Shown here: one piece after another, positions 1 to 64,000 of the stretch
Layout of the letters: each line of letters opens with the position of its first letter
How positions within the stretch are numbered: the first letter of the stretch is position 1
Translations under genes and position numbers: made by a program
Notes under the pieces: generated by a model
Seen by the model: only the letters and a program-made list of their open reading frames with translations
Told to the model about the DNA's origin: nothing
Databases searched by the model: none
Assembly: GCA_900315245.1 (NCBI GenBank)
Contig: OMYJ01000003.1
Location: 32,121-96,120, forward strand
From: an uncultured Bacteroidales bacterium
GTDB taxonomy: Bacteria; Bacteroidota; Bacteroidia; Bacteroidales; WCHB1-69
Direction: 5' to 3'
Length of the DNA stretch: 64,000 bases

Positions 1-1198
1 ACTTCTGCATCAGCAGGATATCGTGGTTGTGGAGGCCCACGCTGGGCTCGTCGAGAATGTACATCACATCGGATAGGGGAGAGTTGATGTATTTGGCGAT
101 CTTGCAGCGTTGGGCCTCGCCGCCGGAGAGGGTACCGATGGCGCGGTCGAGGGTGAGGTAGCCGAGTCCGATCTCCTCCAACGCCGCCAGCCGTTCGGTG
201 GTCGCCCGCTTGATGTCCTCCGCTAACGGATTGTCGATGGTTTCCATCCACTGACGGCAGTCGCTTATGCTCATCGCCGTCACCTCGGCGATATTGAGTC
301 CGCTCCCCTCGCCTTTAGGGGAGGGGTTGGGGGTGAGGTAAATTTTGCAGGAGCGTATCTTCTCGTTGAGGCGCGTGCCGCCGCAGTCGGGACAGGTGCC
401 CATCGTCAGCATCGGGTTGAGCACGGAGGCGTGGAGCAGACCCTCCTCCGAGTTAATGATGCTGCGGTACATACGGGGAATGAGGCCTTCGTATTTGGCG
501 GTCTTGGGCCAGTTGGAAGGCGGGTTCTTCAGCTTGATCTGCGGCGAGTTAAGGAAGAGGTCGAGTTCTTCTGGTGTGTAGTCCTTGATCTTCTTGTCGA
601 GGTCGAAGAGACCGCTGTGGGCGTAGCGTATCCACCGCCAGCCGCCTTTGCCGAAGGCGATGTAGTGGATGGTGTCCTCGTCGTTGAGCGACTTGTCGAA
701 GTCCACCAGCTTGTGGATGTCCAGCTCGCGGATCTCGCCCAGTCCGCCGCAGCGCGGACAGCTGCCCGAGGGGTGGTTGAACGAGAAGGCGTCGGAGTAG
801 CCCACGAAGGGTTGCCCGATGCGCGAGAAGAGCAGACGCAGCAGGGCGTAGATGTCGGTGTAGGTGCCGACGGTGGAACGCGAGTTGGAGGCCGGCTTGC
901 GCTGTTCGATGACGATGGCGATGGGAAGGTTCTGGATGTCGCTCACGTGCGGCCGCCCGTACTTGGGCAGGTACTGCTGCGTGAAGGAGGGGAAGGTGTC
1001 GTTGAGCTCGCGCCGCGACTTGGCCGCGATGGTGTCCAGCACCAGCGACGACTTCCCCGACCCCGACACGCCCGTCACCACTGTGATCTTCCCCTTGGGA
1101 ATCCTGACGTTGACGTGCTTGAGGTTGTTCTCCGTGGCGTCGCGGACGATGATGTGGGAGAAGTCGTTAGAGGGTTCCGTAGTATTAAAATTATCCAT
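1..1198 (-). CDS. UvrA-like ABC ATPase (excinuclease ABC subunit A paralogue), N-terminal part; the 3' end runs off the window
   Basis: Absent from the ORF track because it is open at the window edge. My minus-strand translation from ATG 1198-1196 gives MDNFNTTEPSNDFSHIIVRDATENNLKHVNVRIPKGKITVVTGVSGSGKSSLVLDTIAA (Walker A). It also has CPRCGG and CPDCGG zinc-finger pairs and an LSGGEAQR ABC signature near 120-145. Confidence 0.85.
   Translation of the reverse strand, partial: MDNFNTTEPSNDFSHIIVRDATENNLKHVNVRIPKGKITVVTGVSGSGKSSLVLDTIAAKSRRELNDTFPSFTQQYLPKYGRPHVSDIQNLPIAIVIEQRKPASNSRSTVGTYTDIYALLRLLFSRIGQPFVGYSDAFSFNHPSGSCPRCGGLGEIRELDIHKLVDFDKSLNDEDTIHYIAFGKGGWRWIRYAHSGLFDLDKKIKDYTPEELDLFLNSPQIKLKNPPSNWPKTAKYEGLIPRMYRSIINSEEGLLHASVLNPMLTMGTCPDCGGTRLNEKIRSCKIYLTPNPSPKGEGSGLNIAEVTAMSISDCRQWMETIDNPLAEDIKRATTERLAALEEIGLGYLTLDRAIGTLSGGEAQRCKIAKYINSPLSDVMYILDEPSVGLHNHDILLMQK
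299..338. repeat. ~40-nt G/C-rich palindromic element lying in frame inside the UvrA-like CDS (encodes LTPNPSPKGEGSG)
   Basis: Sequence tccgctcccctcgcctttaggggaggggttgggggtgagg, with stem CCCCTC (305-310) / GAGGGG (321-326). A related copy in the opposite orientation lies inside the hydrolase CDS at 22519-22560. Confidence 0.6.
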
Positions 1199-1314
1199 AT
1201 AGTAAACTGTTTTTCAGTTAGTTGTTTGGTGACATCTTTGGTGACATTTTGTTCTTTTACGCCAATTTGTTTTATGTTGTCAAAATCACCCAAGTGCTGT
1301 CTTTTCGATCGCCA

Positions 1315-2904
1315 TCATTGGCGAGAAACGATCCATTCGCCATTTCTGCGACCACCCTTTCGGATTAGGATACCCCTTGACTGAAGGTTTTCAATATCAC
1401 GTTTGATAGTTCTCGTCGCAACACCCGTCTTTAGTGACATTTCTGGTATTGTTACAAAAGAATCTTCAGCAATCATTCCTAATATAACATACTGTCTTTT
1501 AGTTAGTTCTTTGGTGACATTATTGGTGACATTATTGGTGACATTATTGGTGACATTATTGGTGACATCTTGTTCTTTTACGCCACCTTTTACGCCATCT
1601 TTGGTGACATTTGTGTCAACCAATAGTGTTTCTTCCAAGAATTCCGGATGGCAAGGAATGTCTATCAGGAAATATGTTCTCTCCACGTCTGTCTCGATGG
1701 TTGCTTTGGGCGATCCGTTGGCTTTCAGCTCGTCTTGAATGGTAGGGATACCCGTTCCGCGACCCTCGGTCAGATCCAGTTCTTTCAAGAATTCACCAAG
1801 CCTGCGGTTACGATAACGACGCGAGCGCAACGACATTCCCTCACGCACCGCCTCCATCGGGATAGTATGGTTGGGACCAGAGAAATTCAGAATTGATATC
1901 CTATCTGGTTCAATGGTTATCTCCACTGGTTCGCGTATAGTCCAATCTCTGTGATATAGCGAGTTCACAACAGCCTCTTCCAACGCCTGATAGGGATAGT
2001 TGTAGAACTTGTCGGAATGCTCGTCATCCTTGGGCTTCAGAATCTTCTTTTTGATGACGTTGGTGCGCAAGTAACTCAATGTTTCTTTAATCATAGTCGG
2101 CACGCTGCCCCTGATGGGTTCCACCTCTATCAAGTTGTTGGGGTTCCTCTCTCGTCCTTCGGGGAACAACACGACATCCACCTGCGCTTGTTTGAAGAAA
2201 CGGTCAGGACGCTCGGCAAACATCATCGCCGCCACATTCTTGATGCCATATCCCTCTGGAGTCGGTTCTAACAGTTCCATCTGCTCCAACACCGTCTCCA
2301 TATTGTCCGTCAGTGGCTCGTCGGCAAGGCTGCTTTTCACCTTCACGAGATAGTCGTGCAGCAACAGCGGCGAGATATCCTTCAACGTTATCTGGTCATT
2401 ACCTCGGTCGTCAAACGGTGTGCGGTTGGTCAAATCAATCAGTTCCCTCTCATATTCATCCTTGGGTACAATACTGCTGCTGTTGTAGCGGATATAATAG
2501 TTGTACATTTTTTGCTTGGCGGTAATGCAGTCTGGCACTTTGTAAGGGCGACGCTCGCCAGCAGACACCTTGATGACCAGAATGGTCTTTCCATCGGCTT
2601 CTTCGATATACAGACGTGGCTGATAGTACGGCCGCATCAGGTTGTTGTAGCCCACCATCTCCTTCTCGATGGATTCAATCTTGTCTGGGTCGATGCCGAT
2701 GACGGGACGGACAGGGCGACCGTTCACCTCTTTCACACCCACGACGATATAACCGCCACCCGTCTCGTCGAAGTCGTTGGCAAAAGCGCAGATGCTGCGG
2801 TAGATGGCATCCGGATTCCATCCCGTCTTATACTCAATGCGGTCGTTCTCCACCGCCTTCCCGCCGAGCAGTTCTTCTATGTTGATTGGTAGTTTCATGA
2901 GCAT
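1315..2904 (-). CDS. AlbA_2/Schlafen-type (divergent AAA) DNA-binding protein with HATPase_c_4-like region and C-terminal wHTH; putative transcriptional regulator
   Basis: 529-aa ORF. The N-terminus INIEELLGGKAVENDRIEYKTGWNPD...FANDFDETGGGYIVVGV is typical of this family. The C-terminus RTIKRDIENLQSRGILIRKGGRRNGEWIV is wHTH-like. Confidence 0.75.
   Translation of the reverse strand: MLMKLPINIEELLGGKAVENDRIEYKTGWNPDAIYRSICAFANDFDETGGGYIVVGVKEVNGRPVRPVIGIDPDKIESIEKEMVGYNNLMRPYYQPRLYIEEADGKTILVIKVSAGERRPYKVPDCITAKQKMYNYYIRYNSSSIVPKDEYERELIDLTNRTPFDDRGNDQITLKDISPLLLHDYLVKVKSSLADEPLTDNMETVLEQMELLEPTPEGYGIKNVAAMMFAERPDRFFKQAQVDVVLFPEGRERNPNNLIEVEPIRGSVPTMIKETLSYLRTNVIKKKILKPKDDEHSDKFYNYPYQALEEAVVNSLYHRDWTIREPVEITIEPDRISILNFSGPNHTIPMEAVREGMSLRSRRYRNRRLGEFLKELDLTEGRGTGIPTIQDELKANGSPKATIETDVERTYFLIDIPCHPEFLEETLLVDTNVTKDGVKGGVKEQDVTNNVTNNVTNNVTNNVTKELTKRQYVILGMIAEDSFVTIPEMSLKTGVATRTIKRDIENLQSRGILIRKGGRRNGEWIVSRQ
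1511..1570 (-). repeat. In-frame 12-nt tandem repeat (ttggtgacatta x5) encoding (VTNN)n in the linker of the AlbA_2 protein
   Basis: Direct reading of 1511-1570; the protein shows DVTNNVTNNVTNNVTNNVTKE. Confidence 0.9.
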
Positions 2905-2961
2905 TCAATGTTTGATGTCTTACATTCAGTTCGATCTTTTGCTGCTATCGATTTGAATCGG

Positions 2962-2969
2962 CAAAGGTA
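2962..2969 (-). promoter_or_regulatory. Bacteroidetes -7 box (TAnnTTTG; CAAAGGTA on the + strand) upstream of 1315..2904
   Basis: caaaggta lies 58 nt upstream of the ATG at 2904. It is part of a conserved module gctgctatcgatttgaatcggcaaaggtac that also occurs at 8324-8354. Confidence 0.5.
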
Positions 2970-3107
2970 CGACATTTTTTTGAAACACGGAATGGTTTGT
3001 ATAGATCTTTAAAGCTGGCATGATTGTCAAAGTACATGCGCACATCGCCGGTGCCACCAAATCTGTTCCTTTCCTCCATGATTTCAGTCATATTTTCAGA
3101 GGGAGTG

Positions 3108-3218
3108 AGATGAACACCCTCATTGGACAGTCCACCAACCTCGACGACGACCCCGTGACACCATAAACCAAAACCGCGTTTTCGGTTGTTTGATCAGTTT
3201 TTGAAAACCGTTGCTGTT
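3108..3218 (+). repeat. ~110-bp dispersed repeat carrying the tail of a degenerate ORF (..LIGQSTN..VTP*); possibly an IS/transposase end remnant
   Basis: Reverse-complement homology to 18396-18550 (ggacagtccaccaac...gtgacaccataa..ccgaaaa..gatcagtttttgaaa). Confidence 0.4.
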
Positions 3219-3275
3219 AGTGACGTTTTTTTTGTAATTTTGCAGCGTGATTTACTACAAATAACTTGATATTTT

Positions 3276-3803
3276 ATGAAAAAGATAATTGTGATTATAA
3301 CTTTATTTGCGACAGTATTGATTACTAATGCACAAGTTGTTCAAAACACCTTTATGAAATGTTCTTTTGGAATGAAAAAGGAGGTGTGTTATAATAGTCT
3401 GGTTGAGCAGGGGTATCGTGTTAATTATGATTACAAATACAATACCCTTATTGTCAATTTTCCTTCAGGGGTTTGGATAGGCGGTGAATATTTCAAGGAT
3501 GCTATCTTTTATTTTAACATAAGTAACGAGCTTTCTGGAGTTGGATATTATATCACGTATGCGAACCTATCTGATGCAATGATTAGATTCTATGACATTC
3601 AAGAAAATTTGAAAAAAACTTATAATATAAGTAAAAGTTTTATGACAATAAATGAATTAGGTGCATTAGATTCTTATAAATATGAAGACAACAATCATAA
3701 AATAGTAGAACTAACTCTGTCAAAAGAAGACAATGGCTTTCCAATTTCATTAACTTATACTAATTTTTTCTATTATTCAAAAGGGACTTCGGACAAATTC
3801 TAA
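3276..3803 (+). CDS. Hypothetical secreted protein (signal peptide MKKIIVIITLFATVLITNAQ)
   Basis: 175-aa ORF at the start of the AT-rich island. It has an N-terminal hydrophobic signal and I recognise no family. Confidence 0.5.
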   Translation: MKKIIVIITLFATVLITNAQVVQNTFMKCSFGMKKEVCYNSLVEQGYRVNYDYKYNTLIVNFPSGVWIGGEYFKDAIFYFNISNELSGVGYYITYANLSDAMIRFYDIQENLKKTYNISKSFMTINELGALDSYKYEDNNHKIVELTLSKEDNGFPISLTYTNFFYYSKGTSDKF

Positions 3804-4150
3804 AAACATTAATAGTGTCAGTTGAGAATTTTGCTTATTTACTTGTTAAAAATAAGATTAATCAGAGTGGAAAATGCTATAAAATAATCCAATTCAAGCC
3901 CCTTTTATTGCTTGTTTGCAATATCTGTTGCAAATCAAATAGCGGAATCAAGAGTTGATGCCAACAAAATCTCCTAATAATAAACATAATTCTACTTCCA
4001 GCCCATAGAAGCACAATAGAAAAAAATGAAGGTAGCATTGCTTAGGAGAAAAATAGTATTTGCAGAAATATCTTAGACACAGGATAACAGATTCTACCCG
4101 TATTAAGATGGTAAAGTAGTTTTATAAAATTATTATAAAATCATTATAAA

Positions 4151-5158
4151 ATGACCGAAATAAAAAAGCAAAGAGCCGAAAGAAATAGGACATTGACAAT
4201 TTCAGAAGAGGAAAAATCTTCTCTGGAAAAATTAATTGGAACTGTTGATGATTTGAAAAACAACTTTCAAGATAACATGATTATCAATGCTGATATATTT
4301 GATTGTTTGGACCTTATCCCTAATGAGTATTTTGATTTGATAATAATAGATCCACCATACAATCTAGACAAGGATTTCCATGGAAAGAAATTTTTTTCAA
4401 TGAAATCTGATGCATATGAAAATTATCTTAGAAGTTGGTTTTACAAGGTTTGTGATAAGTTAAAGAAAAATGGTTCTTTGTATATGTGTGGAGATTGGAA
4501 GTGTACTTCTTCAATGCAACGCGTTATAGAAGAAAAGCTGACGGTCATTAATCGGATTTCATGGCAACGAGAAAAAGGAAGAGGAGCAAAATCAAACTGG
4601 AAAAATGGAATGGAGGATATTTGGTTCGCTGTCAAAAATCATAATGATTATTATTTCAACGTCGATTCTGTTATGATGAAACGTAAGGTCATTGCTCCAT
4701 ACAAAGTTGATGGAAAGCCAAAAGATTGGGAAGAAACTGATTCTGGGAATTTCAGGATTACTTACCCTTCAAACTTTTGGGATGACATAAGCATTCCTTT
4801 TTGGTCTATGCCAGAGAATACAGATCACCCAACACAGAAGCCTGAAAAACTCTATGCGAAACTTATTCTTGCTTCTTCTAAATCAGGTGATAGAATATTC
4901 GATCCGTTCCTTGGGAGTGGTACAACTGCCGTTGTCGCAAAAAAGCTCGGAAGATTATATTGTGGTATAGAAATTAATAAAGAGTATTGTCTATGGACAA
5001 CTAAAAGACTCATTCATGCCGTATTGGATAATACAATTCAAGGTTATGCCGAAGGAGTATTTTGGGAACGCAATTCATTAGGAGACCAAAAGAAACACAC
5101 TACTAAAACAATAAAAAAATCAATTAATAAAAACGCAAATCTTTCACTTTTTGATTAA
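4151..5158 (+). CDS. Type II DNA methyltransferase, beta class (N6-adenine or N4-cytosine)
   Basis: Motif IV LIIIDPPYNL precedes motif I FDPFLGSGTTAVVAKKLGRLYCGIEINKEY. HPTQKPEKLY is also present. Confidence 0.85.
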   Translation: MTEIKKQRAERNRTLTISEEEKSSLEKLIGTVDDLKNNFQDNMIINADIFDCLDLIPNEYFDLIIIDPPYNLDKDFHGKKFFSMKSDAYENYLRSWFYKVCDKLKKNGSLYMCGDWKCTSSMQRVIEEKLTVINRISWQREKGRGAKSNWKNGMEDIWFAVKNHNDYYFNVDSVMMKRKVIAPYKVDGKPKDWEETDSGNFRITYPSNFWDDISIPFWSMPENTDHPTQKPEKLYAKLILASSKSGDRIFDPFLGSGTTAVVAKKLGRLYCGIEINKEYCLWTTKRLIHAVLDNTIQGYAEGVFWERNSLGDQKKHTTKTIKKSINKNANLSLFD

Positions 5159-5167
5159 TGGACAAAT

Positions 5168-5809
5168 ATGTTTGATTTAGAAAGTGTATCACAAGACATT
5201 CTATGTGCTTTGAATGATAATTCACAGCAAATAGCAAACAAATGTTCTCTTTCGTCACCTCGTTCTGTCGGTGATGCTGTTCAAGAATATTTAGCAGACC
5301 CTATTTTTCCAGACATTCTTTCAAGGCATGGGATAGATGTTGCGACTGAGTTTGGCCGCCGTGCAATGGAAGATATAGCATTCAAAGACTCTGACAATAA
5401 TTATTATGCTGTTGATGTCAAAACGCATAATTTAGATACAGATTTCAACATGCCAAATTTGATTTCTGTAAAAAGATTATCTACGTTCTACAAAAATGAT
5501 GATAACAATCATTTTTGCATCTTAATTGTAGCTTATCACGTTGTCGATGCTGCCATTCTTTTTGAAAATTGTCACTTTAAGCAAATTGAGTCTTTTAGCT
5601 GGGACTGTCTTACAATCGGCGCATTGGGGTGGGGACAGATTCAAATAGCAAACGCTAATAATCTTTCATTTATTATACAAACGTGTAGGAAATCATGGAT
5701 GCTAACTTTGTGCGACAAATTGTCTTCCTTTTATGATGAAGAGATTGCAAAAATAGGTGAACGCAAGGCATGGTTTTCTTCAACAAAAAGTTATTGGGAA
5801 TCTAAATAG
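5168..5809 (+). CDS. Putative type II restriction endonuclease (PD-(D/E)XK-like)
   Basis: 213-aa ORF starting 10 nt after the methyltransferase. It has a candidate catalytic core MEDIAF...YYAVDVKTH (E/D ... D-x-K). AT-rich island. Confidence 0.5.
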   Translation: MFDLESVSQDILCALNDNSQQIANKCSLSSPRSVGDAVQEYLADPIFPDILSRHGIDVATEFGRRAMEDIAFKDSDNNYYAVDVKTHNLDTDFNMPNLISVKRLSTFYKNDDNNHFCILIVAYHVVDAAILFENCHFKQIESFSWDCLTIGALGWGQIQIANANNLSFIIQTCRKSWMLTLCDKLSSFYDEEIAKIGERKAWFSSTKSYWESK

Positions 5810-5811
5810 TT

Positions 5812-6981
5812 ATGAATACAAGAGTAAAAGAATTCGTAGAATATATCATAGATCAAGCTCCAAAACACAACAAACAAATTGTTGAAGAGTCTGTTTCTGA
5901 ACATTTCAATTTGACAAAAGACAGAAAGATATATCATAATGATTACTTTGCTGTAAGATTTAGTTACTCTAAATCAAGTTCCGACTCATTTAGCAACACA
6001 GTTCTTTCGTTATCTGCGCTAGAAAAATACGACAAAATACCTTTTTTTGTGGTACTTGTTAGAAAAAATGCGGATAATCTAATTCTACTTTCCAATACAA
6101 CTTTGCTTAAAAAGATTAGTCATAGTTCTCAAGAACTCAGCATGACAAATATAAAAGGGAGTTTCAATGGGTCTGATATTATACGAATGTTTGATGGAAA
6201 AACAAACTCACCTGATAATTTTGACTTTCTATTCGCATTACATCAAGGCTTTGATTGGAAAGATAATTTATCTAGACTTGTTGATGCATCTTCGAATATC
6301 AGACCTATAAATCAGAAATTTGAACCTTCTACAAATGAAAAAAACAACATTTTTGCTTCTATCAACAGAACTATTGATTTTGTTACATCAACTAATTTTT
6401 CTGTATTGGAAAATGATTTGAATGCTAGATGTAATGAATGTCGTAATGAAATCTTAATAGCTTCTCATATTGAAAACACAAATATACGTGGGCGTTTAAT
6501 CGAAAGTTTAATCACCTGTGATGAGCAAGAACGTCAACAAATAATAACAAATCTTCACGATTTAGAAACTGCCCTTCCTTCGTATGACACTAAAAATGGT
6601 CTTGGTGATTATTGTCGCAAGTTTGAAAATTGCCATACATATACAGATATAAAAACAAAGGTAGTTTATCTAAACTCTAATCCAAAGGCATACAATATTG
6701 ATAAATTCTTAAAACAGATGGCAGACCCAAGAAGTGTTTTTTTATTCTATTTTATCGGTGTTGATGAAAACTCTATTTTTAAAACGTTGTTATGTTCTGT
6801 CTATCATGACAAATTGATAGACAACACTATACTTCAATTTCATTGGGCCGGAAGAAATACAAGAGGGGCTGCTCAATTTAACGGAACAGCAATTGATGAA
6901 ATGTTGAGAGAAGATGATTTTGAAAATCACATTAATGAAAATAAAGCAGAAAATTTTTTAACAAAGTTATTAAGACGATAA
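5812..6981 (+). CDS. Hypothetical protein of the R-M island, with a second PD-(D/E)XK-like motif
   Basis: 389-aa ORF starting 3 nt after 5168..5809. It carries GLGDYCRKFENCHTYTDIKTK (D ... D-x-K). I recognise no family. Confidence 0.4.
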   Translation: MNTRVKEFVEYIIDQAPKHNKQIVEESVSEHFNLTKDRKIYHNDYFAVRFSYSKSSSDSFSNTVLSLSALEKYDKIPFFVVLVRKNADNLILLSNTTLLKKISHSSQELSMTNIKGSFNGSDIIRMFDGKTNSPDNFDFLFALHQGFDWKDNLSRLVDASSNIRPINQKFEPSTNEKNNIFASINRTIDFVTSTNFSVLENDLNARCNECRNEILIASHIENTNIRGRLIESLITCDEQERQQIITNLHDLETALPSYDTKNGLGDYCRKFENCHTYTDIKTKVVYLNSNPKAYNIDKFLKQMADPRSVFLFYFIGVDENSIFKTLLCSVYHDKLIDNTILQFHWAGRNTRGAAQFNGTAIDEMLREDDFENHINENKAENFLTKLLRR

Positions 6982-7138
6982 CTATATAGGGCGGATTTGC
7001 CGCATTATTGTATGGATTTCCGCTCCAATTTTTTTAATGAAAAAGTTAGCTTCTGCTATCTGAACCTTTTTCTATTGATAATTTTGAAGTTCCAATCTTG
7101 AACGCGATAGGTAGGAAAAGGAAAAACTTTCATCATAA

Positions 7139-8203
7139 TCATTTCCCTGTTGTCGTTTCTCCCAACGGATTCATTTTGTGCTCCTTATAGTTCCTCACCG
7201 CCACCTCCTTGCTCGCATTCGCATAGCAATAGTCGCACAGATGCGGGCAGGTGTTGTATTCGCCGATGTCTTTGCTCAGGATGCAGCCGCAGAACTGTCG
7301 CTGGCCTTTGTCGCGGTTGTCCCTCTTCTTGAGGGCGTATTGCGTTTCGCTCAGCCGGATGGCGCTGGCGGGAACCGGCTCCGTGCCAAACAAGGAGTTT
7401 TCCACCGTCTTTATCTCCACGCCGAGGAAGTCCATCAAAGCCTTGTCGTGGTGCGCGAAACGAACCATCAGGTCGTCATCCACGCAGCGGTTGTGCTGTA
7501 TGCCGTATCGCCCGATGTCAATCTTCTCGCCGCAGGTGGCCAACTGGTAATGCCATTTCCTGTTGAGTTCCGAAAGCCTTCGGGCAAACTCCTCCATCTG
7601 TGGCTCCGTCCATTCCCGATAGTTTATGCGACTCTTTTCAAGATTGGACTTCACCTTCTTGTATGTGGCGATGTCGGAGTAGCTGAAAACGAGTTTCTCC
7701 GTGTAGCCCTGTAGTCGGTCGCCAATATTTTCCACTTTCCGGAGCAAGTCGTCCAAACCGATTTGGTCGGTCAGAATCATAGGGTCGAAACGCCAGATCA
7801 CCCGGCCTTTGCCCAACTTGTCAACCAGCCTCTTGAAAGTGTCAATCCTTCCCTCCAAAGGCGGAACGCCTTTCTCCAAACCCTCTTTCTCGTAATCGTT
7901 CAGCGTGTATTGGATATAACAGCCGATGTTTCTGTCTTTCAGCTCGTCGAGGTGCCCGAGCAGCGGATTCGGGTTCTTCGACCAAAACACGATAAAGCGG
8001 GTGCTCTTATAAGAGACGTAACTCTTGGTGCCGTTAAACGGATTGGTCCAGGCGGAATAGCCGACCATCAGCCGATGGAAGAACCAGTCGGCATAGAACG
8101 CGGGGATGTCGGTGCTGCGGCTGGAAGAGACAATTTCCGGCACCTGCATCCAAATCCGTTCACCATTTTCCTTAGGTAACCATTCTTTATTCCACGAGGC
8201 CAT
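7139..8203 (-). CDS. DUF1848 family protein
   Basis: SSSRSTDIPAFYADWFFHRL..FIVFWSKNP..VIWRFDPMILTD and the C-terminal CGCILSKDIGEYNTCPHLCDYCYAN match my recollection of DUF1848. Confidence 0.7.
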   Translation of the reverse strand: MASWNKEWLPKENGERIWMQVPEIVSSSRSTDIPAFYADWFFHRLMVGYSAWTNPFNGTKSYVSYKSTRFIVFWSKNPNPLLGHLDELKDRNIGCYIQYTLNDYEKEGLEKGVPPLEGRIDTFKRLVDKLGKGRVIWRFDPMILTDQIGLDDLLRKVENIGDRLQGYTEKLVFSYSDIATYKKVKSNLEKSRINYREWTEPQMEEFARRLSELNRKWHYQLATCGEKIDIGRYGIQHNRCVDDDLMVRFAHHDKALMDFLGVEIKTVENSLFGTEPVPASAIRLSETQYALKKRDNRDKGQRQFCGCILSKDIGEYNTCPHLCDYCYANASKEVAVRNYKEHKMNPLGETTTGK

Positions 8204-8345
8204 TGTCGGTGTTATTCAAAGGGGGGTCTTACAGACGGGAATGGTTTTACTTTTTTTTTCTCTTTTATTCTTTTTTTTTCTTTTTCTGAGTGCAAAGGTG
8301 CAAAAAAACCTTTACATACTTTTGCTGCTATAGATTTTGAATCGG

Positions 8346-8353
8346 CAAAAGTA
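8346..8353 (-). promoter_or_regulatory. -7 box (CAAAAGTA on the + strand) in the conserved module gctgctatagattttgaatcggcaaaagtac
   Basis: Lies just downstream of the DUF1905 stop and 143 nt upstream of the ATG at 8203. Confidence 0.4.
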
Positions 8354-8359
8354 CACATT

Positions 8360-8626
8360 CTATTCCCGTTCGCAAAACGTCACGTGTACCGTGTCGCCAA
8401 AACTCTTGCCAATCTGTTTGCGGATGTCTTTCCTTATTCCGATGATATGGCAGGGTGTCCCCATTTTCACAATCTGGCCGTCGTATGGCACGCCGTCGAA
8501 CGTGGCGTGGACGGACAGACGACCTTTGCCAAACATCGCTTTGATGTCGAACGGCACCTCCACGTATGCAGCATCCATGTTTTCGTTCTGCAGGATGATG
8601 GCGTCAAATCCCAAAAGTTCCGACAT
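8360..8626 (-). CDS. DUF1905 domain protein
   Basis: 88 aa: [37 protein letters not shown]...[19 protein letters not shown]. Confidence 0.7.
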
Positions 8627-8659
8627 AGCAGTAAGAAGTTCGTTTTGCCCAGTTGTCGC

Positions 8660-9196
8660 TTATATGTTTTTCCCCATCTCAAACGCCTCCTGCAGCTTGG
8701 CGTTGCCGGCAATCTCGTTCGGGCCGCCCACGCCGCCGCAGAAGAGGTGGCCTTTGAGTGCGGACTTCTCGTAGCAGTCGATCCAGCCGGTGAGGCCGCC
8801 CTCGGCGCGTTTCGGCACGAACTCCTCGTTCTCGGCCGCCGTGGTCAGCAGATAGACCTCGCGGAACTTGTAGTCCTTGGGGTACATCGCGTTCATACGG
8901 TCGATGAGGGTCTTCATCTGGCCGCTCATTTCGTAGTAATAGATGGGCGTGGCCCAGCAGACCACATCGGCGTTGAGCACGCTCTCCATGATGGCCGGCA
9001 CGTCGTCCTTGATGACGCACGCGCCCGTCTTCTGGCACGACAGGCAGCCGACGCAGAACTTGATTTCCTTGCCTCTCAGCGAGACAAACTCCACATGATG
9101 CCCAGCGGCTTCCGCGCCCTTGGCAAACTGCTCCGCCATTGCGTGGCTGTTGGAGCCCGGGCGGAGACTGGTTGAGATTACGATGACTTTTTTCAT
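8660..9196 (-). CDS. Flavodoxin-like NAD(P)H-dependent FMN reductase / iron-sulfur flavoprotein
   Basis: MKKVIVISTSLRPGSNSH...CVGCLSCQKTGACVIKDD...WATPIYYYEMSGQMKTLIDR. Confidence 0.8.
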   Translation of the reverse strand: MKKVIVISTSLRPGSNSHAMAEQFAKGAEAAGHHVEFVSLRGKEIKFCVGCLSCQKTGACVIKDDVPAIMESVLNADVVCWATPIYYYEMSGQMKTLIDRMNAMYPKDYKFREVYLLTTAAENEEFVPKRAEGGLTGWIDCYEKSALKGHLFCGGVGGPNEIAGNAKLQEAFEMGKNI

Positions 9197-9843
9197 AGTT
9201 TTATATCTTTGATTAATGACAAATCATTACTTGACAAGGCCTCGAAATTGGCCTCGATTTTCTCGATGTCCCAATCCCACCATCTCAGTTCCAACAGATA
9301 GGCGATAAATTCGTCGTCAAAGCGCTTTCTGATCACACGGCAGGGATTTCCCACAGCGACAGCGTAGGGAGGAATGTCCGAGGCCACCACCGAGTTGGCT
9401 CCGATAATGGCTCCGTCGCCAATATGGACACCTGGCATGATGGTGACATGCTGACCAATCCAAACGTCATTGCCCACAACGGTATCGCCTTTCAGAGGCA
9501 ATTCATCTTTCACGGGGGCAATGGCGCTGCCCCAATCGCCACCGATGACGTAAAACGGATAAGTCGTCACCCCGTTCATCCTGTGATTGGCGCCATTCAT
9601 CACAAACTCCACCCCTTTGGCGATGGCACAGAACTTGCCTATAATCAGCCGGTCGCCAATGAAGTCGTAGAAATGGGTGACGTGTTTCTCAAACTGGTCA
9701 GCACCATCCACATCATCGTAATAGGTATAGTCGCCGATGATGATACGCGGGTTCTTCACCACGTTCTTGATGAAGCAGAGGCTCGGGATGTTGGGATTCG
9801 GGAAAGCCTCGTTGGGGTTAGGTCGGTTTTTTATCATATCCAT
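9193..9843 (-). CDS. vat: Vat-family streptogramin A O-acetyltransferase (xenobiotic acyltransferase, left-handed beta-helix)
   Basis: IIGDYTYYDD..IGKFCAIAKGVEFVMNGANHRMNGVTTYPF..LPLKGDTVVGNDVWIGQHVTIMPGVHIGDGAIIGANSVV..GNPCRVIRKRFDDEFIAYLLELRWWDW. ATGA overlap with 8660..9196. Confidence 0.8.
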   Translation of the reverse strand: MDMIKNRPNPNEAFPNPNIPSLCFIKNVVKNPRIIIGDYTYYDDVDGADQFEKHVTHFYDFIGDRLIIGKFCAIAKGVEFVMNGANHRMNGVTTYPFYVIGGDWGSAIAPVKDELPLKGDTVVGNDVWIGQHVTIMPGVHIGDGAIIGANSVVASDIPPYAVAVGNPCRVIRKRFDDEFIAYLLELRWWDWDIEKIEANFEALSSNDLSLIKDIKL

Positions 9844-9858
9844 AAATCGGTATTTGTT

Positions 9859-10548
9859 TTATTGCTTCTTAAAAAAAGGACAGCGATTTCCAATACATTG
9901 ATTGTTTTGTTTAGAGTGCTCGCATACCACAATCGGTTTTTCCATTTCCACAGCGAAATGCTCTTTGACAAAATCTATGGCAGACAAAATGGACAGATAG
10001 GAATCGCGCTTACAGCAACGTGGCCCGCCGATATTGCCAATTTCACTCAATGACTTTGCCGTCATCTTGTGAGACAAAGCAAACGGTTCCTTTGTCAATG
10101 GTGTGGACTTGGAGATGATGGAGATGAACATGCCTGAACTGATTCCTGCACCGCAAGCACCCCAGAAGCCGCAAGCCCCGCCCGGCACACACTTTCCACG
10201 ATTCATTATTTCGGAGAGTGCCTGTTGAAGGTCTATCTGCCCTCCTGCATTCTTGTAGGCTGTCAACAAGGCAGCACCTACCATAACGTGATGCTCAGGG
10301 CCATGTATATGACAGAACGGCAAGGCCATCATCTGCTTGATGATATGGACAGGGTCTTTCGATGTCGCTTTGAGACAAAGGCCAACAATGGTGTCAAGTC
10401 CTGCTGTATGGCAGTCGTTGCAGACATAATGGCCTTTAACGCAACGAGTCTTGCTATTCTCTTTTTTATGGCAGATGGCACACTCCATCAGTTCATCGAC
10501 TTCCAGATATTCCAGCTGAGCCTTGCATATCAAACATTCCTCTTTCAT
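9859..10548 (-). CDS. Cysteine-rich protein (DUF5714-like)
   Basis: 229 aa with CLICKAQL..CAICH..CNDCH then HGPEHHVMVGAALLTAYKNAGG..GGACGFWGACGAG. The family assignment is from memory only. Confidence 0.45.
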   Translation of the reverse strand: MKEECLICKAQLEYLEVDELMECAICHKKENSKTRCVKGHYVCNDCHTAGLDTIVGLCLKATSKDPVHIIKQMMALPFCHIHGPEHHVMVGAALLTAYKNAGGQIDLQQALSEIMNRGKCVPGGACGFWGACGAGISSGMFISIISKSTPLTKEPFALSHKMTAKSLSEIGNIGGPRCCKRDSYLSILSAIDFVKEHFAVEMEKPIVVCEHSKQNNQCIGNRCPFFKKQ

Positions 10549-10558
10549 GAATTACGAT

Positions 10559-10711
10559 TTATTCCAAAATTATCTTCAATGCCAATAGATTCTTCTTGAA
10601 AAACTTCGCCAGCGTATCCCACGGGATGCAGTTGCCCTCGCTGCCGTCGTATAGGTCGCAGTGGGTGGCTCCGGGGCGGAGACTGGTAGAAGTTACGGTT
10701 ACTTTTTTCAT
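10559..10711 (-). pseudogene. Chimeric remnant: flavodoxin N-terminus fused to alpha/beta-hydrolase C-terminus
   Basis: MKKVTVTSTSLRPG (compare 8660..9196 MKKVIVISTSLRPG) is joined to ATHCDLYDGSEGNCIPWDTLAKFFKKNL (compare 21658..22776 GATHCDLYDGGEGNYIPWDTVAEFFSKNL). The junction is near 10667-10672 at a ccgggg microhomology. Confidence 0.65.
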
Positions 10712-10934
10712 GTTGGTTGGTATTTTATTGTTCTTCTTTTTCCCCAATCACCCATCGGCCTGTTTTGCTGGAACCCTCATAGCGCAGACCGTATTGCTCT
10801 TTCAGAATGCGAAGGTCTTTCAATGTAAGCCTTTTGCTTGGCCTCGGCTTTAGTCGAAGCGTTAAGCAAAACTTGTTCTTGCCATTTGAGTTGGCTGTAT
10901 TTATATATGTTGACGATGATTGTGTACATGGTTT

Positions 10935-12308
10935 TTAATTTATTCCCAAGAAGTCGCTCAATGGACGAATCTTTGCTCGATATGTATTGATTTTTTGTTT
11001 CAAATTTGGTTGTTTAGGCATTTCAATTTCTTTTGAGCTATCAAAATGCAGTACGACATAATATGGTGAATGTTCGGGGTGAAAGCCATACTCTTCAAGC
11101 GTTTCTTTGGTCCAGATTTGGAAATGACCTTTGGTTCTCAAACGAAACAAATGGCAATCTTCACCACCTGTATGTAAAAGCACATATTGCATACGTTCAA
11201 ATCCTGGCGATACGAGCAATGACCCTTTTGAGTCGCCTGCACGAAGATAGCAAATGCCTTTCACCATCATCAGTTGCTTAGTTTCTTTGCGAGAATGATT
11301 GACTAAAACCATATCATTTTTCAAATCTGAAGTTTGCGTGTTACTTTTCAACTCACTTACAACTGATTCATCTATTTCAATTTTAGACCCATAAGTATTT
11401 GCTTTTATATCAGTCGAAGCACTAAATTGATGAACATCAACAAATTGATATGGCAGTTCTTTTATTAGTGTCTCCGTTGGTATGACTGAATTATCAATAT
11501 GAAATTCAAATCTACAATGAGAGTTTGTTGTTGCATCAACAACTTTTTCCTTGTAAAACAATCTAAAATCAATATTTATCTCATACCCAATTGAGTTTCT
11601 ATTTTGATTCAAAGCTGCTATGGCAGTAGTGCCACTTCCCATAAAAGGATCTAAAATAGTATCTCCCACAAAAGAGAACATTTTTATCAGTCGTTTTGGC
11701 AATTCTTCAGGGAAAACAGCAATATGTCTATTTTGCTTTGCTCCGCTAAATGTCCAATGGGAAGAAAAATATTCATTCCATTCATCTAAAGACAACTTAG
11801 ATGTTTCTTTTTGCTCCTTATTTACATGTGGAGCTTTGCCTAACTTTTTGAATAACAGTATCTGTTCAAAATCAATTTTTACAATGCCACCTCGTGGATT
11901 AGGGAAACTTCCCATGACTTTCTCTCCTCCAGAAGGATGCATTGAAGTCGGCTTTTGCCATATAATGCTTCCCAAATAATCAAAACCAATTGTTTCACAA
12001 AAGCGAATAATCTCGGAATGTATGGGAATAATTTTATATCTTCCATAGTACGCAGTTCGGGCGAATTGGTCACCTATGTTGATGCAAAGTCTGCAACCAG
12101 AGTGTAATACTCTATAGCATTCTTTCCAAACAAGATTTAAATTATTGATATATTGCTCGTAAGTATCGTTAAATCCTATTTGATTCGATGAGCCATAATC
12201 TTTCAATTGCCAATAAGGCGGAGAGGTTACAATAAGATGAACCGACTCATCTTGAATCAGTGACATCTTACGGCAATCTCCATTGATTAAAATATGGCTC
12301 GTTTGCAT
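10935..12308 (-). CDS. Type II DNA methyltransferase (beta class, SPPY motif; N4-cytosine or N6-adenine) with a ~170-aa C-terminal extension
   Basis: LIVTSPPYWQLKDYG ... ILDPFMGSGTTAIAALNQNRNSIGYEINIDF. AT-rich island. Confidence 0.85.
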   Translation of the reverse strand: MQTSHILINGDCRKMSLIQDESVHLIVTSPPYWQLKDYGSSNQIGFNDTYEQYINNLNLVWKECYRVLHSGCRLCINIGDQFARTAYYGRYKIIPIHSEIIRFCETIGFDYLGSIIWQKPTSMHPSGGEKVMGSFPNPRGGIVKIDFEQILLFKKLGKAPHVNKEQKETSKLSLDEWNEYFSSHWTFSGAKQNRHIAVFPEELPKRLIKMFSFVGDTILDPFMGSGTTAIAALNQNRNSIGYEINIDFRLFYKEKVVDATTNSHCRFEFHIDNSVIPTETLIKELPYQFVDVHQFSASTDIKANTYGSKIEIDESVVSELKSNTQTSDLKNDMVLVNHSRKETKQLMMVKGICYLRAGDSKGSLLVSPGFERMQYVLLHTGGEDCHLFRLRTKGHFQIWTKETLEEYGFHPEHSPYYVVLHFDSSKEIEMPKQPNLKQKINTYRAKIRPLSDFLGIN

Positions 12309-12317
12309 TGTATTCTA

Positions 12318-12953
12318 TCAAAGTTGTTTTAACCTTTCGATTTCGTTCACAATTTCGGGAATGACCTCTTTGTTTACAATTTCCTTTTTGCCATTAATCT
12401 TTTGAGAAAATAAGTAGAAAACTTTGCCGCCAAAGACTTCTGTAAATTTCTTATGTGTTTCTTGCTGCAAACCATATTCTTTGAAAATCTCTGGCAATTG
12501 TAATCCTTGATTGACGGGTTTTATTTGTAAGCCCAAGTATTTATCATTGATTTTAATAAAGAAATCAACATTAAATAGTCTATCCCACTCGTCTGGAGCT
12601 GGCTCTATAGTAATCTTTAGAATTGCTTGAAGTTGACCATAAATTGTCTGTATTTCCGTGGTGTAACCATCATAAGTTCGTTCAATAACTAACTGCTTCA
12701 TGTAGTCGATACAATCTTGTTCTGTAACATCCGCAACTTCAGCCTGAATCACTTCGGTAATTTTTACATATAGCTTTTTACCCAATTCTTCTATATGCTG
12801 TTCGGACTTGATATTTGTATAGTAATACTCTCTCCATTCCTCTAATGTCTTAGGTGAACATTTCCGAATTGCTTCAGATGTAGCTCCAACATTTCTTTTA
12901 AAGTTGAGCTGGAATCTATTCATTGCACTGTTTAAAATCCATTCTTTTGCCAT
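12318..12953 (-). CDS. Putative small type II restriction endonuclease
   Basis: 211-aa ORF between two methyltransferases. Candidate core LFNVDFFIKINDKYLGLQIKP (D ... Q-x-K variant of PD-(D/E)XK). Confidence 0.45.
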   Translation of the reverse strand: MAKEWILNSAMNRFQLNFKRNVGATSEAIRKCSPKTLEEWREYYYTNIKSEQHIEELGKKLYVKITEVIQAEVADVTEQDCIDYMKQLVIERTYDGYTTEIQTIYGQLQAILKITIEPAPDEWDRLFNVDFFIKINDKYLGLQIKPVNQGLQLPEIFKEYGLQQETHKKFTEVFGGKVFYLFSQKINGKKEIVNKEVIPEIVNEIERLKQL

Positions 12954-12977
12954 TGTATTATTTTTTTATTGTTCTAC

Positions 12978-14069
12978 TTAAATATTTGCTAATAATCCTA
13001 CTGTTATTGGTTTCTCTAACATATTTGAGTGTTCTTCGTATGTGATTGAGTATTCGCCAGATTTAGAGTCTAACGAAATACCATCAAGGTAATTAAACTC
13101 TATTTCTTCTTCTTGTTTTGTCATTACAGCTATATTCATAACCGAATTATAGTGTTTCACTTCTTTTCCTTGTGCTATTCGATGTTTAACAAAATCTGCG
13201 TGAGCATCAAAACGTTGCTTTATAAAATTGTTGCAAGAATCAATACTTATCGCATTGATATTATCCCTAATAATTGATTCAAAATTTGCATCAATCTCGT
13301 AACCATAACTATTTCTACCCAGCAAAATTGCAGCTTGCATTGTTGTTCCTGTACCAAGGAAAGGATCCAATACGGTATCACCTTTTTGAGAAAACATATT
13401 GATTAAACGATAAGGTATCTCAAAGGGGAAAGCAGCACTTCGTTCTCTCGATGAATTGCCTTGTAATTTTTGTTTTGTCCCTTTCACATCCCAAACATCA
13501 GAGAACCAAATATTTCTTTCTTCCCAAAAGAATGAACTTTTCATACGGTCTAATTTTGCGTCGCTTGTTTTAAATTTTCGCTTTTCACCTTTCCTGAATA
13601 TTAAAATCCATTCGTGTTCCAAGGTAACATACGCTCCACAAGGTAACATTCCACTTCCCATAAACTTATTTGGTGCATTAGTTTGTTTTCGCCAAATGAT
13701 GTTCGGTAGTCCAATAAAACCTATTTCCATGCATGTTTTTGATACTCTGCTATGGTTATTGTAAAGCTTAAAATTTCCATTTATGGTTCTTGTTGCATCT
13801 CCTATATTTATGCACAAAAAACCACCTGGTCTAATAACACGAAAACATTCTTGCCAAACTTTATCTAATTCCGCATGCATCAATTCGAATGCGGTGTCAG
13901 GTTCAGTTTGTAGTGACTCAACAATTTTTGGGTTTTGTTTTCCCATTATCTTATCCCACATTTCAATCATTGGATATGGTGGAGATGTAACAACAAGATC
14001 AACTGAGTTATCTTGTGTTTGTTGCATCTTTTGTGATGCTCCTATATATACATTGTGAGTTGTGCACAT
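12978..14069 (-). CDS. Type II DNA methyltransferase (beta class, SPPY motif)
   Basis: LVVTSPPYPMIEMWD ... VLDPFLGTGTTMQAAILLGRNSYGYEIDANF. Confidence 0.85.
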   Translation of the reverse strand: MCTTHNVYIGASQKMQQTQDNSVDLVVTSPPYPMIEMWDKIMGKQNPKIVESLQTEPDTAFELMHAELDKVWQECFRVIRPGGFLCINIGDATRTINGNFKLYNNHSRVSKTCMEIGFIGLPNIIWRKQTNAPNKFMGSGMLPCGAYVTLEHEWILIFRKGEKRKFKTSDAKLDRMKSSFFWEERNIWFSDVWDVKGTKQKLQGNSSRERSAAFPFEIPYRLINMFSQKGDTVLDPFLGTGTTMQAAILLGRNSYGYEIDANFESIIRDNINAISIDSCNNFIKQRFDAHADFVKHRIAQGKEVKHYNSVMNIAVMTKQEEEIEFNYLDGISLDSKSGEYSITYEEHSNMLEKPITVGLLANI

Positions 14070-14071
14070 AA

Positions 14072-14347
14072 CTATCTCATTTTAACAATTTCCATTGCAT
14101 CATTAGCAATGTCTTTTTCTGGTTCAGTTATTTCCTTTATTAGGTCAGCGAGCCATAGCGTCAATAATTCTTTTTCGTCAGTATGTAATATGCTGGCGAG
14201 TTCAATTACTTGTTCACGCTTGGGTGAATAGTTGCCGTTTTCAATTTTGCAATAAGTTGCAGTGTCGATGTCGAGAGCTGCGGCAACTTTGCGTTGTGGC
14301 AAATTGCATTGCTTCCGTTGCTCTTTGAGTTTCTCTGATAACATCAT
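14072..14347 (-). CDS. XRE-family HTH protein, probably the R-M controller (C) protein
   Basis: LSEKLKEQRKQCNLPQRKVAAALDIDTATYCKIENGNYSPKREQVIELASIL. It is the first gene of the R-M operon. Confidence 0.7.
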   Translation of the reverse strand: MMLSEKLKEQRKQCNLPQRKVAAALDIDTATYCKIENGNYSPKREQVIELASILHTDEKELLTLWLADLIKEITEPEKDIANDAMEIVKMR

Positions 14348-14547
14348 TGCTTATAACTGTCTTGATAAATTTAATCTTGAAATATTTATGCAAAAATACA
14401 AAATCTTTCTGAGATGACGGTTGTATTTATTGTTAAGTTTTCAACATTGTATTAAGGATAATAACAAAAGCCCTTTATGTCAGGGGCTTTCAACAACGAA
14501 GTTCTTTGTGTATATCTGTGATAGTTCTATCAGGATGATCCTGCTAT

Positions 14548-14600
14548 CTAAGATTCTCCTTGAAAAACTCCGCCAGCGCATTCCAAGAAATGTAGTTGCC
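14548..14600 (-). pseudogene. 3'-terminal remnant of an alpha/beta-hydrolase gene (paralogue of 21658..22776)
   Basis: The minus strand reads ..GNYISWNALAEFFKENLR* versus GNYIPWDTVAEFFSKNL* in the intact gene. It starts directly after the stop of the MBL-rubredoxin gene. Confidence 0.55.
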
Positions 14601-15542
14601 CTATGCCCTGTTGAACTTCTCCTTCCCCTGCCTGCATCTCGGGCATTTCCAATCGTCGGGCAGGTCCTCGAAGGCCACGCCGTCGTGCTCGGCGGGGTCA
14701 TAGACGTAGCCGCAGATGGAGCAGACGTATTTGCCGGAGGTTTGCTGCTGGGAGAAATCCACATCGGCCAGGACGGTCGGCACGGGGTGGTCGAGGTCCA
14801 TCACACGCTTGGCCTCCAAGTTCTCGTAGCCCTGCGGGGTGTGGGTGCCGCAATAGACGGTGGGATGGTTGCGCACGAACTCGCGGATGCGGTCCTGCGT
14901 CTCGCGGGCGGCGGGCAGGTCGTCATACACCACCGAGAGCTTGTCCTCGTAGAGGGCTTCATCGACGTAGGTGATGTCGCCATGAAGCATATAGAACAAG
15001 CCGTCGTTTTCCACCACGATGATGCTGTTGCCCTTGGTATGGCCCTTGGCCTTGATGAGGTAGATGCCGTCGTGGATTTTCTGACTGTCGGGGAAGTTGT
15101 AATAGGGGCCGTCGGTGAAGCTGACGGGGACGAGATTCCCAAGCCCCTGGAGCTCGGCAGCGTCCATCTCGTCGGCATTGACATAGACCTTGGCGTTGGG
15201 GAAGCTTTTCAGTTCGCCGCTGTGGTCGGCGTGTTTGTGGGTGAGCAGGATCTTGGTCACCTGCTCGGGCTTGTAGCCGAGGGCCGCGAAGGCCTCCATG
15301 TAGCTTCAGATGTCCTTGCCGGTGAAGGCCAACGAGTTCTCATCGGGTGCTTCCTCGGGCGTGCCAGCGGGGAGTCCTGTATCCACTATAATCACCTCGC
15401 TGCCGGTGTCGATGAGGTAGTTTTGCAAGCTGCCACGATAGCGGATGTTGCGGTCGAATTTGTCAGGGCCTTCTTCGCCGCCCATGACGAAAGGCTGGGT
15501 GTAGAAACCCTCTTTTCTGAATTTTACTGCTTTGATTTCCAT
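14601..15542 (-). pseudogene. MBL-fold metallo-hydrolase with C-terminal rubredoxin domain, interrupted by one in-frame TGA
   Basis: ORFs 15306..15542 (..NYLIDTGSEVIIVDTG..) and 14601..15299 ([11 protein letters not shown] ... [20 protein letters not shown]) are in the same frame. Only TGA (15308-15306) plus two codons separates them: GKDI*SYMEAF. Confidence 0.7.
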
Positions 15543-15712
15543 TTGCTTGTATTTTTGATTAATTACCGTTTTTGTTGTTCTGTCAGCATTTCTCCCTCTG
15601 CCACCACTGCCGCGGTGCCGCCGAAAGGCTGGTCGAAGAAAGCGTCAAGGATATAGTATTGCATATCTTGAACATGTTTTATTGTCGTTTTGTTCGTTTG
15701 CGTAATTGAAAA

Positions 15713-16285
15713 TCAGTAGTCCAACAGCCGACCGTAATCGTTCCATTCGCCGAACATCTTTCCCTTTTTCGTCTCTTCGACGAGGTGGGCGAGGGCTTGC
15801 TGGTACATCTGAGCGTCCCTCTTCTTGTAGAAGGCCACGTTGTAGGCGCGGATGCGCTGATACAGGGACGGAAAGGACTTGAACTTTGTCCACGCTCGCG
15901 CCGCCTTCAATGCCGCTTCCACGTCCTCGTCGATGCGGAAGCTGCGCGCGCCCATCGGGGGCAGCACCCGCCGTCCGGCATCGGTCATCCGTCCCAACTT
16001 CTCCAACCGCCGCGCACGTTCCTTGTTCAGCTCCGACCAGGGACTGTTGCGCTTTCGTGGCGTGAAACACTGCATCAGCACCCCGTTGATGGGTTTCTGG
16101 CGGCTGTCGATCCAACCGAAGCAGAGGGCCTCCTCCACCGCGTCGAGATACCAGAAGGTATCATCCTCAGTGGGGCGACCGCGCTTCACACACACCCAGC
16201 ACGCTTTTTCTGTCGTGTGGTGGGTTTCAAGCCATTGGCGAAACTCGTTGCGGGTACGTATGTCAAGGATGTTTTGTTCTTCCAT
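15713..16285 (-). CDS. YdeI/OmpD-associated family protein
   Basis: FRQWLETHHTTEKACWVCVKRG...YLDAVEEALCFGWIDSRQKP...FTPRKRNSPWSELNKERARRLEKLGRM. Confidence 0.75.
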   Translation of the reverse strand: MEEQNILDIRTRNEFRQWLETHHTTEKACWVCVKRGRPTEDDTFWYLDAVEEALCFGWIDSRQKPINGVLMQCFTPRKRNSPWSELNKERARRLEKLGRMTDAGRRVLPPMGARSFRIDEDVEAALKAARAWTKFKSFPSLYQRIRAYNVAFYKKRDAQMYQQALAHLVEETKKGKMFGEWNDYGRLLDY

Positions 16286-16294
16286 AAGTGAGGG

Positions 16295-16581
16295 TTGGTT
16301 ACTTCGTGTTGGTTACTTCGTGTTGATTACTTTGTGTTGATTACTTCGTGTTGGTTACTTCGTGTTGGTTACTTCGTGTTGATTACTTCGTGTTGGTTAC
16401 TTCGTGTTGGTTACTTCGTGTTGGTTACTTCGTGTTGGTTACTTCGTGTTGGTTACTTCGTGTTGATTACTTCGTGTTGATTACTTCGTGTTTGTGACTT
16501 CGTGTTGATTACTTCGTGTTAGTTATTTCATGTTAGTTATTTCATGTTAGTTATTTCATGTTGATGAGTGAATGTTAACAC
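16295..16581. repeat. Left half of a dyad tandem-repeat array (about 19 units of 14 nt, ending in the GTTAAC centre)
   Basis: (G/A)(G/A)TTACTTCGTGTT units grade into AGTTATTTCATGTT, then gatgagtgaatGTTAACac. It starts 10 nt from the ydeI-like ATG. Confidence 0.95.
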
Positions 16582-16611
16582 CTTATTCATATCGCTTGTT
16601 TTTTGAGTTTG

Positions 16612-16619
16612 CAAAGATA
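16612..16619 (-). promoter_or_regulatory. -7 box (CAAAGATA on the + strand) at the left end of the insertion, reading into the array and the ydeI-like gene
   Basis: gtttgcaaagatag. Transcription from here would cross 16581-16295 before the ATG at 16285. Confidence 0.4.
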
Positions 16620-16788
16620 GTAAAATATCACTCTGCAAAATGCAATCTTTAGTATTTTACCGCCGCAGCGACTTTGCCTTTGAGGAGTTTGCGCAGCTCG
16701 TACTCCAGTTTGGCGGCGGCGAAATCCGAGCGGAAAGCGTGCCTGGTCGCCCTAAAGTAAAAAGAATTAGACTTTAAGACACCATTAG

Positions 16789-16821
16789 TTTAACGTACTC
16801 GAAATATCAGGTCATAAAAAC
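16789..16821 (+). repeat. 33-nt direct repeat tttaacgtactcgaaatatcaggtcataaaaac (copy 1)
   Basis: Identical to 18234-18266. The two copies bracket the small-ORF block. Confidence 0.9.
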
Positions 16822-17033
16822 TGGATGTCGTGTTCCTGGATCCCGCGTATCCTGTTGGCCTTCATGTCCATCTTCAGCCCGCAGGTCTGCGCCCGCTGGA
16901 CGAATCTCACCTCCCCGTTCTTTGTGTAGAAGGATATGGAGAAATAGACCGGCTTCCCGCCAGCCTCTTTGATTTCCATTTCTTTCAGCGCCATCGCGCG
17001 TTTGATTTTCTTCATCTGTGGAATTTTCGGCAA
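16812..17033 (-). CDS. Hypothetical 73-aa protein
   Basis: ORF MPKIPQMKKIKRAMALKEMEIKEAGGKPVYFSISFYTKNGEVRFVQRAQTCGL... I recognise no family, and its stop lies inside the 33-nt repeat. Confidence 0.3.
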   Translation of the reverse strand: MPKIPQMKKIKRAMALKEMEIKEAGGKPVYFSISFYTKNGEVRFVQRAQTCGLKMDMKANRIRGIQEHDIQFL

Positions 17034-17075
17034 AAGTACTTCTGTTCATCCGTTCGGGTTGGGAACAAAAAAAAA

Positions 17076-17096
17076 GGCATCGCCTGTGGCGATGCC
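17076..17096 (-). terminator. Rho-independent terminator after paralogue A
   Basis: Stem GGCATCGCC/GGCGATGCC with a 3-nt loop. On the minus strand it is followed by a 9-nt U tract (a-run 17067-17075). Confidence 0.7.
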
Positions 17097-17118
17097 CTCT
17101 GCTTCAATTCTGTTTTTT

Positions 17119-17502
17119 TCATCCTCCCATGCCTCCGATAATCGGTGCCATCCACGTCATCGGGTTAGGTGCATGTTTTTTCTTTATTTCTTGTATAGCC
17201 TTGTCCCTGCCGTCGAGGAATGCTGTCGTAAAATCCGATTCTGACATTCCATTCAGGACATAAATGCAATCCTCCGTTTCTATTCCTTTTCCGAGAACGT
17301 TTCCGAAGTCGTCCGTCACTTCATTCAGCTCGTTGAAAAAATCCACCGAGCAGTATGTTTCCCACCACGCCATGCTCAAGCATCTTTGATTCATGAATGT
17401 CTTGACTATATCGTATATCGCGCTCTCAAGTTTTATCCTTTGGTCTATGTCCATCGGACCGTCTATGATTTGCTTTTCCATGACACGAGGTTTTTCATCC
17501 AT
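17119..17502 (-). CDS. Small acidic hypothetical protein, paralogue A (likely start at MEKQIIDG)
   Basis: Nearly identical to B over MEKQIIDGPMDIDQRIKLESAIYDIVKT..CLSMAWWETYCSVDFF..GNVLGKGIETEDCIY. It shares the C-terminus NPMTWMAPIIGGMGG with C. Confidence 0.55.
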   Translation of the reverse strand: MDEKPRVMEKQIIDGPMDIDQRIKLESAIYDIVKTFMNQRCLSMAWWETYCSVDFFNELNEVTDDFGNVLGKGIETEDCIYVLNGMSESDFTTAFLDGRDKAIQEIKKKHAPNPMTWMAPIIGGMGG

Positions 17503-17843
17503 GCCAGTGGACTGATTTCATCTTCATTTATCTCCTGTATTGCTTTTTCTTTTCCGTAGTGGAAAGCTGTCGTAAAATCGAATTCTGACTCCCTGTTCAG
17601 GATATATATGCAATCCTCCGTTTCTATTCCTTTTCCGAGAACGTTTCCGGAATCGTCCGACACTTCATTCAGCTCGTCGAAAAAATCCACCGAGCAGTAT
17701 GTTTCCCACCACGCCATGCTCAAGCATCTTTGATCCATGGATGTCTTGACTATATCGTATATCGCGCTCTCAAGTTTTATCCTTTGGTCTATGTCCATCG
17801 GACCGTCTATGATTTGCTTTTCCATGACACGAGGTTTTTTCAT
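17463..17843 (-). CDS. Small acidic hypothetical protein, paralogue B
   Basis: Tandem duplicate of A. Its 3' end overlaps the start of A in another frame. Confidence 0.5.
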   Translation of the reverse strand: MKKPRVMEKQIIDGPMDIDQRIKLESAIYDIVKTSMDQRCLSMAWWETYCSVDFFDELNEVSDDSGNVLGKGIETEDCIYILNRESEFDFTTAFHYGKEKAIQEINEDEISPLAWMKNLVSWKSKS

Positions 17844-17848
17844 AAAAA

Positions 17849-17865
17849 CATCGCCTGTGGCGATG
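17849..17865 (-). terminator. Hairpin/terminator after paralogue C (same module as 17076-17096)
   Basis: catcgcc tgt ggcgatg, followed on the minus strand by uuuuuau. The flanking ~70 nt is repeated at 17097-17160 and 17866-17930. Confidence 0.55.
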
Positions 17866-17889
17866 CCCTTTGCTTCAATTCTGTTTTTT

Positions 17890-18216
17890 TCATCCTCCCA
17901 TGCCTCCGATAATCGGTGCCATCCACGTCATCGGGTTTAGCTTGTGCTCTTCTCGGTATTCGCGACACGCCTCCTCCCTTGCATCTTCGAACGCGTTCCA
18001 GATTTCCTCCATATTTTCTTCGGTTATCCTGTATACGTTTTCCTCCAGTTCGATTATGTCTTTGTCATCGAAATACACGTCAAAGCTGACCATCTCATGC
18101 CAAGTAATGGTTAATCCGCTGTACTCGATAGAATCTTTAATGTTATCGTAGATTTGATTTTTCAAATCCTCTCTTTGTTGTGCGTTTAAATGACCGTCTA
18201 TGATTTGTTTCTCCAT
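17890..18216 (-). CDS. Small acidic hypothetical protein, paralogue C (divergent)
   Basis: MEKQIIDGHLNAQQREDLKNQIYDNIK...ITWHEMVSFDVYFDD... ends in KLNPMTWMAPIIGGMGG. Confidence 0.55.
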   Translation of the reverse strand: MEKQIIDGHLNAQQREDLKNQIYDNIKDSIEYSGLTITWHEMVSFDVYFDDKDIIELEENVYRITEENMEEIWNAFEDAREEACREYREEHKLNPMTWMAPIIGGMGG

Positions 18217-18233
18217 TACACGAGTTTTTTTGT

Positions 18234-18266
18234 TTTAACGTACTCGAAATATCAGGTCATAAAAAC
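18234..18266 (+). repeat. 33-nt direct repeat (copy 2)
   Basis: Identical to 16789-16821. Confidence 0.9.
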
Positions 18267-18395
18267 CTATAGAATGGTACGTTTTGTGAATCATATTATT
18301 ACAACGATTTTTGTCTAAAAAAATTGTGCAACTTCGCATTTTTTGAACTTCTCAATTAACGGCACAAAACTACAAAAAAAGCCGTCACAATCTGC

Positions 18396-18550
18396 AACAG
18401 CTTTCAAAAACTGATCAAACATCCGAAAATGCGATTTTGGGTTATGGTGTCACTTGGTAGTCAAAGTTGGTGGACAGTCCGATGAGGGAGTCCATCACCG
18501 AAGCGATGAAACCGAGCAGTTTGGACTTGAAGCCGGGGCGTTTGTCTGCT
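18396..18550 (-). repeat. Second copy of the IS-end-like repeat, with the ORF tail ..KRPGFKSKLLGFIASVMDSLIGLSTNFDYQVTP*
   Basis: Reverse-complement homology to 3108-3218. Confidence 0.4.
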
Positions 18551-18811
18551 ATATGATGCGGTACTTTTTGCCCTCCTTGTTTATGTCCTATGATTTTTCG
18601 TTATGTTAAAGCGGTTGTCCGAATCTGTTACGGTCGCGAAGGTTGGCGGGCCGTTAGGTCTGCGGGCATAAATCGAATCCCACGCCGTTTTCCATAATCC
18701 CCGCACACCTACGGCGTGCGGAAAAACCAAAACGCCGCCCCCATCCCTACCGAGCCCTTCAGCCCTAACGGGCTGTGTCGTGTATGAATAGTCTTCCGTT
18801 GATACGGTCGC

Positions 18812-19201
18812 GAATGTTAACACGAAGGCTAACCAACAGCGCAGCTAACCAACACGAAGTAATTAACAGCCGCAGGCTCACCAACAGCGAAGCTCACCAA
18901 CAGCCGTAGGCGCATCAACAGCGAAGCTAACCAACAGCCGAAGGCTAACCAACAGCGAAGCTTACCAACACGAAGTAATTAACAGCCGCAGGCTTACCAA
19001 CAGCGAAGCTAACTAACAGCCGAAGGCTAATCAACAGCCGAAGGCTAACCAACAGCGAAGCTAACTAACAGCCGAAGGCTCACCAACAGCCGAAGGCTAA
19101 CCAACAGCGAAGCTAACTAACAGCCGAAGGCTAACCAACAGCGAAGCTAACCAACAGCCGAAGGCTAATCAACAGCCGAAGGCCTGTCAACACGAAGTAA
19201 A
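18812..19201. repeat. Right half of the split dyad array (16/18-nt units)
   Basis: gaatGTTAACacgaaggctaaccaacagc..., then alternating AACAGCCGAAGGCTNANY and AACAGCGAAGCTNANY, ending in caacacgaagtaa. It overlaps the last 12 codons of the CPBP ORF. Confidence 0.95.
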
Positions 19202-19962
19202 CAAACTCCTGCGACGGCTAACACCAAGCTTGCGACGACCACCTTCCAGTCCGGCTGGATGATGACCGGTGTTTTCGCCATCTGCATCTCTCCAAGCCCC
19301 ATCCAGCAGTAAACGGCGAGGAGCGTGGCGGTGAGGTTGCATCCGGCGTGGAGCGCCACGCTATACCAGATGTTTCGCGACCAGATATACACCATCCCGT
19401 AGAACAGGGCGCTGATGAAAGCCCCCGGAAAGTTGCGCACGTGGAGTATTCCGAACAGGAAGGCCATCACCACGCAGACGGCGATCTGTGCGCAGCGACG
19501 GCGGAAAGGGGAGATGGCCATCTGCCTGAAACACAGCTCTTCGAGAACCGGCGCAAGCAGCACGGCGTGTACGCTTGACAAAAGGTCTTCGCGCAGCTCT
19601 GCGGTCGTGTAGGTGAGTGGTTCCATCTTCACTGTATGGACCAAAGACGTGATGCCATAAACGATATACTCTTCCGCCACGAGCCACAGAGGCGCTATCA
19701 GCAACAGTCCTGCGATGATGGGGAATCGCGGCAGCTTCAGCGAAAATTGTCCGGCTTCGGGAAACACTTTCGGTTCGACACGGCACACGAGGAAGATCGT
19801 CAGGGCGATGCCCGCCAAGGTGAGCAGCCACGTCAGCAGTTCGCCCGTGAAACCCGGATTGTCGCCCGCGACCGGCATAGCCGTCACATAGATGATGGCT
19901 GTGCCGTATGCCGCCGCCAGTATCGGCATCAAGGGTCTTAGGAATTGGGTTGCTTTGTTCAT
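19165..19962 (-). CDS. CPBP-family intramembrane glutamic endopeptidase (CAAX protease/Abi)
   Basis: LAPVLEELCFRQ and FGILH motifs in a multi-pass membrane protein. Start chosen at MNKATQFLRPL (the ORF is open up to 20055). The C-terminus LLRVDRPSAVD* is encoded by the repeat array. Confidence 0.7.
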   Translation of the reverse strand: MNKATQFLRPLMPILAAAYGTAIIYVTAMPVAGDNPGFTGELLTWLLTLAGIALTIFLVCRVEPKVFPEAGQFSLKLPRFPIIAGLLLIAPLWLVAEEYIVYGITSLVHTVKMEPLTYTTAELREDLLSSVHAVLLAPVLEELCFRQMAISPFRRRCAQIAVCVVMAFLFGILHVRNFPGAFISALFYGMVYIWSRNIWYSVALHAGCNLTATLLAVYCWMGLGEMQMAKTPVIIQPDWKVVVASLVLAVAGVCLLRVDRPSAVD

Positions 19963-20044
19963 ATCGTTAAAATCAACAGTTTCTTGCTTTGACAATTGTG
20001 TTCGGGCTTCTTGAATATGTGGAACTCTTGATTTGCGCGTGACC

Positions 20045-20851
20045 TCATACCTCAATCATTGCGGAAAAGTCAAACCCATTAGTCAGATGTTCCCCGTGGG
20101 AGACGTACCCCAACTGATTAGACACGATACAAGTTCTACCAATTTGAGCCTTTATGTTGCGGTGCGAGTGGCCGTATATCCAGAAGTCAATGCCACTGTC
20201 GGCAATAAAGTCGCCAAGTTCCACGGTGAATGCACCGTTAATCGTGCTATTCCGGAATTCCTCGGCGGTGCACAGCTGCGTGGGCACGTGATGAGTGAGC
20301 ACAATTTTTGTTTTTGCAGTGCTTTCCGTAACCGCTCGTTTGATGAATGCAAGACAACGCTCGTGCTCACGGTTGAAGTCGTCGGCGGTCAGCCGGTGAT
20401 TGCCGTAAATAATACGGTAAAAATCGCTGACATTGCGTTCCGTCAGGAAAGCATTATGCGGCTCAATCTTCGACCACAAAGCCGATACTATGATATCGAC
20501 TTCTCCGATATGCACAATACCATTGTAGTAGGCGTGCACGTTGTGACGGATCTCTTTGCAGTATCCTTCCGGTATGGAAGAGAGGTCGTAATATCCGTAA
20601 AATTCGTGGTTACCCAAACAGACAATCACCTGTTTGTAATGGTTGCTTGCCCAATCCCAAAATTCGTATTGGGAATAGGTGTCGTGTTTGGAGTCCGGCA
20701 AATCAAGGTAAGCCGTGTCGCCGGCAACAAGCAGTATGTCGCCCGTCACTTCCAATGGATGTTCGGCAATCCATTGTCGGTTTTGCGGAAACTCCAAATG
20801 CAGGTCGCTGACATATTGGATGCGCAGACATTGTGGAGTATAAGATGCCAT
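20045..20851 (-). CDS. Metallophosphoesterase
   Basis: IQYVSDLHLEF..VTGDILLVAGD..GNHEFY..THH..GHSH. The ORF stays open upstream to 21067; that extension (..LVYVGGAMAGVYATDPAA..) looks like the N-terminus of a different protein. Confidence 0.7.
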   Translation of the reverse strand: MASYTPQCLRIQYVSDLHLEFPQNRQWIAEHPLEVTGDILLVAGDTAYLDLPDSKHDTYSQYEFWDWASNHYKQVIVCLGNHEFYGYYDLSSIPEGYCKEIRHNVHAYYNGIVHIGEVDIIVSALWSKIEPHNAFLTERNVSDFYRIIYGNHRLTADDFNREHERCLAFIKRAVTESTAKTKIVLTHHVPTQLCTAEEFRNSTINGAFTVELGDFIADSGIDFWIYGHSHRNIKAQIGRTCIVSNQLGYVSHGEHLTNGFDFSAMIEV

Positions 20852-21050
20852 CTGATGCATGGTTTCAAGGAGCATATCCACGCGTTCGATCTCATCTGAC
20901 GGCAATGCGCACTCCAACTCCTCAGGGAAATTGGAGCGTTGCAACGTGGCGGCTGGATCCGTGGCATATACGCCGGCCATTGCCCCGCCGACATACACAA
21001 GCCGCTCGTTAAGGTCTTGCATACCCTCCGCCACCTCTTGCAGACGTTCG

Positions 21051-21581
21051 TTATTGGTTTTCGACATAGCGGTTGATATGTTTGGTGAGTTCTTCAATGG
21101 CGATCTCCCTCTCCCGGGCGCGGCCGAGGCGGAGCGTGTCGGCAATCACCAACAATTGGTAAAGCTCATCATCTTGCAAAACGGCGCCTGGAACAGAAGG
21201 ATATAAGGGCTCTATTTGTTGTCCTCTGGCATTTCCTTTCGTATAATGCCATACATAGCTCTCACTGCTGTTTGAGATTTGCTCCTTCAGGGGTGAGGCG
21301 CTGATGTAGGCCGGCACGCCGCGTACAACTCGTCCGGTGACGGCGGGAAAGACATACTGCAAGCCGTGAATCAGAAACTCCTGCAAAGCCATTGTGTTGA
21401 CACGCTTTTTATTGCGGTCTATCAGTTGAACATTCCGGCAACGCTCCAAACTCTCGCTCACACTGGATGAGCTCATCCCTAACGATTCCGCCAGCTTCCG
21501 GCACGACAAATGCTGTCCTGACGGTGTCATTTTCTTTAACAATATTACAATATCTTGCGGCTTCATCATATTATATATCAA
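21051..21581 (-). CDS. wHTH protein, putative transcriptional regulator / antitoxin-like
   Basis: LSCRKLAESLGMSSSSVSESLERCRNVQLI is a helix-turn-helix. I recognise no precise family. Confidence 0.45.
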   Translation of the reverse strand: MIYNMMKPQDIVILLKKMTPSGQHLSCRKLAESLGMSSSSVSESLERCRNVQLIDRNKKRVNTMALQEFLIHGLQYVFPAVTGRVVRGVPAYISASPLKEQISNSSESYVWHYTKGNARGQQIEPLYPSVPGAVLQDDELYQLLVIADTLRLGRAREREIAIEELTKHINRYVENQ

Positions 21582-21657
21582 TCATTTACAATTAACTGTT
21601 CGCCGTTCGCGATTTTCGAACGCATTCACCGCGCAAAAATACAAAAAAAGCAAAGCC

Positions 21658-22776
21658 TTACAGATTCTTGCTAAAAAACTCCGCCACCGTGTCCCACGGG
21701 ATGTAGTTGCCCTCGCCGCCGTCGTAGAGGTCGCAGTGGGTGGCGCCGGGGATGATGAGCAGCTGCTTGTTGTCAGGGTTGGGATTCGGCTTGCCGATGA
21801 AGTTGTAACCTTCGGCCTTGCCATCCACCATATAGTGGTAGGCCGCCTCGCCGAAGTAGCGGCTGTGGGCCTTCTCGCCGTGCATCACGAGGACGGCGGA
21901 ACGGATCTCGTTGATGTAGTAGAGGAAGCGGGCGTTGGCGTATGCCTGCGTGCCGATGACGCGCCAGCCATCGTTGCTGTTGCCACTGCGCTTGTGGTAG
22001 CCGCGCGGGGTCTTGTAGTAGGCGTGGTAGTCTTTCACGAACTGCGGAACCTCATCGGGCAGCGGGTCGATGACGCCGCCGGCCATCGCCAGCGGGTCGG
22101 CGAGACGCTGCTTGCCCATTGCCTCACGTGCAGCATGGCGTGACTCCTCTTTGTCGTCGCTGTCGTAGTAGCCGTTGCCGCTGACGCGGGTCATGTCGTA
22201 CATCGTGCTGGCCACGGTGGCCTTGATGCGCGGGTCGGCAGCGGCGGCATTCAGGGCGATGCCACCCCAACCGCAGATGCCGATGATGCCGATGCGCTCA
22301 GGGTCCACATTCTCTAACTGCGACAGGAAATCAACAGCGGCCATAAAGTCCTCCGTGTTGATGTCGGGCGAGGCCGTGCGACGGGGCTCGCCGCTGCTCT
22401 CACCGGTGTACGACGGGTCAAAAGCCAGTGCCACGAAGCCGCGTTCCGCCATCTTCATAGCGTAGAGGCCACTGCTTTGCTCCTTCACGGCGCCGAAAGG
22501 TCCGCTCACAGCGATGGCGGGGAGACCCCTCCCCCCGCCATCCCCAAAGGGGAGGGAGCCTTTTGGCTCATACAAATCTGCGGCCAAGGTCAGGCCGTAC
22601 TGTGTTTCAAACGTCACCTTGCGGTGGTTCACTTTGTCGCTGAGGGGGAACACCTTGTCCCACTCCTGCGTGAGGTTCAATTCCTGTTTCATATTCTCGT
22701 TGTTATTTGTTTCTTGCTTGTTGCCGCAGGCGGCCAGTGACAGTGCCGCGAGGGCGAAGAGGATGAGTTTTTTCAT
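21658..22776 (-). CDS. Alpha/beta hydrolase lipoprotein
   Basis: Lipobox MKKLILFALAALSLAACGN. It has a nucleophile-elbow context IGIIGICGWGG and a C-terminal GATHCDLYD. Confidence 0.8.
   Translation of the reverse strand: MKKLILFALAALSLAACGNKQETNNNENMKQELNLTQEWDKVFPLSDKVNHRKVTFETQYGLTLAADLYEPKGSLPFGDGGGRGLPAIAVSGPFGAVKEQSSGLYAMKMAERGFVALAFDPSYTGESSGEPRRTASPDINTEDFMAAVDFLSQLENVDPERIGIIGICGWGGIALNAAAADPRIKATVASTMYDMTRVSGNGYYDSDDKEESRHAAREAMGKQRLADPLAMAGGVIDPLPDEVPQFVKDYHAYYKTPRGYHKRSGNSNDGWRVIGTQAYANARFLYYINEIRSAVLVMHGEKAHSRYFGEAAYHYMVDGKAEGYNFIGKPNPNPDNKQLLIIPGATHCDLYDGGEGNYIPWDTVAEFFSKNL
22519..22560. repeat. In-frame G/C-rich palindromic element inside the hydrolase CDS (encodes GSLPFGDGGGRGLP)
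   Basis: ggggagacccctccccccgccatccccaaaggggagggagcc. Its reverse complement aligns with the element at 299-338. Confidence 0.6.
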
Positions 22777-22790
22777 ATCGGTTATTATAC

Positions 22791-23225
22791 GTTAGTTATT
22801 TCATGTTGGTTACTTCGTGTTGGTTATTTCATGTTGGTTACTTCGTGTTAGTTATTTCATGTTGGTTATTTCATGTTAACACGAAGTAATTAACAGCCGA
22901 AGGCTTACCAACAGCGAAGCTAATTAACAGCCGAAGGCTTACCAACAGCGAAGCTAATTAACAGCCGAAGGCTTACCAACAGCGAAGCTAATTAACAGCC
23001 GAAGGCTAACTAACAGCGAAGCTCATCAACAGCCGAAGGCTAACTAACAGCGAAGCTAATTAACAGCCGAAGGCTCACCAACAGCGAAGCTAACCAACAG
23101 CCGAAGGCTAATCAACAGCGAAGCTAACTAACAGCCGAAGGCTAACTATCAGCCGAAGGCTTACCAACAGCGAAGCTAATTAACAGCCGAAGGCTTACCA
23201 ACAGCGAAGCTCATCAACACGAAGT
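22791..23225. repeat. Complete dyad tandem-repeat array (centre GTTAAC at 22875-22880)
   Basis: The left arm starts 14 nt from the ATG at 22776. The right arm ends ..gctcatcaacacgaagt and supplies TSC* of the CDS ending at 23214. Confidence 0.95.
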
Positions 23226-23759
23226 GATCTCTCGTATCACTTTCGCCGGACTCCCCGCCACCACCATATTGTCGGGCACGTCCTTGTTGACCACGCTGCC
23301 AGCCGCCACGATAGCGTTCTCGCCGATGGTGACGCCTGCCAGCACTTTCACGTCGGCGCCGAGCCATGCGTTGCGTTTCACCACGATGGGTTTGGTGAGC
23401 AGCGTGTGACGCGCGGCGGGGTCTTCGGGATGGTATTCGGTGGCTAACACGCAATGCGGACCGATGAAGACGTCATCCTCGATGGTGATGCCGCCTATGG
23501 CCAACAGCGTGCAACCGAAGTTGAGGAAGCAGTCGTTGCCGAAGCGCACGCCCGGTCCGTAGTTGATGTTGAGCGGCGTAAACACTCGCACGGTGTCGGG
23601 CACCTCGCTGCGGGTGATCTCGCGCAGATAGTCGCGCACCTCCGCTTCGGTGTGGTAGCCGCTGTTCATCTCGGCGCAGAGCTGCATCGTGCGCTGCACG
23701 TCGGCGTAGAGGTCGTCGCTGCCGACGTAGTCTTTTCCTGTGGGTTTGTCGTTCGTCAT
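23214..23759 (-). CDS. Maltose/galactoside-type sugar O-acetyltransferase (hexapeptide repeat)
   Basis: Start trimmed to MTNDKPTG (ATG 23759). LNINYGPGVRFGNDCFLNFGCTLL..EDPAARHTLLTKPIVVKRNAWLGADVKVLAGVTIGENAIVAAGSVV..VVAGSPAKVIR. Confidence 0.8.
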   Translation of the reverse strand: MTNDKPTGKDYVGSDDLYADVQRTMQLCAEMNSGYHTEAEVRDYLREITRSEVPDTVRVFTPLNINYGPGVRFGNDCFLNFGCTLLAIGGITIEDDVFIGPHCVLATEYHPEDPAARHTLLTKPIVVKRNAWLGADVKVLAGVTIGENAIVAAGSVVNKDVPDNMVVAGSPAKVIREITSC

Positions 23760-23760
23760 T

Positions 23761-24378
23761 TTACCGGATGAAATTCGTGAATACCGCTTCTTCCGCCTCG
23801 GGCAGACCGTTGCGCTCCTTCTCCGCGGCGATGGCCTTGACGAGGAAGGCGATGTTGCGGCCGAGGATGCGCATGCACTGCACGCCCTCCGCATCCTGCA
23901 TGACGTCTTCGGCACAGTGACCGTGTACCATGTTCCAGTAGCGGGTGCTGGCGATGGGCATCTCGCTGATGGTGAAGTACTTGTTCAGCTGGTCGAAAGT
24001 GGCGGTGGTGCCGGCGCGTCGGGCCGAGCAGACCGCGGCGCCCACCTTCATGCACTTCCGGAAGTGCGTGCTGAAGAAGAGGCGGTCGAGGAAGGATTTC
24101 ATCGTGCCGGCAATGCCCGCGTAATAGACCGGCGAGCCGATGACCAGTGCGTCGGCTTGCTCGAATTTCGGGGCGACTTCGTTCACGATGTCATCGAAGA
24201 CGCATTTGCCTGTTTCGTAGCATTTCCCGCAGCTGATGCAGCCGTGGATGTTTTTGTGTCCCACGTGGACGATTTCGGCTTCAACGCCGTTTTTCTGTAA
24301 TTCTTCCGCCACAAGGCTCAGGGCGGTGAAGGTGCAGCCCTTCGCGTTGGGACTGCCATTGATAAGAAGTGCTTTCAT
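23761..24378 (-). CDS. Flavodoxin-family NAD(P)H-dependent oxidoreductase (iron-sulfur flavoprotein type)
   Basis: MKALLINGSPNAKGCT..HGCISCGKCYETGKCVFDD..ALVIGSPVYYAGIAGTMKSFLDR. Confidence 0.8.
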   Translation of the reverse strand: MKALLINGSPNAKGCTFTALSLVAEELQKNGVEAEIVHVGHKNIHGCISCGKCYETGKCVFDDIVNEVAPKFEQADALVIGSPVYYAGIAGTMKSFLDRLFFSTHFRKCMKVGAAVCSARRAGTTATFDQLNKYFTISEMPIASTRYWNMVHGHCAEDVMQDAEGVQCMRILGRNIAFLVKAIAAEKERNGLPEAEEAVFTNFIR

Positions 24379-24385
24379 ATCTTTT

Positions 24386-24697
24386 AAGTGAATGTTTATT
24401 ACTTCGTGTTGATTACTTCGTGTTGGTTACTTCGTGTTGGTTATTTCATGTTGATTATTTCATGTTGGTTATTTCATGTTGGTTATTTCATGTTGGTTAT
24501 TTCATGTTAACACGAAGTAATTAACAGCGAAGCTAATTAACAGCCGAAGGCTAATCAACAGCGAAGCTAACTAACAGCCGAAGGCTAATCAACAGCGAAG
24601 CTAACTAACAGCCGAAGGCTAATCAACAGCGAAGCTAACTAACAGCCGAAGGCTAACCAACAGCGAAGCTAACTAACAGCCGAAGGCTAACTAACTA
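24386..24697. repeat. Complete dyad array (centre GTTAAC at 24506-24511)
   Basis: The boundary aagtgaatgtt lies 8 nt from the ATG at 24378. The right arm runs into the TAG stop (24695-24697) of the next gene. Confidence 0.95.
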
Positions 24698-25825
24698 TTT
24701 TAGTGTTCCATATTGTTCGTCGCTGACGGGCTCCAGCCATTCGTTGCTGGCCCCTTCCTGCACGTCCTTATGGTAGGTGAGGTGCTGCATCCAGCTGTCT
24801 TTGGCGGCGCCGTGCCAGTGCTTCACACCCTCGGGAATCTCAATGATTACGCCAGGCTCCAACTTGACAGCGGGCTTGCCCCATTCCTGGTACCAACCAC
24901 GGCCATAGACGCACACCAACACCTGCACCTGCTTGTGGTGGATGTGCCAGTTGTTGCGGCATCCCGGCTCGAAGGTCACGTTGACCATGCCGCCATCGTA
25001 GGGCGCAAGGTAGCTGTTGCCGATGAAGTACTGTGCGTAGGCGGTGTTCGGCTCGCCTCTGCGCCAGTTCGACTTCAAGTCAACGTAGTTCTGGACGTAT
25101 ATATCGCTGGCGAGGTGGTCGTTGGCAGAATCGCTGATGCCCAACTGCTGAATGGCCACGGCGACACGGTGCGCTTCCATTTTGCCCACACGCTCCTGCA
25201 ACACCTTCGGGATGGCGAGCAGCTGGGCGTCGGTCAGACCCATGTTCCGTGCGCCGCGCACGTGGGCGGCCAGCTGGGGTTCCACGCCCTCCAGACCAGC
25301 CAAAGCACTGACGGTCACCAACTCGCGGTCGGCGTGGGTGAGCAGGTCGCGGGCGAAGATGTCGCCGAAGAGGTGCGCCTTGAGGTAGTAGTCCTCGGCG
25401 GGACAGAACTTGTAGTCGAAGGGTTGCCCCGACAGTTTGGTCTGCACTTCGGTGCCTTGTTTCAGGGCGTCGTAGCTGCCGGGAATCGGAGAGGACTCCT
25501 CCCCTGTCGTCACCTCACCGCGCTGTTCCATCACCTTCTGCAGGGTGCCTAATGCGTTGAGCGAGCGCGGAAATCCCGTGTAGGCGTAGAGTTGCGAGAG
25601 GGCCTCCTTGATCTGGTTGGCGGTAAGCCCCGCGTCGAAGCCCTCATGGATGGCGGTGGCTAACGACGTTTGGTCGCCCTGCGCCTCGTAGCAGGCGATG
25701 GCCGTCATCGCCGCCGCCTGCTTCTCGTTGAATGTCAAAGTGTTCATATCTTTGTCTGTTTTTGTTGTCTTGTTGCAGCCGGCCATCAACACGATGGCGG
25801 CGAAAATCAGAAGGGTGTGTTTCAT
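24695..25825 (-). CDS. Carboxymuconolactone decarboxylase (AhpD-like) family protein fused to a cupin domain; lipoprotein
   Basis: Lipobox LIFAAIVLMAGCN. Two CMD-like segments are followed by NNWHIHHKQVQVLVCVYGRGWYQEWG..IPEGVKHWHGA. Confidence 0.7.
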   Translation of the reverse strand: MKHTLLIFAAIVLMAGCNKTTKTDKDMNTLTFNEKQAAAMTAIACYEAQGDQTSLATAIHEGFDAGLTANQIKEALSQLYAYTGFPRSLNALGTLQKVMEQRGEVTTGEESSPIPGSYDALKQGTEVQTKLSGQPFDYKFCPAEDYYLKAHLFGDIFARDLLTHADRELVTVSALAGLEGVEPQLAAHVRGARNMGLTDAQLLAIPKVLQERVGKMEAHRVAVAIQQLGISDSANDHLASDIYVQNYVDLKSNWRRGEPNTAYAQYFIGNSYLAPYDGGMVNVTFEPGCRNNWHIHHKQVQVLVCVYGRGWYQEWGKPAVKLEPGVIIEIPEGVKHWHGAAKDSWMQHLTYHKDVQEGASNEWLEPVSDEQYGTLK

Positions 25826-25843
25826 AATATTTTGAATTGTTTG

Positions 25844-27187
25844 TTATTCTATTTTTCCAAACTGTTCCATCCCCACCATCGGCTTGGTGTCGATCAGTTT
25901 CAGCGACTTCACCATTTTGGCGGTGCCCTCCTTGTACTTCTTGAAATGGGCGGTCTGGAGATGGCTCTGGTAGGCCTCTTTGTCGGCGTAGATTTCGAGG
26001 ATGTAGATTTTGCAGGGGTCTTCTTTGGTCTGCATTGAGAAGAGGGTTAGCACGCCGGGCTCCACCTTCACTGAGGTCTCCCCAACTTCCTTTGCGTAAG
26101 CCAGATACGCTTCCAGATACTCCGGCACCACCTCAATTTCGGCGAGGCGGACGATGCGCTCGCCGTATTGCCGCAGGGGCACGTTCTCACCGAACAGCCG
26201 GCGGGCGTTGTCGGTGAAGATGTCCTGCGGGTTCAGTCCGTGCGAGGCGAGACGGCCTTCCAAGGCCTGCTTGCCGCTGATGAGCACCGGCTCGGCCACG
26301 TACGGGTAGTCGCTGCCGTAGAGGATATGGTCGGGCGTGGTGATGGTGAGGATCGCGTCGAGGACGTCATCGGTAGGCGCGCCGGCCAGATCGTAGTAGA
26401 GCCGCGACAGGTTGGCATCGACATCCACGGGCTGCATGATGCCCTGCTTCACCATCACGGGCAGCAGAGAACGGAAGCGCGGCAAGGCGTTGGGCAGGAA
26501 AGAGCCGCAGTGCGGCACCACTACCTTCAGGTTCGGGTAGCGCACCAACACGTTGTGGGCCACCATGTTGAGCACCGCACGAGAGGTTTCTGCCAAGTAT
26601 TCGTAGCTCGCCAACGGCACATCGGCAATCAACTGCGCGTTCACCGCCGAGGGTTTGTGCGGATGCAGGATGACGACGGCCTTTTGCGCGTTGAGGTAGG
26701 ACATAAGGGTGTCCAAGTCGGGGTCGCCGAGGTACTGCCCATAGCTGTTGGTGGCCAACTTGATGCCGTCGGCACCCAACACCTCCAAGGCGTAACGTGC
26801 CTCTTCCAACGCGTGCGGCACATCGGGCAGGGGCAGCGCGGCGCAGAACATAAAATGCCCCGGATAGCGGGCCTTCAGCGCGGCGCACTCTTCGTTGTAC
26901 TTGCGGCACACTTTTGCCGAAGCCTCCGCGTCGCCGAAGAAGGGCTGCGGAGCGGGCATCGTCAGCACCGAAGTCTGGATGCCGGCCTTGTCCATGAAGG
27001 CGATATGCTTCTCCACGTCCCAGCCCGGGATGGGAAACCCCTCGTCCATCTCGGCACCGTTGGCCTTGATGTAGTCAAGGTAACCCTGCGTGATGGCGTG
27101 ACTGTGGAGGTCGATCTGAGCGGAAACGTGCGCCATAAGCAATGTCATAAAGCTGATTATCAGTATTTTCCTCATAGTGTGAGACAC
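25844..27187 (-). CDS. Amidohydrolase-family (ACMSD-like) protein with C-terminal ABM monooxygenase-like domain
   Basis: Signal peptide, IDLHSHAI, ..VILHPHKP..VVPHCGSF..GSDYPY. The tail reads ..IYILEIYADKEAYQSHLQTAHFKKY. Confidence 0.65.
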   Translation of the reverse strand: MSHTMRKILIISFMTLLMAHVSAQIDLHSHAITQGYLDYIKANGAEMDEGFPIPGWDVEKHIAFMDKAGIQTSVLTMPAPQPFFGDAEASAKVCRKYNEECAALKARYPGHFMFCAALPLPDVPHALEEARYALEVLGADGIKLATNSYGQYLGDPDLDTLMSYLNAQKAVVILHPHKPSAVNAQLIADVPLASYEYLAETSRAVLNMVAHNVLVRYPNLKVVVPHCGSFLPNALPRFRSLLPVMVKQGIMQPVDVDANLSRLYYDLAGAPTDDVLDAILTITTPDHILYGSDYPYVAEPVLISGKQALEGRLASHGLNPQDIFTDNARRLFGENVPLRQYGERIVRLAEIEVVPEYLEAYLAYAKEVGETSVKVEPGVLTLFSMQTKEDPCKIYILEIYADKEAYQSHLQTAHFKKYKEGTAKMVKSLKLIDTKPMVGMEQFGKIE

Positions 27188-27381
27188 TCTCTTTTTTTTC
27201 TTGCAAAAATAGGGATTTTTTTATTCCATCGTGTGCTCCCAGTCGCCTCGGGTGTCGATGCCGGTGTCCGTGTTCCATAGGCTAAAGTTTATACGTAAGC
27301 CCTGTCCTTCTTACAGATTCTCGTCATTGTTTCAAAAAAGTTTGTACTTTTGCATTTTGTAATAATTGAAAAACTATCATC

Positions 27382-28485
27382 ATGAAGAAATCATTGTTTG
27401 TGGCTGTGCTGTTAATGCTTGCCGGAATGACACTGAATGCTCAGGAGAACAACTACGCGAAGAGCGATTTTGTTCCCGGCGACGAAATCATATTCGACGA
27501 CAACTTTGAACACGAGAAACTTGGGGAATTCCCGCTGCGATGGGACTTGCTGGATGGCTATGCGGAGACCGCGCAGCAGAAGGGTCGCAATGTTCTGGCG
27601 TTCACCGACAACGGTCTGGGACAGGTGATGCCGCTGATGAAAGAGAAATGGGATTGGCTACCTGAGGTGTTCACGGTGGAGTTCGACCTCTACGTGGCCC
27701 CGATGAATTCGGCAGACGAGGAGGAGACATCGCTCGATATGAGCATTTATTTCGGCGACCGCGGTGACGAAAGCTACTACAACGCCTCGAGTTATGTGCG
27801 TTTCTGGTACAGGGAAGACGGGTCGTGCAACTTGACGTGGTCTCTGCTGAAACCGGACGGGAGTAGCCAGTCGAGTGGAGAAAAGATGTTGGGGCTGACC
27901 CCGGGCACCAGCGACTACTTAGAGAAGGACAATCCGGTGGTTGCCGGCGAGTGGAACCACTTCGCCTTTTCGTTCAACAAGCGGGCTTTCAAGGGCTATG
28001 TGAATGGCGTGCGCATGATCAACGTGCCGGCGATGAAGGCGCCGGGCTACCTCTTCTTCGCCAGCGGAGCGTACTATCGCTACACGGGGTTGAGCAACGT
28101 GCGCATCGCCCAGGGCGCCGTGCCGCTCTACGACCGTTTGACCACCGACGGCAAGATTGTGACCTACGCCATCACCTTCGAGAGCGGCAAGGCCGACCTC
28201 AAACCGGAATCCACCATTGAAATCAATCGCGTGGCCAAGCTGATGCAAGAGCACACCGACCTCATCTTCGAGGTGCAGGGTCACTGCGACAACACCGGAA
28301 CCGACGCCATAAACGATCCGCTGAGCCAGAAGCGTGCAGAAGCCATCGTGGATGCCCTGGTGAAACTGGGTATCGACAAATCACGTCTCTCGGCCGTGGG
28401 CAAAGGATCACACTCCCCCATCGCCCCCAACACCACAGAGGAAGGCCGTGCCAAGAACCGCCGTGTGGAATTTGTAAAGAAATAA
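27382..28485 (+). CDS. OmpA-family protein
   Basis: Signal peptide MKKSLFVAVLLMLAGMTLNAQ and a C-terminal OmpA domain FESGKADLKPES...GHCDNTGTDAINDPLSQKRAEAIVDALV..GRAKNRRVEF. Confidence 0.8.
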   Translation: MKKSLFVAVLLMLAGMTLNAQENNYAKSDFVPGDEIIFDDNFEHEKLGEFPLRWDLLDGYAETAQQKGRNVLAFTDNGLGQVMPLMKEKWDWLPEVFTVEFDLYVAPMNSADEEETSLDMSIYFGDRGDESYYNASSYVRFWYREDGSCNLTWSLLKPDGSSQSSGEKMLGLTPGTSDYLEKDNPVVAGEWNHFAFSFNKRAFKGYVNGVRMINVPAMKAPGYLFFASGAYYRYTGLSNVRIAQGAVPLYDRLTTDGKIVTYAITFESGKADLKPESTIEINRVAKLMQEHTDLIFEVQGHCDNTGTDAINDPLSQKRAEAIVDALVKLGIDKSRLSAVGKGSHSPIAPNTTEEGRAKNRRVEFVKK

Positions 28486-28490
28486 GAGAA

Positions 28491-29117
28491 TGATTTGGTT
28501 ACTTCGTGTTGGTTACTTCGTGTTGGTTACTTCGTGTTGATTATTTCATGTTGATTATTTCATGTTAACACGAAGTAATTAACAGCCGCAGGCTAACTAA
28601 CAGCGTAGCTAATCAACAGCCGAAGGCTAACTAACAGCCGAAGGCTAACCAACAGCGAAGCTAACCAACAGCCGAAGGCTAACTAACAGCCGAAGGCTAA
28701 CCAACAGCCGAAGGCTAACTAACAGCCGAAGGCTAACCAACAGCCGAAGGCTAACCAACAGCCGAAGGCTAACCAACAGCCGAAGGCTAACCAACAGCGA
28801 AGCTAACCAACAGTCGAAGGCTAATCAACAGCGAAGCTAACCAACAGCCGAAGGCTAACTAACAGCCGAAGGCTAACTAACAGCCGAAGGCTAACTAACA
28901 GCCGAAGGCTAACCAACAGCGAAGCTAACTAACAGCCGAAGGCTAACCAACAGCGAAGCTAACCAACAGCCGAAGGCTAACTAACAGCCGAAGGCTAACC
29001 AACAGCGAAGCTAACCAACAGCGAAGCTAATCAACAGCCGAAGGCTAACTAACAGCGAAGCTAACCAACAGCCGAAGGCTAACTAACAGCCGAAGGCTAA
29101 CCAACAGTCGAAGGCTA
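28491..29117. repeat. Complete dyad array (centre GTTAAC at 28564-28569; right arm about 550 bp) between convergent genes
   Basis: It begins 6 nt after the TAA of 27382..28485. The last unit ..cgaaggcta provides the TAG stop (29115-29117) of the GNAT gene. Confidence 0.95.
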
Positions 29118-30275
29118 TTTCAGCTCCAACCTCAGCACCCTGATAGGTCTGTCTTTTCCTTGATACTGGGTCTCGTCGATGCAGGTTTCTCCGGTGGGTT
29201 GGAATCCACACTTCTCCATCACACGGCCGGAGGCGGGATTGTCAACGAAATGCCCGCTGATGAGCGATTGGATGTCCGTCGTTCGGCGGATATAGTCTAA
29301 CATCGTTTGCAGCGCTTCCGTGCAGATGCCTCGGTTCCAGTACGGTTTGGCCACCCAATAGCCGCAGAGGGGCTCCCCCTCGCGGGCGGGGAGATTGCAC
29401 TCGCACGAAGGACCGTAGCCGATGGCCCCGATGGCTTCTCCCGTCGCGTTGAGTTCGATGGCCCAGTTGGAGTCGTTGTGGAATACCGTGCGGATGATCT
29501 CTAAGCTTTCCTCTCTGCTGTTGTGCGGTGGCCAGCCCGCCCGAGGTCCCACGTCCGGGTCGGAGGCGTATTTGAACAAGGAGTCGGCGTCGCTCTCAAA
29601 CCAGGGACGAAGTGTCAGCCTCTCGGTCCGCAGCATCAGTTTGGCCTTTTCGGCGAAAGGCGGCAACTGCCCATCGTTATAGGCTTTCGCCTTTCTGGGG
29701 AAACCTTTGTCGTACGCTTCGAACGCTTCGGGGTTCTCATCAGCCACGAAATAGCCCTTCGGCGGACAATAGGTGCCCTCGCGGTTGCCCCAATAGCCAG
29801 GAATCAGCTCCTGGGCGAGGAAGAAAGGTACTTCCTCCTGCGGCATATCATGGTAATGGATGCGGAGCTTGCTGGCCAGACCGAAGCCCGCGTGTTTGTA
29901 AAACTCGATATTGCCCTCCATCTGAAGCATGCCGACCCCCATCTCACGCGCCTTCTCCAATGCATAGCGAAGGAGTTTCAGCCCGTAGCCTTTGCGCTTG
30001 TAGTCGGGGTGAATGCTGATGGGGCCGAAGGTCCATGAAGGGAAGGCTGTCCCATCGTCAAGGAGGATTTCGGCTTTCGAGAACATCACGTGACCGATCA
30101 GCTTGCCGTCTTCTTCCATCACGAAGTCCAGTTCGGGGATGAAATCGGGATTGTTTCTGTATTGATTGAGCACATAATGCTCCGTGCATCCGGGACGATA
30201 GACGTTCCAGAACGCATTGCGGGTGAGGTCCTCCACCTCGCGATAATCTTCGGGTTGCTCAAGTCGGATAGTCAT
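29115..30275 (-). CDS. Tandem GNAT-family N-acetyltransferase
   Basis: Two acetyltransferase halves: ..HPDYKRKGYGLKLLRYALEKA.. and ..VAKPYWNRGICTEALQTMLDY.. Confidence 0.8.
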   Translation of the reverse strand: MTIRLEQPEDYREVEDLTRNAFWNVYRPGCTEHYVLNQYRNNPDFIPELDFVMEEDGKLIGHVMFSKAEILLDDGTAFPSWTFGPISIHPDYKRKGYGLKLLRYALEKAREMGVGMLQMEGNIEFYKHAGFGLASKLRIHYHDMPQEEVPFFLAQELIPGYWGNREGTYCPPKGYFVADENPEAFEAYDKGFPRKAKAYNDGQLPPFAEKAKLMLRTERLTLRPWFESDADSLFKYASDPDVGPRAGWPPHNSREESLEIIRTVFHNDSNWAIELNATGEAIGAIGYGPSCECNLPAREGEPLCGYWVAKPYWNRGICTEALQTMLDYIRRTTDIQSLISGHFVDNPASGRVMEKCGFQPTGETCIDETQYQGKDRPIRVLRLELK

Positions 30276-30316
30276 AGTCTATTTTATGTCTATTTTATCG
30301 GATGAAATTCGTTTAA

Positions 30317-30535
30317 GTGAATGTTGGTTACTTCGTGTTAGTTACTTCGTGTTAGTTACTTCGTGTTAGTTATTTCATGTTGGTGACTTCGTGTTGGTGA
30401 GTGAATGTTAACACGAAGTCATTAACAGCGAAGCTAACTAACAGCGAAGCTAATCAACAGCCGAAGGCTAACTAACAGCGAAGCTAATCAACAGCCGAAG
30501 GCTAACTAACAGCCGAAGGCTCATCAACACGAAGT
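30317..30535. repeat. Complete dyad array (centre GTTAAC at 30407-30412)
   Basis: The boundary gtgaatgtt is at 30317. The right end ..ggctcatcaacacgaagt supplies TSC* of the ClbS-like CDS. Confidence 0.95.
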
Positions 30536-31054
30536 CTTCAGCTTCTTTTGGTGCGTCTTCAACATCTTCAACGCCTGCTTGTAGGGACTCGTGGTGACAC
30601 TCGTGAAGTAAGCCGCCATATCGGTGGTGTAGGTGCACTTGTAGTGGCCTTTGGTGAAAAGTTCCTCCTCGGAGAAGCTGCCCGCCAGCTGAATCATTTC
30701 GTCATGGGTCTGCTCCAGAAGCCGCTGCGCCTCTTTGAACGAGGTGCTCTGGTGTTTTTCCACCAACATCTTGTCCATTTCGTGGTAGTTTTTGCGGTAT
30801 TCGTCGGGCAGATAGTCCTTTTGACGGCCTTCGCGGATGTTGTTCACAAATTCGCTCATCAGCACTTGCCATTCATAAAGGTGTATGAGGAGGTCGCGGG
30901 CGCATTGGTCGTAAATCCACCGTGCACCGCATTTTTTGGGGTCATTGGCGAACTGGAAGGTCGCGTTCAGTTCGTCATCTGTCATTTTGCCGATTTGCTC
31001 GTTCAGTTTCGCATAACTGTCCGACATGGCTGCTAAGAGTTCGTTTTTGTCCAT
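30524..31054 (-). CDS. ClbS/DfsB-family four-helix-bundle protein (DUF1706)
   Basis: Start trimmed to MDKNELL, because the -7 box at 31097 overlaps the longer ORF. ..CARDLLIHLYEWQVLMSEFV.. Confidence 0.65.
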   Translation of the reverse strand: MDKNELLAAMSDSYAKLNEQIGKMTDDELNATFQFANDPKKCGARWIYDQCARDLLIHLYEWQVLMSEFVNNIREGRQKDYLPDEYRKNYHEMDKMLVEKHQSTSFKEAQRLLEQTHDEMIQLAGSFSEEELFTKGHYKCTYTTDMAAYFTSVTTSPYKQALKMLKTHQKKLKTSC

Positions 31055-31096
31055 TGTCGTTTTGGCTTTCACATTTGTTTTATTCAAAAAACCTTG

Positions 31097-31104
31097 CAAA
31101 GATA
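31097..31104 (-). promoter_or_regulatory. -7 box (CAAAGATA on the + strand) for the ClbS-like gene
   Basis: ccttgcaaagatac, 43 nt upstream of the ATG at 31054. Confidence 0.5.
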
Positions 31105-31132
31105 CAACTTTTCTTAATTGAAGCTGAAAGCT

Positions 31133-31277
31133 GGTTACTTCGTGTTGATTACTTCGTGTTGATTATTTCATGTTAACACGAAGTCATTAACAGCCGAAGG
31201 CTAACCAACAGCGAAGCTAACCAACAGCGAAGCTAATCAACAGCCGTAGGCTAATCAACAGCGAAGCTAACCGACAG
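31133..31277. repeat. Short complete dyad array (centre GTTAAC at 31172-31177) between divergent promoters
   Basis: ggttacttcgtgtt gattacttcgtgtt gattatttcatGTTAACacgaagtcatt aacagccgaaggct... Confidence 0.95.
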
Positions 31278-31324
31278 CCATATTCTTTTGCAAAATATTT
31301 TTTTGCCATGTAAGAAAATAGTCG

Positions 31325-31332
31325 TATTTTTG
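31325..31332 (+). promoter_or_regulatory. -7 box TATTTTTG for the ferritin gene
   Basis: gtcgtatttttgcaacc, 65 nt upstream of the ATG at 31397. Confidence 0.5.
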
Positions 31333-31396
31333 CAACCGAAAAGCAGGAACGTCATTAATCCGTCTTTTCGACAACAATCTATAAATAACAATAATT

Positions 31397-31912
31397 ATGC
31401 TTAACAAAAAAGTAGCCGATCTGCTTAACGATCAAATCAACAAGGAGCTTTACAGCGCCTATCTCTATCTTGATATGTCCAACTATTTCGAGCGCCGCGG
31501 TCTGAACGGCTTCGCCAACTGGTATATGATTCAGGCCCAGGAGGAGCGCGACCACGCTATGCTGTTCTACCGCTACATGCAGAACAACGACTGCCCCGTG
31601 ACGCTGGATGCTATCGCCAAGCCCGACAAGGTGTTCAAGAAAGATATGGACGTGCTGAAGGCCGGTCTGGAGCACGAGGAATATGTAACCGCCTCGATCC
31701 ACACTATCTATGACGCCGCGAACAAGGTCAAGGATTTCCGTACTATGCAGTTCCTCGACTGGTTCGTCAAAGAGCAAGGCGAAGAGGAAACCAACGCCCG
31801 CGATATGATCTCGAAGATGGAACTCTTCGGCAGCGACCCCCGCAGCCTCTATATGCTCAACCAGGAGCTCGCCGCCCGCGCCTACAGCGCCCCCAGTCTG
31901 GTACTCGATTAA
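31397..31912 (+). CDS. ftnA: Non-haem ferritin
   Basis: LNDQINKELYSAYLYLDMSNYF..GFANWYMIQAQEERDHAMLFYRYM..LEHEEYVTASI.. Confidence 0.9.
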   Translation: MLNKKVADLLNDQINKELYSAYLYLDMSNYFERRGLNGFANWYMIQAQEERDHAMLFYRYMQNNDCPVTLDAIAKPDKVFKKDMDVLKAGLEHEEYVTASIHTIYDAANKVKDFRTMQFLDWFVKEQGEEETNARDMISKMELFGSDPRSLYMLNQELAARAYSAPSLVLD

Positions 31913-31963
31913 GACAAAGAATACTTCAAAAACACTACTTTTCTTGAAAGAAACAGAAAGGCT

Positions 31964-32667
31964 GATCACTTCGTGTTGATGACTTCGTGTTGATGACTTC
32001 GTGTTGATGACTTCGTGTTGATGACTTCGTGTTAATTATTTCATGTTAATTATTTCATGTTAACACAAAGTAATTAACAGCCGAAGGCTAACCAACAGCG
32101 AAGCTAATCAACAGCCGAAGGCTAACCAACAGCCGAAGGCTAACCAACAGCGAAGCTAATCAACAGCCGAAGGCTAACCAACAGCGAAGCTAACCAACAG
32201 CCGAAGGCTAACCAACAGCGAAGCTCATCAACAGTCGAAGGCTAACCAACAGCGAAGCTCATCAACAGCCGAAGGCTAACCAACAGCGAAGCTAATCAAC
32301 AGTCGAAGGCTAACCAACAGCGAAGCTCATCAACAGCCGAAGGCTAACCAACAGCGAAGCTCATCAACAGCCGAAGGCTAACCAACAGCGAAGCTCATCA
32401 ACAGCCGAAGGCTAACCAACAGCGAAGCTAATCAACAGCCGAAGGCTAACCAACAGCGAAGCTAACCAACAGCGAAGCTAATCAACAGCCGAAGGCTAAC
32501 CAACAGCGAAGCTAACCAACAGCGAAGCTAACCAACAGCGAAGCTAACCAACAGCAAAGCTAATCAACAGCCGAAGGCTAACCAACAGCGAAGCTAATCA
32601 ACAGCCGAAGGCTAACCAACAGCGAAGCTAATCAACAGCCGAAGGCTAACCAACAGCCGCAGGCTCA
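31964..32667. repeat. Largest complete dyad array (centre GTTAAC at 32059-32064; right arm about 600 bp) between convergent genes
   Basis: The left arm uses GATGACTTCGTGTT then AATTATTTCATGTT units. The right arm ends ..cagccgcaggctca, containing the TGA stop (32665-32667) of the reductase gene. Confidence 0.95.
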
Positions 32668-33630
32668 CAACGCTCCTACCACCTCGTGCGCTTTGTAGGG
32701 CTCTTCGAGGTAGGTGGCGTCTTCGTCGCTGAGGTCGAGATCCAAGGCGCGGACCGCGTCGTTGAAGTGCGGCACTTTCGTGGCTCCCACGATGGGTGCG
32801 GCGACACCCCGCTTCAGCAGCCAGGCCAACGCCACTTCCGTCATCGTCACGCCGAGACGCTCCGCCACCTCCGCCACACGGGCGACGATCTGCATGTCGT
32901 TCTCCATGGCGTGGTCGTATTTGCTGTGCATCACCTTGTCGGTCTCGTTGCGCTTCGACCCACTGTTCCACTCCTTGCGGGTGAGGTGTCCGCTGGCGAG
33001 GGGAGAGTAAGGGATGAGCGACACGCCGTACTGTTTCGCCACGGGAATCAGCTCACGCTCGTCCTCGCGATAGAGGAGGTTGTAGTGGTTCTGCAGCGTG
33101 GAGAACAGCGTCCAGCCGTTGCGCTCGGCGCAGATCTGCATATTGTGGAACTGGTAGCCGTACATCGCCGAGGCGCCGATGGCCCGCACTTTGCCGCTTT
33201 GCACCAACTCGTGCAGCGTCTGCATCGTCTCCTCGATGGGTGTGCCGTAGTCGAAACGGTGGATCTGGTAGAGATCGAGGTAGTCGGTGCCCAAACGTTG
33301 CAGCGTGCCGTCGATCTCGCGACGGATGGCCGCGGCGGAGAGCTTGCCCTCGTTGAAATAGACTTTCGAGGCGAACACCACCTGGTCGCGGGCGACGCCG
33401 AGGTCTTTAAGCGCTTTGCCTAAGAACTCCTCGCTGGTACCGTGCGAATAGCCGTTGGCCGTGTCGAAGAAGTTCACCCCGAGGTCGAGGGCGTGCTTGA
33501 TCATCTTCGTGGTCTCCTCCTGATTGAGAGTCCACAGGTGGAAGTCCTCCGAGGGCTTCCCGTACGACATGCAGCCGACGCAGATGCGGCTGACTTCAAT
33601 GTCAGTGTTTCCTAATTGCGTGTATTTCAT
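32665..33630 (-). CDS. Aldo/keto reductase
   Basis: MKYTQLGNTDIEVSRICVGCMSYG..FFDTANGYSHGTSEEFLGKAL..DYLDLYQIHRFD. Confidence 0.85.
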   Translation of the reverse strand: MKYTQLGNTDIEVSRICVGCMSYGKPSEDFHLWTLNQEETTKMIKHALDLGVNFFDTANGYSHGTSEEFLGKALKDLGVARDQVVFASKVYFNEGKLSAAAIRREIDGTLQRLGTDYLDLYQIHRFDYGTPIEETMQTLHELVQSGKVRAIGASAMYGYQFHNMQICAERNGWTLFSTLQNHYNLLYREDERELIPVAKQYGVSLIPYSPLASGHLTRKEWNSGSKRNETDKVMHSKYDHAMENDMQIVARVAEVAERLGVTMTEVALAWLLKRGVAAPIVGATKVPHFNDAVRALDLDLSDEDATYLEEPYKAHEVVGAL

Positions 33631-33641
33631 AAGGATGTGCT

Positions 33642-34214
33642 TTATTGTATTCTTTTTTTGCCGTTCTGAATCACAACGCCTTTGTAACCTTGCGGCGCGA
33701 TTTGCCCGGTAATCGTGTAAGCGGGACCTTTGTCGTTTTCTTCAGGTGAGAAATCCCGAATGCCAGTTTGGATAGGCTGCAAGGAAAGGGTGATAGCCAC
33801 TTCGCCTTGCCCCGCCTTGACAAACTGGCGTACCTCGTCCGCCAACAGATTGTCTAATTTGCCGATGCGCGTATAGGACCAGGAGTTACTGCCATAGAAA
33901 ATGCAGATGTTGTTGCCGTTATACAGGACAAGGTCGCCGGCCGAAGTGGTGATTTGATGGTCCGCCGTCGGGAAAGACTGCCCGACATAGCCCACTTTCT
34001 CGAAATTGCCGTAGTCATCGGCCGTATAGGTGATGTTGTCCGTTTGAAGCGCGGCTACCAATGCCCGCGTCCCGACATTGTCTTCCATCGTAACGGCGCA
34101 CGTTGTCGTCCCGATGGTCACATACAGTTTGTCTTCCATATTTTGCGCATTAATGTTTTCTTTGTTACAGCCGCAAAGTAGAATGGCAACGACAAATATC
34201 CATGTTTTTTTCAT
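33642..34214 (-). CDS. Cyclophilin-like-fold lipoprotein
   Basis: Lipobox VAILLCGCN, then ..AVTMEDNVGTRALVAAL..GDLVLYNGNNICIFYGSNSWSYTRIGKL. Confidence 0.55.
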   Translation of the reverse strand: MKKTWIFVVAILLCGCNKENINAQNMEDKLYVTIGTTTCAVTMEDNVGTRALVAALQTDNITYTADDYGNFEKVGYVGQSFPTADHQITTSAGDLVLYNGNNICIFYGSNSWSYTRIGKLDNLLADEVRQFVKAGQGEVAITLSLQPIQTGIRDFSPEENDKGPAYTITGQIAPQGYKGVVIQNGKKRIQ

Positions 34215-34260
34215 TGTCCTGATTATATTACAACTCGCTTGATGCTTTCTTCTACGGATT

Positions 34261-34899
34261 TTACAGTCCCTTTAGCCACCGCTCCACCTTCGCCTTACCG
34301 TTTCGCACTTCGTGACCGTAGATGCTGAACTCGCCCGTGACCTTGGCCTTCGGGAAGGCTTTGCGCACGTCGTTGGCGCAGGAGGCCAGACCGCTGCCCT
34401 CGTGGGTGGTGAAGGGGATGACGGTCTTGCCGTCAAGGTTAATGTCCTTGAACAGCGTGAACATCACCTGCGGGTAGGTGCCCCACCACACGGGACCGCC
34501 GATGAAGACAGTGTCGTAACCGCTGAGGTCGGGAGCGGTGCCTTCGTAGGGAGGCAGTTCGCCTGCGGCGGCCTCTTTCTTGGCCAGCTCGATGAGCGGC
34601 GTGTAGGCCATGCCGTCATACTTGTGAGTGACGATCTCGAACTGGTCGGCGCCCGTGATTTCACTGATGTAGTCGGCCACGATCTTGGTGTTGCCCGTGT
34701 CGATGACGCCGACGGAATAGTTGTCCCCCGAGTGGGAGAAGAAAATGACGATGGATTTGCTCATATTTCCGGAATTTGATTTTTGTTCGTTCTGTAGAGA
34801 CGTTTCCTGAAACGTCTCCACATTGTTTTTATTCTGTCCGTTGCAGCCCGTGGCGAAAACCACGGCGAGGACTGCGACGAGGATGTTCTTGATGTTCAT
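34261..34899 (-). CDS. Flavodoxin-family lipoprotein
   Basis: Lipobox VVFATGCN, then SIVIFFSHSGDNY...FIGGPVWWGTYP..FTTHEGSG. Confidence 0.7.
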   Translation of the reverse strand: MNIKNILVAVLAVVFATGCNGQNKNNVETFQETSLQNEQKSNSGNMSKSIVIFFSHSGDNYSVGVIDTGNTKIVADYISEITGADQFEIVTHKYDGMAYTPLIELAKKEAAAGELPPYEGTAPDLSGYDTVFIGGPVWWGTYPQVMFTLFKDINLDGKTVIPFTTHEGSGLASCANDVRKAFPKAKVTGEFSIYGHEVRNGKAKVERWLKGL

Positions 34900-34911
34900 A
34901 CTTTTCTGTTT

Positions 34912-35760
34912 TTATACCAACCCACGCCATCCCATAAACATCTTGGTCACTTCGCCATCGTGGTGGTCGAAGAAGAGACTTTTGCCTGTATCAAGGGTCT
35001 GGATCTGCGCCATATCGTCGGAGGTGAGTTCGAAATCGAAGATGTTGAGATTCTCGGCCATGCGTTCCTTGTGCGTTGACTTCGGGATGATGATGACCCC
35101 ACGCTGCAGCAGCCAGCGCAAAGCCACCTGCGGAATGCTCTTCCCGTACTTCTTGCCAATCTCGCCAAGCAATTCGTTGGAGAAGAAGCCGTTGCGACCT
35201 TCGGCCAACGGTCCCCACGACATAATACGGCAGTCAAGTTCGTCCATATACTTTTTGGCCTCCACCTGCTGGTCAAACACGTGCGTTTCCACTTGGTTGA
35301 CCATCGGCTTCACTTCCACATTCGACGCGAGGTCAATAAGGTGGTCGGGATAGAAGTTGCTCACGCCGATGGCGCGTAATTTGCCTTCGCGGTAAGCTTC
35401 CTCCAATGCGCGGTAGGCACCGTAGCGGTCGCAGAAGGGCTGGTGCAGCAGCATCAGGTCGATGTACTCCATCTGCAGTTTGCGCAAACTCTCGTCGATG
35501 CTGGTTTTTGCCTTTTCGTAACCATAGTTCGATATCCAGATTTTCGACACGATGAAGACCTCGTCGCGGGCGATGCCACTTTGTTTCACTGCGTTTCCCA
35601 CACCTTCCTCGTTGGCGTAAGCCTGCGCCGTGTCAATCATACGGTATCCGACACTCAATGCGTCACTCACGCACCGTTCACACTCTTCAGGTGTTACCTG
35701 ATAAACGCCATACCCCAATTGAGGCATTTCAACTCCATTAGATAATTTGATGATTTTCAT
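34912..35760 (-). CDS. Aldo/keto reductase (2,5-diketo-D-gluconate reductase-like)
   Basis: MPQLGYGVYQV..GYRMIDTAQAYANEEGVG..FIVSKIW..IDLMLLHQP..IPKSTHKERMAEN. Confidence 0.85.
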   Translation of the reverse strand: MKIIKLSNGVEMPQLGYGVYQVTPEECERCVSDALSVGYRMIDTAQAYANEEGVGNAVKQSGIARDEVFIVSKIWISNYGYEKAKTSIDESLRKLQMEYIDLMLLHQPFCDRYGAYRALEEAYREGKLRAIGVSNFYPDHLIDLASNVEVKPMVNQVETHVFDQQVEAKKYMDELDCRIMSWGPLAEGRNGFFSNELLGEIGKKYGKSIPQVALRWLLQRGVIIIPKSTHKERMAENLNIFDFELTSDDMAQIQTLDTGKSLFFDHHDGEVTKMFMGWRGLV

Positions 35761-35818
35761 AACATATTGGTTTTCTTTGTTTTATAATATCCTTGTTATC
35801 CTTGCCAATTTGATGAGG

Positions 35819-35826
35819 CAAAAATA
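35819..35826 (-). promoter_or_regulatory. -7 box (CAAAAATA on the + strand) for 34912..35760
   Basis: gaggcaaaaatacatcc, 59 nt upstream of the ATG at 35760. Confidence 0.45.
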
Positions 35827-35914
35827 CATCCTTTTGCGTTGCGCAAGTTTCACAAAAAACATCAAAACTTTCACAATAAGCACAAAAGTTTTGCGTTTTA
35901 TCTTAACTTGAATT

Positions 35915-36025
35915 ACCACGAATGAATCACGAATAGACCACGAATGAATCATCAATTAATTCATTGTAATTCGTGAATAATTTATGATAATTCACGATAA
36001 TTCATGTGAGATTTACGATAATCCA
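35915..36025. promoter_or_regulatory. Repeat-rich divergent control region (CACGAATGAAT / ATTCGTGAAT words in dyad and ~10-11-nt direct arrangement); candidate AraC operator
   Basis: ccacgaatgaatcacgaatagaccacgaatgaatcatcaattaattcattgtaattcgtgaataatttatgataattcacgataattcatgtgag, immediately upstream of the AraC gene. Confidence 0.4.
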
Positions 36026-36051
36026 TATTAAAGTATAATGTTATTCGCGTT

Positions 36052-36870
36052 ATGAAAATTGATTTCCTCTATTCCACCGATTTCCTCGGCATGAACGCGC
36101 AAGAACTGAGCCACACCTGCATGCATCTGCTCTGCACAGCTGGCGAAGGGAGTTTCGTGTTCAACGAGAAATGCTACCACATCGTGAAAAATGACCTGGT
36201 GGTGATGCCGAATCCCAGCCGGGCGAAGAATCTTGCCGCCGCACCGGGAATGCAGGTGGAGTGGTTCGCCGCCGACTACAAGTTCCTGCAGAACCTGCTG
36301 CCCTCGAACAACTACGGCATCGGGGGCGCCATCTCCCTTAACCACGATCCCGTCATCAAGCTCACGGATGAGCAGGCAGCCATCCTCCTCGCCGACTTCC
36401 ACCGCCTCCGAGACCGCATGAACGACCGCGACCTGCTGTTCTACCGCGAGTTGATGGGCAGCCTCTGCCTGACAATGATGTATGACATCTTCGAACCGCA
36501 CGCGCAGCGCGACGCCACCGATCCCCACAGCGACCGCACGGCCTATATCGTCAAGCAGCTGATGGACTTGCTTTCCACGGGCATCAGCCGCACGGAGCGC
36601 GAGGTGAGTTACTATGCCGAGCGGCTACACGTGTCGCCGAAGTATCTCTCCGCCACCGTCAAGCGCGTCACCGGCCACAGCGTCAGCAGCTTCATCGACC
36701 GCCACACGGTGCCCATCCTGAAGAAATATCTTAATGATGAACGGCTCTCGCTCACGCAGATCGCCGACCGTATGAATTTCACGTCGCTCTCCTATTTCAG
36801 CCGCTATTGCACCAAGCATCTCGGACAGTCGCCCAGCGAGTACAGGCGAAGTTTGCAGCCCAAGGGGTAA
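36052..36870 (+). CDS. AraC-family transcriptional regulator
   Basis: C-terminal HTH pair: ..YYAERLHVSPKYLSATVKRVTGHS..SLTQIADRMNFTSLSYFSRYCTKHLGQSPSEYR. Confidence 0.85.
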   Translation: MKIDFLYSTDFLGMNAQELSHTCMHLLCTAGEGSFVFNEKCYHIVKNDLVVMPNPSRAKNLAAAPGMQVEWFAADYKFLQNLLPSNNYGIGGAISLNHDPVIKLTDEQAAILLADFHRLRDRMNDRDLLFYRELMGSLCLTMMYDIFEPHAQRDATDPHSDRTAYIVKQLMDLLSTGISRTEREVSYYAERLHVSPKYLSATVKRVTGHSVSSFIDRHTVPILKKYLNDERLSLTQIADRMNFTSLSYFSRYCTKHLGQSPSEYRRSLQPKG

Positions 36871-36878
36871 ATTCTTTG

Positions 36879-37523
36879 CTATTTCAACATTTTCAACAGC
36901 GGCGACCGGCTCATATCTGTAGGGTTGGTGCCGGGAACACCTTCGGGGACGGGTAATCCGAGCTCTTCAAAATGCTTTATCCAATATTCGGGCAAATGTC
37001 CTTCATCATCGCGCCAGTTCATCGGCTTCGTCGGGAAAATGTCGCCAAAGGCCACCTGGATGAGCTCCGAACAGTAGTAGGCATCGTTGTCGGGCAGAAA
37101 GGCGTTGTCGTAGGGCTTCCCGACAAGTTTCTTGGCACGGGCGATGACTGCAGCGGTGTCGAATGGTACGGTGAAACGGTAGATGTCGATATTTCCTCGG
37201 AAGAATCCGAGATTGTTTTCCCTTTCGAATTGGTTGTAGGGTATTCGCTGCACGCCGTACTTTGGTGAGGCTTCGATAACCCACACGTCGTCAGCGCTGT
37301 CGCGTTCCACCAAGGCCACGTGGGTGTATTCGCCTGTGCTGGCCGAGATGGCCTTTTCCATATTCGAACGATTATTATTCAAAAACAGTAAATCCCCGCT
37401 TTGCAGGGTGTCGTTGATCTCGTTGCGGCACACCACATCAAGCTCCCCTAACCGGTCGCGCTGCTGCGCTTGCACGCTGACGGTCAAGAGGAAGGTGATG
37501 AGGACAAGGAGGGCCTTTTTCAT
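36879..37523 (-). CDS. YiiX-family permuted papain-like (NlpC/P60) hydrolase
   Basis: Signal peptide, then ..GEYTHVALVERD..VWVIEASPKYGVQRIPY..YYCSELIQVAF. Confidence 0.6.
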   Translation of the reverse strand: MKKALLVLITFLLTVSVQAQQRDRLGELDVVCRNEINDTLQSGDLLFLNNNRSNMEKAISASTGEYTHVALVERDSADDVWVIEASPKYGVQRIPYNQFERENNLGFFRGNIDIYRFTVPFDTAAVIARAKKLVGKPYDNAFLPDNDAYYCSELIQVAFGDIFPTKPMNWRDDEGHLPEYWIKHFEELGLPVPEGVPGTNPTDMSRSPLLKMLK

Positions 37524-37546
37524 GCCTTTTGAGCAGTTTACTATAG

Positions 37547-38722
37547 TTAGTAGTTCTCCGCGTTGATCTCAAACCAGCCCTGGGCGTAGAAGCAGACGGG
37601 GCAGACCTTGGGGGCTTCGGTGCCGATGACGATGTGACCGCAGTTGCGACACTCCCAGATGCTGACACCGCTCTTGCGGAAGACTTCGGCGGCCTCCACG
37701 TTGTGCAACAGGGCACGGTAACGCTCCTCGTGGTGCTTTTCGATGGCCGCGACGGCCCGGAACTGCTCAGCCAGCTCGTGGAATCCCTCCTCGTCGGCTT
37801 CGCGGGCGAACTTGTCGTACATGTCCGTCCACTCGTAGTTCTCGCCTTCGGCGGCGTGCAGCAGGTTCTCGGCGGTCGTGCCCACGCCGCCCAAATGGTT
37901 GAACCAGAGCTTTGCGTGTTCGCGCTCGTTGTCGGCGGTTTTCAGGAAGAGGGCGGCAATCTGCTCGTAGCCGTTCCGCTGGGCCACAGAGGCGTAGTAG
38001 GTATATTTGTTGCGGGCCATGCTCTCGCCAGCAAAAGCGGCCTCCAAGTTCTTCTCCGTGCGCGTCCCGGCATACTTGCTTGCACTCGCGGGCGCATTGG
38101 CTTCCACAACAACCTTCTCGAAATCCGAAGCGGGATGTTTGCAGATGGGACAGATGAAGTCCTCCGGAAGTTCCTCGCCTACATACTCGTAGCCGCAGAT
38201 GACACAGCGCCAGACGGTCTTGCCCTCGGCGGTCTGCCCCACAGGTTGCGGCTTCGGCTTGATGTGCTCCATGTAGTAGCTATACGTGGCGGAAGGCACC
38301 TCGTTGAGCACTTCCGCTTCGGAGACGGGCCCGATGAAGAGGACGTGCGAGCCGAGATCGACGACCTGCTCCACCTCGACGGAGATAAAAGCGTTGGTGC
38401 CGCGAGTGACGGCTAATGTGCCGTTCGCGACACGGCGGCAGTCCTTGAAGTCGGCGAACTTATCGACTTCGCGACCGCTCTGGAAGCCATAGTGCTTGAA
38501 CAGCTCGAAATCGGCAGCCTCACTGATGATGGAGGCGGTGAACCGGCGCGAATGCTGGATGAGTTCGGTGGTCAGGTTGCCCTTGTTGAGGGCCACGGAG
38601 ATGCGGTCAGGCTGCATGGCCACCTGCGCAATAGTGTTGCTGATACAGCCGTTGTCGCGGCCGCCATCACAGGTGCTGATGACGAACAGGCCGTATTGGA
38701 TGTTGAAAAGGGGGTTGCTCAT
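37547..38722 (-). CDS. Flavin reductase - rubredoxin - rubrerythrin fusion protein
   Basis: [20 protein letters not shown] (flavin reductase-like); [19 protein letters not shown] (rubredoxin); [38 protein letters not shown] (rubrerythrin). Confidence 0.8.
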
Positions 38723-38746
38723 AATAATATCAGTTTTTTATGAGCG

Positions 38747-38754
38747 CAAAGATA
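38747..38754 (-). promoter_or_regulatory. -7 box (CAAAGATA on the + strand) for 37547..38722
   Basis: gagcgcaaagatatat, 25 nt upstream of the ATG at 38722. Confidence 0.5.
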
Positions 38755-38809
38755 TATAAAATACGGATATGTACAGACAGTATATAGGTTGCTGACAATC
38801 TTGGGATTG

Positions 38810-40399
38810 CTATTTGCAGCTTGTCGCCACCTCCTTGACAAAACTCATAAACAGCGGATGCGGATGCAGCACGGTGCTGGAGTATTCGGGATGGAATTGC
38901 GTGCCGATGAACCAGCGGTGGCTGGGAATCTCCACAATCTCGACCAAGTCGTTGTCGGGATTCGTGCCCACGCATTGCATGCCGTTCTTCTCGTACTCTT
39001 CCTTGTATCGGTTGTTGAACTCGTAGCGGTGACGGTGGCGCTCGCTGATATGGAGGGTTCCATAGATCTCCGCCACGCGGCTGCCTTCACGCAACTCGCA
39101 GTCGTAGGCTCCCAAGCGCATCGTGCCGCCCATATTGGTCACCGATTTTTGCTCCTCCATCAGGTCTATCACATTGTGCGGGGTGGTCGGATCCATCTCG
39201 GCAGAGTTGGCATCGCTGTATTTCAACACGTTGCGAGCAAATTCGATCACCATCATCTGCATACCCAAGCAGATGCCGAACGCAGGCATGTTGTGGGTGC
39301 GGGCGTATTCCACCGCGATGATTTTACCCTCGATGCCGCGCTGCCCGAAGCCGGGACACACCAAGATTCCAGCCACGCCTTTAAGTTTCTCCGCCACATT
39401 CTCTTCGGTGATGTTCTCACTGTTGATGAAATCGATTTTTACTTTCACATGATTGTAAATGCCCGCTAAAGAGAGACTTTCGCGAATGCTCTTGTAAGCA
39501 TCCTGCAGGTCGTACTTGCCTACCAGTCCTACGCGGACTTCCTTTTCGGCGGTGCGTTGGAGGTCCAGGAACCGGTGCCAGCCCTCCATCTTGGGGGTCT
39601 CGCCCACGGGAACACCGAACTTCCGCAACAACGCCGCATCCAATCCCTGTTTCTGCATGTTGACGGGCACTTCGTAGATACTCGGCAGGTCCTCGCTCTG
39701 CACCACGCACTCCAAATCGACGTTGCAGAAGGAGGCCACCTTCTGGCGGATGCCGTCGGAGAGGTGCTTTTCGGTGCGCAGGACGAGCACGTCGGGTTGG
39801 ATGCCGGCGCCCTGCATCTCCTTCACAGAGTGCTGGGTGGGCTTGGTCTTGAGTTCGTCGGCGGCGCGCAGATAGGGCACGTAGGTGAGGTGCACGCTCA
39901 CGGCGCGGTTGCCCAGCTCCCATTTCAGTTGTCGGATGGCTTCCAAAAACGGCGCCGACTCAATGTCGCCGATGGTGCCGCCGATTTCTGTGATGACAAA
40001 GTCAACGTCGTCGTCACGCAGCATCCGGCGCTTGATTTCGTCGGTGATATGCGGCACCACCTGGATGGTTTTGCCCAAATAGTCGCCGTGCCGCTCCTTG
40101 TCGATGACGGTTTTATAGATTCTGCCAGTGGTCACGGAGTTGGCACGGGTGGTGCGGATGCCCGTGAATCGTTCGTAATGACCCAAGTCCAAGTCGGTTT
40201 CCATCCCATCGACGGTCACGTAGCACTCGCCGTGTTCGTAGGGGTTCAGCGTGCCAGGGTCGATGTTGATGTAGGGGTCGAATTTCTGGATGGTGATGGT
40301 ATATCCCCGCGCCTGCAGCAGTTTTCCGATGCTGGCCGAGATGATGCCTTTTCCTAAGGAGGAGACCACGCCTCCGGTTACAAATATGTAGCGTTTCAT
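38810..40399 (-). CDS. pyrG: CTP synthase
   Basis: YIFVTGGVVSSLGKGIISASIGKLLQARGY..KFDPYINIDPGT..; C-terminal GATase ..GICLGMQ.. Confidence 0.95.
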   Translation of the reverse strand: MKRYIFVTGGVVSSLGKGIISASIGKLLQARGYTITIQKFDPYINIDPGTLNPYEHGECYVTVDGMETDLDLGHYERFTGIRTTRANSVTTGRIYKTVIDKERHGDYLGKTIQVVPHITDEIKRRMLRDDDVDFVITEIGGTIGDIESAPFLEAIRQLKWELGNRAVSVHLTYVPYLRAADELKTKPTQHSVKEMQGAGIQPDVLVLRTEKHLSDGIRQKVASFCNVDLECVVQSEDLPSIYEVPVNMQKQGLDAALLRKFGVPVGETPKMEGWHRFLDLQRTAEKEVRVGLVGKYDLQDAYKSIRESLSLAGIYNHVKVKIDFINSENITEENVAEKLKGVAGILVCPGFGQRGIEGKIIAVEYARTHNMPAFGICLGMQMMVIEFARNVLKYSDANSAEMDPTTPHNVIDLMEEQKSVTNMGGTMRLGAYDCELREGSRVAEIYGTLHISERHRHRYEFNNRYKEEYEKNGMQCVGTNPDNDLVEIVEIPSHRWFIGTQFHPEYSSTVLHPHPLFMSFVKEVATSCK

Positions 40400-40426
40400 A
40401 ATGATTTAGAGTTTAAGGTTTAGGGG

Positions 40427-42199
40427 TTAGAGTATAATATTTACGGTTTCGTACCAGTTTACGAAGCTGCGACAGGCGAGACGGGCGCCGCCTGCGGTGG
40501 GATAGCGGCCAGAGAAGTACCAATCGCCGGGATGATTCGGGATGGCTTCGTGAAGGCCTTCCAACGACTGGAAGACCAACTCTATCGGACAGTGCACGTC
40601 GGCAGGTCTCAACAACTCGACCATTTTCGCGTTCAGTTCCTCTGCGGTGAACGGTTCGTACAGTTGCCTCAACGCCTCCTCGTGATCCTGCCGGCAGTTT
40701 TCATACACCTTGGTTATCCAATCCTCCATCTTCCGTTCTTTTAGCAGTGAAATACAAGCTTGGAAGGCGATGAATTCCTCGATGCGGCCCATGTCGATGC
40801 CGTAGAAGTCGGGGTAACGGATTTGCGGTGCCGAACTGACCACCACAATTTTCTTCGGATGCAGTCTGTCCAAGATCTTCAGGATGCTTTCCCGCATGGT
40901 TGTGCCCCGCACGATGCTGTCGTCGATGACCACCAAGTTGTCAATGCCGGGACGGATGGAGTTGAAAGTGATGTCATAGACGTGGGCGGCCAAGTCGTTG
41001 CGGGTGCTACCCTCGGTGATGAAGGTTCGAAGTTTGATGTCCTTCCACACCACCTTCTCGGCGCGGACATTCGGCGCTATGGTGCGGATGCCCTCCACCA
41101 TGCCGTGGTAGGCCACCTCCGCTGTGTTGGGGATGTAGGAAAACACCGTGTTCTCCACATCGCCGTCGATGGCTTTCAAAATGGGGTCGCGAAGTTGGAA
41201 ACCCAAAGTCTTACGCTCGCGATGGATGTCGCTGTCGTTGCCCCGGCTGAAATAGATCCGTTCGAAGGAGCATGCAGAGAACTTCTCCGCCGGCATCACT
41301 TGTTCCAAACGGATTTCCCCTTTGCGGTTGATGATGATGGCCTGTCCGGGCTGCAGCTCCTGAATGTCGTTTTGTTGCAGGTTGAAGGTGGTCTGCAGGA
41401 CGGGGCGTTCGCTGGTGATGGCGCAGATCTCATCGTTTCGGTAGTAGAAGGCGGGGCGTATTCCCCACGGGTCGCGCATGGCGAACATCTCGCCGCTGCC
41501 CGTCATCCCGCACATCACATAACCGCCGTCGAAATGCGACATCGTGGACTTCAGGACGTTGGCCATATCTACATGACTGTCAATGTATTCGGTTACTTTC
41601 CGGTCGTCCAGCCCTAACGCCAGTCCCTCTTGGTAACAGCGCTCCACCTCTCGGTCGAGGCGGTGCCCCATCAGTTCCAGCAGAATGTAAGTATCGCTAT
41701 AGACGCGGGGGTATTGCCCTTTGGAGGTGAGGTAGTCGAATACCTCCTCGATATTGGTCATGTTGAAATTGCCGCACAGACAGAGGTTCTTCGCCCGCCA
41801 GTTGTTGCGGCGGAGGAACGGGTGTACGTATTTCAGTCCGCCTTTGCCTGTGGTGGAATAACGAAGATGACCCATGTACAGCTCGCCGGAGAAGGCGGGA
41901 CCTGCGCATGGGTCATCGGGGTCGGGGGCGGAAGCCTGGCGGTAGATGGTGCCGAACACCTTGGTGATGGCGTCCTTGCCCTCCGCTTTTTCGCGGTACA
42001 TGTATTCGTGGCCGGGGGTCTGATGGATGTTGACGCAGGCGACACCGGCCCCTTCCTGACCCCGGTTGTGTTGCTTCTCCATCATCAGGTAGAGTTTGCC
42101 GAGGGCATAATGGCTGTCGCCGTACTTCTTCTCGTAGAATGTCATGGGCTTGAGCAAGCGAACCATCGCCACCCCGCATTCATGTTTTAATACTTCCAT
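40427..42199 (-). CDS. purF: Amidophosphoribosyltransferase (Bacteroidetes long form, class II glutamine amidotransferase)
   Basis: MEVLKHECGVAMVRLLKP..KQHNRGQEGAGVACV.. and a PRTase motif VVIDDSIVRGTT. Only 27 nt upstream of pyrG, so the two are probably one operon. Confidence 0.8.
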   Translation of the reverse strand: MEVLKHECGVAMVRLLKPMTFYEKKYGDSHYALGKLYLMMEKQHNRGQEGAGVACVNIHQTPGHEYMYREKAEGKDAITKVFGTIYRQASAPDPDDPCAGPAFSGELYMGHLRYSTTGKGGLKYVHPFLRRNNWRAKNLCLCGNFNMTNIEEVFDYLTSKGQYPRVYSDTYILLELMGHRLDREVERCYQEGLALGLDDRKVTEYIDSHVDMANVLKSTMSHFDGGYVMCGMTGSGEMFAMRDPWGIRPAFYYRNDEICAITSERPVLQTTFNLQQNDIQELQPGQAIIINRKGEIRLEQVMPAEKFSACSFERIYFSRGNDSDIHRERKTLGFQLRDPILKAIDGDVENTVFSYIPNTAEVAYHGMVEGIRTIAPNVRAEKVVWKDIKLRTFITEGSTRNDLAAHVYDITFNSIRPGIDNLVVIDDSIVRGTTMRESILKILDRLHPKKIVVVSSAPQIRYPDFYGIDMGRIEEFIAFQACISLLKERKMEDWITKVYENCRQDHEEALRQLYEPFTAEELNAKMVELLRPADVHCPIELVFQSLEGLHEAIPNHPGDWYFSGRYPTAGGARLACRSFVNWYETVNIIL

Positions 42200-42225
42200 T
42201 TGTTTGTTAAAAATAAATAAAGCGG

Positions 42226-42233
42226 CAAAGATA
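42226..42233 (-). promoter_or_regulatory. -7 box (CAAAGATA on the + strand) for the purF-pyrG operon
   Basis: agcggcaaagatacac, 27 nt upstream of the ATG at 42199. Confidence 0.5.
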
Positions 42234-42308
42234 CACTTTTTATATTGTTATGGTTCTTTTCATCAAAACTTTAACACGTGTGTAACTGTCTCTATTATGA
42301 TTTTTGTG

Positions 42309-42316
42309 TACTTTTG
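42309..42316 (+). promoter_or_regulatory. -7 box TACTTTTG for the C10 peptidase gene
   Basis: gtgtacttttgccgctcaaattc, 42 nt upstream of the ATG at 42358. Confidence 0.5.
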
Positions 42317-42357
42317 CCGCTCAAATTCAAGTCGAATCTATAATTATTTCATAGCAA

Positions 42358-43464
42358 ATGGAAAAGTTACATTCTTGGTGCAGATTTGGAATGGCAACAG
42401 CACTTTTTTTGCTGCTTTTTTTCAGTGCATCTATTGTAAAGGCTCAAAACACGCCCCTTAAAACTGTGGCTGTTCCACATCCCGCCACCCCATTGCTTCG
42501 CTCGGGAGGACTGCTTTCCACGCAGTGGGATCAGGATTATCCGTACAATCAGCTTTGTCCGAGGGATCCGCTGAACGGCAACTCCTATAGTTATGCCGGA
42601 TGCCCGGCTGTAGCAATGGCGCAGATTATCAATTATTTGCGGACGACACAGGACACCCGCTTTTCCGATGGCGACGATTACGCCCATCACTACTTAGGCA
42701 GAAATTTCAATATTGACGATGACTGGGAAACGTTGCAGTTCCCCTCATTCCCGCAGTTGAATGAGTTGTTGGACTCCGTGGATGCCGCTTTCCTTCGTGG
42801 CGATGAACTATCCGATGAATTGGTCGCGGCGCTGATTTTCGCTTGCGGCACGGCCTGCACGCAGGTCTATTCCTCGCAAGGATCAGGCACATTCGCGGTG
42901 GATCAGGCGTATGATGCCTATCTGCGGTTCGGTTTCACCAACTGCCGATTGTTCCGCAACCCTGATTCTCTTATGTACGCGGCCTTGATTTCCAATTTGC
43001 AAGCCGGATATCCCGCCCATTTGGCCGTGGAAAATCCCGAGGGGACGGCCGGGCACAATGTGGTGGTGGATGGTTACCGCGAAACGGATGGCAAGTTCCA
43101 TATCAATTTCGGCTACGGCGGCTCTTTGGACAACTGGTATGACATCCCCGACCCCAATTTCTACTACGGATTGACGAAGTTGGAGGGAATTATCGTGGAT
43201 ATCATTCCGACCACTTCGGCTGTTCAAGAATTCACCCGCCAACAACCGATGGAAGTCTATCCGAATCCCGTCTCAGACATCCTCTATGTGAAGGGCCTTC
43301 CTTGCGAACAGGTACACTTTACCATTTACAATACTTTAGGACAAGAAATTACGGCAGGTTCCACTTATGGGACGATTTCTGTCTCTGATTTGGAAAACGG
43401 GTTCTATTTTTTGAAGGTCAAGGGTAAGGATTTTCAAAAAACATCGAAATTCATGGTGAAATAA
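42358..43464 (+). CDS. C10-family (streptopain-like) cysteine peptidase with T9SS C-terminal sorting domain
   Basis: WDQDYPYNQLCP..AGCPAVAMAQIINY (Cys), GHNVVVDGY (His), and the tail EVYPNPVSDILYV..NGFYFLKV. Confidence 0.75.
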   Translation: MEKLHSWCRFGMATALFLLLFFSASIVKAQNTPLKTVAVPHPATPLLRSGGLLSTQWDQDYPYNQLCPRDPLNGNSYSYAGCPAVAMAQIINYLRTTQDTRFSDGDDYAHHYLGRNFNIDDDWETLQFPSFPQLNELLDSVDAAFLRGDELSDELVAALIFACGTACTQVYSSQGSGTFAVDQAYDAYLRFGFTNCRLFRNPDSLMYAALISNLQAGYPAHLAVENPEGTAGHNVVVDGYRETDGKFHINFGYGGSLDNWYDIPDPNFYYGLTKLEGIIVDIIPTTSAVQEFTRQQPMEVYPNPVSDILYVKGLPCEQVHFTIYNTLGQEITAGSTYGTISVSDLENGFYFLKVKGKDFQKTSKFMVK

Positions 43465-43487
43465 ACCGGCTTAAGCGTTCTTATTCA

Positions 43488-43922
43488 TTAGGGATTCGTA
43501 CAACATATCTTATAATACCGCTTCCGTATCACCACCAACCGCACCAGCCAAATCGCGAAGAAGACATCGGACAGGATTTTGTAGAGCGGGGGCATCGTGA
43601 CGAACCAGGAGACGATCCAGAGGACGAGGTCGATGTCGAACAGGATGTTCCAGAGTCGTTCGCGGTCGTGAAACGTGCAGAGAATCTCGCCGTTTTGCGG
43701 TATCTCCACTTGTGCCGTGGATGACAGTGACAGGTCGATGCTCTTGCCACTTTTCCCAAAACGCAGCGGACCGCCGAACTGTACTTTAAGGCTGTAAGTT
43801 CCGGGCGGCGCTTCAATACGCAGGTCGTGGTCCCTCATCATCCCGGCGAAAAACCCGTTGATGAAGACGGCATGCGGCAGCTTCGGCTCGTACCAGTGGC
43901 GGATATGGCGGACGGTCAGCAT
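43488..43922 (-). CDS. Hypothetical membrane protein
   Basis: 144-aa ORF with hydrophobic C-terminal helices (LVLWIVSWFVTMPPLY..VFFAIWLVRLVV). Confidence 0.4.
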   Translation of the reverse strand: MLTVRHIRHWYEPKLPHAVFINGFFAGMMRDHDLRIEAPPGTYSLKVQFGGPLRFGKSGKSIDLSLSSTAQVEIPQNGEILCTFHDRERLWNILFDIDLVLWIVSWFVTMPPLYKILSDVFFAIWLVRLVVIRKRYYKICCTNP

Positions 43923-43933
43923 TATATCCGAAA

Positions 43934-45367
43934 TCAGGCTTCTTTCACAAACAAGTCGTCCATCTTCACCTGCGTCTGCACGATGCCGCTATGGGCATTC
44001 TGCCGGATTCCGTAAGTGGTGATCATGACCAACTGCAAGGCTTTGCGTGTGTGTGTGGCTTCGCGGAACACCTGGAGCTTCTTTCTGAGCTTCTCCTCAT
44101 AATCCTTGTCGATGGCAAACTCATCCACGGAGAACTTGATTTCGCCAATGTTGATGGTACGGTCGCGACGGTCGATGATGAGGTCAATCTGCGCCTTCCC
44201 GCTTTCCGAAGAGCCCTGCCAAGTGGAAATGTCCGTCAACAATGCGCTGATTCCGATGGCTTTCTTGATTTGGCTGACATGATCTTTGCATACTTGCTCA
44301 AAGGTCTGCCCCGCCCAGCTGCTTTTTGCCGGGTTGTCGAGAAGATGGCTCCAAAAGTGTTCGTCGGGATTTTGTTTCCCTTTCAAAAAGCGAAGGTAAA
44401 ACAGCGTGAAATAGTCTGAGAGCTGGTACACCACGTTCTTCTCATTATAGCCAAAGGTGTTGTATGTCCTTGCGAACTGACTGTCCGACAGATTTTTCAG
44501 CATTTCCGTGAGAAGCCCGTTGTCTTCCAAATGCGTTTCATCGATGATCTCTTTCCGGGTGAGGCCCGATTTCTTCGTGGCCAACGCCTCAATGATTTTC
44601 AGGTATCCTTTCGAGGTACCGAACAAGGTCGCGTAAAGGTGGTCGAACTCATCCCACAGCGGGCCTTTGGGCTTGAAGAACACAGCATCGATGTTGGCGA
44701 GGTATGAGAGCTCGTTGTCGAGGAGCTTCAGATAATAAGGGATACCGCCCATCGTCATGTAGCACTCCACAATGTCGTAGCGGCTCCAATGGATGCCCCG
44801 GGAGACCAGGTAACTTTCCGTTTCCTGGAGAGTGAACGGCATCAGGTAGAGCCGTCGTGCGGCACGGTTGAACAAGCCACCCTTGTCGGACAGGATTTTT
44901 TTGGTGATCCACGTGGTAGCGGAGCCGCACACCACCAGCATGATGTCGTTCTGTTGGGCGCCCCAACCGTTCCAGAAAGATTCGAAGGCCGCCAAGAACT
45001 CGCTCTGCCGGGTGTCCAACCACGGAAGTTCGTCGATAAAGACGATTTTCTTCCTGTCTTCGTTAATGTTTTTCAGGAGTTTCTTCAGTTCGGCAAAAGC
45101 CTCCAACCAGTCCGTCGGCGCCTTCTTCACGTCTGCGCCATATTCCTGCAGGGCGAGGTAGAAGTTCTTGAGTTGCGTCTTCTTGGGTTTCTTGTAAAGT
45201 CCCGTGACCTTGAAATCGTACGTGTCGTCGAAGAATTCCTTGACGAGGAAGGTCTTCCCGACGCGGCGGCGACCATAAACGATGACGAACTCCGACTCCT
45301 TGGAGTTGCGGTATTTTTCCAACTGACGGATTTCATACTCACGCCCGATAAAGAGGTTCTTGTCCAT
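43934..45367 (-). CDS. AAA-family ATPase (archaeal-type ATPase, DUF234-like C-terminus)
   Basis: FIGREYEIRQLEKY..FVIVYGRRRVGKTFLVKEFF (Walker A), ..IVFIDELPWL (Walker B). Confidence 0.8.
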   Translation of the reverse strand: MDKNLFIGREYEIRQLEKYRNSKESEFVIVYGRRRVGKTFLVKEFFDDTYDFKVTGLYKKPKKTQLKNFYLALQEYGADVKKAPTDWLEAFAELKKLLKNINEDRKKIVFIDELPWLDTRQSEFLAAFESFWNGWGAQQNDIMLVVCGSATTWITKKILSDKGGLFNRAARRLYLMPFTLQETESYLVSRGIHWSRYDIVECYMTMGGIPYYLKLLDNELSYLANIDAVFFKPKGPLWDEFDHLYATLFGTSKGYLKIIEALATKKSGLTRKEIIDETHLEDNGLLTEMLKNLSDSQFARTYNTFGYNEKNVVYQLSDYFTLFYLRFLKGKQNPDEHFWSHLLDNPAKSSWAGQTFEQVCKDHVSQIKKAIGISALLTDISTWQGSSESGKAQIDLIIDRRDRTINIGEIKFSVDEFAIDKDYEEKLRKKLQVFREATHTRKALQLVMITTYGIRQNAHSGIVQTQVKMDDLFVKEA

Positions 45368-45386
45368 AACGACTGTTTTTCGGGTG

Positions 45387-45394
45387 CAAAAATA
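45387..45394 (-). promoter_or_regulatory. -7 box (CAAAAATA on the + strand) within a 33-nt module repeated at 48686-48718
   Basis: ggtgcaaaaatagaaaaaatatcatatcaaact, 20 nt upstream of the ATG at 45367. Confidence 0.5.
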
Positions 45395-45410
45395 GAAAAA
45401 ATATCATATC

Positions 45411-45461
45411 AAACTCAAGTGCGGAAACATTGTTTTTTTATGTGTTTCCGCACCCGAGTTT
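45411..45461. repeat. Inverted repeat AAACTCAAGTGCGGAAACA-N-TGTTTCCGCACCCGAGTTT (copy 1)
   Basis: Direct reading. Its twin is at 45486-45536. Confidence 0.85.
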
Positions 45462-45485
45462 TATGCACATCATGAAAAGTGAATG

Positions 45486-45536
45486 AACTCAGGTGCGGAA
45501 ACTAGATAAAAATATGCCGTTTCCGCACCTGAGTTT
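45486..45536. repeat. Inverted repeat AACTCAGGTGCGGAAAC-N16-GTTTCCGCACCTGAGTT (copy 2)
   Basis: Direct reading. It lies just downstream of the carbonic anhydrase stop. Confidence 0.85.
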
Positions 45537-45545
45537 GACATCATG

Positions 45546-46091
45546 TTATTTCCAAATCTCCTCCAACGCCCCCGTCTCCGAATCGATGATGAACCCTCGC
45601 ACCACGATGTCCTTCGGCACGAGCGGGTGCGTCCGGATGGTCTCGACGGTTTTGCGGACGGAGGTCGGGGTGTCCTTGAAGCCCTCTAACCAGTGGTTCA
45701 GGTCGATGCCGCATTGGCGGATGGTGGAGAGCGTTTCGTCCGTCACGCCGCGGGCGATCATCTCGTGGTGGAAGTGATCGTAGCTCATGTGACAGGCCCC
45801 GCAGTGCGAGTGCGCCACCACCATGATCTCCTCCACCCCGAGCTCGTAGATGGCCACAATCAGACTGCGCATCGCCGAGTCGAAGGCGGAGATCACCAGT
45901 CCGCCGGCGTTCTTGATGATCTTTGCGTCGCCGTTCTTCAGCCCGAGCGCGGCGGGCAGCAGCTCCGTCAGACGGGTGTCCATACACGACAGCACCGCCA
46001 ACTTCTTGTCGGGGTACTTGTCGGTGAGATACTTTTCGTAGCCCTTCTGCGCCACGAAGGTTTTGTTGTATTCGATGATTTGGTCGATCAT
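45546..46091 (-). CDS. Beta-class carbonic anhydrase
   Basis: ..KLAVLSCMDTRL..GDAKIIKNAGG..MVVAHSHCGA.. Confidence 0.85.
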   Translation of the reverse strand: MIDQIIEYNKTFVAQKGYEKYLTDKYPDKKLAVLSCMDTRLTELLPAALGLKNGDAKIIKNAGGLVISAFDSAMRSLIVAIYELGVEEIMVVAHSHCGACHMSYDHFHHEMIARGVTDETLSTIRQCGIDLNHWLEGFKDTPTSVRKTVETIRTHPLVPKDIVVRGFIIDSETGALEEIWK

Positions 46092-46221
46092 AATGCTTTA
46101 GAACAGAAAACGAAATGAATAGATACTCTTATTCCAACGAAATTGTACAGGCTGATTTCAAACACCTTTTTCTGACTTCACTGCACTCTTCGGCCATACT
46201 TTCTTTGCCCTTTTTTTAGAC

Positions 46222-46554
46222 TTAAAATATCGACACCTTTATTTTCTCCACAATCTGGTCGAAGTATGGCTGCTTGATACGGCTGATTTTACGCACTACA
46301 TCGCGTTCTATGTCTCCCATTATCAGCTGGCATTTCACATAGCTTTGTTTGCTTAATGGCTTTGTCAGCATCTCGTTGGAAAGGGTGAAACTATATTGCG
46401 GATTATAATCTTTCGACGAAATCATGCACAAATAGATATAGCCCTCGTTCTCCTGCAGTTCATTATTTGAAATAATTAACGCTGGATGGGGCTTGAGAGA
46501 ACCATCTGGGAACATAAAATTGACCTCAACGACATCACGCTGTTCGTATTTCAT
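46222..46554 (-). CDS. PemK/MazF-like type II toxin
   Basis: 110 aa: RDVVEVNFMFPDGSLKPHPALIIS..YLCMISS..VKCQLIMGDIERDVV. A small upstream partner is 6 nt away. Confidence 0.55.
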   Translation of the reverse strand: MKYEQRDVVEVNFMFPDGSLKPHPALIISNNELQENEGYIYLCMISSKDYNPQYSFTLSNEMLTKPLSKQSYVKCQLIMGDIERDVVRKISRIKQPYFDQIVEKIKVSIF

Positions 46555-46560
46555 AGGATG

Positions 46561-46770
46561 TTAGATTTTGTTTTCGTTCAACCAGCGAGCCATATTATTT
46601 CTTGATGTGCATAGGAAAGCTTGTCGTTCCTCTTCCGCTGTCCACTCGCGCTCTTTCGCCTCTTCTTGAGACTGCGAAATGTGAAACACGTCCCCTAACG
46701 AGCGTATCAACGCCACAACACTCTGCGCCACCTTACTGCGCCCATCGTAAGTTATTGTTAATGTTGCCAT
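46561..46770 (-). CDS. Putative antitoxin of the MazF-like toxin
   Basis: 69-aa ORF directly upstream of the toxin, with a -7 box CAAAAATA at 46792-46799. Confidence 0.4.
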   Translation of the reverse strand: MATLTITYDGRSKVAQSVVALIRSLGDVFHISQSQEEAKEREWTAEEERQAFLCTSRNNMARWLNENKI

Positions 46771-46860
46771 ATTTTATCTATTTTTATTCGGCAAAAATAC
46801 TAAAATATTTTGAACAGCAAAATAGTGTTTTTATCGTTTATTCAATCGTCTGACTGCTTA

Positions 46861-46961
46861 TCAAGGATTACAATACAACCCGTGACTACGGGCAATTTTG
46901 CTGATGGTCTCTTCAGGCAAGCGGTGCTGTTCATTCGCCAGAAAACCTTTTCGCTTAACAT
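46861..46961 (-). pseudogene. Internally deleted, frameshifted copy of the 186-aa gene 48082..48642
   Basis: MLSEKVFWRMNSTA (compare MLRDKVSKRMNSTN) is joined, out of frame, to RLPEETISKIARSHGLYCNP* (identical to the C-terminus of 48082..48642). Confidence 0.65.
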
Positions 46962-47036
46962 GCTACTTTGATCTTGATGATTCTTGTCCTTCGTAAGTTT
47001 GTTTTTTATATTGGTGGGGTTTCCCCTTGGATTACT

Positions 47037-47891
47037 TTATTCCACACGGCGATATTTAAATCTCCATCCAACATGTGTCGGTCCGTTATCTCCAAATTGA
47101 CGGTACATTGTTTCGGGAAGACCTTGATCGTTATATTCATATTCCCATATTTCGGGACCTTCACTAAAGCGTGTCATATTGTTTTTCGAGAGGTTGCGAA
47201 TATGTGCTGGATATGTAGTACCCATTTGAAAAATCGGTTCGTAGATAAAAGCATTGTCCATGTTAAAGTTTGGACGTGGTTTATTATCATATTCGAAATC
47301 CAAAGTACCGAAGTAAAACACCCCTGTTGGTTCGCCGACCAAATCTAATTCCGACGTGCGGTAACGTTCACGCACTACATTTCCGGCATCATCATATTCG
47401 AGGATGGCATATAATTCGTCACTGTAGGGTGAATAAATACTGTCAAGACGTCCATTATGGTAACCGTAGCAGGTAATATTGTCGCCATATTCCGTCCTTA
47501 CTAGACGATTTTTATTGTCATAATAGAACAATATATCGGGATGCCATAAGTGGTCGTCGGGGGTAACTGTTTGTATTATTCTGCTTACGTGACCGTTCTG
47601 ATACACAATGGAATCCACATACGTCGAATGTTTTACGCCAGGCCACTCCTCATACGTACAGTGGAGAGTCCTTTTAACAAGACGGTTGTTTTCGTCATAT
47701 TCATATGTGGCCTCATAATGGTTGTTTTCATCGCTGTACCGGGTGATTTCCTCAACAATATATCCAGTGCGATTTGCGGGCAAGGGCCACTCCTGTTCTG
47801 GCACGTCAGGAGTTGGGTCTGGTGTCGGATTGTCGGGGGTACAAGCCGCAAAGGCGAGCATTGCCAAGCACATCATCAGCATCTTTTTCAT
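47037..47891 (-). CDS. Hypothetical lipoprotein with YD-like repeats
   Basis: Lipobox LAMLAFAACT, with repeated Y.YD..NRLV motifs (YEYDENNRLVKR, YYDNKNRLVRTEY, LEYDDAGNVVRERY). Confidence 0.55.
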   Translation of the reverse strand: MKKMLMMCLAMLAFAACTPDNPTPDPTPDVPEQEWPLPANRTGYIVEEITRYSDENNHYEATYEYDENNRLVKRTLHCTYEEWPGVKHSTYVDSIVYQNGHVSRIIQTVTPDDHLWHPDILFYYDNKNRLVRTEYGDNITCYGYHNGRLDSIYSPYSDELYAILEYDDAGNVVRERYRTSELDLVGEPTGVFYFGTLDFEYDNKPRPNFNMDNAFIYEPIFQMGTTYPAHIRNLSKNNMTRFSEGPEIWEYEYNDQGLPETMYRQFGDNGPTHVGWRFKYRRVE

Positions 47892-48081
47892 AGCATTAAT
47901 TATTGGTTTATAACTATATTAACGAAACATACTGTCATTTCTGTTTCTTTTTTAAGATTTCGACTGCAAAGATACACTTTTTCCAACGAGCAATCATCAT
48001 TTCACTGCATTTTTCCAACGTTTATCCGATAATACCTCTTCCTGATCACCACGATTCGCACTTATTCAATTTTCAAACTGA

Positions 48082-48642
48082 TTATCGCGGATTACAATAC
48101 AATCCGTGACTACGGGCAATTTTGCTGATGGTCTCTTCCGGCAAGCGGCTATGAAAATGAAGGTAATAGTCATATCCGACATCCACTTGCACTTTTTTAG
48201 CCTCGTTTACCATTGCACACCAGAACAATTCCCTCAAACAAGCTTTCAAAACCGTATCTATCTTGGAAGCTGCTATACGTTGCCCCTCTTTCAAAGAGGA
48301 TACAATCTGATAGATAGCTTTATTCTCTTTGTTGAACGCCTTTGATCGACGCCAATAAAAAGTGTTTGGTTCAACAATCGTTAAGAACTTGACACCCGAC
48401 ACTTCCAAAAGTTCTTTTACGGTATCAACGTATGCGGACTCAACTCTCAGATATTCCTCCTTGGTCAACACCTCCCCGTCAAAGCTTCTCCCGATGTCGC
48501 TAACAGATATCCACTCGTTTTTGGTATAAACACGATCCTTATAGTATTGAGGTTGGTACTTGACAATCTCACAGCCGTATTTTATGAACGGGCTGTTAAG
48601 ATTCGTGCTGTTCATTCGCTTGGAAACCTTGTCGCGTAGCAT
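48082..48642 (-). CDS. Hypothetical protein (186 aa)
   Basis: Intact ORF with a -7 box at 48690-48697. I recognise no family. Confidence 0.5.
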   Translation of the reverse strand: MLRDKVSKRMNSTNLNSPFIKYGCEIVKYQPQYYKDRVYTKNEWISVSDIGRSFDGEVLTKEEYLRVESAYVDTVKELLEVSGVKFLTIVEPNTFYWRRSKAFNKENKAIYQIVSSLKEGQRIAASKIDTVLKACLRELFWCAMVNEAKKVQVDVGYDYYLHFHSRLPEETISKIARSHGLYCNPR

Positions 48643-48767
48643 ATTACTTTGATTTTATGATTCTTGTTCTTGGTAAGGTTTTACTGGTGCAAAAATAGAA
48701 AAATATCATATACAAACTGTTTGTAGCTCGTGAGGTGCCTCGGATAGGCGATACGTACGCAGGGAAG

Positions 48768-48882
48768 GTCGCATCTCTCCGAGATGCTTACTCTGACTGT
48801 GCCTGTCTGTCACCACACTACGCGCTATCGCGCTTGTATGGTGTTAATTGCGCCTGTCGGCGCGTCTCATGCCTCCGGCATG
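48768..48882 (+). repeat. REP-like multi-hairpin element, copy 1
   Basis: gtcGCATCTCtccGAGATGCt...cacactacgcgc..ttgtatggtgttaattGCGCCtgtcGGCGCgtctCATGCCtccGGCATG. Confidence 0.85.
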
Positions 48883-48967
48883 ATGCCGTTGTCGATGCAA
48901 AGTACTTCTTAACGTGAAATCACCCTCACGAGGATGCTTTGTATTATCAGCAAATCTATTTCAGTCA

Positions 48968-49076
48968 TCGCCTCGGAGAGGCGATACGCACGCAGTGCAA
49001 TTAACACCATACAAGCGTAGCGCAGTGTGGTGAAAACGGATGCGCACGCGCTATGAGCATCTCGGAGAGATGCGAC
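48968..49076 (-). repeat. REP-like element, copy 2 (inverted), 74 nt upstream of the RAYT gene
   Basis: The reverse complement matches copies 1 and 3 (gtcgcatctctccgagatgc ... ttgtatggtgttaattgc). Confidence 0.85.
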
Positions 49077-49149
49077 TGACACAATAATCCGACCATCTTT
49101 CCGTTACTGTCATATTGTAAACAAAATAACAATAACTATAAACAAAATT

Positions 49150-49599
49150 ATGAGTTATACACAGACATCCTATCACATCATCCTCCGCACACACTGCAGC
49201 ATTCCTGCCATAGTTGAGGACCACGAACGAGAGTTATACTCTTATATGCTCGGTTTTATCAACAACAAGGGAGCCCACCTCTATCGTATCGGCGGTATGC
49301 CCGACCACGTGCATCTTTTCGTATCTCTACCTGCAACTATGGCAATGTCAAAGTTTGTACAAGAACTAAAAGTTTCCACCAGCAAGTGGCTTAAGGAAAA
49401 CATTCATTTTCCGCTTTTTGATGGATGGACAAAAGAGTATGCAGGTTTTTCATACAATCTGCGCGATAAAGATAAGATCGTGAAGTATATCGCCAAGCAG
49501 AAAGAGCACCATCGTCACGTGACATTTGCCGAAGAGTATAGGCAATTCCTTATCGAGAACGGCGTTGAGATTAAGGAGGAGTATTTTCTCAAGGACTGA
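49150..49599 (+). CDS. IS200/IS605-family Y1 transposase, REP-associated (RAYT-like)
   Basis: YHIILRT..MPDHVHLFVSL (HUH) ... KYIAKQKEHH (Tyr motif). Inverted REP-like copies flank it. Confidence 0.8.
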   Translation: MSYTQTSYHIILRTHCSIPAIVEDHERELYSYMLGFINNKGAHLYRIGGMPDHVHLFVSLPATMAMSKFVQELKVSTSKWLKENIHFPLFDGWTKEYAGFSYNLRDKDKIVKYIAKQKEHHRHVTFAEEYRQFLIENGVEIKEEYFLKD

Positions 49600-49601
49600 T
49601 A

Positions 49602-49711
49602 GTCGCATCTCTTCGAGATGCTTGCTCTGACCGACCCCGTCCACCACCACACTGCGCTTTGCTTGTATGGTGTTAATTGCACCTGTTGGTACGTCTCATG
49701 CCTCCGGCATG
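49602..49711 (+). repeat. REP-like element, copy 3, starting 3 nt after the RAYT stop
   Basis: gtcgcatctcttcgagatgcttgctctgacc...ttgtatggtgttaattgcacctgttggtacgtctcatgcctccggcatg. Confidence 0.85.
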
Positions 49712-49969
49712 GCATTCTGTACAACGTTGAATACTCTACAAAACCAACTTTCTACAGCGGTGAGACGGGCGTAGTCGTTCTACCTTTCCTTCTCGATGTT
49801 CTCCAGCTGCCGCCTTATCACACGCTCGCTCCTGTTCGATGGTTTCTTTTTGCTGTTGAAAAATAGTCCATTATGTTGTTTAAATGGTATATCTCTTGAA
49901 TGAACATACTTCTCATTTCTATTTTGGCGGCAAAAGTAAGAAATTGTTGCGCACGGAACTCCCGCCCCC

Positions 49970-51085
49970 TCACTCACTGTAATTATGGTCCACCACGACC
50001 ACCACTTGCATCTCCGGCACCAAGGGCTGTATCTCGGCGGTGAGCTGCGCGGTGAGGACGGCGTCATCGTGGACGGAGATGTCGGGCACCACATCGACAG
50101 AAAGCATCTTGTCGCGCTCCGAATAGTAGAAGCCGTGTACCTGCACAATCTCTTTGTGGGCGGACAACGTCTGTATCACCTGCGTCTGCAATTCGGACAT
50201 CCGGTTCTCGCCGGTGGCGATGGCATAAACGCCGACGGTCATAATGATGCCGTGCCGCACAAACATCTGCGTGGAAATCTTGCGCGTGAGCCCGTGAATG
50301 TCGTGCGCCGACATCGTGTCATAGACGCTGACGTGCAGCGAGCCGATCTTCACGTCGGGACCGTAGTTGTGGAGGATGAGGTCATACACCCCGTGTACGC
50401 CCTCGAACTCGCTGACCTCCTGCTTGATCTGGGAGGTGAGCTCCGCCGGGATGCTGGTGCCCAACAGTTCGTTGACGGGCGAGGCGAGCATCTCGATACC
50501 GGCCTTGATGATAACCAATGAGATAAGCGCGCCGAGATATCCGTCGATGGAGACGTTCCACAGCAGCATGATGCCTGCCGACACAAGCGTGGCCAAGGTG
50601 ATGATGGCATCGAACAGCGCGTCGGAGCCGGAGGCAATCAGCGCGTCGCTCTTCAGCTGCGTGCCCTTGCGTTTCACGAACAGCCCCAACACAATCTTCA
50701 CCGCGATGGCCACCACGATGACCACGAGCGTCACCGTCGTGTAGCTTGGCTCCGTGGGGTGGAAAATCTTCTTCACCGACTCGATGAGCGAGGTGATGCC
50801 CGCCGAAAGCACGATGACGGCGATGATGATGGCGCTGAAATACTCGATGCGCCCGAAGCCGAAGGGATGCTTGCGGTCGGCGGGACGCTGCGAGAGCTTC
50901 GTGCCCACGATGGTGATGACGCTCGACAGCGCGTCGCTGAGGTTGTTGACGGCGTCCATCACGATGGCCACACTGCTGGCCACGATGCCGACACCGGCCT
51001 TGAAAGCCGCCAAAAGCACGTTGGCAGCGATTCCGATCCAACTGGTGCGGATAATCTGTGTACTGCGATCGGGTTGATTACTCAT
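49970..51085 (-). CDS. Cation diffusion facilitator (CDF) family metal efflux transporter
   Basis: ..WIGIAANVLLAAFKAGVGI..SVAIVMDAVNNLSDALSS.. and a C-terminal cytoplasmic domain. Confidence 0.85.
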   Translation of the reverse strand: MSNQPDRSTQIIRTSWIGIAANVLLAAFKAGVGIVASSVAIVMDAVNNLSDALSSVITIVGTKLSQRPADRKHPFGFGRIEYFSAIIIAVIVLSAGITSLIESVKKIFHPTEPSYTTVTLVVIVVAIAVKIVLGLFVKRKGTQLKSDALIASGSDALFDAIITLATLVSAGIMLLWNVSIDGYLGALISLVIIKAGIEMLASPVNELLGTSIPAELTSQIKQEVSEFEGVHGVYDLILHNYGPDVKIGSLHVSVYDTMSAHDIHGLTRKISTQMFVRHGIIMTVGVYAIATGENRMSELQTQVIQTLSAHKEIVQVHGFYYSERDKMLSVDVVPDISVHDDAVLTAQLTAEIQPLVPEMQVVVVVDHNYSE

Positions 51086-51190
51086 TTGAGGGCTGATTTT
51101 GCTTAATGACTCAAAATGCGATTATTACTTGAATTTGTCCAACGTGAAAAATTTCCGCGCCGATCCACACGATACGCGGAGACACTTGAT

Positions 51191-51907
51191 TTACGCCCAC
51201 TCGAAATTTCCTTCCCCCGCGCCGATCTCGAAGTGGCATTTGGCGATGCCGAGGTCGAGTTTGGCATAGCCGATGAGGGAGAACTTCGCCTTGGCCTCCA
51301 CGCGGTTGCCATCATGCAGGGCAAACACGAACTTCTGCTGGTTCACGGCCGTGGGTGCCAACAATGCTGCCTCCACGCCACGCCCGAACCACGCGGGGAA
51401 GGGCTTTCCGTGGTCGGCGGTGCGACGGTCTTCTGTTACGTCAGCGATGGTCCGTTTCTGCGGGTGCTGCACGCCTTGCGTGGCCCCGTAGCCGAGCGAC
51501 ACCACGCACACTAAAGTTTCGCCATCCCACACAGTATATTGGTCGGGTTGCTTGCGGAAGGTGAGTCCCACCCAGCAGGTGTTCAGCCCGAGCGTTTGCG
51601 CCAACAGGATCACCTTCTCGCCGTAGTAGCCGAGTTTCTCGTCATCGCCCTTCTTGCAGATCATGGCGATGTAGTTGCGCACGCCGCGGAACTTGCCATA
51701 CTTGGCCATTCCGCCGGCAAAGGCGTTGTGCTCCTCTGTCACTAACTGTATGTGCAGCCCAGCCTCGCGGTTGCACTCGTCGATGAGGGTTTGCAATTGC
51801 TGGACTTTCTCCGCCTCGATGGGCTTTTCAATGTATTGCCGCACACTGTGGCGGGCAACGATGGCTTCTTGTAAGGTCATATTGGTTTCAGTAGTATTCA
51901 TATTCAT
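51191..51907 (-). CDS. Nitroreductase-family protein
   Basis: LQEAIVARHSVRQYIEKPIE.. and ..LLAPTAVNQQKF.. Confidence 0.75.
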   Translation of the reverse strand: MNMNTTETNMTLQEAIVARHSVRQYIEKPIEAEKVQQLQTLIDECNREAGLHIQLVTEEHNAFAGGMAKYGKFRGVRNYIAMICKKGDDEKLGYYGEKVILLAQTLGLNTCWVGLTFRKQPDQYTVWDGETLVCVVSLGYGATQGVQHPQKRTIADVTEDRRTADHGKPFPAWFGRGVEAALLAPTAVNQQKFVFALHDGNRVEAKAKFSLIGYAKLDLGIAKCHFEIGAGEGNFEWA

Positions 51908-52055
51908 TTGGATTTATGTTCTTTTCAATGTTTTCGGAATTATCTCATAAAACGTAGCAAGGGATAACTTTTTCATTTCTTTTATAACCACTCAATATTC
52001 CTTTTCACGGCAACAATTTCGAATTTTATCTCGACAAAGTATTTGTCAGGATGAC

Positions 52056-52361
52056 CTACTCGTCCATTAGCACCTCCAAATAGAAGCTCACCGGCCGGAA
52101 CCCGTCGTTGCAGCTGATCATGGCGGAGTGCGGGTTCTTCATCCAGCCGTCGTAGAAGTTGCCGCGGCCGGCAGCCAGTTCCTGCACGAACCACCGCATC
52201 GACTCCCACGCGCTGTCACACATCCCCTCGGGTTGCGCACCGTCCACTGAAATCCACATCTGCCCCTCCTGCACGTCGCACGCGTGCTCGATGGGGTTCT
52301 CGAACCGCGCCTGCAAATCGCGGTAGTCCGCCTTCCGTATGGCTGTGATCTTGATATTCAT
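52056..52361 (-). CDS. TIGR04076-family small protein
   Basis: 101 aa: ..CDVQEGQMWIS..PEGMCDSAWESM.. with a -7 box CAAAAGTA at 52382-52389. The family call is from memory. Confidence 0.55.
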   Translation of the reverse strand: MNIKITAIRKADYRDLQARFENPIEHACDVQEGQMWISVDGAQPEGMCDSAWESMRWFVQELAAGRGNFYDGWMKNPHSAMISCNDGFRPVSFYLEVLMDE

Positions 52362-52529
52362 GATGATGATAATTCAGGTCGCAAAAGTACATTTTTTATC
52401 TCCACGGATCGCGCGGATCTTCGCGTATATTTTTCAGAGAAAATGTTCCTCCTGATTTTTTATACGTGTGGATACGTGTGATACGCGGAGATAAACAAAA
52501 AATGGGAGCAGGTCCAAATCCCCACTCCC

Positions 52530-52551
52530 ATTATCAATTATCAATTATCAA

Positions 52552-52558
<7 letters not shown>
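52530..52558. repeat. Heptamer repeat ATTATCA x3 plus a degenerate fourth unit that contains the mutase stop codon
   Basis: attatcaattatcaattatcaattactca. The stop is at 52552-52554. Confidence 0.85.
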
Positions 52559-54699
<2,141 letters not shown>

Positions 54700-54732
54700 A
54701 TTAACTTTTTTCTTTTGATATTAATGAGGCTG

Positions 54733-54740
54733 CAAAAGTA
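54733..54740 (-). promoter_or_regulatory. -7 box (CAAAAGTA on the + strand) for the mutase gene
   Basis: ggctgcaaaagtacaaa, 34 nt upstream of the ATG at 54699. Confidence 0.5.
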
Positions 54741-54820
54741 CAAAAAATATTCGCTTGCGCACTGATTTTTTTTCTTCGAGCGCCACAGTTCACCATTCAC
54801 TAATCACTGCTCACTAATCA

Positions 54821-54848
54821 CGATTCACGATTCACGATTCACGATTCA
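54821..54848. repeat. Heptamer repeat CGATTCA x4 in the divergent promoter region
   Basis: cacgattcacgattcacgattcacgattcaca, preceded by the related words ttcaccattcactaatcactgctcactaatca. Confidence 0.9.
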
Positions 54849-54865
54849 CAAATCGCAAAAAAATG

Positions 54866-54873
54866 TACTTTTG
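54866..54873 (+). promoter_or_regulatory. -7 box TACTTTTG for the DUF819 gene
   Basis: aatgtacttttgcc, 29 nt upstream of the ATG at 54902. Confidence 0.5.
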
Positions 54874-54901
54874 CCACTTCAAATTTTAAAACAGAAACCC
54901 T

Positions 54902-56074
54902 ATGGTTACAACTCTTACCATTATCGGATATTTCATCGTTCCCATTCTCATCATCTTGATATTCAACAAGTACAGATGGGCGAGAAGCATCGGCACCGTC
55001 ATTATGGCGTATGCCGTCGGCATCATCGCGGCGCTGATCGGATTCCTGCCTACGGGCACGGAACCCGGCGCGGAAGCCCTCGAGTCGATGCAGAAGACGC
55101 TCATGAACGTCGCGGTGCCCTTGGCCATTCCGCTGATGCTCTTCAACTCCGACTTCAAACTGTGGACCAAGTCGTTGCCGAAGACCATGGCGGTGCTCCT
55201 CGGTGGTTTAGTCTCCATCCTGATTGCCGTCGTGTCGGGCTACTTCCTCTTCCGCAACGCCGGCATTCCGCAGTTCGACCGGGTGGCGGCCATGATGACC
55301 GGCATCTACACCGGCGGCACCATGAACTTCTCCGCTTTGGGCACTATGCTCGAAGTCGATCCGTCGCTCATCACCCTGACGCTCACCTTCGAGGAAATCG
55401 CCACCTTCCCGTTCATCGTCTTCATCGTGGCGGGCGGCTACAAATTCTTCCGCTGGCTGCTGCCCGCGAAAGAATCTGACGACACCGTGGCCGAAGACAC
55501 AAAAAACGTTGATGCCGAGAGTTTCGAAAACTACCGCGGTATGCTTCAACCAAAAACCTTCGGGAAGATGATGCTCGGGTTCCTGCTCTCCCTCGGCATG
55601 TTAGCCGTTGGCGCGGGCCTCTCTCTGCTCATCACCCACAAGCTCAACGAGCTCATCGTCATCCTGACCATCACCACCCTCGCCATCGCCGCCTCCTTCA
55701 GCCCGAAGGTGCGCGCCCTGCCCAAAACCTTCGAGTTAGGCATGTTCTTCATCCTGATATTCAGCGTGGTGGTGGCCTCCAAGTTCGACATCCACGCCCT
55801 CAAGGGTTCGCTGCAGATTCTCTGGTTCATCCTCTTCGTGATGATCACCTCCATCATCCTGCACGTCATCATCTGCAAGATTTTCAAAGTGGAGGGCGAC
55901 CTCTTCACCGTGGGTCACATCAGCCTGCTCTGCTCGCCGCCGTTCGTGCCGCCCATCGTGGAGGCCCTCGGCAACCGCAAAGTGCTCCTCAGCGGTATCG
56001 TCATCGGCCTCGCCGGTTACGCAGCAGGGAACTATTTGGGGGTGCTGATCGCGTGGATGCTGGGAGCGTTCTAA
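54902..56074 (+). CDS. DUF819-family integral membrane protein
   Basis: 390 aa and polytopic: ..IGTVIMAYAVGIIAALIGFLP.. The family call is from memory. Confidence 0.6.
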   Translation: MVTTLTIIGYFIVPILIILIFNKYRWARSIGTVIMAYAVGIIAALIGFLPTGTEPGAEALESMQKTLMNVAVPLAIPLMLFNSDFKLWTKSLPKTMAVLLGGLVSILIAVVSGYFLFRNAGIPQFDRVAAMMTGIYTGGTMNFSALGTMLEVDPSLITLTLTFEEIATFPFIVFIVAGGYKFFRWLLPAKESDDTVAEDTKNVDAESFENYRGMLQPKTFGKMMLGFLLSLGMLAVGAGLSLLITHKLNELIVILTITTLAIAASFSPKVRALPKTFELGMFFILIFSVVVASKFDIHALKGSLQILWFILFVMITSIILHVIICKIFKVEGDLFTVGHISLLCSPPFVPPIVEALGNRKVLLSGIVIGLAGYAAGNYLGVLIAWMLGAF

Positions 56075-56227
56075 TGTAGAATGATGAATGCTGAATTATG
56101 AATGTAGAATAATTAACGACGAATGATTGACTAATCCTAAATAACCTTATAGGTTTATCAGGTGAATAATCGAGTTGTTCAAAACAAAAAACGTATATTC
56201 TCGCACTTTCTTTCAGTTTTTAATCTT

Positions 56228-57028
56228 ATGATCAAAAAATTCCTTTTCGTAATCGTGTTCCTTGCCCTGACATACCCCTGTTTGCCTCAGGGCAGCACAC
56301 CAAAAGCGCCTGACCCCGTTGTCTTTATAGGAAACGGGGAAGCCATTCAACAAGGTTATGAGATACGTCAAGGTGAGAAACTCAAAATCAGCACAGTGGA
56401 CAACGAGTCGTCCGACCCACACTGGAAAATTCTCAGCTACAGGATAAAAATCATCAAACAGGGAGACATTACCATTGACGAGGTCTGCCTTGGGGATTCC
56501 CTCAACAGCAGAATTGTGCAACTTATCCATGAACTTCCAACCTATTCGACCGTGGTTTTCCATAACATCATCGCAACCTCGGAAGTCGGGGCTCGCTGGC
56601 TTAAAGGTTTCGCCGTTGTCATTGACAACACCTGGGATGATGTCATTCCCGATGGCCCTGATGACCCCTACTGGGACAATGACGGCATCCCTACTGGCCC
56701 TGATGATGACGACCCGCCGATGTTGTTTACCGAAGAGGAGCCTGAGTTTCCGGGAGGGATGGAGGCTCTAAAAACCTTTCTCCATAAGGAGACCCATTAT
56801 CCGGCTGAGGCAAAAGAGCAAGGGGTTGTCGGAAATGTCTATGTGAATTTTGTAGTTGAACGCGACGGTAGCATTTCCAATCCGAAAGTCGTGGGACGAT
56901 TATTCCCGCAATGCGATGAGGAAGCTGTCCGTGTCATTATGTCCATGCCAAAATGGACACCAGGCAAAAACATGGGCAAACTTGTCAGAACACGTTTTTT
57001 GTTAGCTGTCCCTTTTGAATTGCCTTGA
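56228..57028 (+). CDS. TonB-family C-terminal domain protein
   Basis: Start trimmed to MIKKFLFVIVFLAL. C-terminus: EEEPEFPGGMEALKTFLHKETHYPAEAKEQGVVGNVYVNFVVERDGSISNPKVV. Confidence 0.75.
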   Translation: MIKKFLFVIVFLALTYPCLPQGSTPKAPDPVVFIGNGEAIQQGYEIRQGEKLKISTVDNESSDPHWKILSYRIKIIKQGDITIDEVCLGDSLNSRIVQLIHELPTYSTVVFHNIIATSEVGARWLKGFAVVIDNTWDDVIPDGPDDPYWDNDGIPTGPDDDDPPMLFTEEEPEFPGGMEALKTFLHKETHYPAEAKEQGVVGNVYVNFVVERDGSISNPKVVGRLFPQCDEEAVRVIMSMPKWTPGKNMGKLVRTRFLLAVPFELP

Positions 57029-57092
57029 TTGTTTGTGGCGACATTTGGAGGTATCGCCTCCTACGTATCAAACATCTCTTTATATCCTCACC

Positions 57093-57140
57093 TTATCATC
57101 CCATCATCCTATCATCTTATCATCCTATCATCTCCTCATC
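57093..57140. repeat. Octamer repeat YYATCATC x6 between convergent genes, containing the stop and last codons of the DUF1846 gene
   Basis: ttatcatc ccatcatc ctatcatc ttatcatc ctatcatc tcctcatc. The stop TGA is at 57130-57128 (..GMRR*). Confidence 0.85.
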
Positions 57141-58600
57141 CCTTTTCGTATCGGCTCGCACGTCAGCCCGATTCCCAACTTCTTGAAAATCTTGTGATCA
57201 ATTTCGCTCAACATGACGGTGGTATGCACCTGACAACCATCCAATTGCGGTAAACAGGCCAATGCCTTGCGACAGTTCTCGTCGTTGAGGCTGAGCATGG
57301 AGAGCGCAACCAACACCTCGTCGGTGTGCAGGCGCGGGTTGTGACCATGCAAAAGGTTTACTTTGGTCTCTTGGATAGGTTCGATCATGGCCTGCGGAAT
57401 CAACCGCACCTCGTGGTCGATGCCCGCAAGATATTTCGTGGCGTTGAGCAGCAATGCGGCACTCGGTCCTAACAACGGACTTGTCTTGGCCGTGATGATG
57501 GTTCCGTCGGCCAATTCGATGGCGGAAGCGGCCACCCCACTCTCCTCCTTGCGCTTGCGAGCCGCAATGATGGATTTGCGGTCTTCCACCGTGATCTGCG
57601 CGCGCTTCAGCAACAGCGAAATCTTGTTGACCTCCTGCTCAGTAGCTTTTCCGTCCACCACATTGCACAGCGCGGTGAAGTAACGGCGGATGATCTCGTC
57701 TTTGGAGGCCTCGCAGCAGGCAGCATCGTCGGAGATGCAGTAGCCGGCCATATTCACGCCCATATCGGTGGGCGACTTGTAGGGATTTTCGCCGTAGATG
57801 CCCTCGAAAATGGCGTTCAACACCGGGAAAATCTCCACGTCGCGGTTGTAGTTGACCGCCATCTTGCCGTACGCCTCCAAATGGAAGGGGTCGATCATGT
57901 TGACGTCGTCCAAATCGGCGGTGGCGGCTTCGTATGCGATGTTGACAGGATGCTTCAGCGAGAGGTTCCAGATGGGGAAAGTCTCGAATTTGGCATAACC
58001 AGCTTTGACCCCGCGCACGTTTTCCTGGTAGAGCTGGCTCAGGCATACCGCCATCTTGCCGCTGCCGGGACCGGGCGCCGTCACGACCACCAACGGACGG
58101 GTGGTTTCCACGTACTCGTTGCGGCCGAAGCCGTCAGGCGAGTCAATGAGATCAACATTGGTGGGATAACCCTCTATGAGATAATGGTAATAGACCTTGA
58201 TGCCCATGCGCTCGAGACGCTCGCGGTAAGCCATCGCGCTGGCCTGGCCGTTGTAGTGCGTGATCACCACCCCGCTGACCAGAAAGCCGCGGGCGATGAA
58301 GATGTCGCGCAGACGCAGCACATCCTCGTCATAGGTGATGCCCAGATCGCCGCGCACCTTGTTCTTTTCGATATCCACGGCACTGATAACGATGATGATC
58401 TCCGCATCGTCCTGCAGTTGGGTGAGCATCCGCAACTTGCTGTCAGGCTGGAATCCTGGCAACACGCGACTGGCGTGGAAATCGTCATACAGCTTCCCGC
58501 CAAATTCCAAGTAAAGTTTGTGTCCGAACTGAGCGATACGCTCTTTGATGTGTTCCGATTGGATTTTCAGATACTTCCCGTTATCAAAACCGTTTTTCAT
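57128..58600 (-). CDS. DUF1846-family protein (UPF0371)
   Basis: FDNGKYLKIQSEHIKERIAQFGHKLYLEFGGKLYDDFHASRVLPGFQPDSK.. Confidence 0.75.
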   Translation of the reverse strand: MKNGFDNGKYLKIQSEHIKERIAQFGHKLYLEFGGKLYDDFHASRVLPGFQPDSKLRMLTQLQDDAEIIIVISAVDIEKNKVRGDLGITYDEDVLRLRDIFIARGFLVSGVVITHYNGQASAMAYRERLERMGIKVYYHYLIEGYPTNVDLIDSPDGFGRNEYVETTRPLVVVTAPGPGSGKMAVCLSQLYQENVRGVKAGYAKFETFPIWNLSLKHPVNIAYEAATADLDDVNMIDPFHLEAYGKMAVNYNRDVEIFPVLNAIFEGIYGENPYKSPTDMGVNMAGYCISDDAACCEASKDEIIRRYFTALCNVVDGKATEQEVNKISLLLKRAQITVEDRKSIIAARKRKEESGVAASAIELADGTIITAKTSPLLGPSAALLLNATKYLAGIDHEVRLIPQAMIEPIQETKVNLLHGHNPRLHTDEVLVALSMLSLNDENCRKALACLPQLDGCQVHTTVMLSEIDHKIFKKLGIGLTCEPIRKGMRR

Positions 58601-58627
58601 ATCATTACCAGTTTAAAATACGGGATG

Positions 58628-58635
58628 CAAAAATA
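58628..58635 (-). promoter_or_regulatory. -7 box (CAAAAATA on the + strand) for the DUF1846 gene
   Basis: gatgcaaaaataag, 28 nt upstream of the ATG at 58600. Confidence 0.5.
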
Positions 58636-58678
58636 AGATTTTTTTGAACACTCCGTCAACAAGAATGAAAAAAAAATC

Positions 58679-58686
58679 TACTTTTG
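58679..58686 (+). promoter_or_regulatory. -7 box TACTTTTG for the S41 peptidase gene
   Basis: atctacttttgcgc, 33 nt upstream of the ATG at 58719. Confidence 0.5.
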
Positions 58687-58718
58687 CGCATAAAAACCAA
58701 ATCTGTAAATCTAAGATT

Positions 58719-60434
58719 ATGAAAAAACAAATCTTATACACCGTCATTCTCCTTTTCTGTGCGACCATCTCCTTCGCACAAACACCTTCCAACGTGTCTG
58801 TCGCAGTCCGAGACACGGTGTATGATCACGGTTCCGACGTGGTTTTTCCTGAAATGACCCCACAATTGGTGGACAACCTCGATCTATTGGGTCGTATTTG
58901 GGGCTTTATGAAATATCATCACCCAGTCATATCCAAAGGCGCTTACAATTGGGATTACGAACTCTTCCGGATGCTGCCTGGTTACCTGCAAGTCACGGAC
59001 AATAAGCAGCGCGACGCATACTTGGTCAAATGGATTTCTCATTTCGGGAAGATTCCGGTGAACAAAAGCGTCATTCCCGTTGACACCAACGCAATTCTGA
59101 AACCCGATTTGTCATGGATTAATCCCGACAAACTCTCCCCAAAGCTCTACAAAATGCTGATGAATGTCTATCAGAACCGCAATAACGGCTACTATTACGT
59201 AACCTATGAGTCTCCGTGGCTGAAGGTGGCGAAATTCATCCACGAGAACCCATACGAGGATATGGAGTGCCCTGACGCCGGCTACCGCTTGCTGACCCTG
59301 TACCGTTACTGGAACATGGTGAATTACTTTTTTCCGTATAAGCAACTCACTGACACAGACTGGAATACAATTCTGAAAAAGCACATTCCTTCTATCCTAT
59401 CCGCCGATGACAAAAAATCCTATTGGCAAGCAGTCCGACAACTGATTGCCCAATGCGACGACACGCACGGAGTGGTCTGGTCCTCCAAACCGGCTACATC
59501 GTCGGAGAATTACCGTCCCCCGTTCAAGGTGAGGTTCTTGAAAAACGACACGCTGGTGGTCTCCGGTTATTGGGATGCGTCAAAAATCGACAGTTCGGGA
59601 CCGCACATCGGGGATGTCATCACGCACATCGACGGGAAACCGGTTTCGTATTGGGTTGACAGCTTGGCTCCGCACTATGCGGCCTCCAACCACCGCGCAA
59701 AACTGCGGCAGGTGGCGTGGTGGGTCTGCGCCGGCTTTACGCCCACCGTCAGTCTCAAATTCCTGTCGGATAACGTCCAGAAGGAGGTCACCATCGCCCG
59801 ATATAACAATGAGGAGATGGCTCCCAGTTTCGCAACCGACAGTGTTTGCTACAAAGTGTTTGGCGACAGCATCGGATATGTATCGATGGATGACATCACC
59901 GAAGCTTGGGTGCAACGCATCGCGGACACCTTGCACACCACGAAAGGGCTGATTTTAGATTTGCGGGAATATCCGAATGAGACCATCAATTATGCGTTTT
60001 ACCGCATTTTGTCTGACAAATCAAGGCCGTTTTTCAAATCCACGACCCCAAACTTAAGCAACCCAGGTGAATTTGTCCTCACAAAGTCGGTTTACACAGG
60101 ACGAGGTAAAGAGGCCTATGGGGGTAAAATCGTCATTCTCATCGATGAGAACTCGCAAAGTCATGCGGAATTCTGCACCATGATGTACCGCACAATCCCG
60201 AACAGCACCGTTATTGGCAATACGACGGCAGGCGCAGACGGCAATGTGGTGGGAATACAGCTTCCGGGCGGGGTCTGCTCCTATTTCTCCGGCATCGGCA
60301 TCTACTATCCGGACGGCACGGAGACCCAGCGTGTCGGCATCATCCCCGACATTTATGTCTGGCCCACGGTCAAAGGCATCAAGGACGGCCGGGACGAGTT
60401 GTTGGAAAAAGCGTTGGAACTGATTGGCGAATAA
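58719..60434 (+). CDS. S41-family (tail-specific/C-terminal processing type) peptidase
   Basis: Start trimmed to MKKQILYTVILLFCATISFAQ (the track ORF begins at a TTG). ..GLILDLREYPNE..VILIDENSQSHAEF..GADGNVV..QRVGIIPDIYV. Confidence 0.75.
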   Translation: MKKQILYTVILLFCATISFAQTPSNVSVAVRDTVYDHGSDVVFPEMTPQLVDNLDLLGRIWGFMKYHHPVISKGAYNWDYELFRMLPGYLQVTDNKQRDAYLVKWISHFGKIPVNKSVIPVDTNAILKPDLSWINPDKLSPKLYKMLMNVYQNRNNGYYYVTYESPWLKVAKFIHENPYEDMECPDAGYRLLTLYRYWNMVNYFFPYKQLTDTDWNTILKKHIPSILSADDKKSYWQAVRQLIAQCDDTHGVVWSSKPATSSENYRPPFKVRFLKNDTLVVSGYWDASKIDSSGPHIGDVITHIDGKPVSYWVDSLAPHYAASNHRAKLRQVAWWVCAGFTPTVSLKFLSDNVQKEVTIARYNNEEMAPSFATDSVCYKVFGDSIGYVSMDDITEAWVQRIADTLHTTKGLILDLREYPNETINYAFYRILSDKSRPFFKSTTPNLSNPGEFVLTKSVYTGRGKEAYGGKIVILIDENSQSHAEFCTMMYRTIPNSTVIGNTTAGADGNVVGIQLPGGVCSYFSGIGIYYPDGTETQRVGIIPDIYVWPTVKGIKDGRDELLEKALELIGE

Positions 60435-60562
60435 GGACTCTTCTTTTTGGGGGTGGACTTTAATTCTATGCTATGAAATGACGTAAAATCCTTATTAAAT
60501 CAGCATTTTAGCCTTGCTCATCTTCACCCGAAAATATCGTAATTACACCAATATTTCATACT

Positions 60563-60736
60563 ATGATTTTTTATTTCTCAGGATGCGGCAACAGCCGTTT
60601 TATTGCAGAAAGCATCGCACAAGCGATTAACGAGTCGCTCGTTTTCATACCCGAAGCCGAGCGCGGAAACCGTTTCGAATACACTCCTGCGGAAGGCGAG
60701 CGTCGGGAAAGGGCAATACTATTTCGGGAATTTTAA
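60563..60736 (+). pseudogene. N-terminal fragment of a flavodoxin-like gene
   Basis: My translation gives MIFYFSGCGNSRFIAESIAQAINESLVFIPEAERGNRFEYTPAEGERRERAILFREF*. It is 57 aa, so below the ORF-track cut-off. Confidence 0.4.
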
Positions 60737-60811
60737 TCTCCGCGTATCGCGCGGATCTGCACGGATTTTTTCCGCGTGATTCGCGAGATCCGCGGCCAAA
60801 GCCTAATCATC

Positions 60812-61171
60812 ATGAATATCGAAGAATTCCGTGAATATTGCCTCTCGTTGGGCGAGGTGGAGGAGAAGCTGCCCTTCGCGAAGATGCCCGGCGGCGACTC
60901 CGTGCTGGTGTTCTACGTCAGCGGGCACACCTTCTGCTACTGCGACCTCAACGACCTCAGAGTGGTGGTGAAATGCCAGCCCGAGCGCATCCCCGAGCTG
61001 CTCGACACCGCCGAGGGCGTGACGCCCCCCGACAGCCACTTCAGCATCAAGTACTGGATCGGCATCGACCTCCAAACCATCAGCGAGAAGCTGCTCAAAG
61101 AGTTAGTCGCCGGATCGTTTGAGATGGTGAAGGGGAAATATGAGAAGAAGCGGGTGAAGAGTCAGCGATAA
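60812..61171 (+). CDS. MmcQ/YjbR-family DNA-binding protein
   Basis: Start trimmed to MNIEEFREYCLSLGEVEEKLPF..VLVFYVSGHTF..VVVKCQPE. Confidence 0.65.
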   Translation: MNIEEFREYCLSLGEVEEKLPFAKMPGGDSVLVFYVSGHTFCYCDLNDLRVVVKCQPERIPELLDTAEGVTPPDSHFSIKYWIGIDLQTISEKLLKELVAGSFEMVKGKYEKKRVKSQR

Positions 61172-61238
61172 AAAAATTCACTTTTTTGCGAACACATCAA
61201 AATATTTATTATTTTTGCAGTCTAAAACTAACTAAGCG

Positions 61239-61556
61239 ATGAGAGTGTTTTTTGAAAAAGACTATCTTCAAAACCTATACGAATATGGTGAAAGCGGCGA
61301 CAAAAAGCATCACTACCAACCTGGTGTTATCAAAAAATACGCCAAAATAGTTGATTTGATGTTCACATCGCCCAATGTTTTGTCACTTGCTCGATACAAC
61401 TCGTTGCATTATGAAAAGCTATTAGGTGACAAAGCAGGTCTTTCCTCAGTCCGAGTCAATGACAAATATCGAATAGAGTTTGAAGAACACGTAGAAGGAT
61501 CTGAAACCATCGCGACCATTGTGAATATCACTGAATTGAGTAACCATTATCAGTAA
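61239..61556 (+). CDS. higB: HigB-like (RelE/ParE superfamily, 'plasmid maintenance system killer') toxin
   Basis: ..NSLHYEKLLGDKAGLSSVRVNDKYRIEFEE..ITELSNHY, directly followed by a HigA-type antitoxin. Confidence 0.65.
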   Translation: MRVFFEKDYLQNLYEYGESGDKKHHYQPGVIKKYAKIVDLMFTSPNVLSLARYNSLHYEKLLGDKAGLSSVRVNDKYRIEFEEHVEGSETIATIVNITELSNHYQ

Positions 61557-61561
61557 TCATT

Positions 61562-61885
61562 ATGAAACAGAAAGAAGTCAGCATGTTAGAGCCCTATACC
61601 CCCACACACCCTGGCGAGGTAATCAAGGACGAAATAGAATATCGCGGCATCTCGCAACGGAAGTTGGCGACTGAAATAGGTGTTTCCTACACGCAATTAA
61701 ACGAAATCCTGAATGGCAAGCGACCACTTAATACAGAAATGGCCATTTTGATTGCCACCGCACTTGATTTGGACGCAGAACCTTTGCTCGCACTACAGAC
61801 ACGTTACGACATGATCACCACCAAGCGCGACCGTTCCTTCCTCCGCCGTCTCTCCGCCGTCCGCAAGATCGCCTCGGTGCTGTAG
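61562..61885 (+). CDS. higA: HigA-family antitoxin (XRE HTH)
   Basis: THPGEVIKDEIEYRGISQRKLATEIGVSYTQLNEILNGKRPLNTEMAILIATALDLDAEPLLALQTRYD. Confidence 0.8.
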   Translation: MKQKEVSMLEPYTPTHPGEVIKDEIEYRGISQRKLATEIGVSYTQLNEILNGKRPLNTEMAILIATALDLDAEPLLALQTRYDMITTKRDRSFLRRLSAVRKIASVL

Positions 61886-62293
61886 CATGGGTCATTCTGG
61901 TTCCATAACAGTATTTTCTGTCGGATTTTTCCTTAATATTCACCCAACCCGTTTCAAACTTTCCTGTTTTTGCCGTTATCGGCAAAAAATCGTATCATTG
62001 CCGCGGTTTTCATTAGATTCTTGCCGATAGTACGGAATACATCTCAGTTACCCGGTTTGCCGAGAAACACGGCATCATCCTCAACCTCAACGACTACCTG
62101 CGAGACACCTGCCTGACAGCGCAAGACCAATACAAGGCATTGCTGGAATATTTCAAAATCAAGGACTAAACAATCAAGATTTCATAAACATTGAAATTTC
62201 TGTTTATTCTCCAATCAAAAAATCTTTTCACATATATGTTAAACATTTGAATAAAAACATTATCTTTGCCGCGTTTTCAAAAAGGACAAAAAG

Positions 62294-62773
62294 ATGAAGG
62301 AAGTAACTCTCAAAACACTGGAACAAACGGACAACGTCAGCCTATACTCTATTTGCTTCGATGGCAATGCTCTTAGTGAATATGAAGCTTTTGTGCAAAA
62401 ATTCAAAGACGATGCCACCCTTAATATTGATTACAAAAAAATCATATTAGCATTAGAGAAAATTGTTGCTGTTGGTGCTTTCGAACGCTTTTTCCGCCCA
62501 GAAGGTAAGATGAACGACAGAGTGGCAGCATTATCTATAGACTCACGTAAACTAAGACTATATTGTCTTCGAATATCCGACCAAATACTTATTGTTGGCA
62601 ATGGAGGACTAAAAAGCACTCGCACATACGAAGAGAACACTGAATTGAGCGGTTATGTGATGGATTTGCAAGAATTCGACAAATTACTTGCAGAAGCACA
62701 AAAAGAAGGATCCATAACTATCGAAAAGAATGTAATCACAGGAATTGAAGGAAAAGTATTTCAGTTATCATGA
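62294..62773 (+). CDS. RelE/ParE-superfamily (Gp49/HigB-like) toxin candidate
   Basis: ..FFRPEGKMNDRVAALSIDSRKLRLYCLRISDQILIVGNGGLK.. with a 4-nt overlap with the downstream HTH gene. Confidence 0.5.
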   Translation: MKEVTLKTLEQTDNVSLYSICFDGNALSEYEAFVQKFKDDATLNIDYKKIILALEKIVAVGAFERFFRPEGKMNDRVAALSIDSRKLRLYCLRISDQILIVGNGGLKSTRTYEENTELSGYVMDLQEFDKLLAEAQKEGSITIEKNVITGIEGKVFQLS

Positions 62774-63057
62774 CAAGCGATATGAACACAAAGATTTTTT
62801 CACCCATTCTGGAAGAAGCACACAACTCAATAACACCACAAGAACGTGCCGCCTTTGACTTAAATTTCAGTATTTCCGAAAAGATATACCAAATTCTGCA
62901 AGATAAAGGTATGACCAAACGTGATTTGGCAAAATTGACTGGAAAAAAGGAATCCGAAGTGTCGAGATGGTTCTCTTTCGGCCACAATTTCACTTGCAAA
63001 ACTGTCGCTTTGATTCAGCAAGCACTTGGTGCGCCAATTATTGAAATTGCCAAGTAA
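62770..63057 (+). CDS. XRE-family HTH antitoxin candidate
   Basis: ..ILQDKGMTKRDLAKLTGKKESEVSRWFSFGHNFTCKTVALIQQAL. Confidence 0.6.
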   Translation: MTSDMNTKIFSPILEEAHNSITPQERAAFDLNFSISEKIYQILQDKGMTKRDLAKLTGKKESEVSRWFSFGHNFTCKTVALIQQALGAPIIEIAK

Positions 63058-63074
63058 GAACCTATTCTAAATAT

Positions 63075-63302
63075 ATGAAGCGGCACAAAATCTTTATTAT
63101 CTCAGCATTCTTAGCCTTGCTCATCGCTGTCATAGCAGAAGTTATGATGTGGTTAACTGCCATGCTTGACGGAAAATATACTCTAACTGAATCCTCTTAT
63201 ACTTCACATATTAACAGCTTTGCTATTGCACTAATCATAAGCGACCTTGTCATTTTGTGTCTCTTGATTTGGATTGTTCTGCTTTTGAACAAAAAAGAAT
63301 AA
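63075..63302 (+). CDS. Small two-helix membrane protein (hypothetical)
   Basis: 75 aa: IFIISAFLALLIAVIAEVMMWL and AIALIISDLVILCLLIWIVLLL. Confidence 0.35.
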   Translation: MKRHKIFIISAFLALLIAVIAEVMMWLTAMLDGKYTLTESSYTSHINSFAIALIISDLVILCLLIWIVLLLNKKE

Positions 63303-63349
63303 TTATCGCGCCTTCCAAGCCCCACCCGAAAAAATCGTATTTTTGCGGC

Positions 63350-64000
63350 ATGAATGACCATACTCTCCCCCGCATCATCCTGCGCCCCGGCAAGGAGAAA
63401 TCCCTGCAACGGCGGCACCCGTGGGTCTTCTCCGGCGCCATCGCCCGAAAAGACAAAGACTTGCGCGACGGCGACATCGTGGAGGTCTATGACGCGCAAC
63501 GCCAACACCTCGCCACCGGCCACTATCAGCCCACCACCATCGCTGTGCGCCTCTTCAGCTTCGAACAACGCGACATCGATCGCGACTTCTGGCGCGGCAA
63601 ACTGCAGAACGCCATCGCCTTCCGCAAGAACATCCTGCTGCCGAACCCGCAGACCAACATGTTCCGCCTCGTCAACGGCGAGGGCGACGGCATGCCCGGT
63701 CTCATCATTGACGCTTACAACCGCCACCTCGTTATGCAGGTACACTCCATGGGCATGTACCGTCTGCACGAGACCCTCGCGGAACTGCTCGCCGAGCTGC
63801 TGCCCGACACGAAAGCCATCTGCCTCAAAACCGCCATCGAAAACGGTGAGGATGAAGACAATGTCATGGAAAACGGCTGGATTTACGGCCAGCCCGATGA
63901 GGAGGTCATCGCTTCCGAGCACGGCATCCTCTTCAAAATCGACATCCTCAACGGACAGAAGACCGGCTTCTTCCTCGACCAGCGCGAGAGCCGCGCCATG
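63350..64000 (+). CDS. rlmI: 23S rRNA (cytosine-C5) methyltransferase RlmI-like, N-terminal part (runs off the window)
   Basis: Not in the ORF track because it is open at the edge. My translation from ATG 63350 gives MNDHTLPRIILRPGKEKSLQRRHPWVFSGAI..FRLVNGEGDGMPGLIIDAY..GQKTGFFLDQRESR. A TATTTTTG box at 63338-63345 suggests a leaderless or near-leaderless mRNA. Confidence 0.8.
   Translation, partial: MNDHTLPRIILRPGKEKSLQRRHPWVFSGAIARKDKDLRDGDIVEVYDAQRQHLATGHYQPTTIAVRLFSFEQRDIDRDFWRGKLQNAIAFRKNILLPNPQTNMFRLVNGEGDGMPGLIIDAYNRHLVMQVHSMGMYRLHETLAELLAELLPDTKAICLKTAIENGEDEDNVMENGWIYGQPDEEVIASEHGILFKIDILNGQKTGFFLDQRESRAM

Follow-up and report, generated by a model that had tools for sequence, protein, structure and literature searches.

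We report a family of intergenic tandem-repeat arrays, apparently so far undescribed, found in a 64,000-nucleotide stretch of DNA from an uncultured Bacteroidales bacterium (the window) and built of short units with a self-complementary core around a G-N-A loop. Our tentatively preferred interpretation is that they are lineage-specific minisatellites of uncultured rumen and gut Bacteroidales, including Paludibacteraceae, in which c(GNA)g mini-hairpins in single-stranded DNA would drive slippage and unit turnover. The arrays have the generic features of bacterial intergenic minisatellites, namely, a short tandem unit, dispersed intergenic loci, restriction to one lineage, and strain-polymorphic copy number. 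Literature searches recovered no description of these repeats, a tRNA search found none, and IMG/VR viral contigs gave 0 matches. Rfam returned nothing for the array at the gathering threshold; a known RNA family was dismissed, as the only matches at E ≤ 1 were chance miRNA-precursor hairpins over the junction.

The original prediction placed hairpin-bearing repeats at 28570-29117. The hairpin observation is real, and this region is the right arm of a two-armed array that spans 28495-29117, between the stop codon of an OmpA-family gene on one side and that of a GNAT gene on the other. The features of the locus are as follows:

27382 to 28485, plus strand: OmpA-family protein gene, convergent on the array
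28495 to 28566, minus strand: left arm, five 14-mers
28564 to 28569, unstranded: GTT/AAC head-to-head junction of the arms
28567 to 29117, plus strand: right arm, 32 units
29115 to 30275, minus strand: double GNAT acetyltransferase gene, convergent on the array

The left arm starts about 10 nt past the TAA (28483-28485) of the OmpA-family gene, and the last right-arm unit contains the TAG with which the GNAT gene stops (CTA, 29115-29117). The array has 37 units, 5 14-mers on the bottom strand and 32 units on the top strand. In top-strand letters, the left arm consists of three copies of GGTTACTTCGTGTT and two of GATTATTTCATGTT, which read AACACGAAGTAACC and AACATGAAATAATC, respectively, on the bottom strand, where the order from the center outward is two copies of AACATGAAATAATC and then three of AACACGAAGTAACC. 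The right arm (TRF score, 822) opens with one 14-mer, AACACGAAGTAATT, followed by nine 16-mers (AACAGCGAAGCTAAYY) and 22 18-mers (AACAGCCGAAGGCTAAYY), and it ends in AGTCGAAGGCT. The sequence AACACGAAGT occurs 44 times in the window versus 0.13 expected, and all 44 copies lie within arrays.

All four predicted cores (AGCC-GAA-GGCT, AGC-GAA-GCT, AC-GAA-GT, and AT-GAA-AT) are correct for this array, as is the outward 5'-to-3' direction in which the GAA strand reads to the left and right of GTTAAC. In all 37 units, the core is self-complementary around G-N-A, counting two 18-mers with a T.G mismatch (AGTC-GAA-GGCT; one lies at about 28811-28821, the other in the last unit of the array, at about 29106). 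The claim of a GAA loop in every unit thus holds for the hairpin shape but not for the loop itself, which is GCA in one right-arm unit and GTA in another. The exact GCGAAGC motif is confined to the 16-mers and is present in eight of the nine in the right arm, the remaining one being GCGTAGC; the 14-mers have only one G-C pair or none. ACGAAGT, which had been named as a terminal unit, does not end this array but is terminal in the arrays at 19189, 23216, and 30526. GTTAAC proved to be no special center; it is formed by two AAC unit heads meeting head-to-head, and the corresponding junction in other arrays is GTTACCAAC, GTTTCCAAC, or GTTAAACGC. The perfect palindrome at the junction, TGTT/AACA, is only 8 bp long because the innermost units are unlike (ATGAAAT versus ACGAAGT).

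Eight arrays are present in the window between 16.3 and 32.7 kb, where they make up 3,145 of 16,375 bp (19%). The other seven are as follows:

16294 to 16581, minus strand: one-armed array of about 20 14-mers with junction stub GTTAACAC
18813 to 19200, plus strand: one-armed array of 23 units of 14, 16, or 18 nt with junction stub GAATGTTAAC
22767 to 23226, unstranded: two-armed array, 6 left and about 20 right units, from a hexapeptide transferase stop to an alpha/beta-hydrolase start codon
24393 to 24700, unstranded: two-armed array, 8 left and 11 right units, from a CMD-cupin gene stop to an FMN-reductase start codon
30310 to 30536, unstranded: two-armed array, 6 left and 8 right units, intercistronic spacer of the DUF1706 and GNAT genes
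31135 to 31279, unstranded: short two-armed array, 3 left and 6 right units
31963 to 32668, unstranded: largest array, 7 left and 36 right units

A Bacteroidetes-type -7 box, TATCTTTG, lies at 16612-16619 on the minus strand just upstream of the array at 16294-16581, which would make that array an approximately 300-nt 5' leader of the minus-strand gene at 15713-16285. The same box at 31097-31104 (minus strand) separates the array at 31135-31279 from the DUF1706 gene. The right arm of the largest array shows a nearly strict alternation of 18-mers and 16-mers, with a 34-bp period, and the stop codon of an aldo-keto reductase gene falls within its last unit. Terminal units recur among the arrays, with ACGAAGT at the outer right end and ATTCACT at the outer left end. 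As a separate observation on this region, the FMN-reductase/hexapeptide gene pairs at 8.7-9.8 kb and 23.2-24.4 kb share only 33% identity, too little for a moved cassette.

Across the family, the unit can be written as AAC / A-stem-G-N-A-stem'-T / NAYY; i.e., each unit combines a 9-nt A/C-rich linker (T-N-A-Y-Y-A-A-C-A) with a mini-hairpin that has a stem of 2 to 4 bp and a G-N-A triloop. The closing pair of the stem is almost always C-G, and changes in the stem comprise covarying C-G, T-A, and G-C pairs, an outer pair that is A-T or G-C, or symmetric growth from 2 to 4 bp. Units run head-to-tail within an arm, and the two arms are joined head-to-head with the GNA strand directed outward in both; no tail-to-tail arrangement was found among the arrays examined. 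One search recovered 36 such stretches, and more than 116 were found among the matches listed in a wider scan. The family thus comprises well over 100 loci, nearly all in rumen or gut Bacteroidales/Paludibacteraceae metagenome-assembled genomes (MAGs) with many contigs per MAG, most of them short-read assemblies in which the arrays may be collapsed.

The composition of the core was determined from an unbiased census of 829 14-mers from 116 loci among the matches listed, which takes in out-of-register units as well as non-hairpin ones. Of these units, 77% have G at position 3 and 96% have A at position 5; at position 4, A accounts for 54%, C for 32%, T for 12%, and G for 2%. Hence, G3 and A5 are the most conserved positions of the core and N4 is free; among the hairpin-type cores of the window clade, about 99% have a G-N-A loop, with GAA far more frequent than GCA and GCA more frequent than GTA. 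Conserved G3 and A5 with a free N4 are, as a sequence pattern, the signature of a putative sheared G.A triloop. Because G3 and A5 are not complementary to each other, a double-stranded palindromic protein site offers no explanation for them. Furthermore, the stem is 2, 3, or 4 bp long against a constant linker, which fits an extruded hairpin rather than a phased double-stranded binding site.

The predicted covariation of stem positions is borne out: the covariation score for 150 distinct unit types was 0.341 versus 0.185 in shuffles, and none of 500 shuffles reached the observed value. The inner stem pair is Watson-Crick in 77% of the 829 14-mers versus 38% of shuffled ones; by type, there are 348 C-G, 126 T-A, 28 G-C, and 51 non-Watson-Crick pairs. 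The covariation counts copies rather than independent events. Only about 15 of roughly 600 hairpin-type units are half compensated, T.G and C.A intermediates are equally rare in the 14-mer census, and controls with a slid register gave pairing in just 9 to 48% of cells. Mismatched units are also present in the family. The original prediction had read the unit variants as compensatory changes that all keep the stem complementary and, hence, as selection on structure rather than on primary sequence. The inner pair does covary family-wide; the two AGTC..GGCT units break the rule. In the window, moreover, the compensatory changes amount to one double substitution (C-G to T-A or the reverse) and two symmetric insertions, copied often, and thus to few independent events. 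Selection on structure is only partly supported: the covariation and the restriction to G-N-A speak for it, but the events in the window are few and the non-hairpin classes ATTCACT and ATTTACT, about 8% of the 14-mers, have been amplified too. Preferential amplification of hairpin-competent units and hairpin-templated template switching are possible rival sources of the complementarity. The contrast with primary sequence fails, since AACA of the linker and the A of the NAYY tail are also conserved, in a unit set chosen in part for those very features.

The d(GCGAAGC) and d(GCGNAGC) mini-hairpins of Hirao, Yoshizawa, and colleagues, whose hallmarks are an exceptionally thermostable and nuclease-resistant single strand, provide a precedent (PMC13037366). 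With all 64 triloops tested, G-N-A is the sole class giving an extraordinarily stable DNA mini-hairpin, with a Tm of 76°C for GCGAAGC versus 39°C for the RNA tetraloop analogue r(GCGAAAGC); a GGA loop is second in stability, and two G-C pairs are said to be essential, with CC-GG stems accepted (PMC13037366). The natural mini-hairpins known so far are single and occur at phage G4-type origins, ssi signals, and N4 early promoters (PMC13037366). The 16-mers of the arrays contain exactly GCGAAGC and the 18-mers contain CCGAAGG, so that both have the two G-C pairs (in AGCGAAGCT and AGCCGAAGGCT, respectively). The array loops are G-N-A, at the frequencies given above, with a C-G closing pair, as in the 64-triloop rule, and their order of abundance (A > C > T) places the most stable loop first. 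In contrast to the single natural cases, however, the arrays comprise tens of tandem units dispersed over a bacterial chromosome; GGA is almost absent from them despite its stability; and the 14-mers have one G-C pair (ACGAAGT) or none (ATGAAAT) where two are held to be essential.

Folding predictions had been proposed for both strands. They do not single out a hairpin-forming strand: nearest-neighbor DNA energies of the units are weak, at -2.3, -0.5, and 0 kcal/mol (0 for the 14-mers), and equal on the top and bottom strands, in models that lack a GNA bonus. Minimum-free-energy folding of 52-mers indicates that the identical stems permit out-of-register pairing between units. As for the comparison with the lagging strand, which had also been proposed, the long arms in the window, where GC skew is weakly negative throughout, do carry GNA on the presumed nascent lagging strand, but arm asymmetry relative to local skew had no consistent sign over 19 arrays, a test invalidated by short-read collapse and 8-kb loci.

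Evidence for turnover comes from strains and related species. The 28495-29117 locus has alleles of 5 + 32, 9 + 20, and 9 + 11 units, each in two or three independent assemblies with identical flanks, and gene order is the same in eight independent assemblies. In one structural variant (contig L013), the breakpoint lies inside the array and the right arm is joined to another neighbor. At orthologous positions in different species, arrays are present but their unit content is unlike, which points to in situ turnover rather than recent insertion. The arms always meet head-to-head, never forming a long perfect palindrome in the arrays examined, and the innermost cores are identical in 0 of 53 head-to-head junctions versus about 13% expected. 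In the mechanism that we propose, units exposed in single-stranded DNA during replication, and perhaps transcription, would each fold back or pair with neighboring units in a shifted register, and this would lead to slipped-strand gain or loss of units and unit blocks. Units that make good hairpins would be reamplified, or corrected by hairpin-templated synthesis, so that stem complementarity and the G..A of the loop would be kept, with the loop middle and the linker tail free to drift. Arrays would then persist only where they are harmless, in stop-to-start spacers and with arms unlike enough to avoid a long perfect palindrome.

The position of the arrays by genes bears on whether DNA or RNA is the relevant nucleic acid. 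The arrays are extragenic, fit closely between stop and start codons, and are oriented either way with respect to the genes; 42 of about 48 classifiable arrays are between co-directional genes, -1 to 25 nt from the stop codon and 12 to 50 nt from the ATG, and some separate core operon genes (e.g., hypA/hypB). Several lack a promoter box in the interval up to the downstream ATG, and metatranscriptome (Logan) contigs, which are unstranded, possibly include DNA carry-over, and have a repeat depth to which every array and taxon contributes, connect genes with arrays; hence, many arrays must be transcribed, and there is room for an RNA-level role. A promoter/terminator scan found no canonical terminators beside arrays, with sigma-70 matches no more numerous than by chance. 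One could therefore picture the arrays as RNA spacers in intercistronic or untranslated regions, whose unit hairpins are RNA structures or protein-binding sites: the ATG-proximal arm would be an A/C-rich, G-poor, weakly structured leader for the Shine-Dalgarno-less translation of Bacteroidota, and the stop-proximal arm, or a long bulged arm-to-arm hairpin, would protect or process the upstream mRNA, as in REP/BIME. The head-to-head geometry, with tail-to-tail never seen, does place sense (GNA) units ahead of starts and antisense units behind stops; one-arm sense arms lie 12 to 34 nt and antisense arms 43 to 76 nt from the ATG; and pairing of the two arms is predicted at -34.7 kcal/mol (z = -6.2). 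The arms do not covary mutually, however, and their loops and unit lengths are unlike; the unit hairpins are predicted to be marginal in RNA (-3.7, -0.4, and 0 kcal/mol), and the RNA tetraloop analogue of the mini-hairpin melts at 39°C. Two findings argue against a strand-specific role of RNA, namely, that one-arm arrays face either way with respect to the genes beside them and that T.G and C.A are equally rare; mismatches show no G.U preference. In addition, the array at 28495-29117 lies between convergent genes, and some arrays are upstream of the next gene's promoter (box at 31097-31104). We consider the RNA spacer rather doubtful.

Three further explanations concern proteins, recombination, and neutral amplification. 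The units could be sites of a hairpin-binding protein, or the arrays non-autonomous mobile elements (served by a REP/RAYT-like or IS200/IS605-type HUH enzyme, a recombinase, or a nucleoid protein), with the conserved AACA 5' of the hairpin as the counterpart of the REP GTAG. That tetranucleotide followed by a hairpin with a structure-specific loop, arms inverted like terminal inverted repeats, dispersal over many loci per genome, and the recurring terminal units would all suit such a role. Nevertheless, we think it unlikely: no transposase, integrase, or Y1/HUH gene was detected among the 48 larger open reading frames (ORFs) of the window, mainly up to 43.5 kb, that were screened with Pfam (eight with no or weak matches were screened again with NCBIfam); no target-site duplications were seen; the stems of 2 to 4 bp are far shorter than those of known REP or IS200 hairpins; and the in situ turnover at orthologous sites and the lack of viral-contig matches also weigh against it. 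Much less probable still are integron-like recombination sites at the GTTAAC center, with the genes in between exchanged as mobile cassettes. Seven same-orientation arrays do divide blocks of one to four accessory-type genes (GNAT, hexapeptide transferase, FMN reductase, ferritin, DinB-like, and aldo-keto reductases), one strain (contig L013) has the changed neighbor mentioned above, and segment 16582-18812 has GAATGTTAACAC at both ends. However, no integrase was found among the window ORFs screened, gene order is constant in the eight assemblies, and core operon genes are divided as well; GTTAAC is a mere unit-head junction that varies; and the observed variants are those expected from homologous recombination between dispersed repeats. 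The 16582-18812 "insertion" is explained more simply by a pair of one-armed arrays that keep stubs of lost arms, and the promoter + GTGTTAAC + arm module recurs elsewhere (L028 and L017), for which reasons we rejected site-specific insertion at GTTAAC, which the split array at 16.3-19.2 kb had suggested. Finally, hairpin shape might be irrelevant, the units being quasi-palindromes from one palindromic seed (ACTTCGTGTT followed by AACACGAAGT) that was neutrally amplified, so that the covariation reflects a few ancestral unit types. The few independent events, the presence of only about four clonally amplified stem types, and the amplification of non-hairpin units favor this. We hold it to be quite improbable in view of the three or four Watson-Crick combinations of the inner pair and the two of the outer pair, all of which are found with GAA, GCA, or GTA loops across distant genomes, the rarity of half-compensated forms, the conservation of the non-complementary G3 and A5 about a free N4, and the lack of pairing in slid registers.

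Among known repeat systems, the REPs of Enterobacteria and Pseudomonas (REP/BIME + RAYT) are 20- to 40-nt palindromes with 8- to 12-bp stems and a GTAG head that alternate in orientation in small clusters. Like the arrays, they are extragenic and lineage restricted, number hundreds of copies, combine a hairpin-forming unit with a conserved 5' tetranucleotide, occur as clustered and inverted copies, and often lie just past stop codons within operons, usually cotranscribed. The array units are instead 14 to 18 nt long with 2- to 4-bp stems and a 5' AACA (no GTAG), in direct tandem of up to about 36 per arm with one orientation switch, and no RAYT (Y1 HUH transposase) gene was found among the 48 larger window ORFs screened. 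The BOX elements of Streptococcus pneumoniae (boxA-(boxB)n-boxC, with a 45-bp boxB) share with the arrays a modular intergenic structure with variable tandem internal units between distinct ends, transcription, and strain-variable copy number; however, they are not two-armed, lack the GNA mini-hairpin grammar and any sequence similarity, and belong to another phylum. Integron attC sites, whose single-strand folding matters to function, are likewise repeated same-orientation hairpin-capable elements that divide small accessory-gene blocks. Yet, an attC is one imperfect palindrome of 57 to 141 bp with R/L boxes (GTTRRRY), whereas the arrays are tandem, with unit ends GTTRRT/AYYAAC, and have no IntI, attI, or Pc with them (no Phage_integrase-type match in ORFs screened up to 43.5 kb); the arrays also lie inside core operons, and gene order is fixed rather than variable, apart from the one contig with another neighbor (L013). 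Hairpin-forming repeats prone to expansion (CAG/CTG and others) and template switching at quasi-palindromes share the proposed engine of single-strand folding, slipping, and expansion or contraction, and hairpin-templated synthesis can make "compensatory" changes in one step; those, however, are 3- to 6-nt units in eukaryotes or single quasi-palindromes in Escherichia coli, whereas the array unit is a discrete 14- to 18-nt hairpin plus linker for which such a mechanism is inferred. BrickBuilt of Porphyromonas gingivalis, which is likewise an always intergenic, spacer-free, strain-variable tandem minisatellite of a Bacteroidales host, has a 23-nt unit in 1 to 23 copies in one direction at 19 dispersed loci, a leader of up to 285 nt and a tail of up to 318 nt with small inverted-repeat ends, lies 49 to 591 nt from genes, and carries promoters (PMC4596501). 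In contrast, the arrays have 14-, 16-, or 18-nt hairpin units in two inverted arms, beyond which there are only single terminal units in place of a long leader and tail, show no target-site duplications of the kind a BrickBuilt-like MITE would have, and abut stop and start codons.

It is possible, though doubtful, that the arrays are not slippage debris but a genome-wide repeat family whose unit, the c(GNA)g DNA mini-hairpin, is maintained by evolution, which may be a first for a natural system. If this is true, the hairpins really form in vivo, on a defined strand, and the cell might use them for setting intercistronic spacing or expression or for marking or protecting single-stranded DNA, or they might be the sites of an unknown hairpin-reading protein. 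For about 40 years, d(GCGAAGC) has been a biophysical curiosity with a handful of single natural cases; the arrays amount to a mutagenesis experiment run by evolution, in which, over hundreds of units in many genomes, the closing pair stays C-G and the loop keeps its G..A, the middle base varies, and the stems change or lengthen only complementarily. They thus constitute a natural data set on what the mini-hairpin requires and a testable case of structure-driven minisatellite dynamics in bacteria. In practical terms, assemblies made from short reads of abundant rumen Bacteroidales break or collapse at the arrays, which are also strain-typing (VNTR) markers and recombination points for gene-block variation. 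As they form the entire spacer between many cotranscribed genes, they probably influence expression, and would do so in a phylum without Shine-Dalgarno-guided translation initiation.

The array at window positions 28495 to 29117 has two arms, each a run of head-to-tail units of 14, 16, or 18 nt, and is placed relative to its flanking genes as follows.

27382-28485, + strand: OmpA-family gene; the array starts ~10 nt past its stop
28495-28566: left arm, units on the bottom strand, read outward from the center; five 14-mers (two AACATGAAATAATC, three AACACGAAGTAACC)
28564-28569: arm junction, GTT/AAC
28567-29117: right arm, units on the top strand; one 14-mer (AACACGAAGTAATT), nine 16-mers (AACAGCGAAGCTAAYY), and twenty-two 18-mers (AACAGCCGAAGGCTAAYY)
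29115-30275, - strand: double-GNAT gene, whose TAG stop sits within the last unit of the array

The original prediction that the unit cores (stem, loop, and returning stem) are self-complementary around a 3-base loop holds in this array, apart from a few exceptions to its "every unit": two units read AGTC-GAA-GGCT, with a T.G mismatch; the loop is GAA in nearly all units, with one GCA and one GTA; and GCGAAGC is exact in eight of the nine 16-mers. The AGTC mismatch is a recent polymorphism, since locus L007 (L numbers denote related array loci on other contigs or assemblies) reads AGCC at the same place. The window contains 44 copies of AACACGAAGT, versus 0.13 expected, all of them within arrays. 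The other arrays in the window are the following.

22767-23226: two-armed array
24393-24700: two-armed array
30310-30536: two-armed array
31135-31279: two-armed array
31963-32668: two-armed array
16294-16581: one-armed array
18813-19200: one-armed array

Together the arrays cover 3,145 of 16,375 bp; the 14-mer arm is the left side in all of the window arrays, and the genes that separate them are mainly on the minus strand and encode accessory-type enzymes. The segment between the one-armed arrays (16582-18812) holds three tandem paralogous small ORFs (17119-17502, 17463-17843, and 17890-18216; 127, 126, and 108 aa) with no Pfam or NCBIfam match and a 30-bp direct repeat (AACGTACTCGAAATATCAGGTCATAAAAAC) at 16792 and 18237; in other MAGs (L017 and L028), its ends are kept and its middle is different.

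Scanning one-genome-per-species contigs with exact and degenerate patterns recovered 6, 36, and at least 116 array stretches, and the matches listed are nearly all from uncultured rumen/gut Bacteroidales and Paludibacteraceae MAGs, often on multiple contigs per MAG. The few matches in other phyla look like chance or mis-binned contigs; mis-binning is exemplified by L038, which is labeled Fibrobacter and is orthologous to Bacteroidales loci. No Rfam family matches the arrays, and our literature searches found no prior description of these repeats.

Read outward along an arm, the unit consists of AAC, a core of the form A-stem-G-N-A-stem'-T, and a tail, N-A-Y-Y. The cores found in the window's clade are ACGNAGT, ATGNAAT, AGCGNAGCT, and AGCCGNAGGCT, with GAA by far the most abundant loop, followed by GCA and then GTA, and non-GNA loops at ~1%. 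A wider-family search, with the stem pair and loop middle left free in the pattern, added the cores AGGNACT (G-C inner pair) and GCGAAGC and GTGCAAC (G-C outer pair), as well as occasional GGA loops. The linker is conserved too (AACA and the tail A), and variation falls on the middle base of the loop and on tail positions 1, 3, and 4, in a unit set partly selected on the conserved features. The 9-nt linker stays constant while the stem is 2, 3, or 4 bp, which is sensible if the stem is extruded but not if duplex phasing mattered. About 8% of the 14-mers, with cores ATTCACT and ATTTACT, form a distinct class that is not self-complementary and lies mostly at arm ends.

Core-blind tokenizing by chains of at least three AAC anchors 14 nt apart yielded 829 units from 116 listed loci, a count of copies sharing descent. 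Their inner pair is Watson-Crick in 77%, versus 38% when shuffled, with no enrichment at off-register control pairs; 77% have G at core position 3 and 96% have A at position 5, with position 4 varying freely (54% A, 32% C, 12% T, and 2% G). The half-compensated cores ACGAAAT, ACGCAAT, ATGCAGT, and ATGAAGT together number ~15 copies versus several hundred paired forms. In a formal covariation count on 150 distinct 14-mer types, 83.7% of cells paired (shuffled, 74.2%) and the covariation score was 0.341 (shuffled, 0.185), neither value being reached in any of 500 shuffles; in slid-register controls, 9 to 48% of cells paired. Covariation across the family favors the compensatory stem changes claimed from the window; within the window, they amount to a single double substitution plus two insertions that lengthen the stem symmetrically. 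The accompanying claim of selection on structure rather than on primary sequence is partly supported by the same covariation and tempered by the conserved linker and the shared descent of the copies.

A double-stranded palindromic binding site fails to explain the conserved G3 and A5, because the two are mutually non-complementary; a sheared G.A triloop accounts for both, and their conservation is, at the sequence level, exactly the rule set for DNA mini-hairpins. Of the 64 possible triloops in GCNNNGC, G-N-A is the sole class that forms a mini-hairpin, stems GC-GC or CC-GG being accepted; GCGAAGC has a Tm of 76 C, versus 39 C for the RNA tetraloop analogue r(GCGAAAGC) (PMC13037366). The 16- and 18-mers match the sequence rules of this Hirao mini-hairpin, and the 14-mer stems have at most one G-C pair. 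Under nearest-neighbor models without any GNA term, the folding of both strands proposed as a check gave predicted DNA energies of 0 (14-mers), -0.5 (16-mers), and -2.3 kcal/mol (18-mers), equal for the two strands, and similar unit energies in RNA.

The outward polarity originally described extends to every two-armed array found: the arms stand head-to-head, with the GNA strand (whose units carry the G-N-A loop) reading outward, and the opposite arrangement never occurs among them. GTTAAC is no special center; it is simply two joined AAC heads, and elsewhere the junction is GTTACCAAC, GTTTCCAAC, or GTTAAACGC. At 0 of 53 GTTAAC junctions do the innermost cores of the two arms share a type (~13% expected), the perfect palindrome is no longer than TGTT/AACA at 47 of the 53, and unit length also differs between arms; even so, pairing of the arms into a long, bulged hairpin is predicted (-34.7 kcal/mol; z, -6.2). 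Arrays with long perfect palindromes probably do not survive, in line with the instability that these palindromes are known to show in bacteria.

The GNAT-array-OmpA locus recurs in independent rumen metagenome assemblies as three alleles with near-identical flanks: 5 + 32 left and right units (the window, L007, and L009), 9 + 20 (L010, L011, and L014), and 9 + 11 (L008 and L012). At L013 3118-3451 (same species, different rumen sample), a different left flank adjoins the 28495-29117 array's right arm: in place of the OmpA gene, it carries a TATCTTTG box resembling a promoter and the beginning of a different gene. The breakpoint of this strain-level structural variant falls within the array. 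Across species, arrays at orthologous sites are unlike in unit types and number, which argues for in situ turnover rather than recent insertion. At L005 ~330-420 (red deer MAG), the DUF1706-GNAT spacer orthologous to 30310-30536 has a minimal array (GACTTCGTGTTAACAGTCACTCACCAACATTCACTT) that keeps the terminal units and the junction but no internal units; either the allele has contracted or the assembly has collapsed the array.

The window also contains other repeats. A different small two-armed repeat (35848-36004) occupies the spacer between two divergent genes, one for an aldo-keto reductase (34912-35760, -) and one for an AraC-family regulator (36052-36870, +), with CACGAATGAAT-type units on the left, ATAATTCACG-type on the right, CAATTAATTCATTG in the middle, two 21-nt TTTCACAA... 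repeats upstream, and a CACGAA/TTCGTG motif in common with the 14-mers. Intergenic heptamer microsatellites at 54789-54849 ((TTCACGA) x 8.7) and 56073-56127 (GAATGAT-like x 7) adjoin Bacteroidetes-type promoter boxes (e.g., TACTTTTG near 54870); CGTGAAT resembles the arrays' AGTGAATGTT terminal units. A perfect 12-nt repeat (TTGGTGACATTA, x 4.8) at 1511-1568, with a shorter copy at 1225-1251, lies in frame in ORF 1315-2904 (-; Schlafen AlbA_2, HATPase_c_4, and HTH domains) and specifies an (NVTN)n stretch that separates the ATPase-like domain from the HTH. A T9SS sorting domain at 42358-43464 marks the window as Bacteroidota DNA. GC content falls to 33 to 41%, versus ~55% elsewhere, at 4151-14347, a stretch rich in restriction-modification genes.

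4151-5158, 10935-12308, and 12978-14069: N6/N4 DNA methylases
5168-6981: unannotated ORFs
7139-8203: DUF1848 gene
12318-12953: MjaI-family endonuclease
14072-14347: HTH controller

Where both flanks are classifiable, 42 arrays lie between co-directional genes, 3 between convergent genes (28495-29117 included), and ~3, doubtfully, between divergent genes, in accessory blocks and also in core operons such as hypB-hypA. The main rival explanation, an RNA-level role as a leader, trailer, or intercistronic spacer, is favored by the fixed head-to-head polarity and by placement flush with genes, arrays starting -1 to 25 nt from a stop codon and ending 12 to 50 nt before an ATG. A Bacteroidetes -7 box (TAnnTTTG) lies between array and gene at 31097-31104 and another at 16612-16619, upstream of a one-armed array, making that array a ~300-nt leader; none lies between array and gene at 22767, 24393, and 30310, and these arrays must therefore be transcribed through. 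In metatranscriptome assemblies (unstranded, with repeat depth not interpretable), contigs extend from flanking genes into arrays. No canonical terminators flank the arrays. Against such a role, one-armed arrays occur in both orientations relative to genes, the RNA stems are weak, and some arrays are outside transcripts. Within the window, it is the stop-proximal arm that is rich in 16- and 18-mers; in other loci, it is the ATG-proximal arm. In the outward sense, bottom-strand ATGAAAT units (e.g., 28539-28566) read AUG-AAA-UAA, and T-A-type units in Paludibacteraceae read AUG-CAA-UGA or AUG-UAA, two-codon mini-ORFs repeated directly upstream of genuine start codons; this reading may be a coincidence. 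A hairpin-reading protein or mobile-element origin has little support; there is no integrase or transposase among the 48 larger window ORFs screened, and the pattern is absent from 2.9 million viral contigs. The same is true of an integron-like role, the defining features of attC arrays being absent from the family.

The evidence best supports a lineage-specific family of intergenic minisatellites in which the unit combines a c(GNA)g mini-hairpin with a linker. Single-stranded DNA would form hairpins and out-of-register stem pairings, which would lead to slipped-strand gain and loss; hairpin-competent units would be preferentially re-amplified, or symmetry might arise via hairpin-templated synthesis, and arrays would persist solely in spacers and solely as non-perfect palindromes. 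The arrays functionally resemble REP/BIME, BOX, and BrickBuilt elements but lack the defining features of each. We rate the family as belonging among the bacterial interspersed intergenic repeats, for which it is unusual in that its unit matches a specific, biophysically characterized DNA structure and covaries for it.
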